Assembly: GCF_963921235.1 (NCBI RefSeq)
Contig: NC_086108.1
Coordinates: forward strand, 36,210,001 to 36,274,000
Direction of reading: 5' to 3'
Length of the DNA stretch: 64,000 nucleotides
Source: Mobula hypostoma
Taxonomy: Eukaryota
The position numbers and the translations under genes are program-made. Shown here piece by piece: positions 1 through 64,000 of the stretch (the stretch's first letter is position 1; every line of letters begins with the position of its first letter). The notes under the pieces were generated by a model, which worked only from the letters and a program-made list of their open reading frames with translations, was not told the DNA's origin and made no database searches.

Positions 1-133
1 GGTCAGGGGGTATGGAGGGAAGGCTGGGTTCTGAGTTGGATGATCAGCCATGATCATAATAAATGGCGGTGCAGGCTCGAAGGGCCGAATGGCCTACTCC
101 TGCACCTATTTTCTATGTTTCTATGTTTCTATG
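1..133 (+). mobile_element. 3' end of a CR1 LINE (cut by window edge)
   Basis: Ends in (TTTCTATG)n tail; near-identical to the reverse complement of the 3' end of the CR1 at 63364-64000. Confidence 0.9.
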
Positions 134-249
134 TTTCACGTCTTTACAAAGGAACACAAAAAACAATCCCTTTGGGCAACATTTTTTACTATTCAGTAAT
201 AGTATTAGATATGTTATCATACTTATTATGGATGAACACATCGAGCACT

Positions 250-1515
250 GATGCAGGAAAAGCAGCATCCATCATCAAGGGCCCCATCCACTCATGTCAT
301 GCTCCCTTCTTGCAGTTGCCATCAGGAAAAAAAGCACAGGAGCCTCATAACTCACATCACCAGGTTCAGGAACCCCTCAGCCATTAGGCTCTTGAACTAC
401 AGGGATGACTTCACTCATCCATCACTGAATTGTTACCACTGAACTGGACTCACTTTCAAGGTCTCTTCATCTCATGTTCTTGATATATATTGCTTACTTA
501 TTTATTGTTATTATTATTTATTTTTTCTCAGCTCAGGCTGGTAAGACCTGGTGGATGCTGCATTCTTGAGGCTCCGCCTTTTGAAGATAACTTTAATGGT
601 AAGGAGGATTGTGCCTATGATGGAACTTGTTGAGTCCACAACCTCTGCAGCCTCTTTCAATCATATATGTCAGAGCCCACATACAAGGCTGTGATGCAGC
701 CAGTCAGAATGCTCTCCTCTTGACATCTATATAAATTTGCTGGAGTCTGTTGGGTGACATATCAAATCTCCTCAAACTCTTAATAAGGTATAACTGCTGC
801 ATGCCTTCTACTTACTGAAGCACTTACACCCACAGTGATGAAGCGCTTTGCCTGAGGAGTGACTTGGATCTGCTCCAGTATGCCCACCGCCACAACAGGT
901 CAACAGCAGATGTCATTTCATTGGCTCTTCATTCAACCCTGGAATATCTGGACAGTGAAAATGTATCCATCAGGATGCTCTTCATTGACTACAGTTCTGT
1001 ATTCAACACAATCATCTCCTCAAAACTAACCAAAAAGCTCCAAGATCTAGGCCTCAATACCCCCTTGTGCAACTGGATCAACTAGATCCTCAATTTCCTC
1101 ACTTGCAGACCACAGTCAGTTGGGATTGGCGGCAAAATCTCCTCCAAAATCCCCGTCAGCACAACTACACCACAAGACTGTGTGCTTAGCTGCCTGCTCT
1201 ACACACGTTGTACCTATGATTGTGAGGCTGATTACAGTTTGCCGATGATACCACTGTTGTTGGCTGAATTCAATGTAGTGACAAATCTGTACATTAAGAG
1301 GAAGTTCGGAAATCTGGCTGAGTTGTGCCACCGCAAAAACCTCTCACTCAATGTCAGCACAGTCAAACAGCTGATTATTGACTTCAGGAGAAGGAACCAA
1401 AGATCCATAAGCCAGTCCTCATCAGGGGATTAGAGGTGGAAGGAGTCAGTAACTTTAAATTCCTTGGTGTTATCATTTCAGAGAATCTGTCCTGGATCCA
1501 CCACATAACTGCCAT
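250..1515. mobile_element. Cluster of degraded Rex1/Babar-type LINE fragments (+ 250-520, - ~525-800, + ~830-1515)
   Basis: Translations KAASIIKGP..H..F.QLPSG and NRSTADVISLALHSTLEYLD..IRMLFIDYSSVFNTI match Rex1/Babar ORF C-terminal and RT motifs. Confidence 0.75.
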
Positions 1516-1516
1516 T

Positions 1517-3400
1517 AGACCATAAGAGAGAGGAACAGAATTAGGCCATTTGGCCCATTGAGTCTGCTCTGCCACTTCATGGCTAATCCATTTTCCTTCT
1601 CAACCCCATTCACCTGCCTTCTCCTTGTAACCTTTCATGCTGACTACTCAAGAGCCTATCAACCTCTGTCTTAAATACACCTAATGAACTGGCCCCTACT
1701 GCCACCTGTGGCAACGAATTCCGTAGATTTAATATCCTCTGGCTAAGGAAATTCCTTCTCATTTCTGTTCAACATGGATAGGGACCTTTTCTGAGGCTGT
1801 GCCCTCTGGCTGTAGACTCCCCATAGGAAACATCCTTTCCACATCCTTTTATCAATGCCCTTCAACATTCGATAAGTTTCAGTGAGATTCCCCCCCCCCA
1901 TTCTTCTAAATTCCAGTGTGTCCAAGCGCAGAGCCATCAAATACTGCTCCTGCAATAACTTTCATTCCTGCAATCATTCGCGTGAGCCTCCTGTGAACTC
2001 TCTTCAATGTCAGCACATCCTTTCTTATAGCTGCTCACAATACTCCAAGTGAGGCCTCGTCGGTGCCTTATAAAGCCTCAGCATTACATCCTTGCTGTTA
2101 GATTCTATCTCTCTCAAAATGAATTTGTATTCCTTACCATTGACACAACCTGCAAGTTTACCTTTTGGGAATCCTGCACAGACTCCTAACTTCCTCTGCA
2201 CCTCTGATTTTTGATTTTTCTGCCCCTTTAGAAAATAGTCTATGCCTTTGTTCCTTCTACCAAAGTGCATGGCCATACATCTCCTGACATTGTATTCCAT
2301 GTGCCACTTCTTTGCCCATTCTCCTAATTTGTCTAAGTTCTTTTGCAGCCTGCCTGCATCCTCAAAACTGTCTGCTCTTGTTTTTGTATCATCCACAAAT
2401 TTGGCCATGAAGCCATCAATTCCAACTTCCAAATCATGTAGACAGAACATTAAAAAAACGATCCCAAAACCAACACTTGTGGAACATCACAAGTCACCAA
2501 CAGCCGCCCAGAAAAGGCTCAATTTATCCCCACTCTTTGCCTCCTGACAATCAACCATGCTAGTATCTCCCTGTAATACCATGGACTTTTAGTTTGTTAA
2601 GCAGCCTCGTGTGCGCACCTTGTTAAAAGTTTTCTTAACAGCATCCACTGACTCTCTTTTGCCTATCCTGCTTGTTATTTCCCACAAATTTGTCAAGCAA
2701 GGTTTTCCTTTAAGGAAACCATGCTGACTTTGGCCTATTTTATTATGTGCCTCCAAGTTCCCTGGGACCTCAACCTTAACGATCAACTCCAGCATCTTCC
2801 CAACCACTGAAGTCAGGCTAACTGGCTTATAATTTCCTTTATTTTACCTTCTTGAAGAGTGGAGTAAATTTGCAATTTTTTACTCTTCCAGAACCATTCC
2901 AGAATCTTGTGATTCTTGAAAGATCATTACTAATGCCTCTACAGTCTCTTCAGCCACCTTTTTTAGAACCTTCAGCTGTAGTCCATCTGGTCCAGGTGAC
3001 TGACTTGGTCCAGACCTTCCAGCTTCCCAAGCAGCTTCTCCCAAGTAATAGCAATGGCACTCATTTCTGCTCCCCTGCCACTCTCAAACTTCCAACATGC
3101 AGTAGTATCTGCCACAAGTGAAGCTGGATGCAGAATACTTATTTAGTTTGTCTGCCATTTCCTTTCCCCATTACTGCCTCTCCAGCACGATTTTTCAGTG
3201 GTCTGATATCTACTCTGATCTCTCTTTTTATTCTTTATATATCTGGAAAAAAAAATGTGGGTATCCTGTTTGCTTACCTTTATATTTCTTTTCCATCCTT
3301 ATGGCTTTTTTACTTGTAGGTTTTTAAAAGTTTCTCAATCCTCTAACTTCCCAGTAATTTTAGCTCTATTATATGCCTCCCCCTTTTGTTTTTAAGTTTT
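1517..3400 (-). mobile_element. Degraded 5'-truncated CR1 LINE (ORF2 RT + 3' UTR)
   Basis: ORF fragments SQHGFLKGKPCL, AKFVDDTK, RPHLEYC, ETYRMLKG; 3' tail at ~1517. Confidence 0.9.
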
Positions 3401-3405
3401 TTTTA

Positions 3406-5332
3406 CAGTTGCAAAAAAAGTTGGTAAACTGTTGCAATTAGCTGCTTTTCTGCATTAATTACTCATAAAGTATGGTCTGCCCTTCATCTAAGTCACAATA
3501 ATAGATGAACACAATCTGCCTAAACTAATAACACACAAGCAATTGTACTTTTCATGTCTTTATTGAACATATTGTTTAATCATTTGCAGTCAAGGTTGGA
3601 AAAAGTATGTGAACCCTTGCACTTAATAACAGTAGAACCTCCTTTAGCAGCAATAACCTCCACCAAACATTTCCTGTAGCTGCTGATCAGACTTGCACAA
3701 TGGTGAGGAGGAAATTTAAACCATTCCTACATACAAAACTGTTGCAGTTCCTCAATATTTCTGGGGTACTTTGCATGAACAGCCCTCTTTGGGTCGTGCT
3801 ACAGCCTCTCAATTGAGTTAAGGTCTAGACTCTGACTTGGCCATTCCAAAACACAGATTTTCTTCTTTTTATCCCATTTTGTTGTTGATTTACTCTTGTG
3901 TTTCAGATTATTGTCTTGTTGCATCATCCAACTTCTATTAAGCCTCAGGTGACAGACCACCATCCTGACATTCTTCAGTAAAATGCTTTGATACAACTTA
4001 GAATTAGTTGTTCCCTCAGCGATTGCAAGCTGCCCAGGCCCTGAGGCAGCACACCGACTCCAAACCACGATGGTTGGTTGGGATGTGGTTTGGTGTTGGT
4101 GTACAGTGCCCTTTTTCCTCCAAACATAGCAGAGTGCACTTCTGCCAGATAGTTCAATTTTTGTCTTATCTAGCGCAGAACATTGTCCTTGAAGCGCTGA
4201 GGGATATCCAGGTGGTATTTTGCAAACTTGAGATGTGCAGCAATGTTTTATTTGGCGAGCAGTGGTTTCCTCTGTGGTGTCTTTCCATTAACACCATTTT
4301 TGTTCAGTGTTTTTCTTATAGTGGACACATGAACAGACTCCTGAGCAAGTTCTAGGTCTTTTGCTGTTCCCCTGGGGTTCTTTTTCACTTCCTTCAGCAT
4401 TGCGCGTTATGCTCTTAGTGTGATCTTTGCAGGACACCTACTCTTAGGGAGAGTAGCAACTATATTGATTTTCCTCCATTTGTAGACATTTTCTCTTATT
4501 GTGGACTGATGAACACTCAGGCCTTTAGAAATGCTGTTGTAGCCTTTTCCAGCTTCATGCATCTCTCCAATTCTTCTATGCTCCTCTGAAAGTTGTTTTG
4601 ATTGAGGCACAGTGCACATGAAGTTTTTTGAGAGGAGCAGGCTCTGTTAGTAACCTGACTTTGTGTGTCTTTTAATAGGGCGAGGCACGTGTTCAGTCTC
4701 ATCTCATTGATTGGAACACCTGACTCCAAATAGCTTTTGTAGAAGGCATTACCCCAGTGGTTCAGATACTTTTTTGAACCTAGACTGTTGTTATTGGACT
4801 GTATTCCTTGGAGTTTAGAAGAATGAGGGGAGACCTCATAGAAACATTTTGAATGTTGAAAGGCATGGACAGAGTGGATGTGGCAAAGTTGTTTCCCATG
4901 ATGGGGGAGTCTAGTACGAGAGGGCATGACTTAAGGATTGAAGGGCGCCCATTCAGAACAGAAATGCGAAGAAATATTTTTAGTCAGAGGGTGGTGAATC
5001 TATGGAATTTGTTGCCACGGGCAGCAGTGGAGGCCAAGTCATTGGGTGTATTTAAGGCAGAGATTGATAGGTATCTGAGTAGCCAGGGCATCAAAGGTTA
5101 TGGTGAGAAGGCGGGGGAGTGGGACTAAATGTGAGAATGGATCAGCTCATGATAAAATGGCGGAGCAGACTCGATGGGCTGAATGGCTGACTTCTCCTCC
5201 TTGTCTTATGGTCTTAAATGGTGTACTCCGTATTATCGAGAAGTAGTAGAATTGTTAGTGTGTTGCTAGATTAGGCAGATTGTGTTTATCTATTATTATG
5301 ACTTAGATGAAGATCAGACTGCATTTTATGAG
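3406..5332 (-). mobile_element. Degraded Tc1-family DNA transposon with long TIRs; right TIR split by a CR1 insertion
   Basis: Begins TA|CAGT; transposase fragments QQDNNLKH, WPSQSLDLNSIE, GKGYNSISK; 4758-4793 plus 5216-5332 are the reverse complement of the left TIR (~3460-3617). Confidence 0.85.
4794..5215 (+). mobile_element. Young CR1 3' fragment nested in the Tc1 TIR
   Basis: ORF2 C-terminus (RTEMRRNIFSQRVVNLWN..KGYG) and TCTTATGG tail; nearly identical to 51063-51486. Confidence 0.9.
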
Positions 5333-5499
5333 TGGCAAATGTGGCAAAAAATGCCTGATGTTACAGGATAGCTTATTATTTGGTGCAGTGGTTCTGCAAT
5401 TTACTTGGGGCTTCTGTACATTCCTGATGCATAGACTGAAGGTTCTCAATACAATTGTGAATGTTTCTCTATTTTGAACAGTGATGTGCCAGAGATTTA

Positions 5500-5960
5500 T
5501 AAGTTTTCATAGGACTACTGTGTATCTTTCAAGAAGGCTTTGAGCACATCCTGGAATCTTTCCCTCTGTCCACATAGCAGTTTCTTCCTGTGACAGAGTC
5601 CGGAGGAGAGTGCCTCTTTTGGGAATCTGGTAGTGGGCGCAAACAACTTTGTAGGGGTCTGGGAAAAGATTAATTCTTCTATTTAATACTATACTTGGAT
5701 ACGTACTTCAAATGCACTACAAAATTATAGTTTGATTTAGTTGAACAGTTCTTTTTGAACCAAAATTGATGCGTGATGCTTCATAGCCACCTCTATGGTA
5801 CAACTTTCTACTTTACTTACTTTACTGAACAGTCAGATTTAATACCTGAATTTCTCACCAAAGACTGGAGTGGGGAGTTACAATGCCTTTGTAAATCTTT
5901 CAAGAAGGTTTTGAATACATCCTGGAGATGCCAGAGGCGGTGTAGCGTGATGTCCGTGTG
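5500..5960 (-). mobile_element. Two old RTE-clade LINE C-terminal fragments
   Basis: Minus strand reads LCHRKKLLCGQRERFQDVLKAFLK (~5525-5600) and QDVFKTFLK (~5900-5925), resembling the RTE motif GGQRKRFKDxLKASLK. Confidence 0.55.
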
Positions 5961-6689
5961 CGGTTGGAGACTGGCTTCTCCCTTCGGTGCCCCCAGTGTT
6001 TGATCACTGGAACAACAGACTGGATTGCAGTGGCTGTGCACTGCTGGGAATCTGCGTAATCAATTTGCAGGACATGTTGCTCAGGGTCTTATGTTTTTTT
6101 TGTGTTATATTTTCATGGTGACCTTTCAAATGCTGAAGTATACAGCTATAGATTAATATTCTTATTTCCTATTACTTGAGCCAGACAGGCATTGATGTCA
6201 TTGAATCAGTCTTCTATATGTGATTTGTTTCAACCTAAATAGATTGGGTCTAAGGCTGCCCCCATACTTTGAGAGGCTGATGGATAAATTCCCTTGGTGC
6301 TGATAACCACCTCAAATCTGCTTCGTATAGTCCATTGCATTCTATAGTTATAAACTTTCAATTATTTTTCTGAAAAATTCTAAACATGTATACATTTCCA
6401 GCTCCTTTTAATGCATTTATTTAGCCCAAGTCAGTACAATTTCATCTTTTAGATCAAATGTCAGTACATGCATTTTGCCATTCCATATCCACACAGAAGA
6501 TGGCAGTATGCAGCATTCTGAAAGGTAATTAAATTCAGATTATATTTTAATTATGCTGAGGCTTAAATACTTTTCTGTCAAATATTCTTCAGAGGCATCA
6601 ATTTTGAAATGAAAAATACTATTATGTTATTCAGTATTTATTTAGTGAAAAAAAACTATTCATCCTGATTATATTTAACTCTTCCACAG

Positions 6690-6788
6690 AACTTTTCCAA
6701 GAACATATTTGCAATTTTACAATCAGTGAAAGCCCGGGAAGAAGGTCGAGCACCAGAACAAAGACCCCCACAAAACATAATACCTCCG
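6690..6788 (+). CDS. CDC73: CDC73 (parafibromin) internal coding exon, equivalent to human exon 8
   Basis: cag|AAC...CCG|gtaag; 99 bp, phase 0-0; encodes [33 protein letters not shown], matching human [26 protein letters not shown]. Confidence 0.97.
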
Positions 6789-7745
6789 GTAAGAAGAAAG
6801 TTGAAAGTAGTTTTTAACCATTTCTCTTTCTGAGAGGGAAAAAATTTATTTCTTTTAGAGTTCTTTCCTGACTTTTTCTTGAATGTTGCCAATCTCTTGC
6901 ACCCACAGTGAAGAAATTGGTTTTAAGATGAGATTTAAGAAATATTGTTGAGAAAATATAATTAGATTCATGTTGGATTTTTTAAAATGTTTTGATACCT
7001 AAAGAATAATTTCAGGCCTGAAAGATGGCATGTGGGAAGTTTGTCAGATGATATCACAGATAAGTGATTTTATGGAAAGAATGACAAAGCAGAGATTGTT
7101 TTTCTTTAGAGGTGAAAAGATTAAGAAGGGTTTTAAAAGACCAAGAGGGAGGAATTCATATCTTCCAGTGAGTGGGTTAGGAATTAAAAATTAAAGATTT
7201 AGATAACTGGCAAAAGTAGAAGGGAAATGAGAAGCATTTTGATTCACATATTAAGATCTGGAGCAGCATCTTGCTTGCAAATGTAGTGCAAACAGGTTCC
7301 TCCAAAGCTTTCAAAGACAAAGTTTTGTACTTGCTTAGAACTTACAATGTTAAAAATAAAAGTCAGAATGTGGGAATAAATCGTACAACTCCTTCATTGG
7401 GACATTTGAAACAAATTACCTTTGCTACTGTTTTATTTTGTCTGTGTCACAAACTGTAAAAGATGTGTGCAAGATCACAGTTATAATAGAGCAAGAAAAC
7501 GAATCAAATAACTGATTTGGCACAGGAAATACAAAGTTCTGTTATTTCTATATCTGGTTAAATAATGTACTTTAACTATCTGTTGCAAATCCAAGCAGGT
7601 AAATTTTAAATATATGAAATAAACATTCATGTGGTCTCATTTTTACTGGTCTTCATATGTTTCCCATTTTTCTTGTAGATTTATATTGAAGAATCACTTT
7701 TTTTTTGCCAGTATTATTAAATATGTTCTTGTTTTTACTTTGCAG

Positions 7746-7824
7746 GACCCAGCTCTAAGAAATAAACAACCTATTCCAGCAGCATACAACAGATATGATC
7801 AGGAAAGATTCGCAAAGAAAGAAG
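7746..7824 (+). CDS. CDC73: CDC73 internal coding exon, equivalent to human exon 9
   Basis: ttttgcag|GAC...GAAG|gtgaat; 79 bp; encodes [26 protein letters not shown](E). Confidence 0.97.
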
Positions 7825-9003
7825 GTGAATATGCACTATTCTCCAATGTGCCCATTATAACTTGCTTTCCCCTTTGTTCTCCCTCGTTATCAAATGAACA
7901 TGTTTTTACCTTTTGGTTTACAATTCAGCAACATTTAGGCATTCAATATGTTGGATTAGCACCGAACATGTGATTGTCAGAAAGCTACTGTTATACGACA
8001 GATCCTCTATTCAGCTCAAAAGCTGACAAAATTGAAATCTTTTGAGGTATTAATTTGCAGCTCAGTATTGCATTATTAAATAGTTTGTTTACAGTTTAGG
8101 GAGATGATGTGAATGACTCACATTGTGTAAAAGCTGCGAGGATCTTTTAGTCATGGTTGACATGTCAGCCAGCTCTAATCCATGATAATTTGCATTCATA
8201 ATTGTATTTAATGCTCAACACGACAAGAAAAGCCTGCCTTGGATTTTTTTTTATAAATCATGCACAGTGAAATTTACAAAAATGTTTAATGAGTCCCTCA
8301 AAACATGTATGTGACAGGATGTAGCCAAGCATATTGTTTTTGTATTAACATTTCTTTATCGTTTTAATGCCTTGTAGTGGATGAGTTAAAATAACACACT
8401 TTTTGTGATGCCGTATATGTGGCCATTTTTATTCCTTTTTTGTCCATTTTGCATTTGGCTTGCTGATTTGTTCATTATTTTGGCAGACAATATCTTTCAA
8501 ATCCGAATTATGCAGAAGAAAAATCTTGCAGTAATATATTTTCATAATATTTAGGAATTTAATACGTTAGGTTCTGATGTTTATGTGCAGACTAGATCAA
8601 TGTACCAAATTGTGCTTATTTAAGAAATTTTATATTTCATTTGCAGAGAGTAATTATTCTATCATCAGGAGCAGATATTGATACAATGATATTACAGCAC
8701 CCCTTTACTGCTGGTTTCAAACATAACAGTTCTGCACTGAGTTACCAGATAGGGGTTGCATAGCACTGAATATAGAAACAGAAGGTAATTCCTGTGAGTA
8801 TGTGCAGAAAGAATGACTAAATTATAGAGCTTAGGTGTTGTATGAACACAGAAATTCATCAAAATTTAGCACTTAAAATAATTTACAAAGTTTACAAAGT
8901 GAAATCAATTGCACATATTTGTCATAAAAAAAAATAGTCATTTAAAATACCATGGATGGGTAAATCCCTGAATGTATCCTTTCGTTATTGTACGTGACTT
9001 GTA

Positions 9004-11345
9004 ATAGAACATAGAATAGTACAGCACAGTACAGGCCCTTTGGCATACAATGTTGTGCCGACCCTCAAACCCTCCCTCCCATATAAGCCCCCAACTTAAA
9101 TTCCTCCATATACGTGTCCAATAGTCTCTTAAACTTCACTAGTGTATCTGCCTCCACCACTGACTCAGGCAGTGCATTCCATGCACCAACCACTCTCTGA
9201 GTAAAAAACTTTCCTCTGATATCCCCCTTGAACTTCCCACCCCTTACCTTAAAGCCATGTCCTCTTGTATTGAGCAGTGGTGCCCTGGGGAAGAGGCGCT
9301 GGCTATCCACTCTATCTATTCCTCTTATTATCTTGTACTCCTCTATCATGTCTCCTCTCATCCTCCTTCTCTCCAAAGAGTAAAGCCCTAGCTCCCTTAA
9401 TCTCTGATCATAATGCATACTCTCTAAACCAGGCAGCATCCTGGTAAATCTCCTCTGTAACCTTTCCAATGCTTCCACATCCTTCCTATAGTGAGGCGAC
9501 CAGAACTGGACACAGTACTCCAAGTGTGGCCTAACCAGAGTTTTATAGAGCTGCATCATTACATCGCGACTCTTAAGCTCTATCCCTCGACTTATGAAAG
9601 CTAACACCCCATAAGCTTTCTTAACTACCCTATCCACCTGTGAGGCTACTTTCAGGGATCTGTGGATATGTACCCCCAGATCCCTCTGCTCCTCCACAGT
9701 ACCAAGTATCCTACCATTTACTTTGTACTCTGCCTTGGAGTTTGTCTTTCCAAAGTTACCACCTCACACTTCTCCGGGTTGAACTCCATCTGCCACTTCT
9801 CAGCCCACTTCTGCATCCTGTCAATGTCTCTCTGCAATCTTCGACAATCCTCTACACTACCTTCAACACCACCAACCTTTGTATTGTCTGCAAACTTGCC
9901 AACCCACCCTTCTACCCCAACATCCAGGTGGTTAATAAAAATCACGAAAAGTAGAGGTCCCAGAACAGATCCTTGTGGGACACCACTAGTCACAATCCTC
10001 CAATCTGAATGTACTCCCTCCACCATGACCCTCTGCCTTCTGCAGGCAAGCCAATTCTGAATCCACCTGGCCAAACTTCCCTGGATCCCATGCCTTCTGA
10101 CTTTCTGAATAAGTCTACCGTGTGGAACCTTGTCAAATGCCTTACTAAAATCCATATAGATCACATCCACTGCACTACCCTCATCTATATGCCTGGTCAC
10201 CTCCTCAAAGAACTCTATCAGGCTTGTTAGACACGATCTGCCCTTTACAAAGCCATGCTGACTGTCCCTGATCAGACCATGATTCTCTAAATGCCCAGAG
10301 ATCCTATCTCTAAGCATCTTTTCCAACAGCTTTCCCACCACAGGCATAAGGCTCACTGGTCTATAATTACCCGGACTATCCCTACTACCTTTTTTGAACA
10401 AGGGGACAACATTTGCCTCCCTCCAATCCTCCGGTACCATTCCGGTGGACAACGAGGACATAAAGATCCCAGCCAGAGGCTCAGCAATCTCTTCCCTCGC
10501 CTCATGGAGCAGCCTGGGGAATATTCCGTCAGGCCCCTGGGACTTAACCGTCCTAATGTATTTTAACAACCCCAACACCTCCTCTCCCTTAATATCAGCA
10601 TGCTCCAGAACATCCACCCCATTCATATTGTTCTCACCATCATCAAGTTCCCTTTCATTGGTGAATACCAGAGAAGTATTCATTGAGGACCTCGCTCACT
10701 TCCACAGCCTCCAGGCACATCTTCCCAGCTTTATCTCTAATCGGTCCTACCTTCACTCCTGTCATCCTTTTGTTCTTCACATAATTGAAGAATGCCTTGG
10801 GATTTTCCTTTACCCTACTCGCCAAGGCCTCCTCATGCCCCCTTCTTGCTCTTCTCAGCCCCTTCTTAAGCTCCTTTCTTGCTTCCCTATATTCCTCAAT
10901 AGACCCATCTGATCCTTGCTTCCTAAACCTCATGTATGCTTCCTTCTTCCACCTGACTGGATTTTCCGCCTCACTTGTCACCCATGGTTCCTTCACCCTG
11001 TCATTCTTTATCTTCCTCACCGGGACAAATTTATCCCTAACATCCTGCAAAAGATCTCTAAACATCGACCACCTGTCCATAGTACATTTCCCTGCAAGAA
11101 CATCATCCCAATTCACACCTGCAAGTTCTAGCCTTATAGGCTCATAATTTGCCCTTTCCCAATTAAAAATTTTCCTGTTCTCTCTGATTCTATCCTTTTC
11201 CAAGATAATGCTAAACGCCAGGGAGCGGTGGTCACTGACCCACAGATGCTCACCTCCTGAGAGATCTGTGACCTGACCTGGTTCATTACCTAGTACTAGA
11301 TCTAGTATGGCATTCCCCCTAGTCGGCCTGTCCACATACTGACAG
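9004..11345 (-). mobile_element. Young 5'-truncated CR1 LINE, ORF2 with two frameshifts
   Basis: ORFs 10655-11335, 9718-10683 and 9065-9697 give end of APE endonuclease, RT (YMDFSKAFDKVPH, GVPQGSVLGP, KFADNTK) and CR1 C-terminus. Confidence 0.95.
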
Positions 11346-11488
11346 AGGTAGATTATGGATGTTATCTACATGGATTTCAGTAAGGTGTTTGACAAAGTTC
11401 CTCCTGGGAGGCTCATGCAGTATATGAAGAGGCATGGGATTCACGGTGAATTGGCTGTTTGAATTCAGAACTAGCTTCCCCATCGAAC

Positions 11489-11901
11489 TTCCAAGGGGAC
11501 CACAACCTTGTCATGGGGTTTGGAGGCTTGCGTGCCTCAATGGAGAGCTATGCTGGCTGGAGTCAGTGCTTTATGCTTTGGCTCTTGGTAGGGTCACCCA
11601 TGCCAAACAGGTCAAAGGGTAGAGGCAAGACTAAGAGTGGGGTCCACCGGACTTCCAGGTTTGGGGGTTCAGCTCCTGATTAACATTCCCGACTAGTAAA
11701 ACAAAATTGTTACTGAAACGGCGATAAAGAATCCTTCTACATCTGAGTACGATGGTATTCCTGAGTCGCCATCCAAGACTGACAATAGAGAAGACCAAGA
11801 GAAAGCTTCTGACATAATGAAGGAATTCCTGAACACCATCAGAGATGGAGGACCTTCATTACTGCCCTAAATGCGAGCAATGTATTGGCAGTAAGCAAGT
11901 G
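11489..11901 (+). mobile_element. Non-autonomous internally deleted RTE (Rex3/Expander-like) element
   Basis: 5' part resembles RTE 5' UTR (ACAACCTTGTC..GCTTGCGTGCCTCAATG..GGTAGGGTCACCCATG); 3' part reads RWRTFITALNA followed by a GTAA/GCAA-type tail; interrupts CR1 with a degenerate CCCAT(C/A)GAA-like TSD. Confidence 0.6.
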
Positions 11902-12001
11902 GCTCATAGAAGGCAGAGAGTCGTGGTCTGAGGGGCTTATTTTAACTAGAGATCTGTGATTAGTGGTGTTCTGTAGGGATCTCTGCTGTTTGTGATGTAT
12001 A

Positions 12002-13683
12002 CAGTGGCATGCAAAAGTTTGGGCACCCCTGGTCAAAATATCTGTTACTGTGAATAGTTAAGTGAGTAGAAGATGAACTGATCTCCAAAAGTCATAAAGT
12101 TAAAGATGAAACATTCTTTTCAGCATATTAAGCAAGATTAGTGTAATATTTTTGTTTTGTGCAATTTTAGAGTGGAAAAAAAAGAAGCACCATGCAAAAG
12201 TTTGGGCACCCCAAGCTCTCAGATAACTTTTACCAAGGTCTCAGACCTTAATTAGCTTGTTAGAGCTATGGCTTGTTCACAGTCATCATTAGGAAAGACT
12301 AGGCGATGCAATCTTCACAGCTTTATAAATACCCTGACTCTTCAAACCCTGTCCCAACAGTCAGCAACCATGGGCTCCTCTAAGCAGCTGCCTAGCACTC
12401 TGTAAATTAAAATATATTATGCCCACAAAGCAGGAGAAGGCTATAAGAAGATAGCAAAGCGTTTTCAGGTAGCCATTTCCTCAGTTCATAACGTAGTTAA
12501 GAAATGGCAGTTAACAGGAACAGTGGAGATCAAGTTGAGGTCTGGAAGACCAAGAAAACTTTCGGAGAGAATTGCTTGTCGGATTGCTAGAAAGGCAAAT
12601 CAAAACCCCCGTACGACTGCAAAAGACCTTCAGGAATGTTTAGCAGACTCTGGAGTGGTGGTGCACTATTCTACTGTGCAGCGACACCTGCACAAATATG
12701 ACCTTCATGGAAGAGTCATCAGAAGAAAACCTTTCCTGCGTCCTCACCACAAAATTCAGCGTCAGCAGTTTGCAAAGGTACATCTAAAGAACCCTGATGC
12801 ATTTTGGAAACAAGTCCAGTGGACTGATGAAGTTAAGTTAGAACGTTTTGGCTGCAATGAGCAAAGGTATGTTTGCAGAAAAAAGGGTGCAGAATTTCGT
12901 GAAAAGAACACCTCTCCAACTGTTAAGCACGGGGGTGGATCGATCATGCTTTGGGCTTGTGTTTCAGTGGTAGAGGGACGAATGAATTCAATTAAATACC
13001 AGCAAATTCTGGAAGCAAACATCACACCGTCTGTAAAAAAAAAAGCTGAAGATGAAAAGGGATTGGCTTCTACAACAGGATAATGATCCTAAACACCTCA
13101 AAATCCACAATGGAGTACCTCAAGAGGCGCAAGCTGAAGGTTTTGCCATGGCCCTCACTGTCCCTCGACCTATGCATCATCGAAAATCTGTGGATCAACC
13201 TCAAAAGAGCAGTGCATGCAAGAGGGCCCAAGAATCTCACAGAACTAGAAGCCTTTTGCATGGAAGAATGGGTGAAGATCCCTCAAACAAGAATTGAAAG
13301 ACTCTTAGCTGGCTACAGAAAGCATTTACAAGCTGTGATACTTGCCAAAGGAGGTATTACTAAGTACTGACCATGCAGGGTGCCCAAACTTTTGCTTCGG
13401 GCCCTTTTCCTTTTTTGTTATTTTGAAACTGTAAAAGATGGAAATAAAAAAGTTTTCTTGCTTAAAATATTAAAGAAATGTGTCATCTTTAACTTTATGC
13501 CTTTTGGAAATCAGGTCATCCAAGGATGCTGCCCGACCTGCTGAGTTCCTCCAGCGTGTTGTGCGTGTTGCTTTGACCCCAGCATCCGCAGAGTATTTTG
13601 TGTTTAGGTTGTCTTTTACTCGCTTAGCTATTCAAAGTAACAGAAATTTTGACCAGGGGTGCCCAAACTTTTACATGCCGTGT
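12002..13683 (+). mobile_element. Full-length Tc1 transposon (IR/DR type), inactivated transposase
   Basis: TA|CAGTGGCATGCAAAAGTTTGGGCACCC TIR with inner direct repeat at ~12191; mirrored at 13372-13683; transposase motifs SGRPRK, WTDE, QQDNDPKH, DLCIIENLW with a stop and a frameshift. Confidence 0.95.
13521..13606 (+). mobile_element. PLE terminal-repeat fragment inserted in the Tc1 right TIR
   Basis: GATGCTGCCCGACCTGCTGAGTTCCTCCAGC...CCCCAGCATCCGCAGA; same family as 34527-34706. Confidence 0.75.
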
Positions 13684-15509
13684 GTGTGTGTGTGTGTGTG
13701 TGTATAAATAAATAAAACCTGGATGAAAATGGATGGGTTAGTAAGTTTGCAGGTGACAAGAACATCAGTGGTGGGGTGGATTCAGTAGAAAACTGGCAAA
13801 GGATACAGTAGGATATAGATTAGTTTCAAATTTAGGAGGAGAAATGGTAGTTGAAATTTAACCAGGAAATGTGAAGTGTTGTACTTTAGGAGATCAAATG
13901 TAAAAGGACAGCGTACTATTAATGGCAGCCCTTAACAGTGTTGATATGGGGAGTGATCTTGGGGTCCAAGTCCATGGGTCCCTGAAAGTAGTTATATTAG
14001 TTGATAGGGTGGTAGAGAAGGCATATGGAATGCTTAACTTCATTAAGTGAAGAATTGTGTTCCGGAGTTAGGAAGCTATGTTGTCGTCCTATAAAACTAG
14101 TTCGGCCGTTTCTCAGTATTGCTTTCAATTCTGATTGCCCCATTATAGGAAGGGTTTCCAGGCTTTGGAGAGGGTGCCAGTTTCCCAGGATGCTATCTGA
14201 ATTAAAGGCCATGTGTAATTAGGAGAGATTGGACAAATTTGGATGTTTCCTTTGGAGCGGCAGAGGCTGAGGGGACATCTAAAAGAGCTTTCTAAAATTA
14301 TGAGAGGGATAGATAGAGTGGACAGCTGGTGTCTTTTACTTAGGGTTAAAATGTGTAATACCAGAGAGAATGCATTTAAAATGAGAGGGTGCAAGTTCAA
14401 AGCAGACGTGTGGGACAAATATTTACACAGAGTAATGAGTGTCTGGAATATGCTGCCGGGGGTTGTGGTGGGGGCAAATACAATGTGTTTAAGAGGCTTT
14501 TAGATTGGCACATAGATGTTGCTATTGTTCATCTTTGTAGTTCATATCCATTAAGATTTCAATTTTATGGTTTGTGACCTATTTACAGGCATTTCTTGTG
14601 TTTCATTTTGTTAATTCAAATAATGGTGATTGCTTTTTCTTTCTTAGGCATGTTAGGTTTTGAATGTATAACTTATTTACGTTTTCAACTTTACAGAGAG
14701 TTCACTTATGAAATAGTTTCAAATATATTAATTGACAAGTTACAGAATTGCATTTGTGTGAGTAACTGCCATAGCAATTCTGTAACTTGCCATTTAATGT
14801 TTTGATAAACTTTTTTTAAAAAAAGCAGTAAGCAAGGGTTATAAATAACCTGCAGTTTGATTCCTACCTTTGATTTGTCCGAGTTTCAGATGAAAGAAGT
14901 TGGTTGTTTCATGTTTTTTTTATATTAAAAAGCAGAAACTATAACATCTTTTATGACAGTAACTTGAGAAAGGCAAGAGAAATTAACCATCTGAATATTG
15001 GCACTGAATTCTTCTACAATCAAATCTATACCCTGTGCTTACAAAATAAAACCTTATTTCAAAAATGGAGAAGTGCTTTGGCCAATAAATTTAGAGTAGA
15101 AAGAACATTTTTCATCCTGCAAAGATCCAACTTAATTGAAGGGGTAGAGGTAAAAATTTATTGTAGTTTCAGTCGTGATCATATTTCATTTTTCCTGACA
15201 AATCAGTGCTGTCATGAGTGGGATAATGGCTTAACAATGTAGTCATGGTTTTGTTTCAGCATTGGCTAGTACTAGAATTGAAGATCCATGAAAAAGGGGA
15301 AGCAATTTATGTATTTTACTTCATGATTTAAGTTGTTTGTGAGAATTTAAGATGCTAATTACTTTAATTATTTACGATATTGTCAAACTTTTTATTTGAT
15401 TATTGAAACCTTTGAAGAGTTTTGAAATGTCTGACAATGAGAAGCATTTAAAATTTCTTCCAAATGTCCTTGATGGCAGAGCTATTACAGGTCATCAGGG
15501 TATTTTGGG

Positions 15510-15618
15510 TTGAGTCTCAGTATACGATACAGGAGGCATTCACTATATTGAGTCTCAGTGTATGATACAGGAGGCATTCACTACATTGAGTCTCAGTATA
15601 TGATACAGGAGGCATTCA
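15510..15618. repeat. 38-bp minisatellite, ~2.9 copies
   Basis: TTGAGTCTCAGTRTAYGATACAGGAGGCATTCACTAYA units start at 15510, 15548 and 15586. Confidence 0.95.
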
Positions 15619-16699
15619 AGTGCAAGCCTGCTGTGCCTTGCTTGATGCCTAACAACGATAATGTGTTAAGTTGGAAGGTCCTACATATCTGGAACAGTTA
15701 GGCCACTCAGAATGATTCCAAGTACTTTTATTTTGTTGGAGAAGCACTTATTTTGTTAGCTAATTATCTCTGATAATTATCTGTAGAATGAGATTTATGT
15801 TCCATCATGATAGAAATTGTAATTTTTTTCAGATTTCAAAGGAACGACAACATGCTGGTCCTTAACAAACATTAGCACATTAGTAGCATGCATTCTATGT
15901 CAATAGATATTTTATCACTTGAGAAAAAATCAGGACTGCAGTGCATTATTACCAAATTTGTGACACTCCCAAGAGCAGTTTCACTTCTCCATAAAGGACT
16001 TCTGTTTAACTTTAGATTTATATGCATGTGCTGTAGGATGAAGTGCTTTTGCATGGATTTTATTTTTAAAAGGTCTTTATTTATGTTGAGAGTGAGGCAA
16101 GATTGTGAAATGTCAGACACCATCGGTGAAAATTAAATCACCTCTGCTCATTGATAATAGAAAAGATAGAAAATCTCAGAACAGGAGTGTAATTTTGAAA
16201 TAAATGTTTTAGTTAAGAGTTTTTGCGTATATGCAGAGGGGAAAACCCATGTGAAATTGTTAGTAATTTGTTTTATACAACATGTTAAATATTCCAGATA
16301 TATCTCATTTATGAGAATCCACACTTGAAAAATAAATTGTAAAATGGAAAAGCAGCTCTTGAATTTGGGATCACTTTCTCCTGTTTTGCTGTTAGTAGAA
16401 TCACGGATACTGTAAGTTGGTAAACAGTTTATTATTGTCACATGTATGGAGTCAGTGAAAAGCGTTGTTTGCATTCCATCCAGATGGATCATTGTATACG
16501 AAAGTACAATACATCAAGGAAGTACGAAAGGAAAAAAAACAACAGAATGCAGATTGTAAAAGGGAAGAACAAATATAATGAATAGATCCATTGAAGCCAT
16601 CTTTTGCACAGTCCATCGGTGTAATCAACTGGGAGGAGCACCCTATAATTAGACAAGAAAAGCATAGTAGTAATGTAATCTAATTGGGTTCCATGCTAG

Positions 16700-18360
16700 A
16701 ATTCCAATATTGAGTTTAATTTTGTCTGGGTGGAAGATGAGGTGACATTCATCAAACTTATTTTGGAATAGTGCAATAAGCCAAAGAAAAGAATGGGATG
16801 GAAAGTTAAACTAACAGGGCACTAAAACTCAGGGTTGCCCCACGGCCTAAATGGCAGTGTTGGGAATCGCAGATACCCAGCCTGCATTTGTTTTTTCCAA
16901 TGTAAAGTAGACTAAATTGTGAGCATTGCACACAAGCATGAAATTAGAAGTGCAAACAGTTAATTTTCTTTTGGAAATGGTGGTTTGAGTCCCTGGGTAA
17001 TAGTAAATTATTATGTTTGAAGTAAATGGACAGCTGTTGGATCACCTGTGGTTTCAAGATAACATGCTAGAGAAGGAGAAAAGTTCTTACAGATGGAATT
17101 TAAACCAGGGAGCCATGAAGGAACTCATGAAGCTCATCCCTTTCCATTCACCCCAACCTAACCCCTAGAACATTCTCTTACGATAGCAGGAGGTGTGGCA
17201 GTTGTTTTTGCACTTCTTCCCTAACTCATATGCATGGCCGCCTTTCAAGTGATGCAAAGGTCACGAGCACCTCATTCCACCTCCTCTGTTGCATTCAGAG
17301 CTCCTGATGTGGTCTCCTCTACATCTCAAGACCAAATGCAGGCTAGGTGATTGTTTTGCAGAGTACCTACAATAACCATTCTGAACTCCTAGCTGCATGG
17401 CATTTTCTCTTCCCTTCCCATTGCAACACTGACCAATCCATCCTTCGGGCTTTTCCGCTTAGAGGGTGAGACCCAATGCAACCTCATATTCTGCCTCAAT
17501 AGTTTACAGTCTAATATCATGTGCATTTAGTTTTCCAATTTTAGATAATCTTCCCCTCTGGTGATTAACCCTTTCCCTCCTTTCTTCCCTCTGATCCTCC
17601 TCTCGTCCTCCTTTTTTTGACCCATTCCCCTCCAGTCTCATCAGCTGTCTTCATTGCCCTCCCCCTTCTGGCTGTATCTACCCTTTACACACATAGTTCA
17701 CCCACTAGCTCTAGCCCCACCTTCCCCACCCACATTCTGGTTCTAACTTCACCTGACACATACCTACTCATCTTTTCACCTCATGGTCATCATTAGAACC
17801 TCCTTTGCTCAAGATTCCAGCACTGGTTACCCTTTGGGTGTTCCTGCTTATCCCCCTCCAGCAGCTGTCTGCAACCTACACCTTCCTTTCCTCTCCTCCC
17901 CTCACCTTGCTTCATCTTCATCTTCATCTCCATAATTTGTCTGCCTTATTCTACCACCCACCTGTCATTTTCTCCCAACTCAACCCCACTCTTTTCCTCA
18001 ATCTTGTGTATACCTCTTTCGTCCACCTATCACCTCTGGCTCCAGTCTCACTCACTCCCCCCCCCCCCACTCCTTCTCTTTAGACTGTCAATTTCCCCTC
18101 TCCACTTGTAGTCCTGAAAATCATCAATTCCTTCCTGTCTCCCAGATTCCGTTCAGCTGACTGAGTTTCTCCAGCAGATTGGTTGTTACTAAGGTTAGCA
18201 GTTGGTCTGGTTACCCTCAAGTGGAGAAGGTCTGAGGATGGAAGGCCTGAGTTTGGGAATGGGAAAGGAGAGGAAATGGCATTCAGCTGGGAGCTTAGGA
18301 TGGTCAATGTGGACAGAGTGTAGGTGCTTTGCAAAACAGTCATCTAGTCCTCACTTAGCC
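16700..18360. mobile_element. Old Penelope-like (GIY-YIG) fragments in alternating orientation
   Basis: Minus strand CSQFSLLYIGKNKCRLG (~16875-16925); plus strand CGLLYI..KTKCRLGDCFAEYL (~17308-17370) with a pyrimidine-rich 3' region to ~18185; further minus fragment ~18200-18360. Confidence 0.7.
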
Positions 18361-18509
18361 TAGTTGTTGGGTTCCTTGGATTATTTCGAGAGCCATTTGC
18401 TGGTTGGGATTATACAGCTGGTGTTGGCAAATCCCAAAGAAGCACGATTGGTGGCAGGTAAGTTGATACAAATTGGTCTGTTTGGAAACTCATGATTAAG
18501 AGCTTGTGA

Positions 18510-20900
18510 TATGTTCCTTGGCAGTCTTCTACACCCATCCACAACAACACCAATCTTGGTATCACCTGCAACTTACTAACCCACCCATCTACGTTTTCAT
18601 CCAGGTCATTTATATATGTTGCAGACAGTAGAGGTCCCAGCGCAGATTCTTGCGGGACTCCACTAATTAGAGACCTCCAGCTTGAATGAGTCCCTTCAAC
18701 CACTACCCTCTGTTTTTTATGTGTAAGCCAGTTCTGAATCCAAAGAGTCAATTTTCCATGGACTCCATGCATCTTAATCCTCTGGATGAGGGGTTTGTCA
18801 AACACCTTACTAAAATCCATGTGTACAACATCCACCGCCCTACTGTCGTCACTCTTGTCACCTTGTCAAAAAAACTCAATCAATTTGCTATGGCATGACC
18901 TACCATGCACAAAGTCATGCTGACTCTCCCTAATTAGGCCATGGGTTTCCAAATGCTCATATATCTTATCCTTGATCCTAACTTTTGAAGCTTTACATAC
19001 TTCTCCTTTTTCTCCTTGACTAAATTCATCACCTCTCTGGATATCCAAAGTTCTCTTGTCTTTCCACCCCCGTCATTCCTTATAACAGGAATATACCTTT
19101 CTTGTACTTTATGCAATTGACTTGCCAGAGAGAAGGTGATCCCAATTAATGTTTCTATGTTCCTGCCTAATGCCCCTGTAATTCACTGTACTCCAATTTA
19201 AAATTCTCCCACAAGGACAATAGCTATCCTGAAAGTTAAGGGGTTACGGTCACTGTTCCCTAACTTTCCATCCACTGAAAGGTCTGTCCCCTGGTCAAGC
19301 TCATTTCCAAACACCAAGTCCAGTGCGGCCCCTCCTCTCTTTGGACCGTTCATATTGATTTAAGAAACTTTCCTGGATACATGTAACAAATTCTGCCCCA
19401 CCTAATCCCCGTGTACTAAGAAGGACTCAGTTTATGTTAAGGAAATTTAAATCTACCATGAGAACAACCCTATTATTTTTACACATTTCCTTAATATAAT
19501 TACATATCTGTTCCTCAATGTTCTGGTGGCTACGAGGGGGTCTGTAGTACAATCCCATTAGTATGATTGCTCTTTTCATATTCCTGAGTTTCATTATGTC
19601 TCCCCTGAGGGCAGCTGTGATATTGTCCCTGATTAGTAGTGCAACAATCCGCCCCCCCCCACCCCAACTCCTCCTCCCACCCCAACTCCTCCTCCATCTT
19701 TTCTAAAACTTCAAAAACCTGGTACATTAATCAACCATTCCTGCCCCCCTCTTAACCACGTTTCAGTAATGGTTACAACATTGTAATCCCATGTACTGAT
19801 CCATGCTCTAAGTTCATTACCCTTACCCACAATATTTCTAGCATTAAAATTTACATCAAACTATCCAAACCATCATACCTCTTATCTCTATTTTGCCTTT
19901 CAGTACTTTCCTTGACATCTACCTTCTGGTCTGATCCTTCCCAGCCCCCTGCAAAATTAGATTCTCTTCCAAGTAGCATCAGCAAACCTCCCAGCCAGAA
20001 TATTGATTCACCCCCAGTTCAGGTGCAACCCTTCCCTCCTGTACAGGACACCTTTTCCTCAGGAAAGGTTCCAATTTAAAACCCTTTCCCCTGCACCATC
20101 TCCTCAGCCATTCATTCATCCATGCTAACACCCATGCTACACCAGACCATGGCACTGGGTATAACCCAAAGATTACTACCTTGGAGGTCCTTTTCTTCAG
20201 CCTCTTTCCTAACTCTGTATACTTACTGTGTAGGACCTCTTCCCCTTTTCTACCTATGTCATTGGTGCCAATATGCACCGCAGCCTCTGACTGCTCCCCC
20301 TCCCCCTTGAGAATATCCTACAGCAGCTCTGATATATCATGGACCCTAGCACCCTGGAGGTAACACACCACCTTGGTATCTCTTTTGCGGTCAAATAATT
20401 TCCTTCTGTCCTCCTAACTATCAAGTCCCCTATAATTACTGCACTGCCAGACTGTACCCTTCTTGATTGAGCCTCAGTGTGCCCACCAGCCTGGCTGCAG
20501 TTGCTGTGATGTAATGGGTCATTCCCCCCCCCCCCCCGCCACAGCATCCAAAGAGATATACTTGTTGCCGAGGGGAATGGCCACAGTGGAACCCTGCACT
20601 GACTTCTTAATTCCTTTACCTCTCCTGGTGATCACGCATCTATTGTCCAGAGCCTGTACTCTGGGTGTGACTACTTCTTCGAAAGTCTCATCTATAATAT
20701 CCTCAGCCTCCTGAATGATTGTGAGTACATCCAACTTCAGCTCCAACTCATTGTCCCAGTTAACCAGGTGCTGAAGTTTGGTTCGCTTCCCGCAGATGTG
20801 GTCATCAGGGAAACAGTCAAGTATCCTGAATTCCCACATCTGACAGGAGGAGCATTCCATCCTGAGTACTCTGTACTTTTATTTAAAAAAAAGCTTACCT
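18510..20900 (-). mobile_element. Old CR1 LINE including ORF1 (zinc finger + SGNH esterase) and part of ORF2
   Basis: CSSCQMWE..DDHICGK (ORF1 zinc finger), HIGTNDIGRK (esterase), RESQHDFVHGRSC, MDFSKVFDK, GVPQESALGP. Confidence 0.9.
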
Positions 20901-20954
20901 CTTGTTAACTGTGTCTCCACTTGTTCATGCTGAAGCCTGTTAAATCAAAGCCTT

Positions 20955-20957
<3 letters not shown>

Positions 20958-21017
<60 letters not shown>
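20958..21017. repeat. (CA)n microsatellite
   Basis: About 30 CA units. Confidence 0.98.
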
Positions 21018-21019
<2 letters not shown>

Positions 21020-21105
21020 ACCCACCCCTGGCATAGTCCAACAATGGCCACTCCGTTCCAGCTGAGTTTAGGTTGCTGCTTACCAAGTCTGCACAGTCAA
21101 AAACG

Positions 21106-21324
21106 CAAACAACAGGAATTCTGCAGATGCTGGAAATTCAAGCAACACACATCAAAGTTGCTGGTGAACGCAGCAGGCCAAGCAGCATCTATAGGAAGAG
21201 GCGCAGTCGACGTTTCAGGCCTAACGTTAGTCCTGACGAAGGGTCTCGGCCTGAAACGTCGACTGCGCCTCTTCCTGTAGATGCTGCTTGGCCTGCTGCG
21301 TTCACCAGCAACTTTGATGTGTGT
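21106..21324. mobile_element. Palindromic PLE-terminus mini-insertion
   Basis: 80-bp inverted arms 21142-21221 / 21248-21327 (1 mismatch); 16-bp direct repeat TGCACAGTCAAAAACG at 21090-21105 and 21325-21340. Confidence 0.9.
21229..21264 (+). ncRNA. Minimal type I hammerhead ribozyme motif (PLE-associated)
   Basis: AGTC CTGACGA AGG-GTCTCGG-CCT GAAAC GTC GACT: stem I AGTC/GACT, core CUGANGA and GAAA, palindromic ACGT stem III; predicted cleavage after 21260. Confidence 0.8.
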
Positions 21325-22050
21325 TGCACAGTCAAAAACGACTGGTTTTGCCCAAATTTGCTCCTTTTCTACTCCCTCTCCCATCTTCAGTTGGGCTTTG
21401 ACACCGACACTCATACTTCCCACGCCTGAACCATTGAAAAAAGAAAAGAAAAGCATATTGAACAAATTTTAGCATTTTTAACTCATTTCCATTTGATATA
21501 TTTTGTGATTGTACCAAAGTGACAAGGGTAAATCAGATACTATAATTTGCCAGTAGGACATGCTCTCCATATTGTGAGAGTCTGAAAGAAGTATAAAGTG
21601 AGATACAATAGGTGGAAGGTCAAGTGGAGCAGGAACATTAGAATCCACCATTTGTCCTAAATGTTTCAGTGCAGTATTGAATATAATTCTACGTTAATTT
21701 ACTTGTGCACAGAGACATATTCAAGCCAGGTAGAGAATGTGAAAAGTGATGCATACTTTAGATGCATACTTTTAAATATGGAGGACTCTTGTAGATTTGC
21801 CTCAGTAAATAGGTTATAGTCATTCAGAAATGTTGAACAGCCATGTCCTTTATCTCTGGAAAATAGAAAACTATGTTTCAGATTATTGAGGATTTGGTAG
21901 GTTAAATGCTGAATTGATAGGGAAGAACAAATCAAGGGGCGATTACTATAAGGTGGTCAAAAATAACAGAATTCATGAGAACATCTCAACCAGATATTTA
22001 CAAAGAATGTAGAAACGCTACTTCTAGAAATTAATGAAAAGGACAGCATA

Positions 22051-22994
22051 TCTATATACTACTAAAACTCTCATGCTCGGTCTGTCTGTTCGTCTGTTTG
22101 TGACCTCCAATTAGCACAAACGGCGCATTACAGTGGCACTTTTTTTTGGCTAAATCGAATTAAAATGCGCTAACTTACAGAATGCAGGCAAAGTTCAAGG
22201 TTATATATCCATATAAAATTGCTGATTCGCCAAAAATCAACACGCTGCCTTTCACCCAAGACCCGATTGGCCAGCATGGAAATAGGGACGCCACAGCCCG
22301 ACGCATGTGCACAGCCAGCCTCAGCAGCGGGTCACGATGCTCACAGAGCCGCTCCCACCTTCCATGGAGACGGCGACGGCACAGCCGGATGCATGCACAC
22401 GGCCAGCCTCAGCAGCTTGGAGACTTTGGTGTTACTGCTTCCTATCTTCTATCAAGCATTAGGGTAAAAATATATGGATAACCTAATTATGCCGGGTGGA
22501 AAGAGAAGGGGGACATTATGGTTAAGAGATGACACCTGACGTCGTTGGGAAGCAGCAAGGAGAGGGAGACAACAACAATCGGATGAAGCTAAGGCCACAC
22601 GATTCCAGGATCAAAGAATCGGGACAAAAAAGGTGAAAGAAGAAGAGACAGAGGAGGAGAGGCATGCACGTCTCCAGGATCAGAGACAAACAACAAACAG
22701 CAGAAGAGATGAAGAGACGGGGGATGAAAAGACTGCACGTCTCCAGAATGACAACGAGATGCACAAGGGTGGCAGATAAACCAGAAATGATGCCATCAAA
22801 AGTGTCATTCGTTAAATGAGGAGCAGCTATATTTGCTTAGCTACGAGTCGTTCTTCTTTAATAAACTGAGGTTTTCTACTTCAGTTTCGAAAGCAAAGCG
22901 AAACCAATAGGAAAATTTAATGTTCATTCTGGTCACATCAGACTGCACTACCCTTCTCTCAAAGGGTGCCCCAATGGGTCACCCCATTGTCTAG
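22051..22994 (+). mobile_element. Non-autonomous Helitron
   Basis: A|TCTATATAC 5' end; 3' hairpin GGGTGCCCC-AAT-GGGTCACCC (22964-22984) then CTAG|T; no TSD; internal decayed ORF with ETEEERHARLQDQR repeats. Confidence 0.85.
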
Positions 22995-24523
22995 TATGAA
23001 CTAAAGCTGGGTAAGCACACAAGAAAGAACTAAAAGGATATTTTAAGAAGGAAATTTATAAATGAATGGGGCGAGATTTGTTTGCAGCATAAATACTAAC
23101 AGTCAAGTTGGGCTAAATGGACTGGTTTTATAATGTACATTTTTACAGTTGTTCAATGGAATTATAATATTTAAATATTGCTTTTATTGTTTTTTGTTGG
23201 CATTTAACTTTTTAATTTCATTAAAAAATTTACACTTTGTTCATTTGTATTTCTTGATAGGCTGTAATTTGCATCCCTTTGTGCATACTGAAAAAGAAGC
23301 GTAAAACCTAGCTGTTTGGTTATTTGGGGCATAGCTTTTATTTCAGGAAGGAAGATACCTTGTTTCTCACTGTATGGGTTTGTCCATGAAGAGGGGGTTA
23401 CAGGATACAGAAAGTTTAAAGAAAGATGTATTTTCTTTTATAATGTAAATAATTACTCCACTGATGCAGGCTTTGCCTGTCATTAAAGAATTTAATATTG
23501 AGCCCAGATTTTAGAGCTGGGTATTGCATTAAAACGGGAGAGAACAAGTCTTTGTCCTGCCTGTCCAGGTAGACCCATTGTTTCAGCTTGCTCCTGTCCC
23601 ACCAAACTCATTTCTGCATACCTCGCCACTGTTTTATCCCCCTTTGTTCAATCCCCTCCCGCCTATGTTCGTGACGCTTCTCACGCTCTGAATTTTTTCA
23701 ATGATTTTAAGTTCCCTGGCCCCCACTGCTTTATTTTCACCATGGATGTCCAGTTCCTATATACCTCCATCCCCCACCAGGAAGGTCTCAAAGCTCTTAG
23801 CTTCTTTTTGGATTCCAGACCTAACCGGTTCCCCTCTACCACCAGTCTTCTCCGTCTAGCAGAATTTTACTCTTAATAATTTCTCCTTTGGCTCCTCCCA
23901 CTTCCTCCAAACTAAAGGTGTAGCCATGGGCACCCTTATGGGTCCCAGCTATGCCTGCCTTTTTGTTGGCTTTGTGGAACAATCCATGTTCCAAGCCTAT
24001 ACTGGTATCTGTCCCCCACTTTTCCTTCGCTACATTGACGACTGCATTGGTGCTGCTTCCTGCATGCATGCTGAGCTCGTTGACTTTATTAACTTTGCCT
24101 CCAACTTTCACCCTGCCCTCAAGTTTACCTGGTCCATTTCCGACACCTCCCTCCCGTTTCTTGATCTTTCTGTCTCTATCTCTGGAGACAGCTTATTTAC
24201 TGATGTCTACTATAAGCCTACGGGCTCTCACAGCTACCGGGACTATTCCTCTTCCCACCCTGTCTCTTGCAAAAATGCCATCCCCTTCTCGCAATTCCTC
24301 TGTCTCCACCGCATCTTCTCTCAGGTTGAGGCTTTTCATTCCAGGACGAAGGAGATGTCTTCCTTTTTTAAAGAAAGGGGCTTCCCTTCCTCCACCATCA
24401 ACTCTACTCTCAGGCCTATTTCACGCACATCTGCTCTCACCACATCCTCCCGCCACCCCGCTAGGAATAGGGTTCCCCTTGTACTCACCTACCACCCCAC
24501 CAGCCTCCGGGTCCAACATATAA

Positions 24524-24614
24524 GGGAAGGGTCTCGGCCTGAAACATCGACTGCGCCTCTTCCTATAGATGCTGCCTGGCCTGCTGCATTCACCAGCAAC
24601 TTTGATGTGTGTTG
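24524..24614 (+). mobile_element. PLE terminal-repeat fragment inserted into the PLE ORF
   Basis: Flanked by ATATAA at 24518-24523 and 24615-24620; ORF resumes (IILRNFHHLQRDPTTKH) after it. Confidence 0.85.
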
Positions 24615-24960
24615 ATATAATTCTCCGTAACTTCCACCACCTCCAACGGGATCCCACCACTAAGCACGTCTTTCCCTCCCCCCCCCCGCTTTCCGCAGAG
24701 ATTGCTCCCTACGCGACTCCCTTGTCCATTCGTCCCCCCCATCCCTCCCCACCGATCTCTGGGCTTTCCCTCTCCCCCTTTCTTTATCCCTAGGTCTCCT
24801 GTCCCATGATCTTCTCCCTTCTCCAGCCTCGTGTCTCTTTTGCCGATCAACTTTCCAGCTCTTAGCTCCATCCCTCCCCCTCCTGTCTCCTATCATTTCG
24901 GATCTCCCCCTCCCCCTCCCCCTCCCACTTTCCAATCTCTTATTATCTCTTCTTTCAGTT

Positions 24961-24996
24961 GGTCCTGACGAAGGGTCTCGGCCTGAAACGTCGACT
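24961..24996 (+). ncRNA. Minimal hammerhead ribozyme motif in the PLE terminal repeat
   Basis: GGTC CTGACGA AGGGTCTCGGCCT GAAAC GTC GACT; predicted cleavage after 24992. Confidence 0.78.
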
Positions 24997-25374
24997 GTAC
25001 TCTTCCTATAGATGCTGCCTGGCCTGCTGCATCCACCAGCATTTTTTATGTGTGTTGCTTGAATTTTCAGCATCTGCAGATTTCCTTGTGCTTTTGTTTT
25101 TGAGAGCAGACTCTCCTGGTGATTGCTAAAATTTTCTTTAGTTAATTTTACTTTGCATTTATTAAGTAAATACTCCATGATTAACTCGTTGTGGTGCACA
25201 GATGTGGCAGTGCTATTGCAGTCTTGCACCCTGACCTGGAACACCTGGCTGTCAAATGTCATACGTTCTGTCTGCTGAGGGAGTGCTCTGTTATCATCCT
25301 GGTAGCGGTGTATATTCCATCTTGGCAAATGTCAGACTGGTGGTACTGGAGGAACTGAGCATCGTGGTCAGCAA

Positions 25375-26535
25375 TCACAAGTTGAGGATGCCATTGTCTA
25401 CCTGCTGAACCGTGTCTATGCCCACCTGGACAAGCCAGCGAGCACTGTGAGGATCATGTTTTTTGACTTCTCCAGTGCGTTCAACACCATCCGCCCTGCT
25501 CTGCTGGGGGAGAAGCTGACAGCGATGCAGGTAGATGCTTCTCTGGTATCATGGAATCTTGATTACCTGACTGGCAGACCACAGTACGTGTGCTTGCAAC
25601 ACTGTGTGTCCGACAGAGTGATCAGCAGAACTGGGGCTCCACAGGGGACTGTCTTGTCTCCCTTTCTCTTCCCCATTTACACCTCGGACTTCAACTACTG
25701 CACAGAATCTTGTCATCTTCAGAAGTTTTCGAATGACTCTGCCATAGTTGGGTGCATCAGCAATGGAGATGAGGCTGAGTACAGGGCTACGGTAGGAAAC
25801 TTTGTCACATGGTGTGAGCAGAATTATCTGCAGCTTAATGTGAAAAAGACTAAGGAACTGATGGTAGACCTGAGGAGAGCTAAGGTACCGGTGACCCCTG
25901 TTTGCATCCAGGGGGTCAGTGTGGACATGGTGGAAGATTACAAATACCTGGGGATATGAATTGACAATAAACTGGACTGGTCTAAGAACACTGACCAGTG
26001 TCAGTGTGAAGGGTCGGAGCCGTCTCTATTTCCTGAGGAGACTGAGGTCCTTTAACATCTGCCGGATGATGCTGAGGATGTTCTACGAGTCTGTGGTGGC
26101 CAGTGTGATCATGTTTGCTGTTGTGTGCTGGGGCAGCAGGGTGAGGGTAGCAGACACCAACAGAATCAACAAACTTATTCGTAAGGCCAGTGATGTTGTG
26201 GGGATGGATCTGGACTCTGTCACGATGGTGTCTGAAAAGAGGATGCTGTTCAAGTTGCATGCCATCTTGGACAATGTCTCCCATCCACTACATAATGTAC
26301 TGGTTGGGCACAGGAGTACATTCAGCCAGAGACTCATTCCTCCAAGATGCAGCACAGAGCGTCATAGGAAGTCGTTCCTGCCTGTGGCCATCAAACTTTA
26401 CAACTCCTCCCGATCCAGGGTATGCAATATTACCACAAGGAGAAGGTACTAGAGCCTAAAGATCAACACCAAATGATACAGGAATAGCTGCTTCCATTCT
26501 GCCATTAAGGGTTTTGAATGGCCAACAAATCTACG
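25375..26535 (+). mobile_element. Rex1/Babar LINE (RT + C-terminus), followed by an older Rex 3' fragment
   Basis: RIMFFDFSSAFNTI, GAPQGTVLSPFLF, LQLNVKKTKEL, YKYLG, RLYFLRRLRSF, RKSFLPVAIKLYN. Confidence 0.9.
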
Positions 26536-26551
26536 AATGCTTTTCTCATTA

Positions 26552-28525
26552 CAGGTTTCCCCCGCTATCTGAAGGTAGAGCATTCCTGTGAAACAGTTTG
26601 TAAGCCAGAATGTCGTAAAGTGAATAAGCAATTACCATTTATTAATATGGGAAAAAGTTTTGAGCGTTCCCAGACCCAGAAAATAACCTACAAAATCATG
26701 CCAAATAACACAAAACCTAAAATAACAGTAACATATAGTAAAAGCAGGAATGATATGATAAATACACAGCCTGTATAAAATAGAAATACTTTTCTGCATT
26801 GTCTAGCGCAGCGAAAGTCTCACAGCAGCGCTCTCGGAGGAAGCGCTTTCGGCAGAGGCACGGCGCAAGCGCTCGCGGCAGAAACACTCTCTCCAGTAAC
26901 CTTTATGCTATGAAGCTGCCAAATCATCCCAAATAACACATAAAAATACACAGCCTATATAAAGTAGAAATAACGTATGTACAGTAGCCAAACTCACTAT
27001 TGCCATATTTATTGCTGATGGTTCAAAACCTTTAAAATTGTTCACTGCTTCGGGACACAGTTTCCTCCAAACGCCATTTCTCATCGAGACTGTTAGCCTA
27101 TCGAGAGCATCTCCAATGTTGGCGATTGTCAATTTTATATTGCATTCTTTCCAGACCTCTCGCAAAGACGCTTCGGAGTTGCCCTCTCTGTCAATGGTAC
27201 TTACAATAAAACGCATCACATTTTGCGCATAGCAAGCCTTAATTGTGGCTATTAGGCCTTGGTCGCACGGCTGCAGCAACGATGTCGTATTCGGCGGTAA
27301 GAACGCAACACGAATGTTACTGCCATACTTGGTAATGTCAGGCGGATGAGCAGCACAATTATCGACAATCACAAGACACCTATTATTGAGGTTATTTTCT
27401 CTACAGTATTTTTCAACAAAAGGACTAACGTATCTGCTCATGTACTCAGAAAAAAGCACTTGGGTATTCCAACCACTTAGATGTGAATGGAACACAACAG
27501 GAAGTGTTTTCTTATCAACGCCTTTAAGTGCCCTCGGATTTTCTGAATGGTACACTAGTAGAGGCTTAAGGACAGCATCACCAGTGGCGTTAATAATAGG
27601 CATTAGGGTAAACCTGTCCTTCGATGCCTTGTGTCCCTTAGCCTGCTTTTCTTCTATCGAAATAAATGTCTTGCTCGGCAATTTTTTCCAATAAATTGCA
27701 GTTTCGTCACAGTTAAACACGTGCTTATATGAATAACTGCCTTCTGTAATTATTTTCTTCAGTTCTGCTGGGAACTTTTCGGCAGCCTCAGTATCAGCCG
27801 AAGCACTCTCTCCAGTAAGCGTTAAACTATGAAGCTGCCCTCACTTCAGAAACAGATCAAACCACCCATGACTACCTTTAAATTCCACTTTTGCAACACT
27901 TTCATCACCATCGTCCAGTGCTTTCTGTTTCAACTTATTAAAAAGACTGACTGATTTCTCCTTAAGTATAAGAAAACTTAACGGAACACCACACTTTGTA
28001 CACCCATCAATCCACTCAAGCAATAGACTTTCCATTTTATCCATTATTGGATGCCGACTAAGAGAGACCGCTTTGCTACGAGCAGAACCAACAGTAACAT
28101 CGGCAGCTTTCAAAATTCTTGTTCTCTGCATATAAATAGTGCGAATGGTAGAGGCAGGCAAGTTCAACGCGCAGACAATGTCCTTACTTCATTCACCACA
28201 ATTGAAACGCTAAACTATATCTAGTTTTATGTTAAGTGTAACGCCCTTACGAGCTCTTTTAGGCTTTTCTGATACCTTAGAACTCATCTTACTAACGGAT
28301 ACGCAAAATAAATCGAGATAAAGCACGTGTTTAAGCAATGGCGGCTAGAATGCAGTTCCGGGGGAGGAGCTTGGCTGTTCAGGCGCGCGCTGCTTTTTTT
28401 CGTAACAGTGAAAACACCTTCTGTTAGTGAAAACACCTTCTGTTAGCGAAAACAGGTAACTAATATAGGTCTTTTGTAACAGCGAGGTGTCGTAAAGCGA
28501 ACATTCAGAAAACGGAGGCCACCTG
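26552..28525 (-). mobile_element. Tigger/pogo-like DNA transposon, inactivated
   Basis: TA|CAGGT...ACCTG|TA termini; CENP-B-type HTH (FKGSHGWF) and DDE motifs FNCDET, VDNCAAHP, FLPPNTTSLLQPCDQG. Confidence 0.95.
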
Positions 28526-29185
28526 TATTGCTATTTTGTTTTTCTTTAATGTTTATGTCTTACACTGTACTGCTTCTGCAAAATAACAAATTTCATGACT
28601 TATATAAGTGACAATAAAACTGGTTCTTATTTATCAGTGACCCAGAAAATGAATGAAAGTATGTTAGAGTCATAAAGTATCATTCAGTTTAGAGATCAAA
28701 TGACAAAGACATTTCTGTTTGAGGCAGGAAGGCAAATGTTTGTTTATTTATAGTTTTAACATGTCAGTTTTTATTACCTTTTTCTGCTTCTAATATTGAC
28801 TACTGAATTCAAATCACTCAGCTGTTCCTCCATTAAATTGTCTACTTTATAATGAAATACTAGTGGAGATTCAATATCTTGTAAGTGACCGACAATAGTC
28901 AAGGGCAAACATTGAAATGTTCATTGTACTTTGGAGTCTTTAATGAAGCCGGAATTCTGTAATGATGATGGTGGTTACTAACCAATTAGTACTATAGCTA
29001 CATTTGTGAAGTGCCATCTGCTAAATGTAAGTTTAGATTATAACATAATATTTCTGCTTCCCCAAACAGAATGGTTTGGTCTTGCAAGGATTGCTTAGAT
29101 AAGCAGGTTTTAAAGTTATTTTCAATTATGCCTGAAAGGCAGTCCCCTTTGTCACAAAATGCAGCACATGACACCTTCAATTAAT

Positions 29186-29230
29186 TTTAATGTGTTCAGC
29201 ATCAAGCTCCTTGATGCTGAACACATTAAA
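29186..29230. repeat. Perfect 21-bp inverted repeat with 3-nt loop
   Basis: TTTAATGTGTTCAGCATCAAG-CTC-CTTGATGCTGAACACATTAAA. Confidence 0.95.
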
Positions 29231-29434
29231 TTTCTGTAGCAGAAATTTGCACATTTTAAAGAAACTGATTTCACCATAGCAGTATCCAGCTTGGCAGAAT
29301 ATTTTTATAATTGTATCCATAAACAGTGTTATCAAGGAAAAAATACGGATTTTTTTTGAACTTTTTAAGATGGAACTGAGGCCAAATGTGGGAGCAGATT
29401 TGAGTTTTTCTAATTTAAAGAAATGTTATTTTAT

Positions 29435-29730
29435 TTACTCAGAATGTGGGTATCACTGGCTAGGTCTGCATTTATTGCTTGATTGCCTCTGAACTGAGTG
29501 GGTTGTTGTGTTTAGAGGTCAGCCAAGAAGCAACTGCATTACTATGGATCATGGTTTAAATAAAACATACGGATGGCAGATTTCTTTCCCTGAAGGATTT
29601 AATAAACTAAATGGATGTTTATGCTAATTTAACGGTACTGGTGACCATAGATCTGACATCAGTTTTTAATTCCAGTTTATTTAGTACTTTAATTTCACCA
29701 CTGCTGTGGTGGGATTCAAATTCAGGTCTC
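29435..29730 (-). mobile_element. Ancient tRNA-derived SINE (tentatively MetaSINE-type core)
   Basis: Minus strand has B-box-like TTTGAATCCCACC, core CCTTCAGGGAAAGAAATCTGCCATCC and tail AATAAATGC..GCCAGTGATACCCACAT. Confidence 0.55.
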
Positions 29731-30139
29731 AATAGAAATGGATACAAGTTCACTACTTAATTACTTCACTATTGTGCATCTATTGTGATGCTGAGACACG
29801 TCATAGAATGCGTTGGGACACACCATCAGTGATGTAACCTGGGGTCGTTGGGTGTTATGGGTCTTTCAACATCAGACACTCTCAATAACCAAATGAAGAG
29901 AAATTTGGAAAATTTTAGTTAGGTATCTGCAGAATTTTTGATGCTTTTATTCAGTGTCTATTTTCCTTTGTTAGCTTTGCCAAGATTCTATCCCTGATTT
30001 AGTGTGCCAGATCAGACTGGCTTTTCCCTGTCTGGAATTAATTCTTGTTGCCTCCCATCACGATGCTTGTGCTTATCAATTATAATGGCGTGTATAGCAA
30101 TATAAGCTGTCACAATCTTTAGTGAGAAGTTCCCTTACG

Positions 30140-31948
30140 TAGAATAGTACAGCACAGTACAGGCCCTTCGGCCCACAATGTTGTGCTGACCCTCAAACCC
30201 TGCCTTCCATATAAGCCCCCACCTTAAATTCCTCCATATACCTGTCTAGTAGTCTCTTAAACTTCACTAGTGTATCTGCCTCCACCGCTGACTCAGGCAG
30301 TGCATTCCACGCACCAACCACTCTCTGAGTGAAAAACCTTCCTCTAAAATCCCCCTTGAACTTCCCACCCCTTACCTTAAAGCCATGTCCTCTTGTATTG
30401 AGCAGTGGTGCCTGGGGAAGAGGCGCTGGCTATCCACTCTATCTATTTCTCTTATTATCTTGTACACCTCTATCATGTCTCCTCTCATCCTCCTTCTCTC
30501 CAAAGAGTAAAGCCCTAGCTCCCTTAATCTCTGATCATAATACATACTTTCTAAACCAGGCAGCATCCTGGTAAATCTCCTCTGTACCCTTTCCAATGCT
30601 TCCACATCCTTCCTATAGTGAGATGACCAGGACTGGACACAGTATTCCAAGTGTGGCCTAACCAAAGTTTTATAGAGCTGCATCATTACATCGCGACTCT
30701 TAAACTCTATCCCTCGACTTATGAAAGCTAACACCCCGTAAGCTTTCTTAACTACCTTATCCACCTGTGAGGCAACGTTCAGGGATCTGTGGACATGTAC
30801 CCCGTGATCCCTCTGCTCCTCCACAGTACCACGTATCCTGTCATTTACTTTGTACTCTGCCTTGGAGTTTGTCCTTCCAAAGTGTACCACCTCACACTTC
30901 TCTGGGTTGAACTCCATCTGCCACTTCTCAGCCCACATCTGCATCCTATCATTGTCTCTCTGCAATCTATGACAATCCTCTACACTATGTACAACACCAC
31001 CAACCTTTGTGTCGACGGCAAACTTGCCAACCCACCCTTCCACCCCCACATCCAGGTCGTTAATAAAAATCACGAAAAGTAGAGGTCCCAGAACAGATCC
31101 TTGTGGGACACCACTAGTCACAATCCTCCAATCTGAATGTACTCCCTCCACCACGACCCTCTGCCTTCTGCAGGCAAGCCAATTCTGAATCCACCTGGCC
31201 AAACTTCCCTGGATCTCATGCCTTCTAACTTTCTGAATAAGCCTACCGTGTGGAACCTTGTCAAATGCCTTACTAAAATCCATATAGATCACATCCACTG
31301 CATTACCCTCATCTATATGCCTGGTCACCTCCTCAAAGAACTCTATCAGTTTTGTTAGATACGATCTGCCCTTCACAAAGCCATGCTGACTGTCCCTGAT
31401 CAGACCATGATTCTCTAAATGCCTATAGATCCTACCTCTAAGAATCTTTTCCAACAGCTTTCCCACCACAGACGTAAGACTCACTGTCTATAATTACCCG
31501 GACTATCCCTTCTACTTTTTTTGAACAAGGGGACAACATTCGCCTTCCTCCAATCCTCCGGTACCATTCCCGTGGACAACGAGGACATAAAGATCCCAGC
31601 CAGAGGCTCAGCAATCTCTTCTCTCGCCTCGTGGAGCAGCCTGGGGAATATTCCGTCAGGCCCTGGGGACTTATCTGTCCTAATGTATTTTAACAACTCC
31701 AGCACCTCCTCTCCCTTAATATCAACATGCTCCAGAACATCAACCTCACTCATATTGTCCTCACCATCATCAAGTTCCCTCTCATTGGTGAATACCGAAG
31801 AGATGTATTCATTGAGGACTTAGCTCACTTCCACAGCCTCCAGGCACATCTTCCTACCTTTATCTCTAATCGGTCCTACCTTCACTCCTGTCATCCTTTT
31901 TTTCTTCACATAATTGAAGAATGCCTTGGGGTTTTCCTTTACCCTACT
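30140..31948 (-). mobile_element. Young 5'-truncated CR1 LINE, same subfamily as 9004-11345
   Basis: 370-aa RT ORF 30372-31484, highly similar to the 9-11 kb copy. Confidence 0.95.
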
Positions 31949-32074
31949 TCCCTTCCTCACTTCAAAACTAGTTTAGGTTGTAAAGGCCATTGGTGACATT
32001 TAATGGAAATTAAATGGAAGTAAAAATTGCAAAAAAATTAAGAATTTTAAAAATGGAGATGTGAATGTAATGTT

Positions 32075-32335
32075 AATGCATGGTAGTGCAATGGTTAGCA
32101 CAACACCTTACAGTGTAGGCAACTCAGGTTCAATTCCCGCTGTTGCCTATGTACGCTCTCCCTGTAACTGTTGATTTCCTCCCACAGTCCAAAGATGTAC
32201 TGGTTGGTAGGTTAATTGATCCTTGTAAATTGTCTCGTGATTAGGCTACAATTAAATTAGAAGATAACTGGGCAGTGTGATTTGAAGGCCGGAAGGGCCT
32301 ATTCCGCACTGTATCTCAATAAATAAAACAATTAA
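32075..32335 (+). mobile_element. tRNA-derived V-SINE (HE1-like elasmobranch SINE)
   Basis: A box TAGTGCAATGG, B box GGTTCAATTCC, V-domain TTTCCTCCCACAGTCCAAAGATGT..TTGTAAATTGTC, CR1-like tail GAAGGGCCTATTCCGCACTGTATCTC. Confidence 0.8.
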
Positions 32336-33218
32336 AACCATTGAAGAAAAATTATCTTTGCCTAATAACAATTCCCATTGAAATTCATGCGGTTTCAAAT
32401 TCTGTGCTAACATGGAAGATTCCACAGTAGACTTATCCCCCAAAGACCTATGGGGAAAATTGGGCTTCTCCTCTAGATTGTGTTGCAATCTAGCTGTGTA
32501 ATAAATAATATTTGTTAGAACAATCTGGTCAAATATTGTTTCAAATAAATATTTTAAATACTTAATCCTAAGTAAATGAATCATCAGTATCTCCATTTTG
32601 CTTTACTTTCATTGACAATATTTAGAAAGATAAGACATTTTCCTGACTATCCCCTTTCTCCCCCAATAAAGTTGCCATTATTCATGCATTGGTACCCCAC
32701 ATGACCATCCTTGTTATGAAATTTGGCAAGTGCATTTTTGAACACAGCAATTGTAGGGTGTCTGATGTGTGACTGCTGGTAAATCTGTTATTACACTAAC
32801 TGGACTTGGTCAGAATGCTTAAGCCTATTTTGTGTGAATTTAGATTTTATTGCTAAGTGTTGTGCAAAATTAAGATACTTGTGTATGCAATTAAGTTAAT
32901 AATGCATTTGGATGATTATTTTAATGTTAATTCTAAAATTTTTGAATTATTTCATCTCAAGGTCAGTTTGAAACTAGTGGGGAAGCAGAAGTGGGTTGTA
33001 AGCGAGTAAAGATAGGACAATGGTTTTGCCATCTATCAAATGTGTTTTTTTTCAAAATATTAATGGCGGTGATTTGTTTTGGTCTGTCTTTATGATATGA
33101 TTACCTTTCATGAATGAATCTGAAAGACATTAGTTAAAACATAATTTTTTTGATGGGTATACATAAGGTAAATGCAGTGTAGTGGGTACTTGAAAACAAA
33201 CTGAAACTACTCAGATAT

Positions 33219-34260
33219 TGAGTACAGGGGTTGACACTGTATGGCGCATTTCCTAAATATCAACTTTTCAAATCGTGAAAAGTATGTTCGATTCTTTATT
33301 ATGAAATCAGTAAAGACAAACGATCTTATAGCAATAAAACTACCATAAGTAAAATTAGCAATCCTAGCTGTATAATAACATAAGTGGTCAACAAAAAAAA
33401 TCACCCCCGCGCTAACTAGACTAAACTGACCTAAAGACAAAGTGTGAACATGTAACTGTACTTATTTGCTTCTACCACACCCCCAACCCAAGTGACAAAT
33501 TACCCATAATAAATGCACAACACAAAATGCAATGCAGACTGACAGAAAATGGACTCCTATATCCCGTCCCCAATTATTATATTATAATAATTACAGCTAC
33601 GTACTACAAAAAAAGGAGACATGAAATCTTCAAAAAGAAACATCTTACCATTCATACAAATGTCCTCTTTCTTCTTTCAGTCAAGTCATGTAACAGTCAT
33701 CTAGGCCAGAGGTTACCAGCACTTAGTCCAATATAGATTGATGTTTACCACCACTTTCTGTCAAGTCAAAAGTCATGAAGCTTCTAGAGCTGTAGCTCCT
33801 CAAACCTCTCTCCTGTAGAATACAGATCTTGGTTATCGGTCTTCAGACAGCTGGTCTTGGTCTTGATGCGTACCTGCTGCATAAATCCTCTTCTTCCTGG
33901 AAAGACTTGAATGACGCTTCCCATCATCCATGAGTTTCGGGGTGCTGTGTCATCAAGTATAAGCACAATATCTCCTGGGAGGAAATTTGTGTTTTATGTC
34001 TGACCATTGCTGAGGTTCCTGTAGCTGTGGTAAATACTCCTTGGCCCATTGTTTTCAAAACAAATTTGACATGTATTCGTCAACTTCTGTCTGCAACATG
34101 CAGAAGTGTCTTCCTTTTGGAACTTTCCTGTTGGTAAGGATGGTGAGGTCTTCAGAAGGTCTTCATGGTTGGGTGCTGGTGCTTCCAAATCATTGGGATT
34201 GGAGAATGCTTTAGTAATTGGACAAAAATTGATGATAACCCCCACTTCATGGCTCCGACA
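33219..34260 (-). mobile_element. BEL/Pao LTR retrotransposon remnant (integrase C-terminus, PPT, probable 3' LTR ~33219-33561)
   Basis: PITKAFSNPNDLEAPAPNH and LILDDTAPRNSWMMGSVIQVFPGRRGFMQQVRIKT are BEL polyprotein C-terminal motifs; purine tract ATTGGGGACGGGA on the minus strand at ~33562-33575. Confidence 0.8.
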
Positions 34261-34526
34261 TGCAGAATAATTGTGTCTCTAAACAGCAAGTTCAGAAGCA
34301 TAGTGACTAGTTTTGGTGGCAAGTGTGATATAATTTGCAAGATCCATGCCAGTCTTTAAATTTTGTTAACACGTTTCAAGTATTTTCACAGAAAAAACAT
34401 CGCCTTTTTTTTATCAGCAAAGTTAATCATATTACATTAAAGAAACCTTTGACTTAAATTCAGGAACCTGTATTGATTGGTGAGGAACATTGCAGTTTTT
34501 GTATCTTAAAAAACTTTGTATCATAA

Positions 34527-34706
34527 ACACAAAATAATCTGCAGATGCTGGGGTCAAAGCAACACTCACAACATGCTGGAGGAACTCAGTAGATTGGGCA
34601 GCATCCATGGGAAAGATCGGTCTACGTTTCGGACCGGAATGTCGACCGATCTTTCCCATGGATGCTGCCCGACCTGCTGAGTTCCTCCAGTGTGTTGGGA
34701 GTGAAG
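34527..34706. mobile_element. Palindromic PLE-terminus mini-insertion (second family)
   Basis: ~70-bp imperfect inverted arms 34563-34632 / 34634-34703; 13-bp TSD CTTTGTATCATAA at 34514-34526 and 34707-34719. Confidence 0.88.
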
Positions 34707-35620
34707 CTTTGTATCATAATGTTTGACAGAATAATGAGAATAGTCTTAACTCAAAGTTGCAAGAAATTGAAAGTTCTTTGCGAGAAAATGTGCAGGGTGT
34801 GTTCAACTGTACATCCTGAAATTGACAGTCTTATGGATGTCTTTTATTTTCTGTTTTGATAATCTTATATGTGAAGTCTACATTCCAGTTAAAGAATGAA
34901 CAAGTCTGCAGAGGAACCTCCATTTGATATTTCTCCTTTGCAAGAGGCAACGCTTTTGGTTTAAAAAATAACTTACTGATAGATCCCTAAGGTTGCTATT
35001 TTCAAATGGTTTGTGCTGATTGCTGCAAATTATGCAGATGTCTTGTATGTTAGGTTCTTCAATATTAGATTGAAATTTTAAAGTAATTAACAAGCCACGA
35101 GATATGTGGCTGCAGTACAGTTTCTTCTCAAGAAGTATGTTCTTCAAATTTTTTGACATTCAAGGCAAATTACAACTGTAATCTTATTTGGAAAATTTAT
35201 TTGTTGCTGTTCAAAAGGATTGGTAAACAGATTGGGAAGTTTCTGTGCTATTGAGGTAAGAGTTTTAACTTCAGAATATAGTTTGATCTATTGGTATATC
35301 ATTGCCGATATAAAACTTGTATTTGTCTACAAAGTTGTGTGTATGAGGATTTGACTTTATTCTATCTTACATCCGTTAATTTCCTTTTCTCTCCCCACTT
35401 CCCCCAGTTTCTGGCTGCAAATGCACAGTACAAATAACATAATGAATATATTGTTTAAATTGATATTATTAAATCACAAAGCAAGATATTGAATTTCTTG
35501 AGAACCTCTGGTTCTTTGTAGGTCTGTTCAGTCAGTCCCATTCCTCTGCCATTGATGATTGTCTGCCTGAGGTATCTAGAATTAGAAGTCATAATCTCAA
35601 AAACATTCAAGACAGAGCTG

Positions 35621-36598
35621 CAGACATCCCACCTCTCTCGGAACTTCTGGGAGTCTCCCGCATATTAGTAGGGGCTCCCTGATGCCCGCAAATTATATAC
35701 AATGTCTTGGAAATTGATTTTTTTTGAAAGCGAGCGTGAGAGAACGCGCGAGAAAGAGCGAGAGAGCGAGCGCAAGAGCAAGAAAGCAAGCACGAGTCAG
35801 TGCGACCGCGAGAGAGAGCGAGAGCAAGAGCGAGAGAGCGACCGCGAGAGAGCGCGAGCGAGAGAGACAGAGAGCAAAAGCGAGAGAGTGACCGCGAGAG
35901 AGCGCGAGTGAGAGAGACAGAGAGCAAGAGCGAGAGAGCGAGCGCGAGTGAGAGCAACTGCGAGAGAGAGAGAGCGAGCGCGAGTGAGAGCGACTGCGAG
36001 AGAGAGAGCAAGAGCGAGAGAGCCAGCATGAGTGAGAGTGACCGCGAGAAAGTGAGCGCGAGTGAGAGCGACCGTGTGAGAGAGAGAGAGAGAGGGCGAG
36101 GGCGAGTGAGAGCAAGAGCAAGAGAGCGACCACGAGTGAGAGCGATCACGAGAGAGAGCGAGTGAGAGTGACCGCGAGAGAGCAAGAGCAAGAGAGTGAG
36201 CGCGAGTGAGAGTGACCATGAACGAGAGAGTGAGAAAGTTCCAAAAATAGTCAGAGTAGCATAGTGTCCCAAAAAAAGAAAATATAAAATGTACGTCACC
36301 CCAGACTACCCTAAAGTGTACCCCTGCCTAATGGGGCTCAAAATAATGACAGTGTTGCTCGCTGCACTGTTTGCAACAGTGACTTTTCTATTGCCCATGG
36401 TGGGTTAAGACTGTAAAAGACATGTTGAGGTGAGTTTAACAGGTGTCATTCGTTCATTGGCATAGCTAACGTTATTTAAACTAGCTGGCTAGCTGCTAAG
36501 GAGCTACTCTATTGCAGACATCACACCTCTCCCGAAAGTCTCCCGCAAATTGATGGTGCTACCTCCCTGAAATGAGTTTTTGCAGGGTGGGATGTCTG
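35621..36598. mobile_element. Unclassified non-autonomous DNA transposon (MITE), 13-bp TIR, 6-bp TSD
   Basis: CAGACATCCCACC...GGTGGGATGTCTG; flanks GAGCTG / GAGTTG; interrupts a CR1 fragment that reads FKT-EL-RRNHFIQRVVN when one TSD copy is removed. Confidence 0.85.
35728..36236. repeat. CpG-rich (GA/GC) compound low-complexity repeat inside the MITE
   Basis: Recurrent GAGAGCGAGCGCGAGT, GACCGCGAGA and GAGCAAGAGC units. Confidence 0.95.
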
Positions 36599-39500
36599 GA
36601 GTTGAGAAGAAATCACTTCATCCAAAGGGTAGTGAATCACTTTGAGAGGTGCAGAAGCTCAGTCACGGAGTAAATTCCAGAAAGAGATTAATGGATGTTT
36701 TTTGTATCACATTAAATTATTTCCTCAAATACATATTCAAATCCCCTTTGAAGGCCTTGATATATTTTTCTACTCTCCTTGCAAGATAATGAGTTCCAGA
36801 TCATAACTGTTCAGGTATCCCCTTTTTCAACTAGTGTGTCTCCTCTGTTCTTCATGATCAATACTTGAAATCTGCGTCCCTGGATCTGAAACACCTTCTT
36901 TCCACCAATATAAAGGCACTTCTTAAAAAAAAAGTTGGAAGTGGCTATTTAGTACATTGTATCAGCCATTCAATAAAAATAGCACTGCTTTCCTGCACCA
37001 ACCCTCTATTTAAAAAAAAATCATGTCAATTTCTGTTTTGAATACACTCAATACTTGTACCTATATATCCGTCTTGGTGGAAAGTTCAAAAGATTCGCAG
37101 GCAACTAGGTGAAGAAATGTTTCAGTGAAATTACTCCATATTTTTCTAAAATCAAAATGGGCCAGACAGATTAACTGTCTTTTATAATATATGCAACATT
37201 ATAGGACTTGATCTGATGAACCTTTGCTGCACTCTCCCTGTTGCAAGCATATCCTTTTCCAGGTGAAACAACCAGGCTTATACACGGTATTACAGATGCT
37301 GTCTTGCTAGGATTCTATTAAATTTGTGCAAAATGCCTGATCTCAAATCCCCTTACTGTAAAGATCAGCGTGCTATTTACCTTTCTGATTCCTTGCTGAA
37401 CTTGCTGTTTTACTTTGAGTGATTTATGTATTGGGACACTGTTGTCCCTCTCATATTTGTCTGTCTCTTGCTACTTAACAGCTGCCCCAGCTTATTTTTT
37501 CCCTACTAAAGTGGGATTGCATTATATTATCTACATTTGTGTCTGCATTTCTGCATTTTATCTGCATCATATGTCATTTTTCATGTCCTTGCCTATTCAT
37601 TTAAAGTGGATGTACAGGTACAAGTCTGAAGCCTATCAGCATCCTTTTCACTGTTAGATTTGTACAATCAGCAAACTTGTACATCTTGGTATTAACTGAG
37701 GACAGCTGGAGCTGGTGTACTGATCCATACAGCATCTGACTGGTCTTTGAGTTATGATTGTTGACTTTTTTATGCGTGTTAACCAATCCTCAATCCATAC
37801 CCAGTCTATTATTCCCAAGGTCATGTGATTTCTTTGTAGATTATATCTGGTGTGGCAATTTACCAAAGGCTTTATGGAACTCCAGAAACACCACATTAAC
37901 CAGTTAAATCTTCAAAACAAATTCACAATATTTGTCAAGATTATGTCCAGCCTTGTTATTTTTCAAAGGCCCCATTAGCACTTCTTTAATAATAAATTCC
38001 GGGCTAAGTTGTCTTCAGTTTCTTGTTTTTTTCTCTCTTGCTCTTATCTATGGGAGCTCGTGCATTATGCTTCTGTTTACTGCTAGCCTACTCTTTATTC
38101 TTGTTTCCTTTCCTGCTTTGGTGCTTCTTTGCTAAATTCTGAAATTCACAATTTCCAGGCTTAATTTTGGGCAATATAAATCTTTTCCTTGATCTTGGAG
38201 GGTTATTTATTACCTGGAATCATTGCATTATTTCTTTACAAGCTAGGAATTCCTTGTTTGATGTCATTCCCAATGTAGGCATGAGCTGGCTATCGCGAGT
38301 TCATACCTTTGTAAATTAGAATCATAGAGTTTACAATATGGAAACAGATCTTTCACCCCACCGAGGCTGACCTGCTTAGCCATGATCACTAATTCCATAA
38401 AGGCGCAGATTAAGACTATAATCCTGTAATCTTCTAAACTTTGCCTATTTAAGTGCCTCTCTCCTACTTCAATTATATTGGAGCTAAATTAATTTAACTT
38501 TTCATATACATTTCTGTCATATTACTCTTCCTTTAAAGAGGCAGATATATTTGGGGCATTTAAGAAACTCTTAGATAGGTACATGGATGATAGAAAAATG
38601 CAGGGCTATGTGGGAGGGAAGGGTTAAATTAATCTTGGAGTAGGCTGAAAGTTTGGCACAACATCATGGACCATATTACTGGCTATAATAGTCTGTGACT
38701 TTCAGTACGCAGTTCTGGATCCAAAGCATCCCATTGCTTTTCTGGTTTCTCAATATACTGATCGAGGAAACCATGTCTTAAGAACTCCATGAATTCATCC
38801 ATTTATGCAGTTAATAATTTGGTTTACTGATTAAAATTTATGATTTAATGATTAAATGTTTTGTGTTACTGCTATACGATTATTACATAAACTTCTAATT
38901 TTCTAACCTGTACTCTGCCCTACATTGCTGCTACCATCTGAGGGCTTCTATTCAGTCCTCTTCTGCTTTTTGCTGCTTATTAGCTCTTTCAGTCCAGCTA
39001 GTCCACGCTGACCAAGCTGCAGAGCCACATTAATACCACTTCCCTCCAACTGGCCAATTTCCTTCTATTACTTTACAATATCAAATGATTTTTAAAAGCT
39101 GTTATTGTATTTGACTGTACCACTTCTTCTGGCAGCTTATTCCATGCATCCACTGATTGAAAATTTACTCCTCAGATGTCTTGAAGATCTGAACTAAAAT
39201 CCTTCAATTTATGCTTTTGTCATTATTTAATATCAGAGCTACCCCTCAATTTTCTTTGTTGTACAACAATCCAACCTTCTCCCATGGATCTTTGTAGCAA
39301 ATTGCCTGCAAGGTGATACCAACCTAGTTGGTGTAAAGTTTTCTAGTGTACCAGTAAAAATATAATCAAATGGATTTAATTTCTTGACAATTTCACTAGG
39401 GTTTAGAATTAGTTCTTTTTTTTTGATGATACTTATTCTTGCCAATTTGCCTGTAAAATCCAATTTCTGAAATAAATAGAGGTCATCACACAACATACCA

Positions 39501-41444
39501 ATTTCTTGATACACACTATTTGATTATTTTAAAATATCCTCTCAGATCAGTTTGTCAAAACATGTGCTTGTTTCTGTAGAGCTGACTTGTTCCTGAGGAA
39601 GACCTTTTCAGTTCTCGACCTGGTATTCTCAGCCTGCTTTCACTTCCAAAATGAACCCATCTCTCAAAAATCTCAGTTTTGAGATTTATTGTTTCTGTAT
39701 TCTTCTATACTCTTCCAGCTGTTCTCTAACCTTTCACACTTAATATACTTGACATCATTAAAAACTCATCCAGAGGCCAATACAATTTTAAAATTCTTGT
39801 TCTTGTTTTCAGTTCTCTCTTTTGTTCTCTGTGTCATTTCTTCCTGTCCTCCAGGATCTCTGCACTCCTCTCTTTTTGGACTTCTGTGCATCCCCAGTTA
39901 ACATCTCTTCACCTGCAGCTATACTTTACACTATCTACCCCCATGTTCTTTACTCTCCTCTCCTGTCCTCAGATCATTATGCGGCCTGGCATCATATTTT
40001 TAATCATTGCTGTGATAAACTCTGGGATATTTTATTACATTAAGGGTATTTTAAATTTTGCTTTGTTTTTTATGGATGCATTTGCATTTTCATTAGCATT
40101 TGGGGAAAATAGGATTTTTCTAGTTATCTAAAAAATTAAAGTTATGTCAACTTTGTCTCTAAAACAGAATTAAGCTTAAATTAACAGCTATAGACTGTGA
40201 GAATTTACCTTGATAACATTAATATTAGAATTTTTGTTTTCTTCCCTTAATTGTGAATGCTCCCTTTTTGTTGCAACATTTTCACTTATACTTTTACTCT
40301 TCTGAACTTTTGCGCTGCAAAGATGACATAGACTGGTGCATTCCTCAAGTTATCTCTAGCCTGTATGCGCATTTTGAAAGCTGCACAAGATATTCTGAAA
40401 ACAAAATGAACAAAAATGTAAATTTTGTATATTTATTTTATTGATAATATAAAATTCACCATCATTGGCATCTCCCAGGAGAATCTTTGCTTTTCTGTCT
40501 AAAGAGTGAAGAGTGGTTTGATTAGGATGACAGGTGGGTACACAGGCTAATTAACCTTGGTTTCTGCATTGTGCCTCAAGGGAGGTGAAAAAGATTTCTT
40601 ATGCACACATGTAGGCAGAAGTTCAGCAAAACATGTTCAAGTTCTCCAGTGTTATTATGATTATCTGTGGCCCAAAGCGAAGTACCACACTAGTGTCTTC
40701 AATAATATCTACATTCAAGACTTTCAGAGGCAATCATCACTCTTTGGAAGGGGCAATAGCTGACTCCAGCCTCACAAAGTGAGCATTCATTGGCTATATC
40801 CCAGAGCAATTTATTTATCTGATCCCACCTTCCTGCCAACTTAACTGTCAAGAGGTCAAAAAGGCCATTTGCTTCATGAAAATCAAGGCCTTGTGGTCAG
40901 AACCTCAGTCACAAATCTACAACCTTATTTCCCACTTCTGAGAAAAGAAGTACTTGCCAGTACCATCAGTCACCATACACATATTCAAAGAAGGAGACAA
41001 AGCCTACAAAGGTAGCCACTATCTAAACTCTGCCACAGGTAAAATTATTGACAGGCTCCTTTTAAATTGCGACTTCCTGGTCACCAAAAAGCTACTTTGA
41101 AAATCACAGTTTAGATTCCGTACAGCTAGGTGCACAATCCTCACCACACAACTCCGGGAAAAATGTGGCACTTTATGTGGTCTTTTCCTCCTCATGGAAG
41201 TCTTGGACCCTGTCAATAAAGAAGGATTGTGGTGTGTTCTTTTAAAATTTATCTTCATTTCACATTTGTCTCATAATCTTATGTGATCCCTGGTCCTTAA
41301 CAATGAGACCACAGCATGTCCATTTTTGTGTGTAGGTTGGTGTTGAGCAAGACTGTGTCATTGCCCAGGCAGTTTCTTGTTAGTCTTTCTGACCATGCTG
41401 CCTCCTCTCATTTCCAGCAAGCTTCCTGCTGAAATTGAACTTAT

Positions 41445-42132
41445 TGTAGCCCCCCCCCCCCCCGGCCACCCTCAGGGTCGCTCGGCTCGCTGTCGTCTAG
41501 GGAAACAGCCTCGGCCCCGCCAAACTGGATAATTCGTTTGTGTGGATGCTGTGTGAGGTACCCCACCCCGCCCAAATAACAGACTGGTATTAAATGATTT
41601 ACAGTTTATAGATATTACTGGAACTATATAATTAAAAGAGAATAAAATATAAAAGGAAAATAAAAGGCGCCACACTTATCGAAGTTCAATCTCTTCGTGC
41701 ACAAAAACCGTTGGAGCTCAAGGACCTTCTTCACCCTGCGACCCCCTCGGACCACCTCGACCGGCCGCCTGGGACCAACAACGGTGGTTGACCAGACGCT
41801 CCACACGAGTCCGTCTCCGTCTCCTCGCCGAACATCCCGCTTGGGGTCCGACCCCGTTAGCGGACTCACAGCACCTCGTCCATCCTCTGTCTCGCTCTCC
41901 CGCCTTCTGCCCCAAAACCCCGCGCATACAGTATCTTCAAATACACCAAAACCATAACAACTATCCCAATTGGTTAATAGCACTCTCTTATCAGACTCTA
42001 AAGCAAAAACAAACTGTTAGCACAAACTTTCTCAGTGTTTAACACAACAAAGCCGCATTCCCCAGATTAACGTAACAAAGACGCCATCTTAATTAGCCTC
42101 CGCAGTAACATAAAAATCGAAACCCCCTTACA
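41445..42132 (-). mobile_element. Solo LTR (688 bp, Gypsy/ERV-like)
   Basis: TGTA...TACA termini with perfect 4-bp TSD TTAT; CpG-rich, so probably young; strand is inferred. Confidence 0.85.
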
Positions 42133-42505
42133 TTATCTACAAGACAGATAGGAACTATTTAGTCCTTGTCATCTCCATTCTTGATTACTCAAGGTTATTC
42201 TAACTTTCGGAGTGGAATTGCAATCTCCTTATAATACTGGGCTATGCTCAAGTTTGAAGGCTGAGCTCCATTCAACAGCACATCCAGCAAAGCATGTGAG
42301 AGGATGGGCCTTGCACTCAAGTCTTTCAAAACAGAAGCCCTTTACTCACCTTCCCCACTTTACAAGTCTTCCCTCTCACAATAAAGGTCCACAATGAAAC
42401 TTTAGGTAAACAACAGGAATTCTGCAGATGCTGGAAATTCAAGCAACATGCATCAAAGTTGCTGGTGAACGCAGCAGGCCAAGCAGCATCTATAGGAAGA
42501 GGCGC

Positions 42506-42541
42506 AGTCGACGTTTCAGGCCGAGACCCTTCGTCAGGACT
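42506..42541 (-). ncRNA. Minimal hammerhead ribozyme motif
   Basis: Exact reverse complement of AGTCCTGACGAAGGGTCTCGGCCTGAAACGTCGACT. Confidence 0.8.
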
Positions 42542-42570
42542 AACTGAAGGAAGAGACTCTTCCTTCAGTT

Positions 42571-42606
42571 AGTCCTGACGAAGGGTCTCGGCCTGAAACG
42601 TCGACT
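42571..42606 (+). ncRNA. Minimal hammerhead ribozyme motif
   Basis: AGTC CTGACGA AGGGTCTCGGCCT GAAAC GTC GACT; predicted cleavage after 42602. Confidence 0.8.
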
Positions 42607-43080
42607 GCGCCTCTTCCTATAGAAAGTTTAGGTAATTTGGGTTACTTTGAATATCTCACTGGGCACTTCTCAGTGAGGGCAGACACAGGTGATCAAATCA
42701 TAAATTACTTCGTTGTGAAAATGTTTGAGGAAAAGGATATTTGAAGATCAAGACCTGAAACCTCTTGCATACTTTTGCTGACACCAGGCACCTTGGTGAA
42801 CTGGAAAGATAGTATCAATTCTATCTGCTTAGTTTTCCAAATTCACTGCCAAACCAAGTGAACCAAATGTCTTCTTCCAGACCTACATCACTGACTTGTT
42901 TCTACAACCTATGGACTCATTTTTAGGGACTCTTCATTTCATGTTCTCAATAGTAATAGCTTATTTATCTTTCTATCTATCTATCGATCGTTATTTATTT
43001 ATTTATGGTATTTGCACAGTTTGTTGCCTTTTGCAAATTTGTTGTTTGTCCGCCTTGCTGTATGTGGGCTATGGCTGATT

Positions 43081-43162
43081 CCTGACGAAGGGTCTCAACC
43101 CGAAGCCCTCTTCCTATAGATGCTGCCTGGCCTGCTGCGTTCACCAGCAATTTTTATGTGTG
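43081..43162 (+). mobile_element. PLE terminal-repeat fragment with a deleted hammerhead
   Basis: CCTGACGAAGGGTCTCAACCCGAA followed by loss of the cleavage site; TSD ATGGCTGATT at 43071-43080 and 43163-43172; sits within a LINE 3' UTR remnant. Confidence 0.85.
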
Positions 43163-43924
43163 ATGGCTGATTCTATTGTGTTTCTTGGATTTACTTTGTA
43201 GGCCCACAAGAAAACAATTCTCTGGGTTATATATGGCGACATCAGCATAAGTGCTGAAAGGACCACGTTGTTTCACAAACTACCTATCCACCGGCCCCAT
43301 TGAGCAACTTCCCTGTGTGTCACAAAGCCAGTGGGTGCCTTATCAGCCTCATCAGTCACTTAAGAACCCAAAGAGCTAGAGCAGAAATGAGTTGTCTGTG
43401 ATTCCAAGAGATTATCTAAGAAAGGAACCCCCATGAGATTTTGAAACAGAATATATAATTCATAAAGTAAAATAAACAAAAGAGTAAACAGCCTCCAAGA
43501 GTGCTTTTTATTGATTTTTACCTTCAAGTTCAAGTTTATCGTCGTTGAGTTGTATACTTGTATACTGCCAACTGAAACAACTGTCTTCTGAGCCAAGGTG
43601 CACAACACAGTACATATAACTCACTGACAGCATGTAAGTAATCTTACCACATATAAATTAATAAACAAAATATATTCCAGAAGATTAACGCATGGAATCT
43701 CAAACCCTCCGGATGTTTTTACAAGTGAAAATTGTTAGGGACTAATGAAACAATGTAATAAAAAGCACTGAAAATAATATTTTCTTCACTCTTGGATATC
43801 AATTAGTATTGGGCAAATTACATTTTAATTGACTATTGACTAGCATTGTTACACTTATTGCAACCTAAGTAAATTTTTCACTTTTCCTCAAATAAGACTT
43901 CTTCGAGTTAAATTAACAGAACAT

Positions 43925-44320
43925 AACATTGATTGTGAGGTGTGATTCAGTAGTAGTTCACATACCTTTCAGTTAAATGACCATGGGTTTGAAGTCCTCT
44001 AAAGGAAACTTCAGTATGGTATTTCAAGAATATTATAGTAAAGCAGGAGCTGTCTTTCAGTTAAGATGATAAATGAACAAAAAATATCACAATATCCCAT
44101 GGCACTTTTCAAAGGTCAACAGGGGATTTGTCACCAGAACAACATTTGTCTCCAGATGTCCTGAACAACATTTATCTTTGTAGCGATGCTGTTAGTGCAG
44201 ATTATCTTGCCATTTATCTTTCTTGTGTTGAAGCTGCTGGAATTTCCAATCTGTCTGGTCAGTGGAAAAAAATACCTTACTGCTTGTCAAGTAGTTTTGA
44301 ATGTCATGATAAAAAGTGCG
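43925..44320 (+). mobile_element. Ancient DeuSINE (SacSINE1/AmnSINE1-like core)
   Basis: GCTGTCTTTCAGTTAAGATG..ATCCCATGGCACTTTTC..AGGGG..GATGTCCTG resembles the remembered Deu-domain; degraded tRNA-like head upstream. Confidence 0.6.
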
Positions 44321-45428
44321 TAGCAGATCCAAATCATTTCTCTGAATACCTGTGCTAACTACACATATTCGATATTGAATGTGTGTACCGTGATCTTAGC
44401 CAACCTCAGCCTTGGAGTGAAGTTGATGCATTGTATTGATGATGGAACAAAATTGCAGTCAGTGGGAGGAGTTGAAGTGTACAAAACGTGGCAAAATTGA
44501 AAAGGATGATGAGTACAGGATTGAAGGTGTTATATTTGAATGCATGCAGTATATAGAATAAGGTGAATGATACTGTACAGTTGGAGATTGTCGGTTATGA
44601 CATTGTGGGCGTCACTCAGTCACGGCTGAAGAGGATCATAGTTGGGATGATATACCTTGCATCGAAAGGACAGGCAGGTAGAAGAGGGGGTGGGGTGCAT
44701 TGTTGCTTTAGTTCAAATTGGAATTTCTCATTATCTTGTGCAGCATAGTTGTGCTTTTTTTTTGTGATTGGTTGTACAAAAAATATAACAAGCTGCTTCA
44801 GCGAACATTTTGGGACATTTATGTTAATCCAGCCTGTTGTATTACTTTTCAGCTAAGATTTTTGTCCTTATTTTAATTTGAGAAATAAGGCACAGGGGTG
44901 TAAGTATGGATAACACCTAATTCAGCAAACTTAAGCTGCAGCAGTGAACTCTCATTTTATGTAATTAACCTGTAGTTAAATTGTACAATCCAGAAGTATC
45001 ATATTGATTCCAACAATGTTGTGCTTTCTGATTTCAAATGGGATGACACAAAGGTGGTGCAATTACCTGCCACAATTCCGCTCAGTTGGGCTATCTTGGT
45101 AAAGATTCATACTCCTTGTTACCCTAATTTTTCAGCTCTTAACATGTTCTTGCATCAGTAAACATGTTCTTTCATGTGATTGGGAATGATTAGGAAATTG
45201 CAGAATTTTAACTATGTTTAATGAATACGCATTGATGTTTGATTTGCTTTATTGTATTGTCTCCCTCACATTGTCATTGTATCCCCCTTTTAGAATTTTT
45301 AACTGTATTTACGCCTCTGCAAGTATGGTTTCCCTATATGTAGATGAGTTGTTAAATTTACCACTTTGCCATTTTATGATTCAAAGCTCTAATGTTTTGT
45401 TTAAATCATATTGAGCTTAAATTGTTGA

Positions 45429-45731
<303 letters not shown>

Positions 45732-46550
45732 TAAAGCTGCTTGAATTAGTATGTACCGTGAGGGAAATGATACTTTGTCTTGATGTACACTTTTAAAACA
45801 ATTTTAGTTTGCATATTTAATTAGTTAATTACAGCCATATTTAATTTGAACACTGTACTAATTCTGTGCAAGGGGAAAAGGACCTTGGTGATTGTAGGGA
45901 TGACTTACAGTGGATTGAAAGGCTTGAGCACACAGACATTAAGAAAGAGGATGCGCTGGAGCTTTTGGAAAGCATCAAGTTGGATAAGTCACCGGGACCG
46001 GTCTAGATATACCCCAGGCTACTGTGGGAGGTGAGGGAGGAGATTGCTAAGCCTCTGGCAATGATCTTTGCATCATCAGTAGGGATGGGAGGAGTTTTGG
46101 AGGATTGCAGATGTTGTTCCCTTATTCAAGAAAGGGAGGTAGAGATAGTCCAGGAAATTATAGACCAGTGAGTCTTACTTCAGTGGTTGGTAAGTTGATG
46201 GAGAAGATCCTGAGAGGCAGGATTTATGAACATTTGGAGAGGCATAATATGATTAGGAATAGTCAGCATGGCTTTGTCAAAGGTAGGTCGTGCCTTACGA
46301 CCCTGATTGAATTTTTTTGAGGATGTGACTAAACACATTGATGAAGCTAGAGCAGTAGATGTAGTGTATATGGATTTCAACAAGGCATTTGATAAGGTAC
46401 CCCATGCAAGGCTTATTGAGAAAGTAAGGAGGCATGCGATCCAAGGGGGCTTTGTTTTGTGGATCCAGAATTGGTTTGCCCACAGAAGGCAAAGAGTGGT
46501 TGTAGACGAGTCATATTCTGCACGGAGGTCAGTGACCAGTGGTGTTCCTT

Positions 46551-46897
46551 TGAGGAAGTATATGCAAAATTAAAAGGGCTAAAACCTAACTGACCTATTG
46601 GCAGCTTGACAAATTGTGCTGATAGAATATTGTATGAACAAAGAAGGGTTTGTTGCATGAGAAACTTCTCGGTCTACCCGTATCAAAATATGTGATAATA
46701 GTGTATATCAACAGCTCCACACAGTATTCTGGGTTCAGTGGCTGCAGATTTTCCCAAGCTCGGTGATCAGGGACCCTGTTTTGCAAACTGAGTGCACAAG
46801 CTTGCTAATAAACAGTATGTACATTTAAGTAAACTGTGCTTGACAATTATTCCCTGGGTCTGAACCTAAAGGCCTCCGTTAGAGAGGCAGATCGACA
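46551..46897 (+). mobile_element. Solo LTR (347 bp, ERV-like) inserted in CR1 RT
   Basis: TG...CA termini, 4-bp TSD CCT(T/C) splitting GVP|QGSV; AATAAA at ~46807. Confidence 0.75.
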
Positions 46898-47067
46898 CCT
46901 CAGGGATCTGTTCTAGGACCCCTTTCTTAATGATGTTACGCTCAGTTATATTGGCTCATATATGTCTAGGGGAAATCCCACCCAGCACCTGCCTCAACAC
47001 TTCCCATGGAGTCGGTTGCCACCCGAATCAATCCCAAACATCAATCATCAGCCAGCACACCCAGTAC

Positions 47068-47140
47068 GCAAATTTACAAACCCATCCCTCCACTTCCTCA
47101 TCCTGGATGAGGAAGTGGAGGGATGGGTTTGTAAATTTGC
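47068..47140. repeat. Perfect 36-bp fold-back of CR1 sequence
   Basis: 47068-47103 is the exact reverse complement of 47105-47140. Confidence 0.97.
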
Positions 47141-47956
47141 TGATGACACAAAGGTTGAAGGTGTTGTGGATAGTGTAGAGGGCTGTCAGAGGTTACTGCG
47201 AGATATTGATATTTGCAAAACTGGGCTGAGAAGTGGCAGATGGAGTTCAACCCAGATAAATGTGAGGTGGTTCAATTTGGTAGGTCAAATATGATGGCAG
47301 AATATAGTATGAATGGTAAGACTCTTGGTGGTGTGAAGATTCAGAGTCCGAGTCCATAGGACACTCAAAGCTGCTGTGCAGGTTGACTGTGTGGTTAAGA
47401 AGGCATACGGTGTATTGGCCTTCATCAACCGTGGGATTGAGTTCAAAAGCCGAGAGGTAATGTTGCAGTTATATAGGACCCTGGTCAGACTCCACTTGGA
47501 GTACTGTGCTCAGTTCTGGTCACCTCACTACAGGAAGGATGTGGAAACCATAGAAAGGGTGCAGAGGAGACTTACAAGGATGTTGTCTGGATTGGGGAGC
47601 ATGCCTTATGAGAATAGGTTGAGTGAACTCGGCCTTTGCTCTTTGGAGCGGTGGAGGATGAGAGGTGACGTGATAGAGTTGTATAAGATGATGAGAGGCA
47701 TTGATCATGTGGATAGTCTGAGGCTTTTTACCCAGGGCTGAAATGGCTAACAAGAGAGGGCACAGTTTTAAGGTGCCTGGAAGTAGGTACAGAGGAAATG
47801 TCAGGGGTAAGTTTTTTAGGCAGAGAGTGGTGAGTGCGTGGAACAGGCTGCTGGCGACGATGGTGGAGGCGGATACAATAGGGTCTTTTAAGAGACGCTT
47901 GGATCGGTACATGGAGCTTAGAAAAGTAGAGGGCTATAGGTAACCCTGGGTAATTT

Positions 47957-50900
47957 GTGAGCCGGACAGAGATACCCGCATGGTGTGTTGCCTCCCAGGT
48001 GCCAGGGTGCGGGATGTCTCGGATTGGGTCCTGAATATTCTAAAGGGGGAGGGTGAGCAGCCAGTTGTCTTGGTACATGTTGGTACCAATGACATAGATA
48101 GGACAAAGGAGGAGGTCCTGAAGAGAGATTTCCAGGAGTTAGGAAGGAAGCTAAGAAGCAGGACCTCCAGGGTAGTAATCTCGGGATTGCTACCTGTGCC
48201 ACGTGCTAGCGAGGGCAAGAATAGTCGGATCAGGCAGATGAATGCGTGGCTGGGAGACTGGTGTAGGGGGCAGGGCTTCAGATTCTTGGATAATTGGGAT
48301 CTCTTCTGGGGGAAGTATGACCTGTTCAAAAAGGACAGGTTGCACCTGAACCCAAAGGGGACCAATATCCTGGCGGGAAAGTTTAATAGAGCTGTTAGGG
48401 AGAGTTTAAACTAATTTGGCAGGGGGATGGGAACCGGAATGATAGAGCGGAGGAAGGGGAAAACAGAAATACATCTAAGATAGTGAGCAGTAAAGATGTC
48501 AGGAAAGACAGGCAGGTGATGGGGCAAATTTGTAGCCATTGGGATGAGTTGCAGTGCAATAAAGTTGCAGTGAAATCAAAGCAAAAAGTATCAAATACTG
48601 GTCTTAAGGTGTTGTACTTAAATGCACGCAGCATAAGGAATAAGGTGGATGATGTTGTTGTACAGCTACAGATTGGCAGGTATGATATTGTGGCCATCAC
48701 TGACACCTGGCTAAAGGATGCATGTCTCTGGGAGCTGAACATCCAAGGATACATGGTGTATCGGAAGGATAGGAAGGTAGGCAGAGGGGAAGGCATGGCT
48801 TTATTGGTAAGAAATGATATTAAATCATTAGAAAGAGGTGATATAGGATCGGAAGGTGCAGAATCTTTATGGGTTGAGCTAAGAAATAGCAGGGGTAAAA
48901 GGACCCTGATGGCAGTTATCTATAGGCCTCCAAACAGCTGCAGGGATGTGGACTACAAATTACAACTGGAAATAGAAAAGGCTTGTCAGAAGGGCAGTGT
49001 TATGATAAAATTGTGGGGGATTTTAACATGCGAGTGGATTGGGAAAATCAGGTCAGCACTGGATCTCAGAGAGAATTTGTAGAATGTCTGCAAGATGGCT
49101 TTTTAGAACAGCTTGTTGTTGAGCCCACTAGGGGATCGGCTGTACTGGATTGGTATTGTGTAATGAACCGGAGGTGATTAGAGAGATGGAGGTGAAGGAA
49201 CCCTTAGGAGGCAGTGATCATAGCATGATTGAGTTCACTGTGAAATTAGAAAAAGAGAAGCCGAAATCTGATGTGTCGGTATTTCAGTGGAGTAAAGGAA
49301 ATTACAGTGGCATGAGAGAGGAACTGGCCAAAGTTGACTGGAAAGGGACACTGGCGGGAAAGACAGCAGAGCAGCAGTGGCTGGAGTTTATGCGAGAAAT
49401 GAGGAATGTGCAAGACAGGTATATTCCAAAAAAGAAGAAATTTTCGAGTGGAAAAAGGATTGAACCATGGTTGACGAGAAATCAAAGCCAAAGTTAAAGC
49501 AAAGGAGAGGGCATACAAGGAAGCAAAAATTAATGGGAAGACAGAGGATTGGGAAGTTTTTAAAACCTTACAAAAGGAAACCAAGAAGGTCATTAAGAGA
49601 GAAAAGATTAACTATGAAAGAAAGCTAGCAAATAATATCAAAGAGGATACTGAAAGCTTTTTCAAGTATATAAAGAGTAAAAGACAGGTGAGAGTTGATA
49701 TAGGACCGATAGAAAATGATGCTGGAGAAATTGTAATGGGAGATAAGGAGATGGCAGAGGAACTGAATGAGTATTTTGCATCAGTCTTCACTGAGGAAGA
49801 CATCAGCAGTATACCGGACACTCAAGGGTGGCAGGGAAGAGAAGTGTGTGCAGTCACAATTACGACAGAGAAAGTACTCAGGAAGCTGAATGAGCTAAAG
49901 GTAGATAAATCTCCTGGACCAGATGGGATGCACCCACGTGTTCTGAAGGAAGTAGCTGTAGAGATTGCGGAGGCATTAGCAATGATCTTTCAAAAGTCGA
50001 TAGATTCTGGCACGGTTCCGGAAGACTGGAAGATTGCAAATGTCACTCCGCTATTTAACAAGGGGGCAAGGAAGTAAAAAGGAAGTTATAGACCTGTTAG
50101 CTTGACATCGGTAGTTGGGAAGTTGTTGGAGTCGATTGTCAAGGTTGAGGTTACAGAGTACCTGGAGGCATATGACAAGATAGGCAGAACTTAGCATGGA
50201 TTTCTTAAAGGAAAATCCTGCCTGACAAACCTATTATAATTTTTTGAGGAAATTACCAGTAAGCTAGACAAGGGAGATGCAGTGGATGTTGTATATTGGG
50301 ATTTTCAGAAGGCCTTTGACAAGCTGCCACACATGAGGCTACTTAACAAGATAAGAGCCCATGGAATTACGGGAAAGTTACTTGCGTGGATAGAGCATTG
50401 GCTGATTGGCAGGAAACAGAGAGTGGGAATAAAGGGATCTTATTCTGGTTGGCTGCTGGTTACCAATGGTGTTCCACAGGGATCAGTATTGGGGCTGCTT
50501 CTTTTTACATTGTACATCAACGATTTGGATTATGGAATAGATGGCTTTGTGGCTATGTTTGCTGACGATACGAAGTTAGGTGGAGGGGCCGGTAGTGCTG
50601 AGGAAACGGAGAGTCTGCAGAGAGATTTGGATAGATTGGAAGAATGGGCAGAGAAGTGGCAAATGAAGTACAATGTTGGAAAGTGTATGGTTATGCACTT
50701 TGGCAGAAAAAGTAAATGGGCAGACTATTATTTAAATAGGGAAAGAATTCAAAGTTCTGAGATGCAACGGGACTTGGGAGTCCTCGTATAGGATACCCTT
50801 AAAGTTAGCCTCCAGGTTGAGTCAGTAGTGGAGACGGCGAATGCAATGTTGGCATTCATTTCTAGAGGAATAGAGTATAGGAGCAGGGATGTGATGTTGA

Positions 50901-51486
50901 GGCTCTATAAGGCGCTGGTGAGACCTCACTTGGAGTACTGTGGGCAGTTTTGGTCTCCTTATTTAAGAAAGGATGTGCTGACATTGGAGAGGGTATAGAG
51001 AAGATTCACTAGAATGATTCCGGGAATGAGAGGGTTAACATATGAGGAACGTTTGTCCGCTCTTGGACTGTATTCCTTGGAGTTTAGAAGAATGAGGGGA
51101 GACCTCATAGAAACATTTTGAATGTTGAAAGGCATGGACAGAGTGGATGTGGCAAAGTTGTTTCCCATGATGGGGAGTCTAGTACGAGAGGGCATGACTT
51201 AAGGATTGAAGGGCGACCTTTCAGAACAGAAATGCAAAGAAATTTTCTTAGTCAGAGGGTGGTGAATCTGTGGAATTTGTTGCCACGGGCAGCAGTGGAG
51301 TCCAAGTCATTGGGTGTATTTAAGGCAGAGATTGATAGGTATCTGAGTAGCCAGGGCATCAAAGGTTATGGTGAGAAGGCGGGGGAGTGGGACTAAATAG
51401 GAGAATGGATCAGCTCATGATAAAATGGCGGAGCAGACTCTATGGGCCGAATGGCCTACTTCTGCTTCTTTGTCTTATGGTCTTAT
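47957..51486 (+). mobile_element. Long young CR1 LINE (ORF1 esterase + full-length but disrupted ORF2)
   Basis: CCLPGARV..HVGTND..LHLN (SGNH), YLNARSIRNK..AITDTW..GDFN..SDH (APE), RT motifs; 8-bp TSD GGTAATTT at 47949-47956 and 51487-51494. Confidence 0.95.
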
Positions 51487-52414
51487 GGTAATTTCTAAAG
51501 TATGGACCCGTATTGTGCTGTAGGTTTTCTATCTTTCTGTGAAATTGAAATTAAGGTGCACTCAATGGCAAATGGTGATGGGACTATATCATCTGGAATT
51601 CAGTTTGCATCATCATGGAATAATGGTTAGTGTTTAGTAGCATGGTGCAACTGTAAAGTAAATGATCGACTTGACAAGTCTCATTGCGGCATTTATCATT
51701 CATGCAGCTCAGTTTAGATACTGCACATTAGTTTTGAAGTGCAGACTGCAAGAAATGTTTAATTTGAAGTGTTAGTAAAGGAAACTGAACTCTGATTAAC
51801 TTTCTCTCAGTTTCCAAAAAGAATAACAGAACCAGAAGGAAAAAAAATAGCAGTTTATTTAATGGCAAATGTCATATACTTCAAGCACTCACTTTTGTTG
51901 TACACAGCGTGGTCTTAATGGCCAAACCTCTACACACCATGGATCCATTGTAAAAGAGTACAAGTCTGCTGGAGTGCTGAAGGATAATTTTAACATTGGT
52001 CTTTTCATTGTTCAACTAATTTCAGGTTACAGGATTAGTAAGTAGTTTCCAATCAAAATATTTATCCAGCATTTAAATCAGTAGTGACTGCACATATATG
52101 GAATAGAGAAATCTAATGGCCTAGAGTTTGCAGCTGTAACTAGTAATTGTCTGAGTGTGTGTATGTAGAGTAAGTGGTTAGTCTACATGTTGCAGTAAAC
52201 TGGTTAGCAGTCTTCTCAATCTCTGGAAATAAATTGAAGTTGTTGTCACTTTGAATGAATTTAGAAACTGGAAATGCAGATGTAAGAACAAATAGACGTG
52301 CAGAGGAGACAAGGTGGAAAAACCTGGGAGAATCTCTGAACGCTGAATTTTCATTCTTAGCAAGGACAAATAATTAAATACAATGTAGGAAATTAAAATC
52401 ACATAAATCAGCAT

Positions 52415-52880
52415 ACTGTAGGAAGGAGATGTGTCAGAGGTTGCAGAAAAGATTCACAAGGATCTTGCCAGGAGTGGTGGGCTTCAGTTATGAGGTGAGA
52501 CTGGATAGGTTGGGACTCTTTTTCCCTGGAGTGAATGAGGCTGAGGGGTGACATAATAGAAGTTTATAAAATCATGAGAGGCATAGAAAAGGTAGATATT
52601 CAAAACTTTTTCTCAAAATATTGAATGATTTGAAGGGGACCTGAGAGACAGGTTTTCCCTCACAGAGGGCGGTTAATATATGGAATAAGCTAGCAGAGAA
52701 AGTGGTAGCTCCAATGCAGTTACAGCATTTGGAAGACAATTTAGACAGATTCATGGATAAGAAAGGTTTTGATAGAGGGATATGGGCTAAATGCAGGCAA
52801 ATGGGATGAGCTAAGGAAGGCACCTTGCTTGGTATGAATGTTAGGCGAAAGGCTAGTTTCCATGCTGTACAACTCTATAA
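52415..52880 (+). mobile_element. Old CR1 3' fragment
   Basis: LQKRFTRILPG..RLRGDIIEVYKIMRG-like translation and CR1-type tail. Confidence 0.75.
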
Positions 52881-52899
52881 TTCGAATATTCTTGAGTCT

Positions 52900-54030
52900 A
52901 GAAAGTTTGAAGTTTAATTATCATTCAGCCATACATGAATAGCCCGGCTGGTGGCATAGTGGCATCAGTGCCAGACTTCGGAGCGAAGGCTCCCGAGTTC
53001 AAACCCTGCCGGCTCCCCGGCACGCTTTCCATCTGTGAGTGTCGAGCGAGCAACTCGACCTCGTAGAAAAGAAATTGCCTGCTATAGAAACTTCAACAGC
53101 AAAAAGTTGATGGCCTATGCTCTGTCGTGAGTTTAAAAGGCAATTTCCTTTTTCCATAAATGAATATAGCCAATGAAGCAGTAGAGGCTACCTCAGTAAA
53201 TATATTTAAGACAAGGTTGGATAGAATTTTGCATAGTAGGGGAATTGAGGGTTATGGGGAAAAGGCAGGTAGGTGGAGATGAGTCCATGGTCAGATCAGC
53301 CATGATCTTCTTGAGTGGTGGAGCAGGCTCGACGAGCCAGATGGCCTAAAAGGTGCAAAACACATTGAACACAGCACACAGCACACTGCATTCTGCACAA
53401 ATAGTACATATGGTTATGATTGCAGGAAAACATTCAGTAACAAAGTGAAATGAAATAATATAGCCTAAGTCCCTGAGTTGCCCTGGTCCAGCTTGTTCTT
53501 CCACTGAACGAACACTGGAGGGCAGCACCAATGGGAGGGGCCAGCCCCCATCCAGTATAAAATCCAGTGGCACACAGGCATCTCTGGAATCTCTTTCACT
53601 GGCAACTGCAACAGGTGAGTCTGAGGCATGTTGGCCTTGTCCACGCAACAACCAAGACAGCATGTTTCCCCTGCTGTTGATCTCGCCAATTAACCAGTGA
53701 GCTGGACTTCAGTATTCTTCATTAACAATATCTGACAGGGCCTTGTGATCACTATAAACATGTGCAAGACGATCATTCACACCAGTTTTTGTACTGAGCA
53801 TCATCTCGGCACAGCGGTATGCAGTGTGTCCTGACGACAACACAATAGTGTGCAACAAGTCCAACTCTATTGCTATTGAGTAACTCGCTGATGGGATAGT
53901 CCTGCAGTACTTGATGTTCTTAGCATCCAGCAGTGACTTACGGTCGTAAAAGAGACGTAAAGGATGAACAAATACACCTTTGATTGGCCCTGGAGTGGCA
54001 GCTACATTCAAGCGTGCCGCCATCTTACAG
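52900..54030 (-). mobile_element. Probable non-autonomous LINE-derived element (5' UTR joined to 3' tail), with nested SINE and CR1 3' fragment (53178-53347)
   Basis: Minus strand starts GTAAGATGGCG and ends in a tail similar to 43510-43620; no RT coding sequence between them. Confidence 0.5.
52942..53153 (+). mobile_element. tRNA-derived SINE with 13-bp TSD
   Basis: A box TGGCATAGTGG, B box GAGTTCAAACC; TSD CCATA(C/A)ATGAATA at 52929-52941 and 53154-53166. Confidence 0.8.
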
Positions 54031-54644
54031 GAAGTCTCTTTCTTATTTACTTATCCCTAACAGCTATGTTAGAATAAGTTAGGTAGTCTGGAACTATTCT
54101 TGCAGTTTATTGCATCAGCTGCAAGTGATTTTTACACTTTAATCATTATTTATAAACTTCCTTTCCACAAGAAGTAACTTTATAATTTTTTCGATGTTCC
54201 TGTGGTACGTTATGCATTTTAAAAATAGAAGCTTTGGCTCTGTTCTCATTTTAAATGTATGCTTAGATATTTATTTAGTTCTATGGAGAATGTTTAAACT
54301 ATTAGCCACACTTTATTTTTATATGATTTCCTTTTTTTTGCATTTGTGAGAATTCATCAATCTGATTGGGTGTTCAGGCACATTGATGATAACATTGTTA
54401 CAAGTAAAGATTACAACTGATGACCCGTCCTGAGGAACAACTATTTCTAATGCAAATTGGAAAGACTGATTATCTGAATTGCTGATCAGCCTGCCCCTTG
54501 TCTGCATTGCTTTTTATTAACAGAAAACTCCTTTAGCTGGTACGCCAATTAAAAAATGGTGGTGGTGGTGGTGGGGGGGGGGGAGAGAGGGGGGAGAGGG
54601 GGAGAGAGAGAGAGAGAGAGATATGAGCCTGCCAGTTGTAACAG

Positions 54645-54910
54645 CAAAATAAAACTACAGATGCATGCTATATCTGAAATAAAAATGGAAACTTTTGAAA
54701 GTATTCAGCAAATCATCCTGCAGTGTTAACATTTTCGTTTGATGACCTTCTGCCAGAAGTCGGAAAACTTGAGAAGCAAGTCATAAACACAAGGAAGTCT
54801 GCAGATGCTGCAAAGCAGCACACACAAAATGCTGGAGAAATATAGCAAGTCAGTCAGCATTTATGAAAACAAATAAACACTTACAATTTTGGGCAGAGAC
54901 CCTTTCTTCC
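54645..54910 (-). mobile_element. Two old PLE terminal-repeat remnants
   Basis: AAACACAAGGAAGTCTGCAGATGCTG..ACACACAAAATGCTGGAG..GAGACCCTT, homologous to the PLE tails elsewhere in the window. Confidence 0.65.
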
Positions 54911-55129
54911 TTCAGTAAATTTGAGAAGCGTTTGTTATGTTGCAAAATCAAGGGAGAGGTGGACAGAACAAAATGAACACTTGTGTTAGGGAAATCAAGA
55001 GAGCGTATAATGCAAATGGTGTTGCTGACAGCTGAGAGAGGATAGTAAAGGTTCCGTTGAGCGGTCTTATGCTCACCTTCGCTCTGTCCGCTGTGAAAGG
55101 CAGGATTTCCCAGTGGCAACCCATTTCAA

Positions 55130-56655
55130 TAAGAACATAAGAAGTAGGAGCAGGAGTGGGCCATCTGGCTCGTCGAGCCTGCTCTTCCATTCAATAAGAT
55201 CATGGCTAATCTGGCCATGAACTCATCTCTACCTACCTGCCTTTTCTCCATAACCCTTAATTCCCCTAATGTGCAAAAATCTATTCAACCTTACCTTAAA
55301 TATATTTACTGAGGTAGTCTCCACTGCTTTATTGGGCAGAGAATTCCACAGATTCACTACTGTCTTGGAAAAGCAGTTCCTCCTCATCTCCATCCTAAAT
55401 CTACTTCCCGGAATCTTGAGGCTATGTCCCCTATTCTAGTCTTACCTATCAGTGGCAGCAACTTTTCTGCCTCTATCTTATCTATTCCTTTCATAATTTT
55501 ATATGTTTCTATTAGATCTCCTCTCATTCTTCTGAATTATAGCGAGTACAGTCCCAGGCGACTCAATCTCTCGTCATAGTCTAGCCCCCTCATCTCTGGA
55601 ATCAACATAATGAACCTCCTCTGCACTGTCTCCAAAGCCAGTATATCCTTCCTCAAGTAGGAGACCAGAACTGCATGCAGTACTCCAGGTGCAGCCTCAC
55701 TAGTACCCTGTACAGTTGTAGCATAACCTCCCTGCACTTAAATTCAATCCCTCTCGCAATGGCCAACATTCCTTTTGTTGTCTTGATACCCTGCTGCAGC
55801 TGCAAACCAACCTTTTGTGATTCATGCACAGGCACTCCCAAGTCCCTCTGCACAGCAACGTGCTGCAATTTTTTGCCATTTAAATAATAATCTGCTCTTC
55901 CATTTTTCCTTCCAAAGTGGATGACCTTGTATTTACTAACATTGTACCCCATCTACCAGACCCTTGTCCACTCACTTAACCTGTCTATATATCTCTGCAG
56001 ACTCTTCATATCTTCTGCACAATTTTCTTTCCCACTCAATTTAGTATTATCAGCAAGCCTAGACACTGCTCACCACTGCCAACCAGAGTAGCACCCATGT
56101 ATCCTTACTCTCTGCTTTCTATTAGTTAACCAATCCTCTATCCGTGCTAATACATCACCCCAATTCTATGCATCCTTATCTTATGGATGTGTTTTATGCA
56201 GCAACTTATCAAACGCCTTCTGGAAATCCAAGTAAATAATGTTCATCTGTTCCCCTCTATCCACTGCGCTTATTATATCCTCAAAGAACTCCAGCAAGTT
56301 TGTCAAACAGGACGTCCTTTTGCTGAATCCATGCTGTCGGCCTGCTGGATCCATTTCTTTCCAGATGCCTTGCTATTGCTTCTTTAGTGATAACTTCAAG
56401 CATTTTCCCAACTACAGATGCTAAACCAACTGGTCTATGGTTGCCTTTTGCCGACATCCTTTTTTGAACAGTGGCGTAACATTCACCGTCTTCCAATCTG
56501 CCGGGACCTGCCCAGAGTCCAGAGAATTTTGGCAAATTATCACTAAAGCCTCAACCGTAACCTCTGCCATTTCTTTCAGTACCCTGGGACGCATTCCATC
56601 AGGACCAGGGGACTGATCTATCTTCAGGCCCATGAGTTTGCTCAGCACTACCTGA
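55130..56655 (-). mobile_element. Degraded CR1 LINE
   Basis: KIDQSPGPDGMRPRVLKE, HFGRKN, HLEYCMQFWSP; 3' tail at ~55130. Confidence 0.9.
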
Positions 56656-58662
56656 GCAACCCATCTTGTACCCGGTGTATAAGATGATGAGAGACAACAC
56701 AGTGGGCCTAATCATAATTACTATATATCTTGACTAATACAGAATTTTCCTTTTTAATCTAGCATTAATAGAAAGTAAGATCAGTATTGCAAGCCCAAAT
56801 TCCTTGAAGCTTTGCTTTTCAATTTAATATTCCTTAGCACTGTATCTTCTGTGTATTTTTAATTTTTTTTTCAGTTGTATTATTTTGAAATGTTTCTGAA
56901 GTTTGCAGGCGATTTCTTCAGGCCATTATTATTAGTTTCTTAAATAGTGGTAATTTGGAAGGCTCTGTAGCTGGTAAATTGGAAGATAATTTAAGGTTCT
57001 ACTTGATTCCTGTTAGGTTTAAAATGCAAGAAAATATAACTTTGTTCTGCGTAGAATTGGAAATATTGGTGAATAAAAATAAATGGCAAGATCTCTCCGT
57101 TCTTGATGTTAATGAGGCATAATTTTTAAGGAGTTTTAACTTATATTTTTGGAGGATTTATACATTTATGCTATTTGAAAACTTCCTTGCTAGTGCGAGA
57201 GAGCGCCTGCCTGAGATGTCAGAGTATTGGGATAGACAGTAGTTTTTGATGGTCATGCTCTCTGGGGGCTTTGCTATTGCTTGCATGGTGAGTGGTGGGG
57301 GTGGGGCTTGATGCTTTTGTTGGAGCAAGTGGGGTAAGGGGAGGATTGATGTTTTTGTTGTGCATGTGAGGGAGAGGGGGGCTTTGGGGTTCTAACATTT
57401 TTCTGTCATTCATTCTTCTGGGTTTTTTTCTCTATTTTGTGGATGTCTGCAAAGAACAAGGATTTCAGGTTGTGTACTGTATGCATTCGTGATATTAAAT
57501 TGAACCATTGAAAAATATTGTGTTTTTAAGGTATTAGTTCACAATGGGCATTTTGTTGCATTAGTTGTTTTTAAGCCTGCAAACATTTATTGTTATGAAT
57601 CTGTAGTTAGCTGTGAAAAGGAAATTTTACATTTTGAGACCAAGGAAGTGGGGACTAGAAAAGGTAAAAACATTCACAAAGTGGGCCATCCTAGGTTTGA
57701 AACATACAAGATTCTTTCATTTTGTTGGATATTGTAACTTGATGGCACTGACAGGTGCACTCTATTTTAATTTCTCTAGCCTGATTCAATCAAGTTTCAT
57801 TTTCTTCTCTGCTGTATATTTCCCTGATGCCCAAAGAACTGACTTTCATCAGGAGAATATATTCGTGCTGTAGCCAAGGTGAAAACTGAATAAAACGAGC
57901 ATAAAACACCTCAAATTTTATGTGCATGCTTTCTTAGTTCTATTTAATTATTCATTCCACGCCCTAAGAAGCAAGGACAGATTAAAGTTAAATTATTAGA
58001 CAGATATGATTCTTCACTTAAAGTAGGGAGCTTGCACCATGTGTACTCATTTGAAGCAGCCCATTGCATGCGTATAAGTTATGTTGGAAGTTCCTAGTTC
58101 ACCCATTTTGCTGAAGGGACGCCACAAGATACAATTGCAGTGGTTTTGATTATTTTTTAAATGTGAAAACATCTGTTTTATCAATTTACTTGGTAAGAAA
58201 CCTGCAGCTAAATGGAGGAGATGGATGTTTCCATCTTAGTTGAACACAAATTTTGCTTTGAAGTTTGGTCTATGTATTTTTGTCAGCAGTGTGTGTGCAT
58301 GCAGGTTTAGTTTAAAATGTTCACAAATGCTTGATGTAAGCTCTTTAAAAATGGACGCATGGCATTTGGTAGAGCAACAGTATGATTAAGAACATGGAAC
58401 AGTATAGTAGAGGTACAGGCCTTTCAGCCCATAATGCCAATGCCTCAATGTCAAAGCTGGATCTTAAAGAGATTACTGTGGAAGTGAAATCTGATTCAGT
58501 CAAATTTGCCATTTTTATTTCTTTGCATTTAATGTGATTTCAGTCAAGAGTTTTAATAGCATGAAGAGTCATATACTTCAATAAGAATAGCCTAACATAA
58601 AACTGGTAAAATTTTGTATAGGACACCAACTGGTATCCTATTAATAAATGTGATTATTTCTT

Positions 58663-58676
58663 TGCACGCGCGCGCG

Positions 58677-58735
<59 letters not shown>
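58663..58735. repeat. (CG)n-(CA)n compound microsatellite
   Basis: About 70 bp of uninterrupted purine-pyrimidine alternation. Confidence 0.95.
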
Positions 58736-59099
58736 CTTCTGAGAACAACTTAGCAAAGTATTATCTTGGAAAATGTTTAAACATTTGTAGCTGACTTTGT
58801 GTGGACGTCTTGTTACAACATCTACTTACTTTAAGGCGCTGTCGGGTGAGGGGCAAATTGTACTGAGTGGTCTTTTGATTCCAACCAAACCACTGCTTTA
58901 GACTTAAGAGATTTAGCCTCAACAGTCTGCATTGACAATTAATCACATCGAGTATTTAAAGGCTTTAATCAGTAGATGGAAAAAAGATCGTATATGCTAA
59001 TCCAGCGGACAGCAGACTTACTGTTAACATTTCTGATATGTAACCATGTAGCTATTCATAATCTTGCTACTTAAGCAATACAAGAGAGGTCATTTTACA

Positions 59100-59663
59100 G
59101 CTATATAGGACCCTGGTCAGACCCCACTTGGAGTACTGTGCTCAGTTCTGGTCGCCTCACTATAGGAAGGATGTGGAGACCATAGAAAGGGTGCAGAAGA
59201 GATTTACAAGGATGTTGCCTGGATTGGGGAGCATGCCTTATGAGAATAGGTTGAGTGAACTTGGCCTTTTTTCCTTGTAGTGATGGAAGATGAGTGGTGA
59301 CCTGATAGAGGTGTATAAGATAATGAGAGGCATTGATCATGTGGATAGTCAGAGGCTTTTTTCCAGTGCTGAAATGGCTAGCACGGGAGGGCACAGTTTT
59401 AAGGTGCCTAGAAGTAGGTACAGAGGAGATATCAGGGGTAAGTTTGTTACGCAGTGAGTGGTGAGTGTGAGGAATGGGCTGCCGGCATTGGTGGTGGAGG
59501 CGGATATGATAGGGTCTTTTAAGAGACTCCTGGACAGGTATATGGAGTTCAGAAAAATAGAGGGCTATGGGTAACCCTAGGTAATTTCTCAAGTAAGGAC
59601 ATGTTCGGCACAGCTTTGTGGGCCGAAGGGCCTGTATTGTGCTGTAGATATTCTATGTTTCTA
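59100..59663 (+). mobile_element. CR1 3' fragment
   Basis: LYRTLVRPHLEYCAQFWSP; TTCTATG tail; same subfamily as 47460-47956. Confidence 0.9.
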
Positions 59664-60334
59664 AACACAAAATATGTCAGTGACAGCCTGTCTGAACTAA
59701 AGGATAAACTTCAGAAAATTGCAGCTAAGCTGCAGACAACGTAAACAAAATTACAGCAAAGTGATTGGCTTCATGTTAATGGTGATAATTTATGATGTGC
59801 AGGCATATTTATTTGTGAGGTGAGGAAGATGAACAGCTTGAAGTACGTAAACATTTGTTTTACTTCTTATAAAAAAAAATTCTGTCTGCTGTGATTAGTG
59901 TTGGCTTTTAGTTTCCATTGGCAATCAGGTGTGGTCCTCCTTCATCCACCAGACATCATTCTTAAATGAGGCTCAAGGAGTGAGCAAACTGGCATTTGTA
60001 CTGCTTGTCCAGAGGGTGGAGTTGCTTCACTTCGTCTTGAGCCTGTGCTGGAGTTCATTTGGGTCCCACTGAATTTCCATATGTCCTTCACCAACACGAT
60101 GTGCTAACTCTCAGAAATCTCTGCGCGGACTCTGCCCTACCCACCATTTGTACCACACTCTGGGGGGTGCTGACACTTCACCTGGATTTATTTGGCCAAG
60201 CTCTCTTGTAAATTCTCTTACTGCCTATGTGTATCACCTCTCTTGTTAGGATTCTGCATCTGAAACAGAGAGCTGGTGTGAGGAAGTGAGTGGTGCAGCA
60301 TTTCCTGTTGAATTTCATGTCCAAAATTGTGGTA

Positions 60335-62085
60335 AAGAATCAGGTTTATTATCACTGACATACACTTAGAGGCCACTTTATTAGGTACCCCCAGCGGTCT
60401 TCTGCTGCTGTAGCCCATCCACTTCAAGATTTGACATGTGCATTCAGATATGCCCTCCTGCACACCACCATTTTAGTGCATGGTTATTTGTGTTACTTTC
60501 GCCCTCCTGCCAGCTTAAACCAGTCTGGCCATTCTCTCTTTCTACTCATTAACTAGGCATTTTCATCCACAGAACTATGCTCACTGGATGATTTTTTTGT
60601 TTTTAGCACTGTTCTCTCTAAACTCTTAAGAGACTGTTGAGCATCAAAAACCCCAGGAGACCAGTAGTTTTTGAGATAACTCAAACCACTCAATCTAGCA
60701 CCAACAATCATTCCATGGTCAAAGTCACTTAGATCACATTTCTTCCCCATTCTGATGTTTAGTCTGAACAATAACTGAATCTCTTGACCTTGTCTACATG
60801 CTTTTCTGCACTGGATTGCTGCCACATGATTGACTGATCAGATGCTTGCATTAACGAGCAGGTGTACAAATGTACCCAATAGAGTGGCTACTGAGTGTAT
60901 GTTGTGAAATTTGTTTTGAGGGCAGAAGTACAGTGCAATACATAAAAAAATAACTGTTACAATAAGAAATATATTTTAAAAATAAATAAATAGTGTGATG
61001 AAAGAACAAAAAGTGAGTTGGTGTTCATGGTCCATTCAGAAATCTGAAGGGGGGAGAGAGAAGCTGTTCTTAAAATTTTGAGTATGTGGCTTGAGGCTCC
61101 GATACCTCCTCCCTGATGGTAGCAATGAGAAGAGAGCATGTCCTGGGATGGTGAGGGCCCTAAATGATGGATGGTGCCTTTTGAAGATATCCTTGATGGC
61201 AGGAAAGCTTGTGCCCATGATCGAGCTGATTGAGTTTACAACCCCTGCAGCTTTCTGCGATATTGTACATTAGCGCCTCCATGCCTGACGGTGATGCAAC
61301 CAGTCACAATGCTCTTGATGGTTCATATACAGAAACATGCGAGAGTCTTTGGCAACATACCAAATCTCCTTAAATTCCTTATGAAATATAGTCAGTATCT
61401 TACCTTCTTTATAATTGCATCAATATGTTGGCCCATGGTAGATATTCTGAGATGAATTTGAAGGTGCTCACTTTTTCCACTGCTGACCACTCTAAGGCAA
61501 CTGCAATGTATTCTCCTGACTTCCCCTTCCTGAAGTTGACAGTTAGTTCCTTGGTCTTACTGATGTTAAGTGTAAGGATGTTATTGCAGCACCACTCAAC
61601 CATCTGATCTGTTTCACTCCTGTATGCCTCTTCATCGCCAGTTGATATTCTGCCCAACAACAGTTATGACATTGGCGAAATTATAGATACCATTTGAGCT
61701 CTACCCAGCCACACTGTCATGTGTGTAGAGAGACTAGTGTAGTCGGTTAAGCATGCATCCTTGAGGTGTGGCTGTGTTGATTGTCAGCGAGAAGGAGATA
61801 TTATTTCTGATCCATAATGACTGTGGTCTCCCAATGAGGAAGTCAAGGATTCAGTTGCAGAGGAAATTGCCGAAGTTTGAAGGACTGAGGGGATGATGGT
61901 GTTGAATGTTGAACTACAATTGATAAATATAGGTATTGGTGTTGCCCAAGTGATCCACGGCCAAGTGGAGAGCCAGTGGGATTACATCTGCTGTACGCCT
62001 ATTATGGCAGTAGGCAAATTGCAGCAGGTCCAGGACCTTGTTGAGGCAGGAGTTAATTCTAGCCATTACCAACTTCTCAAATCAC
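60335..62085 (-). mobile_element. Degraded Rex1/Babar LINE
   Basis: GDEEAYRSE, LNISKTKELTVNFRK, PGHALFSLLPSGRRYRSLK. Confidence 0.85.
60363..60897. mobile_element. Tc1/mariner-derived MITE
   Basis: TA|CACTTAGAGGCCACTTTATTAGGTAC...GTACCCAATAGAGTGGCTACTGAGTG|TA; residual MGKKCDLSDFDHGMIVGAR and WMGYSSRRP on the minus strand. Confidence 0.88.
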
Positions 62086-62366
62086 TTAATTACTGGTTTC
62101 CCTTAATTACTAGACACTGGAACCTCTTAGCCAACTCTTAAGTTCTCTCATGCAATGCCTGAATGCATTTCCTTTGTCCTTTACATTTTTGAATGTGTTC
62201 TATATTCACAGAGAAATGTGAAGGGAACCCAGATCACCTTTTCCATAAGGCACCAGTCCTTTTTTCACTTGAAAACGGAATATTCACCAACTCTGCTTCT
62301 CTTTAACATTCCTCCTCAGGTCCATTTCTGATTCTGTACTCCCTTTCCTTTATTTCTCTATCTTAA

Positions 62367-62710
62367 CATAGAAACATAGAAAATCTACAGCACAATACAG
62401 GCCCTTCGGCCCACAAAGTTGTGCCGAACATGTCCCTACCTTAGAAATTATTAGGTTTACCCATAGCCCTCTATTTTTCTAAGTTCCGTGTACCTATCCA
62501 AAAGTCTGTTAAAAGACCCTATGGTATCCATCTCCACCAACGTTTCCAGCAGCTCATTCCACGCACTCACCACTCTCTGCATAATAAAACTTACCCCGAC
62601 ATCTCCTCTGTACCTACTCCCCAGCACCTTAAACCTGTGTCCTCTTATGGCAACCATTTCAGCCCTGGGAAAAAGCCTCTGACTATCCACATGATCAATA
62701 CCTCTCATTA
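62367..62710 (-). mobile_element. CR1 3' fragment
   Basis: IMRGIDHVDSQRLFPR..IEGYG with (CATAGAAA)n tail. Confidence 0.9.
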
Positions 62711-63363
62711 TATCTTTGCTTATGTCAATCAATATCTGTTGCAAAGGTCAGTAGCTTCCACAGCCCCTTGGCACTTGCTGCTAATCTTGAGTTTCAAGAA
62801 CTCTGTTCGACTGTCTCAGTTTCTCTGTCCATTTGATCAGTTTTAACCTTGATTTTTCACACCACTGTTTCCATTTGTAATTTCTTTTGATGGATAGATA
62901 GATACTTCTGATCCCCAGTTCATCTAGTGATTTCCCTCCTCTGCAGTTGATGAGCTTTAGACTACATTCATGCTATTTCTTATTTTTCTGCTCTCATTTC
63001 TCATGGTCAGATCTCTCAGGTCATCTTCTTGATTAGTTCCAACCTGACTCCTTTCATTTCTTCCTGCCTACTGTTAACCAGGTCGACAGATAAAGGGAGA
63101 ACTTCTTATTTAATATAGTTTAAGATGCAATCTCACATAGTGTTAAGGACATGGACTAAGTGACTGTGTTGTTCATTCAGTAGGTAGATAGATACTTTAC
63201 TGATCCCAGAGGTAGGATTCACAGTGATTGGTCAGTTTGTTTTCTTTGTCCTTTCTCACTTCCATTGTTTTGAAGCTCAGTGAAGGCTCCAGGAACAATT
63301 TTTGTTTTGATTCGGTAGTTTACAGCTTTCAGGATGTTGAATTCAACAAAGATCAGTCATAAT

Positions 63364-64000
63364 CATAGAAACATAGAAAATAGGTGCAGGAGTAGGCCAT
63401 TCGGCCCTTCGAGCCTGCACCGCCATTTATTATGATCATGGCTGATCATCCAACTCAGAACCCCACCCCAGCCTGCCCTCCATACCCCCTGACCCCAGTA
63501 GCCACAAGGGCCATATCTAACTCCCTCTTAAATATAGCCAATGAACTGGCCTCAACTGTTTCCTGTGGCAGAGAATTCCACAGATTCACCACTCTCTGTG
63601 TGAAGAAGTTTTTCCTAATCTCGGTCCTAAAAGGCTTCCCATCTATCCTCAAACTGTGGCCCCTCGTTCTGGACTTCCCCAACATCGGGAACAATCTTCC
63701 TGCATCTAGCCTATCCAATCCCTTTAGGATTTTATACGTTTCAATCAGATCCCCCCTCAATCTTCTAAATTCCAACGAGTACAAGCCCAGTTCATCCAGT
63801 CTTTCTTCATATGAAAGTCCTGCCATCCCAGGAATCAATCTGGTGAACCTTCTTTGTACTTCCTCTATGGCAAGGATGTCTTTCCTCAGATTAGGGGACC
63901 AAAACTGCACACAATACTCCAGGTGTGGTCTCACCAAGACCTTGTACAACTGCAGTAGTACCTCCCTGCTCCTGTACTCGAATCCTCTCGCTATAAATGC
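63364..64000 (-). mobile_element. Young CR1 LINE 3' end (continues beyond the window)
   Basis: Open 164-aa ORF2 C-terminus (63455-63949) and CR1 tail. Confidence 0.95.

Follow-up and report, generated by a model that had tools for sequence, protein, structure and literature searches.

Three intact hammerhead ribozyme motifs on the sense strand of one CDC73 intron of Mobula hypostoma are very probably inert passengers in the CDC73 pre-mRNA, where they represent minimal hammerheads of the terminal repeat (pLTR) of a Penelope-like element (PLE), brought in by three separate insertions. They are likely to be inert because two of them are predicted to be locked in fold-backs, which would leave the third with no partner free to pair. 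In the same genome, truncated copies of the element start in excess at the first base after the predicted cut, possibly a trace of the element cutting its own RNA in vivo.

Motifs and their host intron

The window is the whole 64,000-nucleotide stretch of contig NC_086108.1 that was analysed. The features needed below are as follows.

7746..7824, + strand: CDC73 exon, parafibromin residues 277-302 (AG/GT-bounded, sequence match)
21090..21340: insertion A, in which two truncated pLTR ends form a fold-back; its target-site duplication is 16 bp long (21090-21105 / 21325-21340)
21103..21221, - strand: antisense arm of A, made of the pLTR tail as far back as motif position 20; its partner in the hairpin is 21247-21327
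21229..21264, + strand: hammerhead motif A, with the 17 nt at its 3' end predicted to be base-paired within the hairpin
23551..25092, + strand: insertion B, a Penelope-like element, 5'-truncated and internally deleted
24526..24614, + strand: core-less pLTR end without CUGA, inserted into the ORF of B, with a 6-bp duplication (24518-24523 / 24615-24620)
24961..24996, + strand: hammerhead motif B, in native pLTR context
42408..42623: insertion C, a fold-back, with a flanking duplication of about 13 bp (shared core at 42401 and 42627)
42506..42541, - strand: antisense copy of the hammerhead, serving in the CDC73 transcript as the masking strand for motif C
42571..42606, + strand: hammerhead motif C, predicted to pair over its full 36 nt with the antisense arm
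43080..43165, + strand: degenerate pLTR end with a 10-nt deletion over stem III and the cut site
45442..45506, + strand: CDC73 exon, parafibromin residues 303-324 (AG/GT-bounded, sequence match)

The two exons bound an intron of 37.6 kb. The preliminary description had named it CDC73 intron 9; the gene and its + strand are borne out by the exon matches, while the number follows the human exon numbering, by which the flanking exons would be 9 and 10. Exons matching Pfam CDC73_N and CDC73_C lie on both sides of the window on the + strand, and a B3GALT2-family ORF is nested downstream on the - strand. A Pfam scan of the frames of the two listed exons gave 0 matches.

When the sequence was re-read, the four motifs (A, B, C and the antisense copy) were found exactly as had been described. 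Each has the complete hammerhead core (C3 U4 G5 A6 N7 G8 A9, G12 A13 A14) in type I order, stem III is the loopless palindrome ACGU, and GUC precedes the predicted cuts after 21260, 24992 and 42602. The 4-bp stem I is intact in the three sense copies. A covariance-model scan of the window, which had been proposed as a check, returned 0 matches at the Rfam gathering threshold. The preliminary description had overlooked that 21229 and 42571 lie within fold-back inverted repeats and that there are core-less copies at 24526 and 43080.

Stem II is better drawn as G13-U24, G-C, G-C and U-G closing a CUCG loop, with one unpaired A after A9; the computed folding energy of this register is -6.0 kcal/mol versus -4.6 for the alternative. 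The G10.1-11.1 pair is G-U in all four window copies, and among 140 copies it is G-C in 58 and G-U in 75. Across these 140 copies the eight pairs of the 4-bp stems are mostly standard. No compensatory double change in the stems is common among them, the only shifts being G-C/G-U and U-G/U-A, and core positions are as variable as other non-CpG positions (3-10%). The C at N7 permits an inactive rod in which the core pairs with the cut site.

Three separate insertions

The three sense copies arrived in three separate insertions. In insertion A the arms are 98.75% complementary, and the 17 paired nucleotides of motif A are predicted to comprise GAAA, ACGU, the cut site and the 3' strand of stem I. 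Insertion B consists of an RT-region fragment (23556-24521, 90.5% identical to a full-length natural element in this genome) followed by the 3' pLTR; motif B is the only sense copy in this intron that is free of a local antisense arm. The insertion of the core-less pLTR end at 24526 is borne out by joints in other copies that skip 97 nt. Within insertion C, 42489-42623 forms a 66-bp perfect hairpin with arms that are 100% complementary.

The insertions are young. In a relative that is about 96% identical (run X2, contig 9), 23550 is joined directly to 25093, which is an empty site for B, and the same contig starts matching at 21325, so that A is apparently absent. At the site of C, one contig stops matching at 42400 with 38 letters unplaced and no joint visible, which is only suggestive of the absence of C and does not count as an empty site. 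The contigs of runs X1, X3 and X6 cover only the repeats in this region.

Two other identities were considered and rejected. A conserved, host-domesticated intronic ribozyme of the HH9 or CPEB3 kind does not agree with the absence of B and the apparent absence of A in so close a relative. A non-LTR retrozyme, built of tandem non-coding units of 150-1000 nt with a hammerhead in every unit, does not agree with copies that are separate insertions or inverted arms and are not arranged head to tail. On contig C1, two of 30 copies have a direct partner within 1.5 kb.

The element and its copies in the genome

The location in pLTRs and the match in structure confirm the identity that had been proposed, namely Penelope minimal type I hammerheads of a form thought to need a partner. 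Full-length natural copies (L074, L075) have the layout pLTR-ORF-pLTR with the motif in both repeats, and in L074 the two hammerheads are 3,512 nt apart in direct pLTRs. The full-length element holds a 1,043-aa frame with a reverse transcriptase (RVT_1, Pfam E 5.5e-5), a Cys linker and a GIY-YIG-like end (E 0.046), both matches being under the Pfam cut-offs. Its layout is that of a Neptune-type EN+ Penelope-like element, a known class; Neptune is provisionally preferred to Nematis on the ground of host range. All six ORFs examined have a CX4CX2C motif between RT and EN, where a CX2-5CxxC linker is a described feature (PMC8557442). Compared with the Neptune and Nematis EN+ elements of Craig et al. 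(2021, PMC8557442), the GIY-YIG Pfam match here is below cut-off. A Pfam scan of the PLE fragments of the window itself gave 0 matches, and a PDB sequence search with the full element ORF gave nothing significant.

The exact 34-mer occurs 38,661 times in the genome (19,294 forward and 19,367 reverse), or about once per 90 kb. The motif is not a product of chance, because the reversed pattern gave 0 matches over the whole genome. Nor is it special to CDC73. With three sense copies, the 37.6-kb intron is richer in them than the genome on average (Poisson P = 0.0013), and about 1,900 of 54,000 windows are expected to hold three or more copies. An inverted arm lies near 15 of 43 intact cores in eight genes and near 8 of 30 on contig C1. 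PLEs typically show such inverted arms with 5' truncation (PMC8557442; PMC3846280).

Predicted folding and proposed cleavage of the pre-mRNA

It had been proposed that copies in one nascent transcript, for example 21229 with 24961, join in cis into a double hammerhead that cleaves the intron co-transcriptionally, affecting splicing or termination. We found this proposal unsupported and consider it very improbable. Several observations speak for it: none of the three sense copies has lost a core nucleotide or its stem I, the distance of 3.7 kb between A and B resembles the 3.5 kb of the full-length element, sense copies are denser here than in the genome on average, and the copy at 24526 could serve as a decoy for the antisense arm of A. 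The folding predictions point the other way. Hairpin energies are -174 kcal/mol for A (-174.1) and -138 kcal/mol for C, and stem I has a predicted probability of 0.00 in context for both, so that A and C are masked. Freeing the motif would cost 34 kcal/mol in A, 12-14 in B and 79 in C, as against 13-15 in the context of the full-length L074. For two bare 36-mers, the active double hammerhead reaches -9.5 kcal/mol versus -20.0 for two inactive monomers, and forcing the A-B dimer within the natural segment 21081-25110 (about 4 kb) costs +70 kcal/mol. When the antisense arm is drawn from A by the 24526 copy, the energy is -155.5 versus -174.1 kcal/mol. Furthermore, A and B are separate insertions that are absent (B) or apparently absent (A) in the relative, and the whole CDC73 gene holds 4 intact cores in sense and 6 in antisense. 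These energies are no proof of inactivity, because nearest-neighbour values ignore Mg2+, tertiary contacts and proteins, and the native L074 context also scored unfavourably.

The inert state that we favour would arise during transcription. With the polymerase moving along the + strand, the antisense arms of A and C would be made first, and the emerging hammerheads are predicted to zip up with these earlier-made arms. B is predicted to fold into a weak local structure, and the free antisense tail of A would also be able to pair with the tail of B. The real job of the ribozyme would lie in the full-length element, with its two copies 3.5 kb apart, whose own RNA is likely cut slowly and with the help of protein.

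Motif B is locally unmasked, so that any of the many copies transcribed elsewhere, or the element protein, could serve as its partner in trans.

It is unlikely, although less so than cutting by a cis pair, that B alone is cut at a low rate with the aid of the element protein or of a partner on another transcript. Such cutting would be harmless, because on this reading the polymerase keeps hold of the exons. The native flanks of B are preserved and its freeing cost is close to that in the full-length element, natural copies with long open frames are present in this genome, protein-assisted cleavage was shown for an anole PLE (PMC11167929), and the excess of starts at the cut described below fits as well. 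On the other hand, the 4-bp stem I and the 4-bp intermolecular stem III are weak, and the anole RNA needed the start of the ORF for the action of the protein, whereas B has only the pLTR tail.

The least probable reading is that the fold-backs act as double-stranded RNA, their near-perfect hairpins of 66-80 bp being substrates for A-to-I editing or small-RNA processing. The near-complete complementarity of the arms in A and C and the frequency of inverted arms near intact cores in the eight genes and on C1 are in its favour; nothing points to an effect on CDC73, and such hairpins are compatible with inert passengers rather than with a function.

Orientation was counted in eight genes covering 1.73 Mb. 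The sense share is 22 of 43 intact cores, 14 of 28 unmasked cores and 37 of 74 pLTR ends, with wide limits on the share of 0.35-0.67. With 22 intact cores in sense and 21 in antisense, there is no sign of selection on orientation. This balance is also compatible with harmless cutting, because splicing can go ahead in a cleaved intron (Dye et al. 2006, cited through PMC3460197). The suggestion that the intron of a conserved gene is cut is not supported by these data: the insertions are young, B is absent in the relative, and introns show neither a shortage nor a surplus of sense copies.

Truncated copies starting at the predicted cut

Genome-wide, 536 truncated copies start at the first base after the predicted cut, about 2.5-3 times the number at five control positions or the 189 predicted by a microhomology model. 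About 1,200 truncated arms start at the first base after GUC, whereas four control positions have about 370-480 starts and the preceding base has 190. The peak is visible only genome-wide, and among 74 copies from eight genes it could not be seen (1/74). We hold it tentatively, at somewhat short of an even chance, that these ends are a fossil record of germ-line self-cleavage by a Penelope minimal hammerhead. On this reading, templates cut by the ribozyme would have let the reverse transcriptase run off their ends, and fold-backs would have come from joining the products. Spliced forms were also considered as the source of copies whose truncation lies at the 5' edge of the motif, and this was rejected, as their upstream sequences share no common donor and several are inversion joints.

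Comparison with known systems

The motifs belong to a known class. In the parts of Cervera and De la Pena (2014, PMC4209133) used here, metazoan PLE minimal hammerheads share with ours the core, a 4-bp helix I, an extra nucleotide between A9 and 10.1, a palindromic 15.2-16.2 without loop 3, a place in both pLTRs about 3 kb apart, and thousands of dispersed single copies with close pairs on opposite strands. Here helix II is only 4 bp, the C at N7 makes the inactive rod possible, and the youngest copies have G10.1-U11.1, in contrast to G-C there, and 38,661 identical copies compare with about 9,000 in Xenopus and about 4,000 in coelacanth in the same passages. According to these passages, single motifs are inactive, dimers are weak in vitro and in vivo evidence for PLE hammerheads is absent; cartilaginous fish are not named as hosts in the main-text passages concerned.

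The hammerhead of the anole Poseidon element PAc cleaves only with its protein, and no RNA-seq ends were found at its site (Frangieh et al. 2024, PMC11167929). PAc likewise has a pLTR hammerhead, most of its templates appear uncut as they do here, and insertions from both nicked strands, as described for PAc, would explain fold-backs like ours. The PAc ORF starts inside the ribozyme, whereas the first ATG of the long frame here is well downstream of it, and the genomic copies here show an excess of starts at a cut where PAc shows no RNA ends.

Like the amniote ribozymes HH9/RECK, HH10 and CPEB3, the copies here are motifs of the self-cleaving type on the sense strand of an intron. Those ribozymes are conserved, single-copy, at orthologous sites and active as monomers. 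Unlike them, the copies here are young repeats that are not conserved in a close relative and have no closed stem III.

For CDC73 itself there is probably no consequence, and the motifs are ordinary young transposon ends; the missing orientation bias in eight genes bounds the harm of such motifs in pre-mRNA. At least 38,661 identical intact minimal hammerheads exceed the published counts for Xenopus (9,000) and for axolotl (14,255 retrozymes). The excess of starts makes the in vivo role of PLE hammerheads testable from DNA alone in any PLE-rich genome. If the fossil record is true, it would show in vivo an activity that has otherwise been seen for this class of ribozyme only in vitro, and this in a genome that tolerates intact copies by the tens of thousands on the sense strand of its introns.

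Motifs and host gene

All four motifs of the preliminary description (+21229, +24961, +42571 and -42506) were confirmed. The CDC73 domains lie on the + strand (C50:36,121,701 to 36,453,464), so that + is the pre-mRNA strand, as had been claimed for the motifs. On either side of the motifs lie exons with AG/GT borders, 7746-7824 matching residues 277-302 of parafibromin and 45442-45506 matching its residues 303-324; from the human exon table, we take the intron between them to be intron 9. A B3GALT2-family single ORF (L042:3185-4513, minus strand; C50:36,287,185-36,288,513) is nested inside CDC73 on the opposite strand, the same arrangement as in human. A covariance-model scan of the window for hammerheads gave no Rfam model at threshold.

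Element family

The exact 34-mer occurs 38,661 times in the 3.48 Gb genome, probably by its repeat content that of a cartilaginous fish, evenly between the strands, and its backward reading, used as a control, has 0 matches genome-wide. Translation of the stretch ending in the copy at 24961 has at least 150 close genomic relatives (150 scored of 59,257 candidates), and six with long open frames were fetched (L072-L077, up to 8 kb each). L074 is a partial tandem comprising a terminal repeat (pLTR, 952-2003), a 1,043-aa frame and a second pLTR (4462-5515), with a motif in each pLTR, the two motifs being 3,512 nt apart. L075 is arranged similarly; L072 has one motif and L076 two, while L073 and L077 have none within the 8 kb examined. 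In the 1,043-aa frame, RT and GIY-YIG are each matched weakly and a CX4CX2C linker is present, which agrees with the arrangement reported for Neptune and Nematis Penelope-like elements (PLEs) in PMC8557442. The motif has the form of the minimal hammerheads in PMC4209133 (extra nucleotide after A9, palindromic 15.2-16.2), and shares with them the thousands of single copies and the close opposite-strand pairs. This form and the pLTR location in L074 and L075 bear out the earlier identification as a PLE minimal type I hammerhead; the ribozyme class carried in the CDC73 intron is already known.

Insertions in the intron

Insertion A, motif at 21229: fold-back with a 16-bp target-site duplication at 21090 and 21325
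Insertion B, 23551-25092, motif at 24961: 3' pLTR of an element that is both truncated and internally deleted
24526: core-less pLTR end inserted within B
Insertion C: fold-back whose arms are the -42506 and +42571 motif copies
24935-24960 and 42556-42570 (also L074 1830-1868): stretch resembling a 3' splice site

The antisense arm of A spans motif positions 20-36 plus tail. Truncated arms in inverted orientation are a usual outcome of PLE insertion (PMC8557442, PMC3846280); on contig C1, 8 of the first 30 exact copies lie within 1.5 kb of such an arm.

A contig from X2, a relative's sequence run, is ~96% identical to the intron and joins 23550 directly to 25093, so B is absent in the relative. 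The same contig starts matching where A's right duplication begins (21325), and its 185 letters before this base do not match A. At the site of C a contig stops matching at 42400, which only suggests that C is absent from the orthologous site. A further ~940 bp insertion (22051-22994) is likewise missing from the X2 contig.

Other repeats were also observed in the window. Two RT-bearing LINE copies (9009-10819 and 30137-31948, minus strand), presumably CR1/L2-like, are 93-96% identical, 21.1 kb apart and antisense to the gene in the same CDC73 intron. Directly after B, a different LINE contributes an RT fragment and then an ALKBH8_N-like stretch (25306-26452, +). A decayed Tc1/mariner transposase (12406-13370, +), a pogo/Tigger-like DDE_1 transposase (26908-28188, minus strand) and a degenerate GA/CT-rich tandem array with long low-complexity frames on both strands (35607-36305) were also found.

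With gene strand set by Pfam exons, and counting only motifs that keep at least 3 of the 4 pairs in each stem, the whole CDC73 gene has 4 sense and 6 antisense intact cores. Eight genes (1.73 Mb) contain 43 intact cores, 22 of them sense; of the 28 without an inverted arm, 14 are sense. Young pLTR ends number 37 sense vs 37 antisense. The 95% range of the sense share is 0.35-0.67, and thus only a strong orientation bias is excluded. In Xenopus, overlap with introns is found for ~43% of the copies of related retrozymes (bioRxiv 10.64898/2026.07.22.740005), which makes an intronic location ordinary. Cleaved introns may still permit splicing (Dye et al. 2006, cited in PMC3460197).

The pLTR directly 5' of the hammerhead resembles a 3' splice site, with TACTCAC/TACTAAC similar to a branch point, a pyrimidine tract and CAG. 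Judged from sequence, sense copies may offer cryptic acceptors; no matching donor was found for them. PMC4209133 describes D. virilis PLEs with an intron whose end is helix I.

Pairing and cleavage

It had been proposed that A and B pair in cis as a double hammerhead and cut the CDC73 pre-mRNA. The folding predictions do not support this. A and C are held in hairpins of -174 and -138 kcal/mol, with a stem I probability of 0.00 for each in context. Since the antisense arm precedes the motif in the transcript, the motif is masked in nascent RNA as well, by 25 (A) and 70 kcal/mol (C) when it is just completed. The predicted cost of freeing the motif is 34 (A), 12-14 (B) and 79 kcal/mol (C). For two bare 36-mers the double hammerhead is predicted at -9.5 vs -20.0 kcal/mol for two inactive rods, and imposing the A-B dimer on the natural stretch of 4,030 nt requires 70 kcal/mol. 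On the other side, the method ignores Mg2+ and proteins and assigns a cost of 13-15 kcal/mol to the native element too, and the 24526 copy could act as a decoy for A's antisense arm, at -155.5 vs -174.1 kcal/mol. Published PLE hammerheads show no activity as monomers and little as dimers (PMC4209133; review PMC6765202), and the anole PLE hammerhead requires the element's protein for cleavage (PMC11167929). We regard the cis-dimer cut as very improbable, and low-level cutting of B alone as only slightly less so; the most likely reading is that all three sense copies are inert.

Copies starting at the predicted cut site

The predicted cut, between motif positions 32 and 33, sits mid-way in a 6-bp palindrome. 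Copies matching from a given position with all three preceding letters mismatched were counted genome-wide.

Copies starting at each motif position
Position: starts; filter-corrected
25: 152; 481
30: 186; 471
32: 85; 191
33 (first base past the cut): 536; 1,203
34: 199; 447
36: 166; 373

The corrected excess at position 33 is ~2.5-3x four controls and 6x the preceding base, the position-25 pattern being of different length. A crude microhomology model (four parameters, fit to the five controls) predicts 189 starts at position 33, and 38 of the 100 listed rows, sorted by eye, belong to classes that microhomology or loss of a single base could explain. When joints were inspected at the first 15 of the 536 loci (14 sites), most were fold-backs: in 12 the sense arm beginning at position 33 abuts a variable antisense arm, in two unrelated flank and in one element ORF sequence. 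Besides the palindrome, the crude model, the different pattern length and the classes sorted by eye, two features of these joints weigh against the excess: six of the 15 share 3-4 letters at the joint, and one identical joint is common to three, which may not be independent.

Among the 74 pLTR ends of the eight genes the position-33 peak is not visible (1/74); for 13 the 5' boundary falls between motif positions -3 and +3, which amounts to mild clustering at the ribozyme 5' edge. The whole motif is retained in most copies, so most templates were uncut. No printed precedent for a start-site excess at a PLE hammerhead cut was found in a search that reached few subscription papers, and this excess is the portion of our results that deserves follow-up.

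Follow-up and report, generated by a model that had tools for sequence, protein, structure and literature searches.

The question raised by this locus is how a perfect palindrome carrying a hammerhead-like motif on each strand came to lie within an intron of CDC73, and whether it serves any purpose there. The window, that is the whole stretch of 64,000 nucleotides that was analysed, contains the following host feature.

7825..45441, plus strand: CDC73 (parafibromin) intron of about 37.6 kb, GT..AG, with flanking exons matching parafibromin.

The exons on either side match parafibromin residues 277-302 and 303 onward, which bears out the CDC73 intron context proposed in an earlier note on this DNA. 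Pfam analysis of five window proteins returned only sub-threshold matches, to RVT_1 and CDC73_N, on two of the five. Transposase-like ORF remnants occur in the window at 12406-13370, 3799-4355 and 26908-28188, together with several LINE RT fragments; from their appearance, we take these remnants to be Tc1- and pogo/Tigger-like.

The insert itself, which derives from a Penelope-like element (PLE), can be decomposed as follows.

42396..42409, plus strand: left TSD, 14 bp, the last 2 nt of which are common to the element terminus; empty-site version (C).
42408..42555, minus strand: long arm, a 5′-truncated PLE pLTR covering element positions 1-148 to the tail end; 89% identity to 24947-25086.
42408..42443, minus strand: "tail" of about 36 nt, present on the long arm only; other copies end just short of the tail.
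42556..42556, unstranded: centre base and head-to-head junction; the native sequence is without self-complementarity here, and loose contig ends lie at 42555/42556.
42557..42623, plus strand: short arm, corresponding to element positions 1-67 and terminated by a GA microhomology of 2 nt with the target.
42622..42635, plus strand: right TSD, with G at 42626 as the derived base.

The arms 42489-42555 and 42557-42623 are 67 nt each and 100% complementary, on either side of a 1-nt centre (A at 42556), so that the perfect 67+1+67 inverted repeat described earlier at 42489-42623 is confirmed. The base pair just outside the arms is a mismatch. By chance, about 1e-33 such pairs of arms would be expected per 64 kb of random sequence. 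This palindrome, with 53% GC, is the longest of the six perfect inverted repeats found in the window (arms of at least 12 nt, spacer of at most 30). One arm had been said to extend by some 80 bp to the PLE 3′ terminus; the long arm indeed reaches the element terminus at 42408, 81 nt past the palindrome. The short arm falls about 45 nt short of the usual no-tail terminus. The claim of a 14-bp TSD around the whole insert also stands: the copies at 42396-42409 and 42622-42635 are identical at 13 of 14 positions, and they are the only two sites reaching at least 13/14 identity among the 63,986 plus-strand positions of the window. Two nucleotides of each TSD copy are shared with the insert, namely AA on the tail side and GA on the short-arm side. 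The whole insert, about 215 bp, consists of pLTR stumps only and is without an ORF.

Other inverted repeats of the window may be mentioned here. At 47068-47140, a perfect 36+1+36 palindrome is found at the edge of an unrelated insertion interrupting LINE-type RT sequence, presumably CR1-like. Its left arm repeats the downstream flank in inverted orientation, and the palindrome looks like a repair fold-back without PLE. The perfect inverted repeats at 29186-29230 (21+3+21) and 14736-14789 (16+22+16) have no match to two pLTR queries.

Is the palindrome real, and was it inserted in one step? Contigs from four of the 23 listed sequencing runs were compared with the window, with one individual per species. 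In organism A, 42105-42430 is covered by one contig and 42596-43038 by another, with 0 differences each; hence, the sequence to the left of the insert is contiguous with the minus-strand tail, and that to the right with the plus-strand short arm. In organism B, a related species represented by one sample and two runs, contigs align to 42113-42400 and resume at 42627, the two positions being consecutive in the contig (305/306) across a single TSD copy. Over about 600 aligned bases, the flanks of organism B show 11 substitutions and two gaps relative to the window (about 2% diverged). Since the flanks are joined across one TSD copy in organism B, a single insertion event is indicated, and the absence of the insert from a close relative makes this insertion young. 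Allele shares within the repeat were set aside for dating, as contigs can be placed at two positions there. Thus, the search for an empty orthologous site with one TSD copy succeeded and the proposal that the feature was inserted as one unit is supported. The empty site carries C, as does the left TSD copy, and therefore the G at 42626 of the right copy is derived. From sequence comparison, the simplest explanation of this C-to-G mismatch would be a plain later substitution. A templated origin of the mismatch was considered and rejected, no match to the element continuation being found.

The earlier note had itself envisaged that the palindrome might be an assembly or fold-back chimera. This was partly checked through the two outer junctions, both of which are present in organism A contigs without a difference. 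A chimera would be consistent with the observations that none of the listed contigs spans the centre 42556 and that organism A contigs may share the window assembly's own sample. However, the two junctions show the element in opposite orientations, the inverted segment is small and lies between TSD copies for which an empty site has been validated, and the sister inserts described below have diverged arms, which would be unexpected of a chimera. A chimeric origin is therefore extremely unlikely, and it is almost certain that the feature is a single PLE insertion.

The assignment to a PLE derives from another copy of the repeat in the same intron.

23502..25090, plus strand: degenerate PLE with RT-region ORF pieces followed by the same pLTR, which ties the repeat to a PLE.

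The identity between the long arm and 24947-25086 extends over 141 nt, and this pLTR ends the PLE RT ORF. A search with the RT ORF at 23502-24900 gave 176 homologues at E <=1e-3 among 633 candidates, many of them with PF00078. PF01541 was found on 16 of the 120 RT-ORF homologues listed, and one homologue is named GIY-YIG nuclease family protein. For a nearby RT piece, the best-named homologues belong to rays and sharks, so that the host is probably a cartilaginous fish. In the local PLE pieces, Pfam found no GIY-YIG domain, the copy being degenerate with RVT_1 itself sub-threshold, and a PDB search with the RT piece gave two matches, both due to chance. As the repeat closes an ORF with a PLE-type RT, the PLE origin suggested before is borne out.

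In an alignment of seven local arms, two sites are preferred as 3′ ends, with about 36 nt between them. The tail is included in three of the arms, three end before it (21226-21327, about 24524-24615 and about 43080-43162) and one, 42557-42623, ends about 45 nt earlier. PLEs are reported to carry an optional tail of 30-40 bp at one end (PMC8557442, PMC11167929), which lies between two RT start sites in vitro (PMC11167929). The spacing of the local 3′ ends matches this optional tail. Two solo no-tail pLTR fragments can be noted. The first, at 24518-24620, has a 6-bp TSD and has landed in the ORF of a PLE that is older but of the same kind. The second, at 43071-43173, has an 11-bp TSD and has lost the hammerhead cut site through a 10-nt deletion; it is inverted with respect to the long arm, about 600 nt away, and 88% identical to it over 64 nt.

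Each arm of the palindrome contains a hammerhead-like motif.

42505..42542, minus strand: minimal type I hammerhead motif, for which cleavage is predicted between 42510 and 42509.
42570..42607, plus strand: minimal type I hammerhead motif in CDC73 sense, for which cleavage is predicted between 42602 and 42603.

Each arm had been said to hold a complete ribozyme motif. The core (CUGANGA / GAAA / NUH), a 5-bp helix I and a 4-bp helix II closed by G-U are indeed present in each arm, but there is no real helix III and no Rfam match. In place of helix III, a palindromic ACGT stub (ACGU in RNA) would form two base pairs with zero loop. Rfam at gathering thresholds gave 0 matches in the window. A stable helix III and an Rfam match, which characterize canonical hammerheads, are lacking in both copies. 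At the position of the conserved G10.1-C11.1 pair, which is a common trait rather than part of the descriptor, the fold tested has G-U. At 42583-42594, the young subfamily closes helix II with this G-U, and a related family in the contigs, seen in loose ends at 43107, keeps C. Neither viral nor metagenome contigs contained an exact match to the 33-nt motif (0 loci in each set). A palindromic stub of this kind would allow a dimer, and the self-duplex of the core region is predicted at -10.3 kcal/mol. Minimal hammerheads (min-HHRs) of metazoan PLEs are reported to give no detectable cleavage in vitro as monomers and low cleavage as dimers, and pairs of them 100-700 bp apart on opposite strands have already been noted (PMC4209133). 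Cleavage by a PLE hammerhead has also been described as protein-assisted, yet dispensable for insertion in vitro (PMC11167929). On its own, the motif would hardly cleave. The possibility that the head-to-head junction lies at the hammerhead cut site was considered and rejected, both arms starting 45 nt upstream of that site.

Besides the two-armed arrangement at 42396-42635, two further cases are found in the same intron.

21090..21340, unstranded: sister insert of the same subfamily, head-to-head, with a perfect 16-bp TSD; the tail is on the left arm and the right arm ends at the no-tail site.
34511..34719, unstranded: sister insert of a related pLTR family, two decayed arms lying head-to-head between 16-bp TSD copies that differ at 1 position; only the left arm has the tail.

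In the insert at 21090-21340, the arms are identical at 79 of 80 positions and the centre is asymmetric, at element positions 34/12. All three two-armed inserts examined are head-to-head, with a TSD and a one-sided tail. In two of the three, a single TSD mismatch is located within 5 nt of the short-arm junction (42622-42626 and 34704-34708). Fifteen listed contig joints, which come from other genomic copies in both organisms, were also considered; 654 further joints exist. Joints at 90% likeness with sides of less than 30 nt are often repeat-derived, and it is as repeat evidence that the 15 are used here. Of these, 11 are head-to-head; five depart from symmetry by no more than 2 nt, at element positions 16-21, and their centres differ. 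An asymmetric break at element position 34, in a GGCC word of helix II, is seen both at 21222-21226 and in an organism B joint of 42522 to 42571. Its recurrence in organism B suggests that position 34 may be a recurrent break point rather than the result of a later deletion.

The published record gives a frame for these observations. PLE insertions in which an inverted, 5′-truncated copy adjoins the 5′ end, with the tail at one end, have been described (PMC8557442), as have PLE inverted junctions forming palindromes, head to head, with TSDs (PMC3846280). A special status of the insert is thus unsupported: it is an ordinary member of a known architecture, reported as a hallmark of PLE insertions (PMC8557442, PMC3846280), which recurs twice in the same intron. 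A literature search, mainly of open-access sources, found neither palindromic PLE mini-insertions in rays nor twin priming by PLEs. In a 2026 retrozyme preprint, the word "inverted" occurs in the reference list only.

Was the palindrome copied or was it made on the spot? It may be envisaged that it is a small non-autonomous element, MITE- or retrozyme-like, that moves pre-formed. That one TSD brackets both arms and that many near-symmetric joints cluster at element positions 16-21 would agree with such a mobile unit. However, the centres vary (1/1 here, 34/12 at the sister insert and, in the listed joints, five near-symmetric pairs that all differ), the outer ends are not of the same length (148 vs 67 nt) and the 42556 centre is absent among the 15 listed joints. 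A pre-formed unit is accordingly very unlikely. Because the centres differ among copies, each insertion probably builds its own palindrome, and it is highly probable that the present one was formed at insertion, not copied from a palindromic master.

Two mechanisms of formation deserve consideration. In the first one, both target ends would prime. The GIY-YIG endonuclease of the element would cut the two strands 14 nt apart and leave two 3′ overhangs, as the geometry of the TSD implies. The top-strand end would prime a cDNA at the tail start site through a 2-nt AA/UU match, and the bottom-strand end would start another cDNA at an internal site, through a 2-nt match of GA. The two cDNAs would extend to the same template RNA 5′ end, 13 nt upstream of helix I. 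They would then be joined end to end with one centre base, and fill-in would yield the TSD. Support for this scheme comes from the anole PLE protein, which is reported to cut and extend both strands in vitro, with two RT start sites, and is predicted to be dimeric (PMC11167929). In L1 twin priming, according to a published survey, discrete TSDs are kept and microhomology of at least 2 bp is observed in 71% of cases, but, to the disadvantage of the comparison, the arms overlap by 1-10 bp only (PMC11702581) and not by 67. In the window, the short arms 21226-21327 and 34634-34711 terminate at the no-tail site or close to it, and solo copies with their own TSDs end there too. Such ends would be expected if the short arm had primed on RNA. 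Since 42557-42623 ends off the no-tail site, it is the sister inserts rather than the present one that speak best for two-ended priming. If 45 nt had been deleted at GA after the insertion, the short arm would look the same.

In the second mechanism, the tail-primed cDNA would stop at element position 1, snap back, copy 67 nt and anneal to the target at GA, the copying being carried out by the PLE RT or by a host repair polymerase. Perfect symmetry and identical arms are what such a fold-back would give, and self-priming has been proposed for PLE palindromic inverted junctions (PMC3846280). The short arm 42557-42623 ends at an arbitrary internal point with microhomology, and the sister centres 21222-21226 and 34626-34634 hold short self-complementary words. 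In addition, perfect fold-backs that contain no PLE sequence and have 1-3-nt centres lie nearby, at 47068-47140 and 29186-29230, which indicates that host repair can make similar shapes. On the other hand, the native sequence upstream of the 42556 fold, as given by the ORF-linked pLTR, is without a self-complementary primer, and the sister inserts end at one discrete start site, that of the no-tail copies, as would not be expected from fold-back. Fold-back therefore remains a serious but lesser possibility, and we lean towards two-ended priming rather than fold-back.

What would the insert do once transcribed? The suggestion that a transcript of either strand would form a long hairpin is strongly favoured by fold prediction. 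For the palindromic RNA, the hairpin is predicted at -138 kcal/mol vs -7.7 for the hammerhead fold, the predicted pair probabilities of helix I are about 1e-47 or less and the predicted hairpin fold has z = -17. According to these models, CDC73 pre-mRNA across the site would fold into a 66-bp hairpin burying the motif. Sequestration of the ribozyme, proposed earlier, is in this sense predicted by folding, but it would probably change little, the monomer class being reported inactive. Moreover, each transcript would contain one sense and one antisense motif, hence no active dimer and little activity to lose. A nuclear 66-bp duplex is a plausible ADAR substrate, and the modelled hairpin may be incidentally A-to-I edited. 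The sequencing-run search listed no RNA run containing the locus, and a run guessed to be RNA has zero depth on the unique flanks 42182-42369; its A>G count of 4, the same as in the DNA runs, is uninformative as to expression or editing, as repeat contigs from elsewhere pile up.

It may then be imagined that the hairpin is a working silencing trigger, acting through Dicer-made anti-PLE siRNAs or through regulatory ADAR editing. The predicted hairpin dominates the fold and is located inside a CDC73 intron, and Alu-derived small RNAs are reportedly made by DICER/ADAR1. PLE-directed small RNAs have been described in rotifer and Drosophila; however, those of the rotifer PLEs are reported as mostly piRNA-like, 25-32 nt in length (PMC3846280). 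Further observations argue against a trigger at this locus. The insert is absent from a relative only about 2% diverged, and the older sister hairpins are decaying. The CDC73 intron already has 22 opposite-strand repeat pairs, 19 of them of at least 60 nt. Element-matching contigs reach a depth more than 1e5 times that of the flanks, a figure which is not a copy number, so that one locus would add little. A working trigger is quite unlikely here, as is any special silencing role. From its youth and redundancy, the insert very probably has no selected function. It is likely a by-product of PLE copying, not a built-in silencing device. Taken together, the feature is a young insertion composed of two head-to-head, 5′-truncated PLE ends, likely produced by two-ended priming and likely without selected function.

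As a single locus, a young repeat insertion in an intron has small weight. Nevertheless, the empty site, the exact TSD boundaries, the 2-nt microhomologies at both ends and the symmetric junction constrain models of PLE inverted structures, the origin of which has been called unresolved (PMC8557442, PMC11167929). In a genome with very many young copies, twin priming and fold-back would be decidable from short-arm ends and centres. A broader and improbable idea would be that PLEs routinely twin-prime with duplication, by means of a dimeric protein, and that the resulting intronic hairpins collectively feed a self-limiting small-RNA/ADAR response. If routine twin priming were true, symmetric junctions would map the template RNA 5′ end in vivo. 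If the hairpins collectively gave small RNAs, the insertion chemistry would be tied to the silencing of the element itself, as a negative feedback.

Finally, the locus can be compared with known systems. Like the min-HHRs described for PLEs (PMC4209133), the motif has a type I core, a 5-bp helix I, a palindromic ACGT stub and, ahead of helix II, one base left unpaired. Unlike them, its helix II closes with G-U (or A-U) instead of G10.1-C11.1, and the two copies are 27 nt apart, much closer than in the pairs reported there (PMC4209133). The palindrome, with its 135 bp and 53% GC, also differs from long fragile human palindromes, reported to span several hundred bp with more than 90% AT (PMC7999016). 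The cruciform that the DNA might extrude, according to the earlier note, is a candidate structure for which the review literature on palindromes offered no deciding threshold at this length and GC content. As with inverted Alu pairs, a repeat-derived duplex in pre-mRNA would be a plausible ADAR substrate; the predicted duplex here is much shorter, perfect and due to one insertion event. With the 5′ inversions attributed to L1 twin priming (PMC11702581), the preferred reading has in common that both 3′ overhangs would prime, that the TSD is kept and that the second site shows microhomology, whereas the second arm here duplicates 67 nt of the first and there is no poly(A). Close relatives are the insertions described for EN+ PLEs (PMC8557442, PMC3846280), with which the locus shares the head-to-head arrangement, the tail at one end, the TSD, the junction palindrome and the AT-rich target. 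It departs from those accounts in being made of pLTR stumps only (about 215 bp), in its exactly symmetric junction and in its short arm, which stops at an internal 2-nt microhomology.
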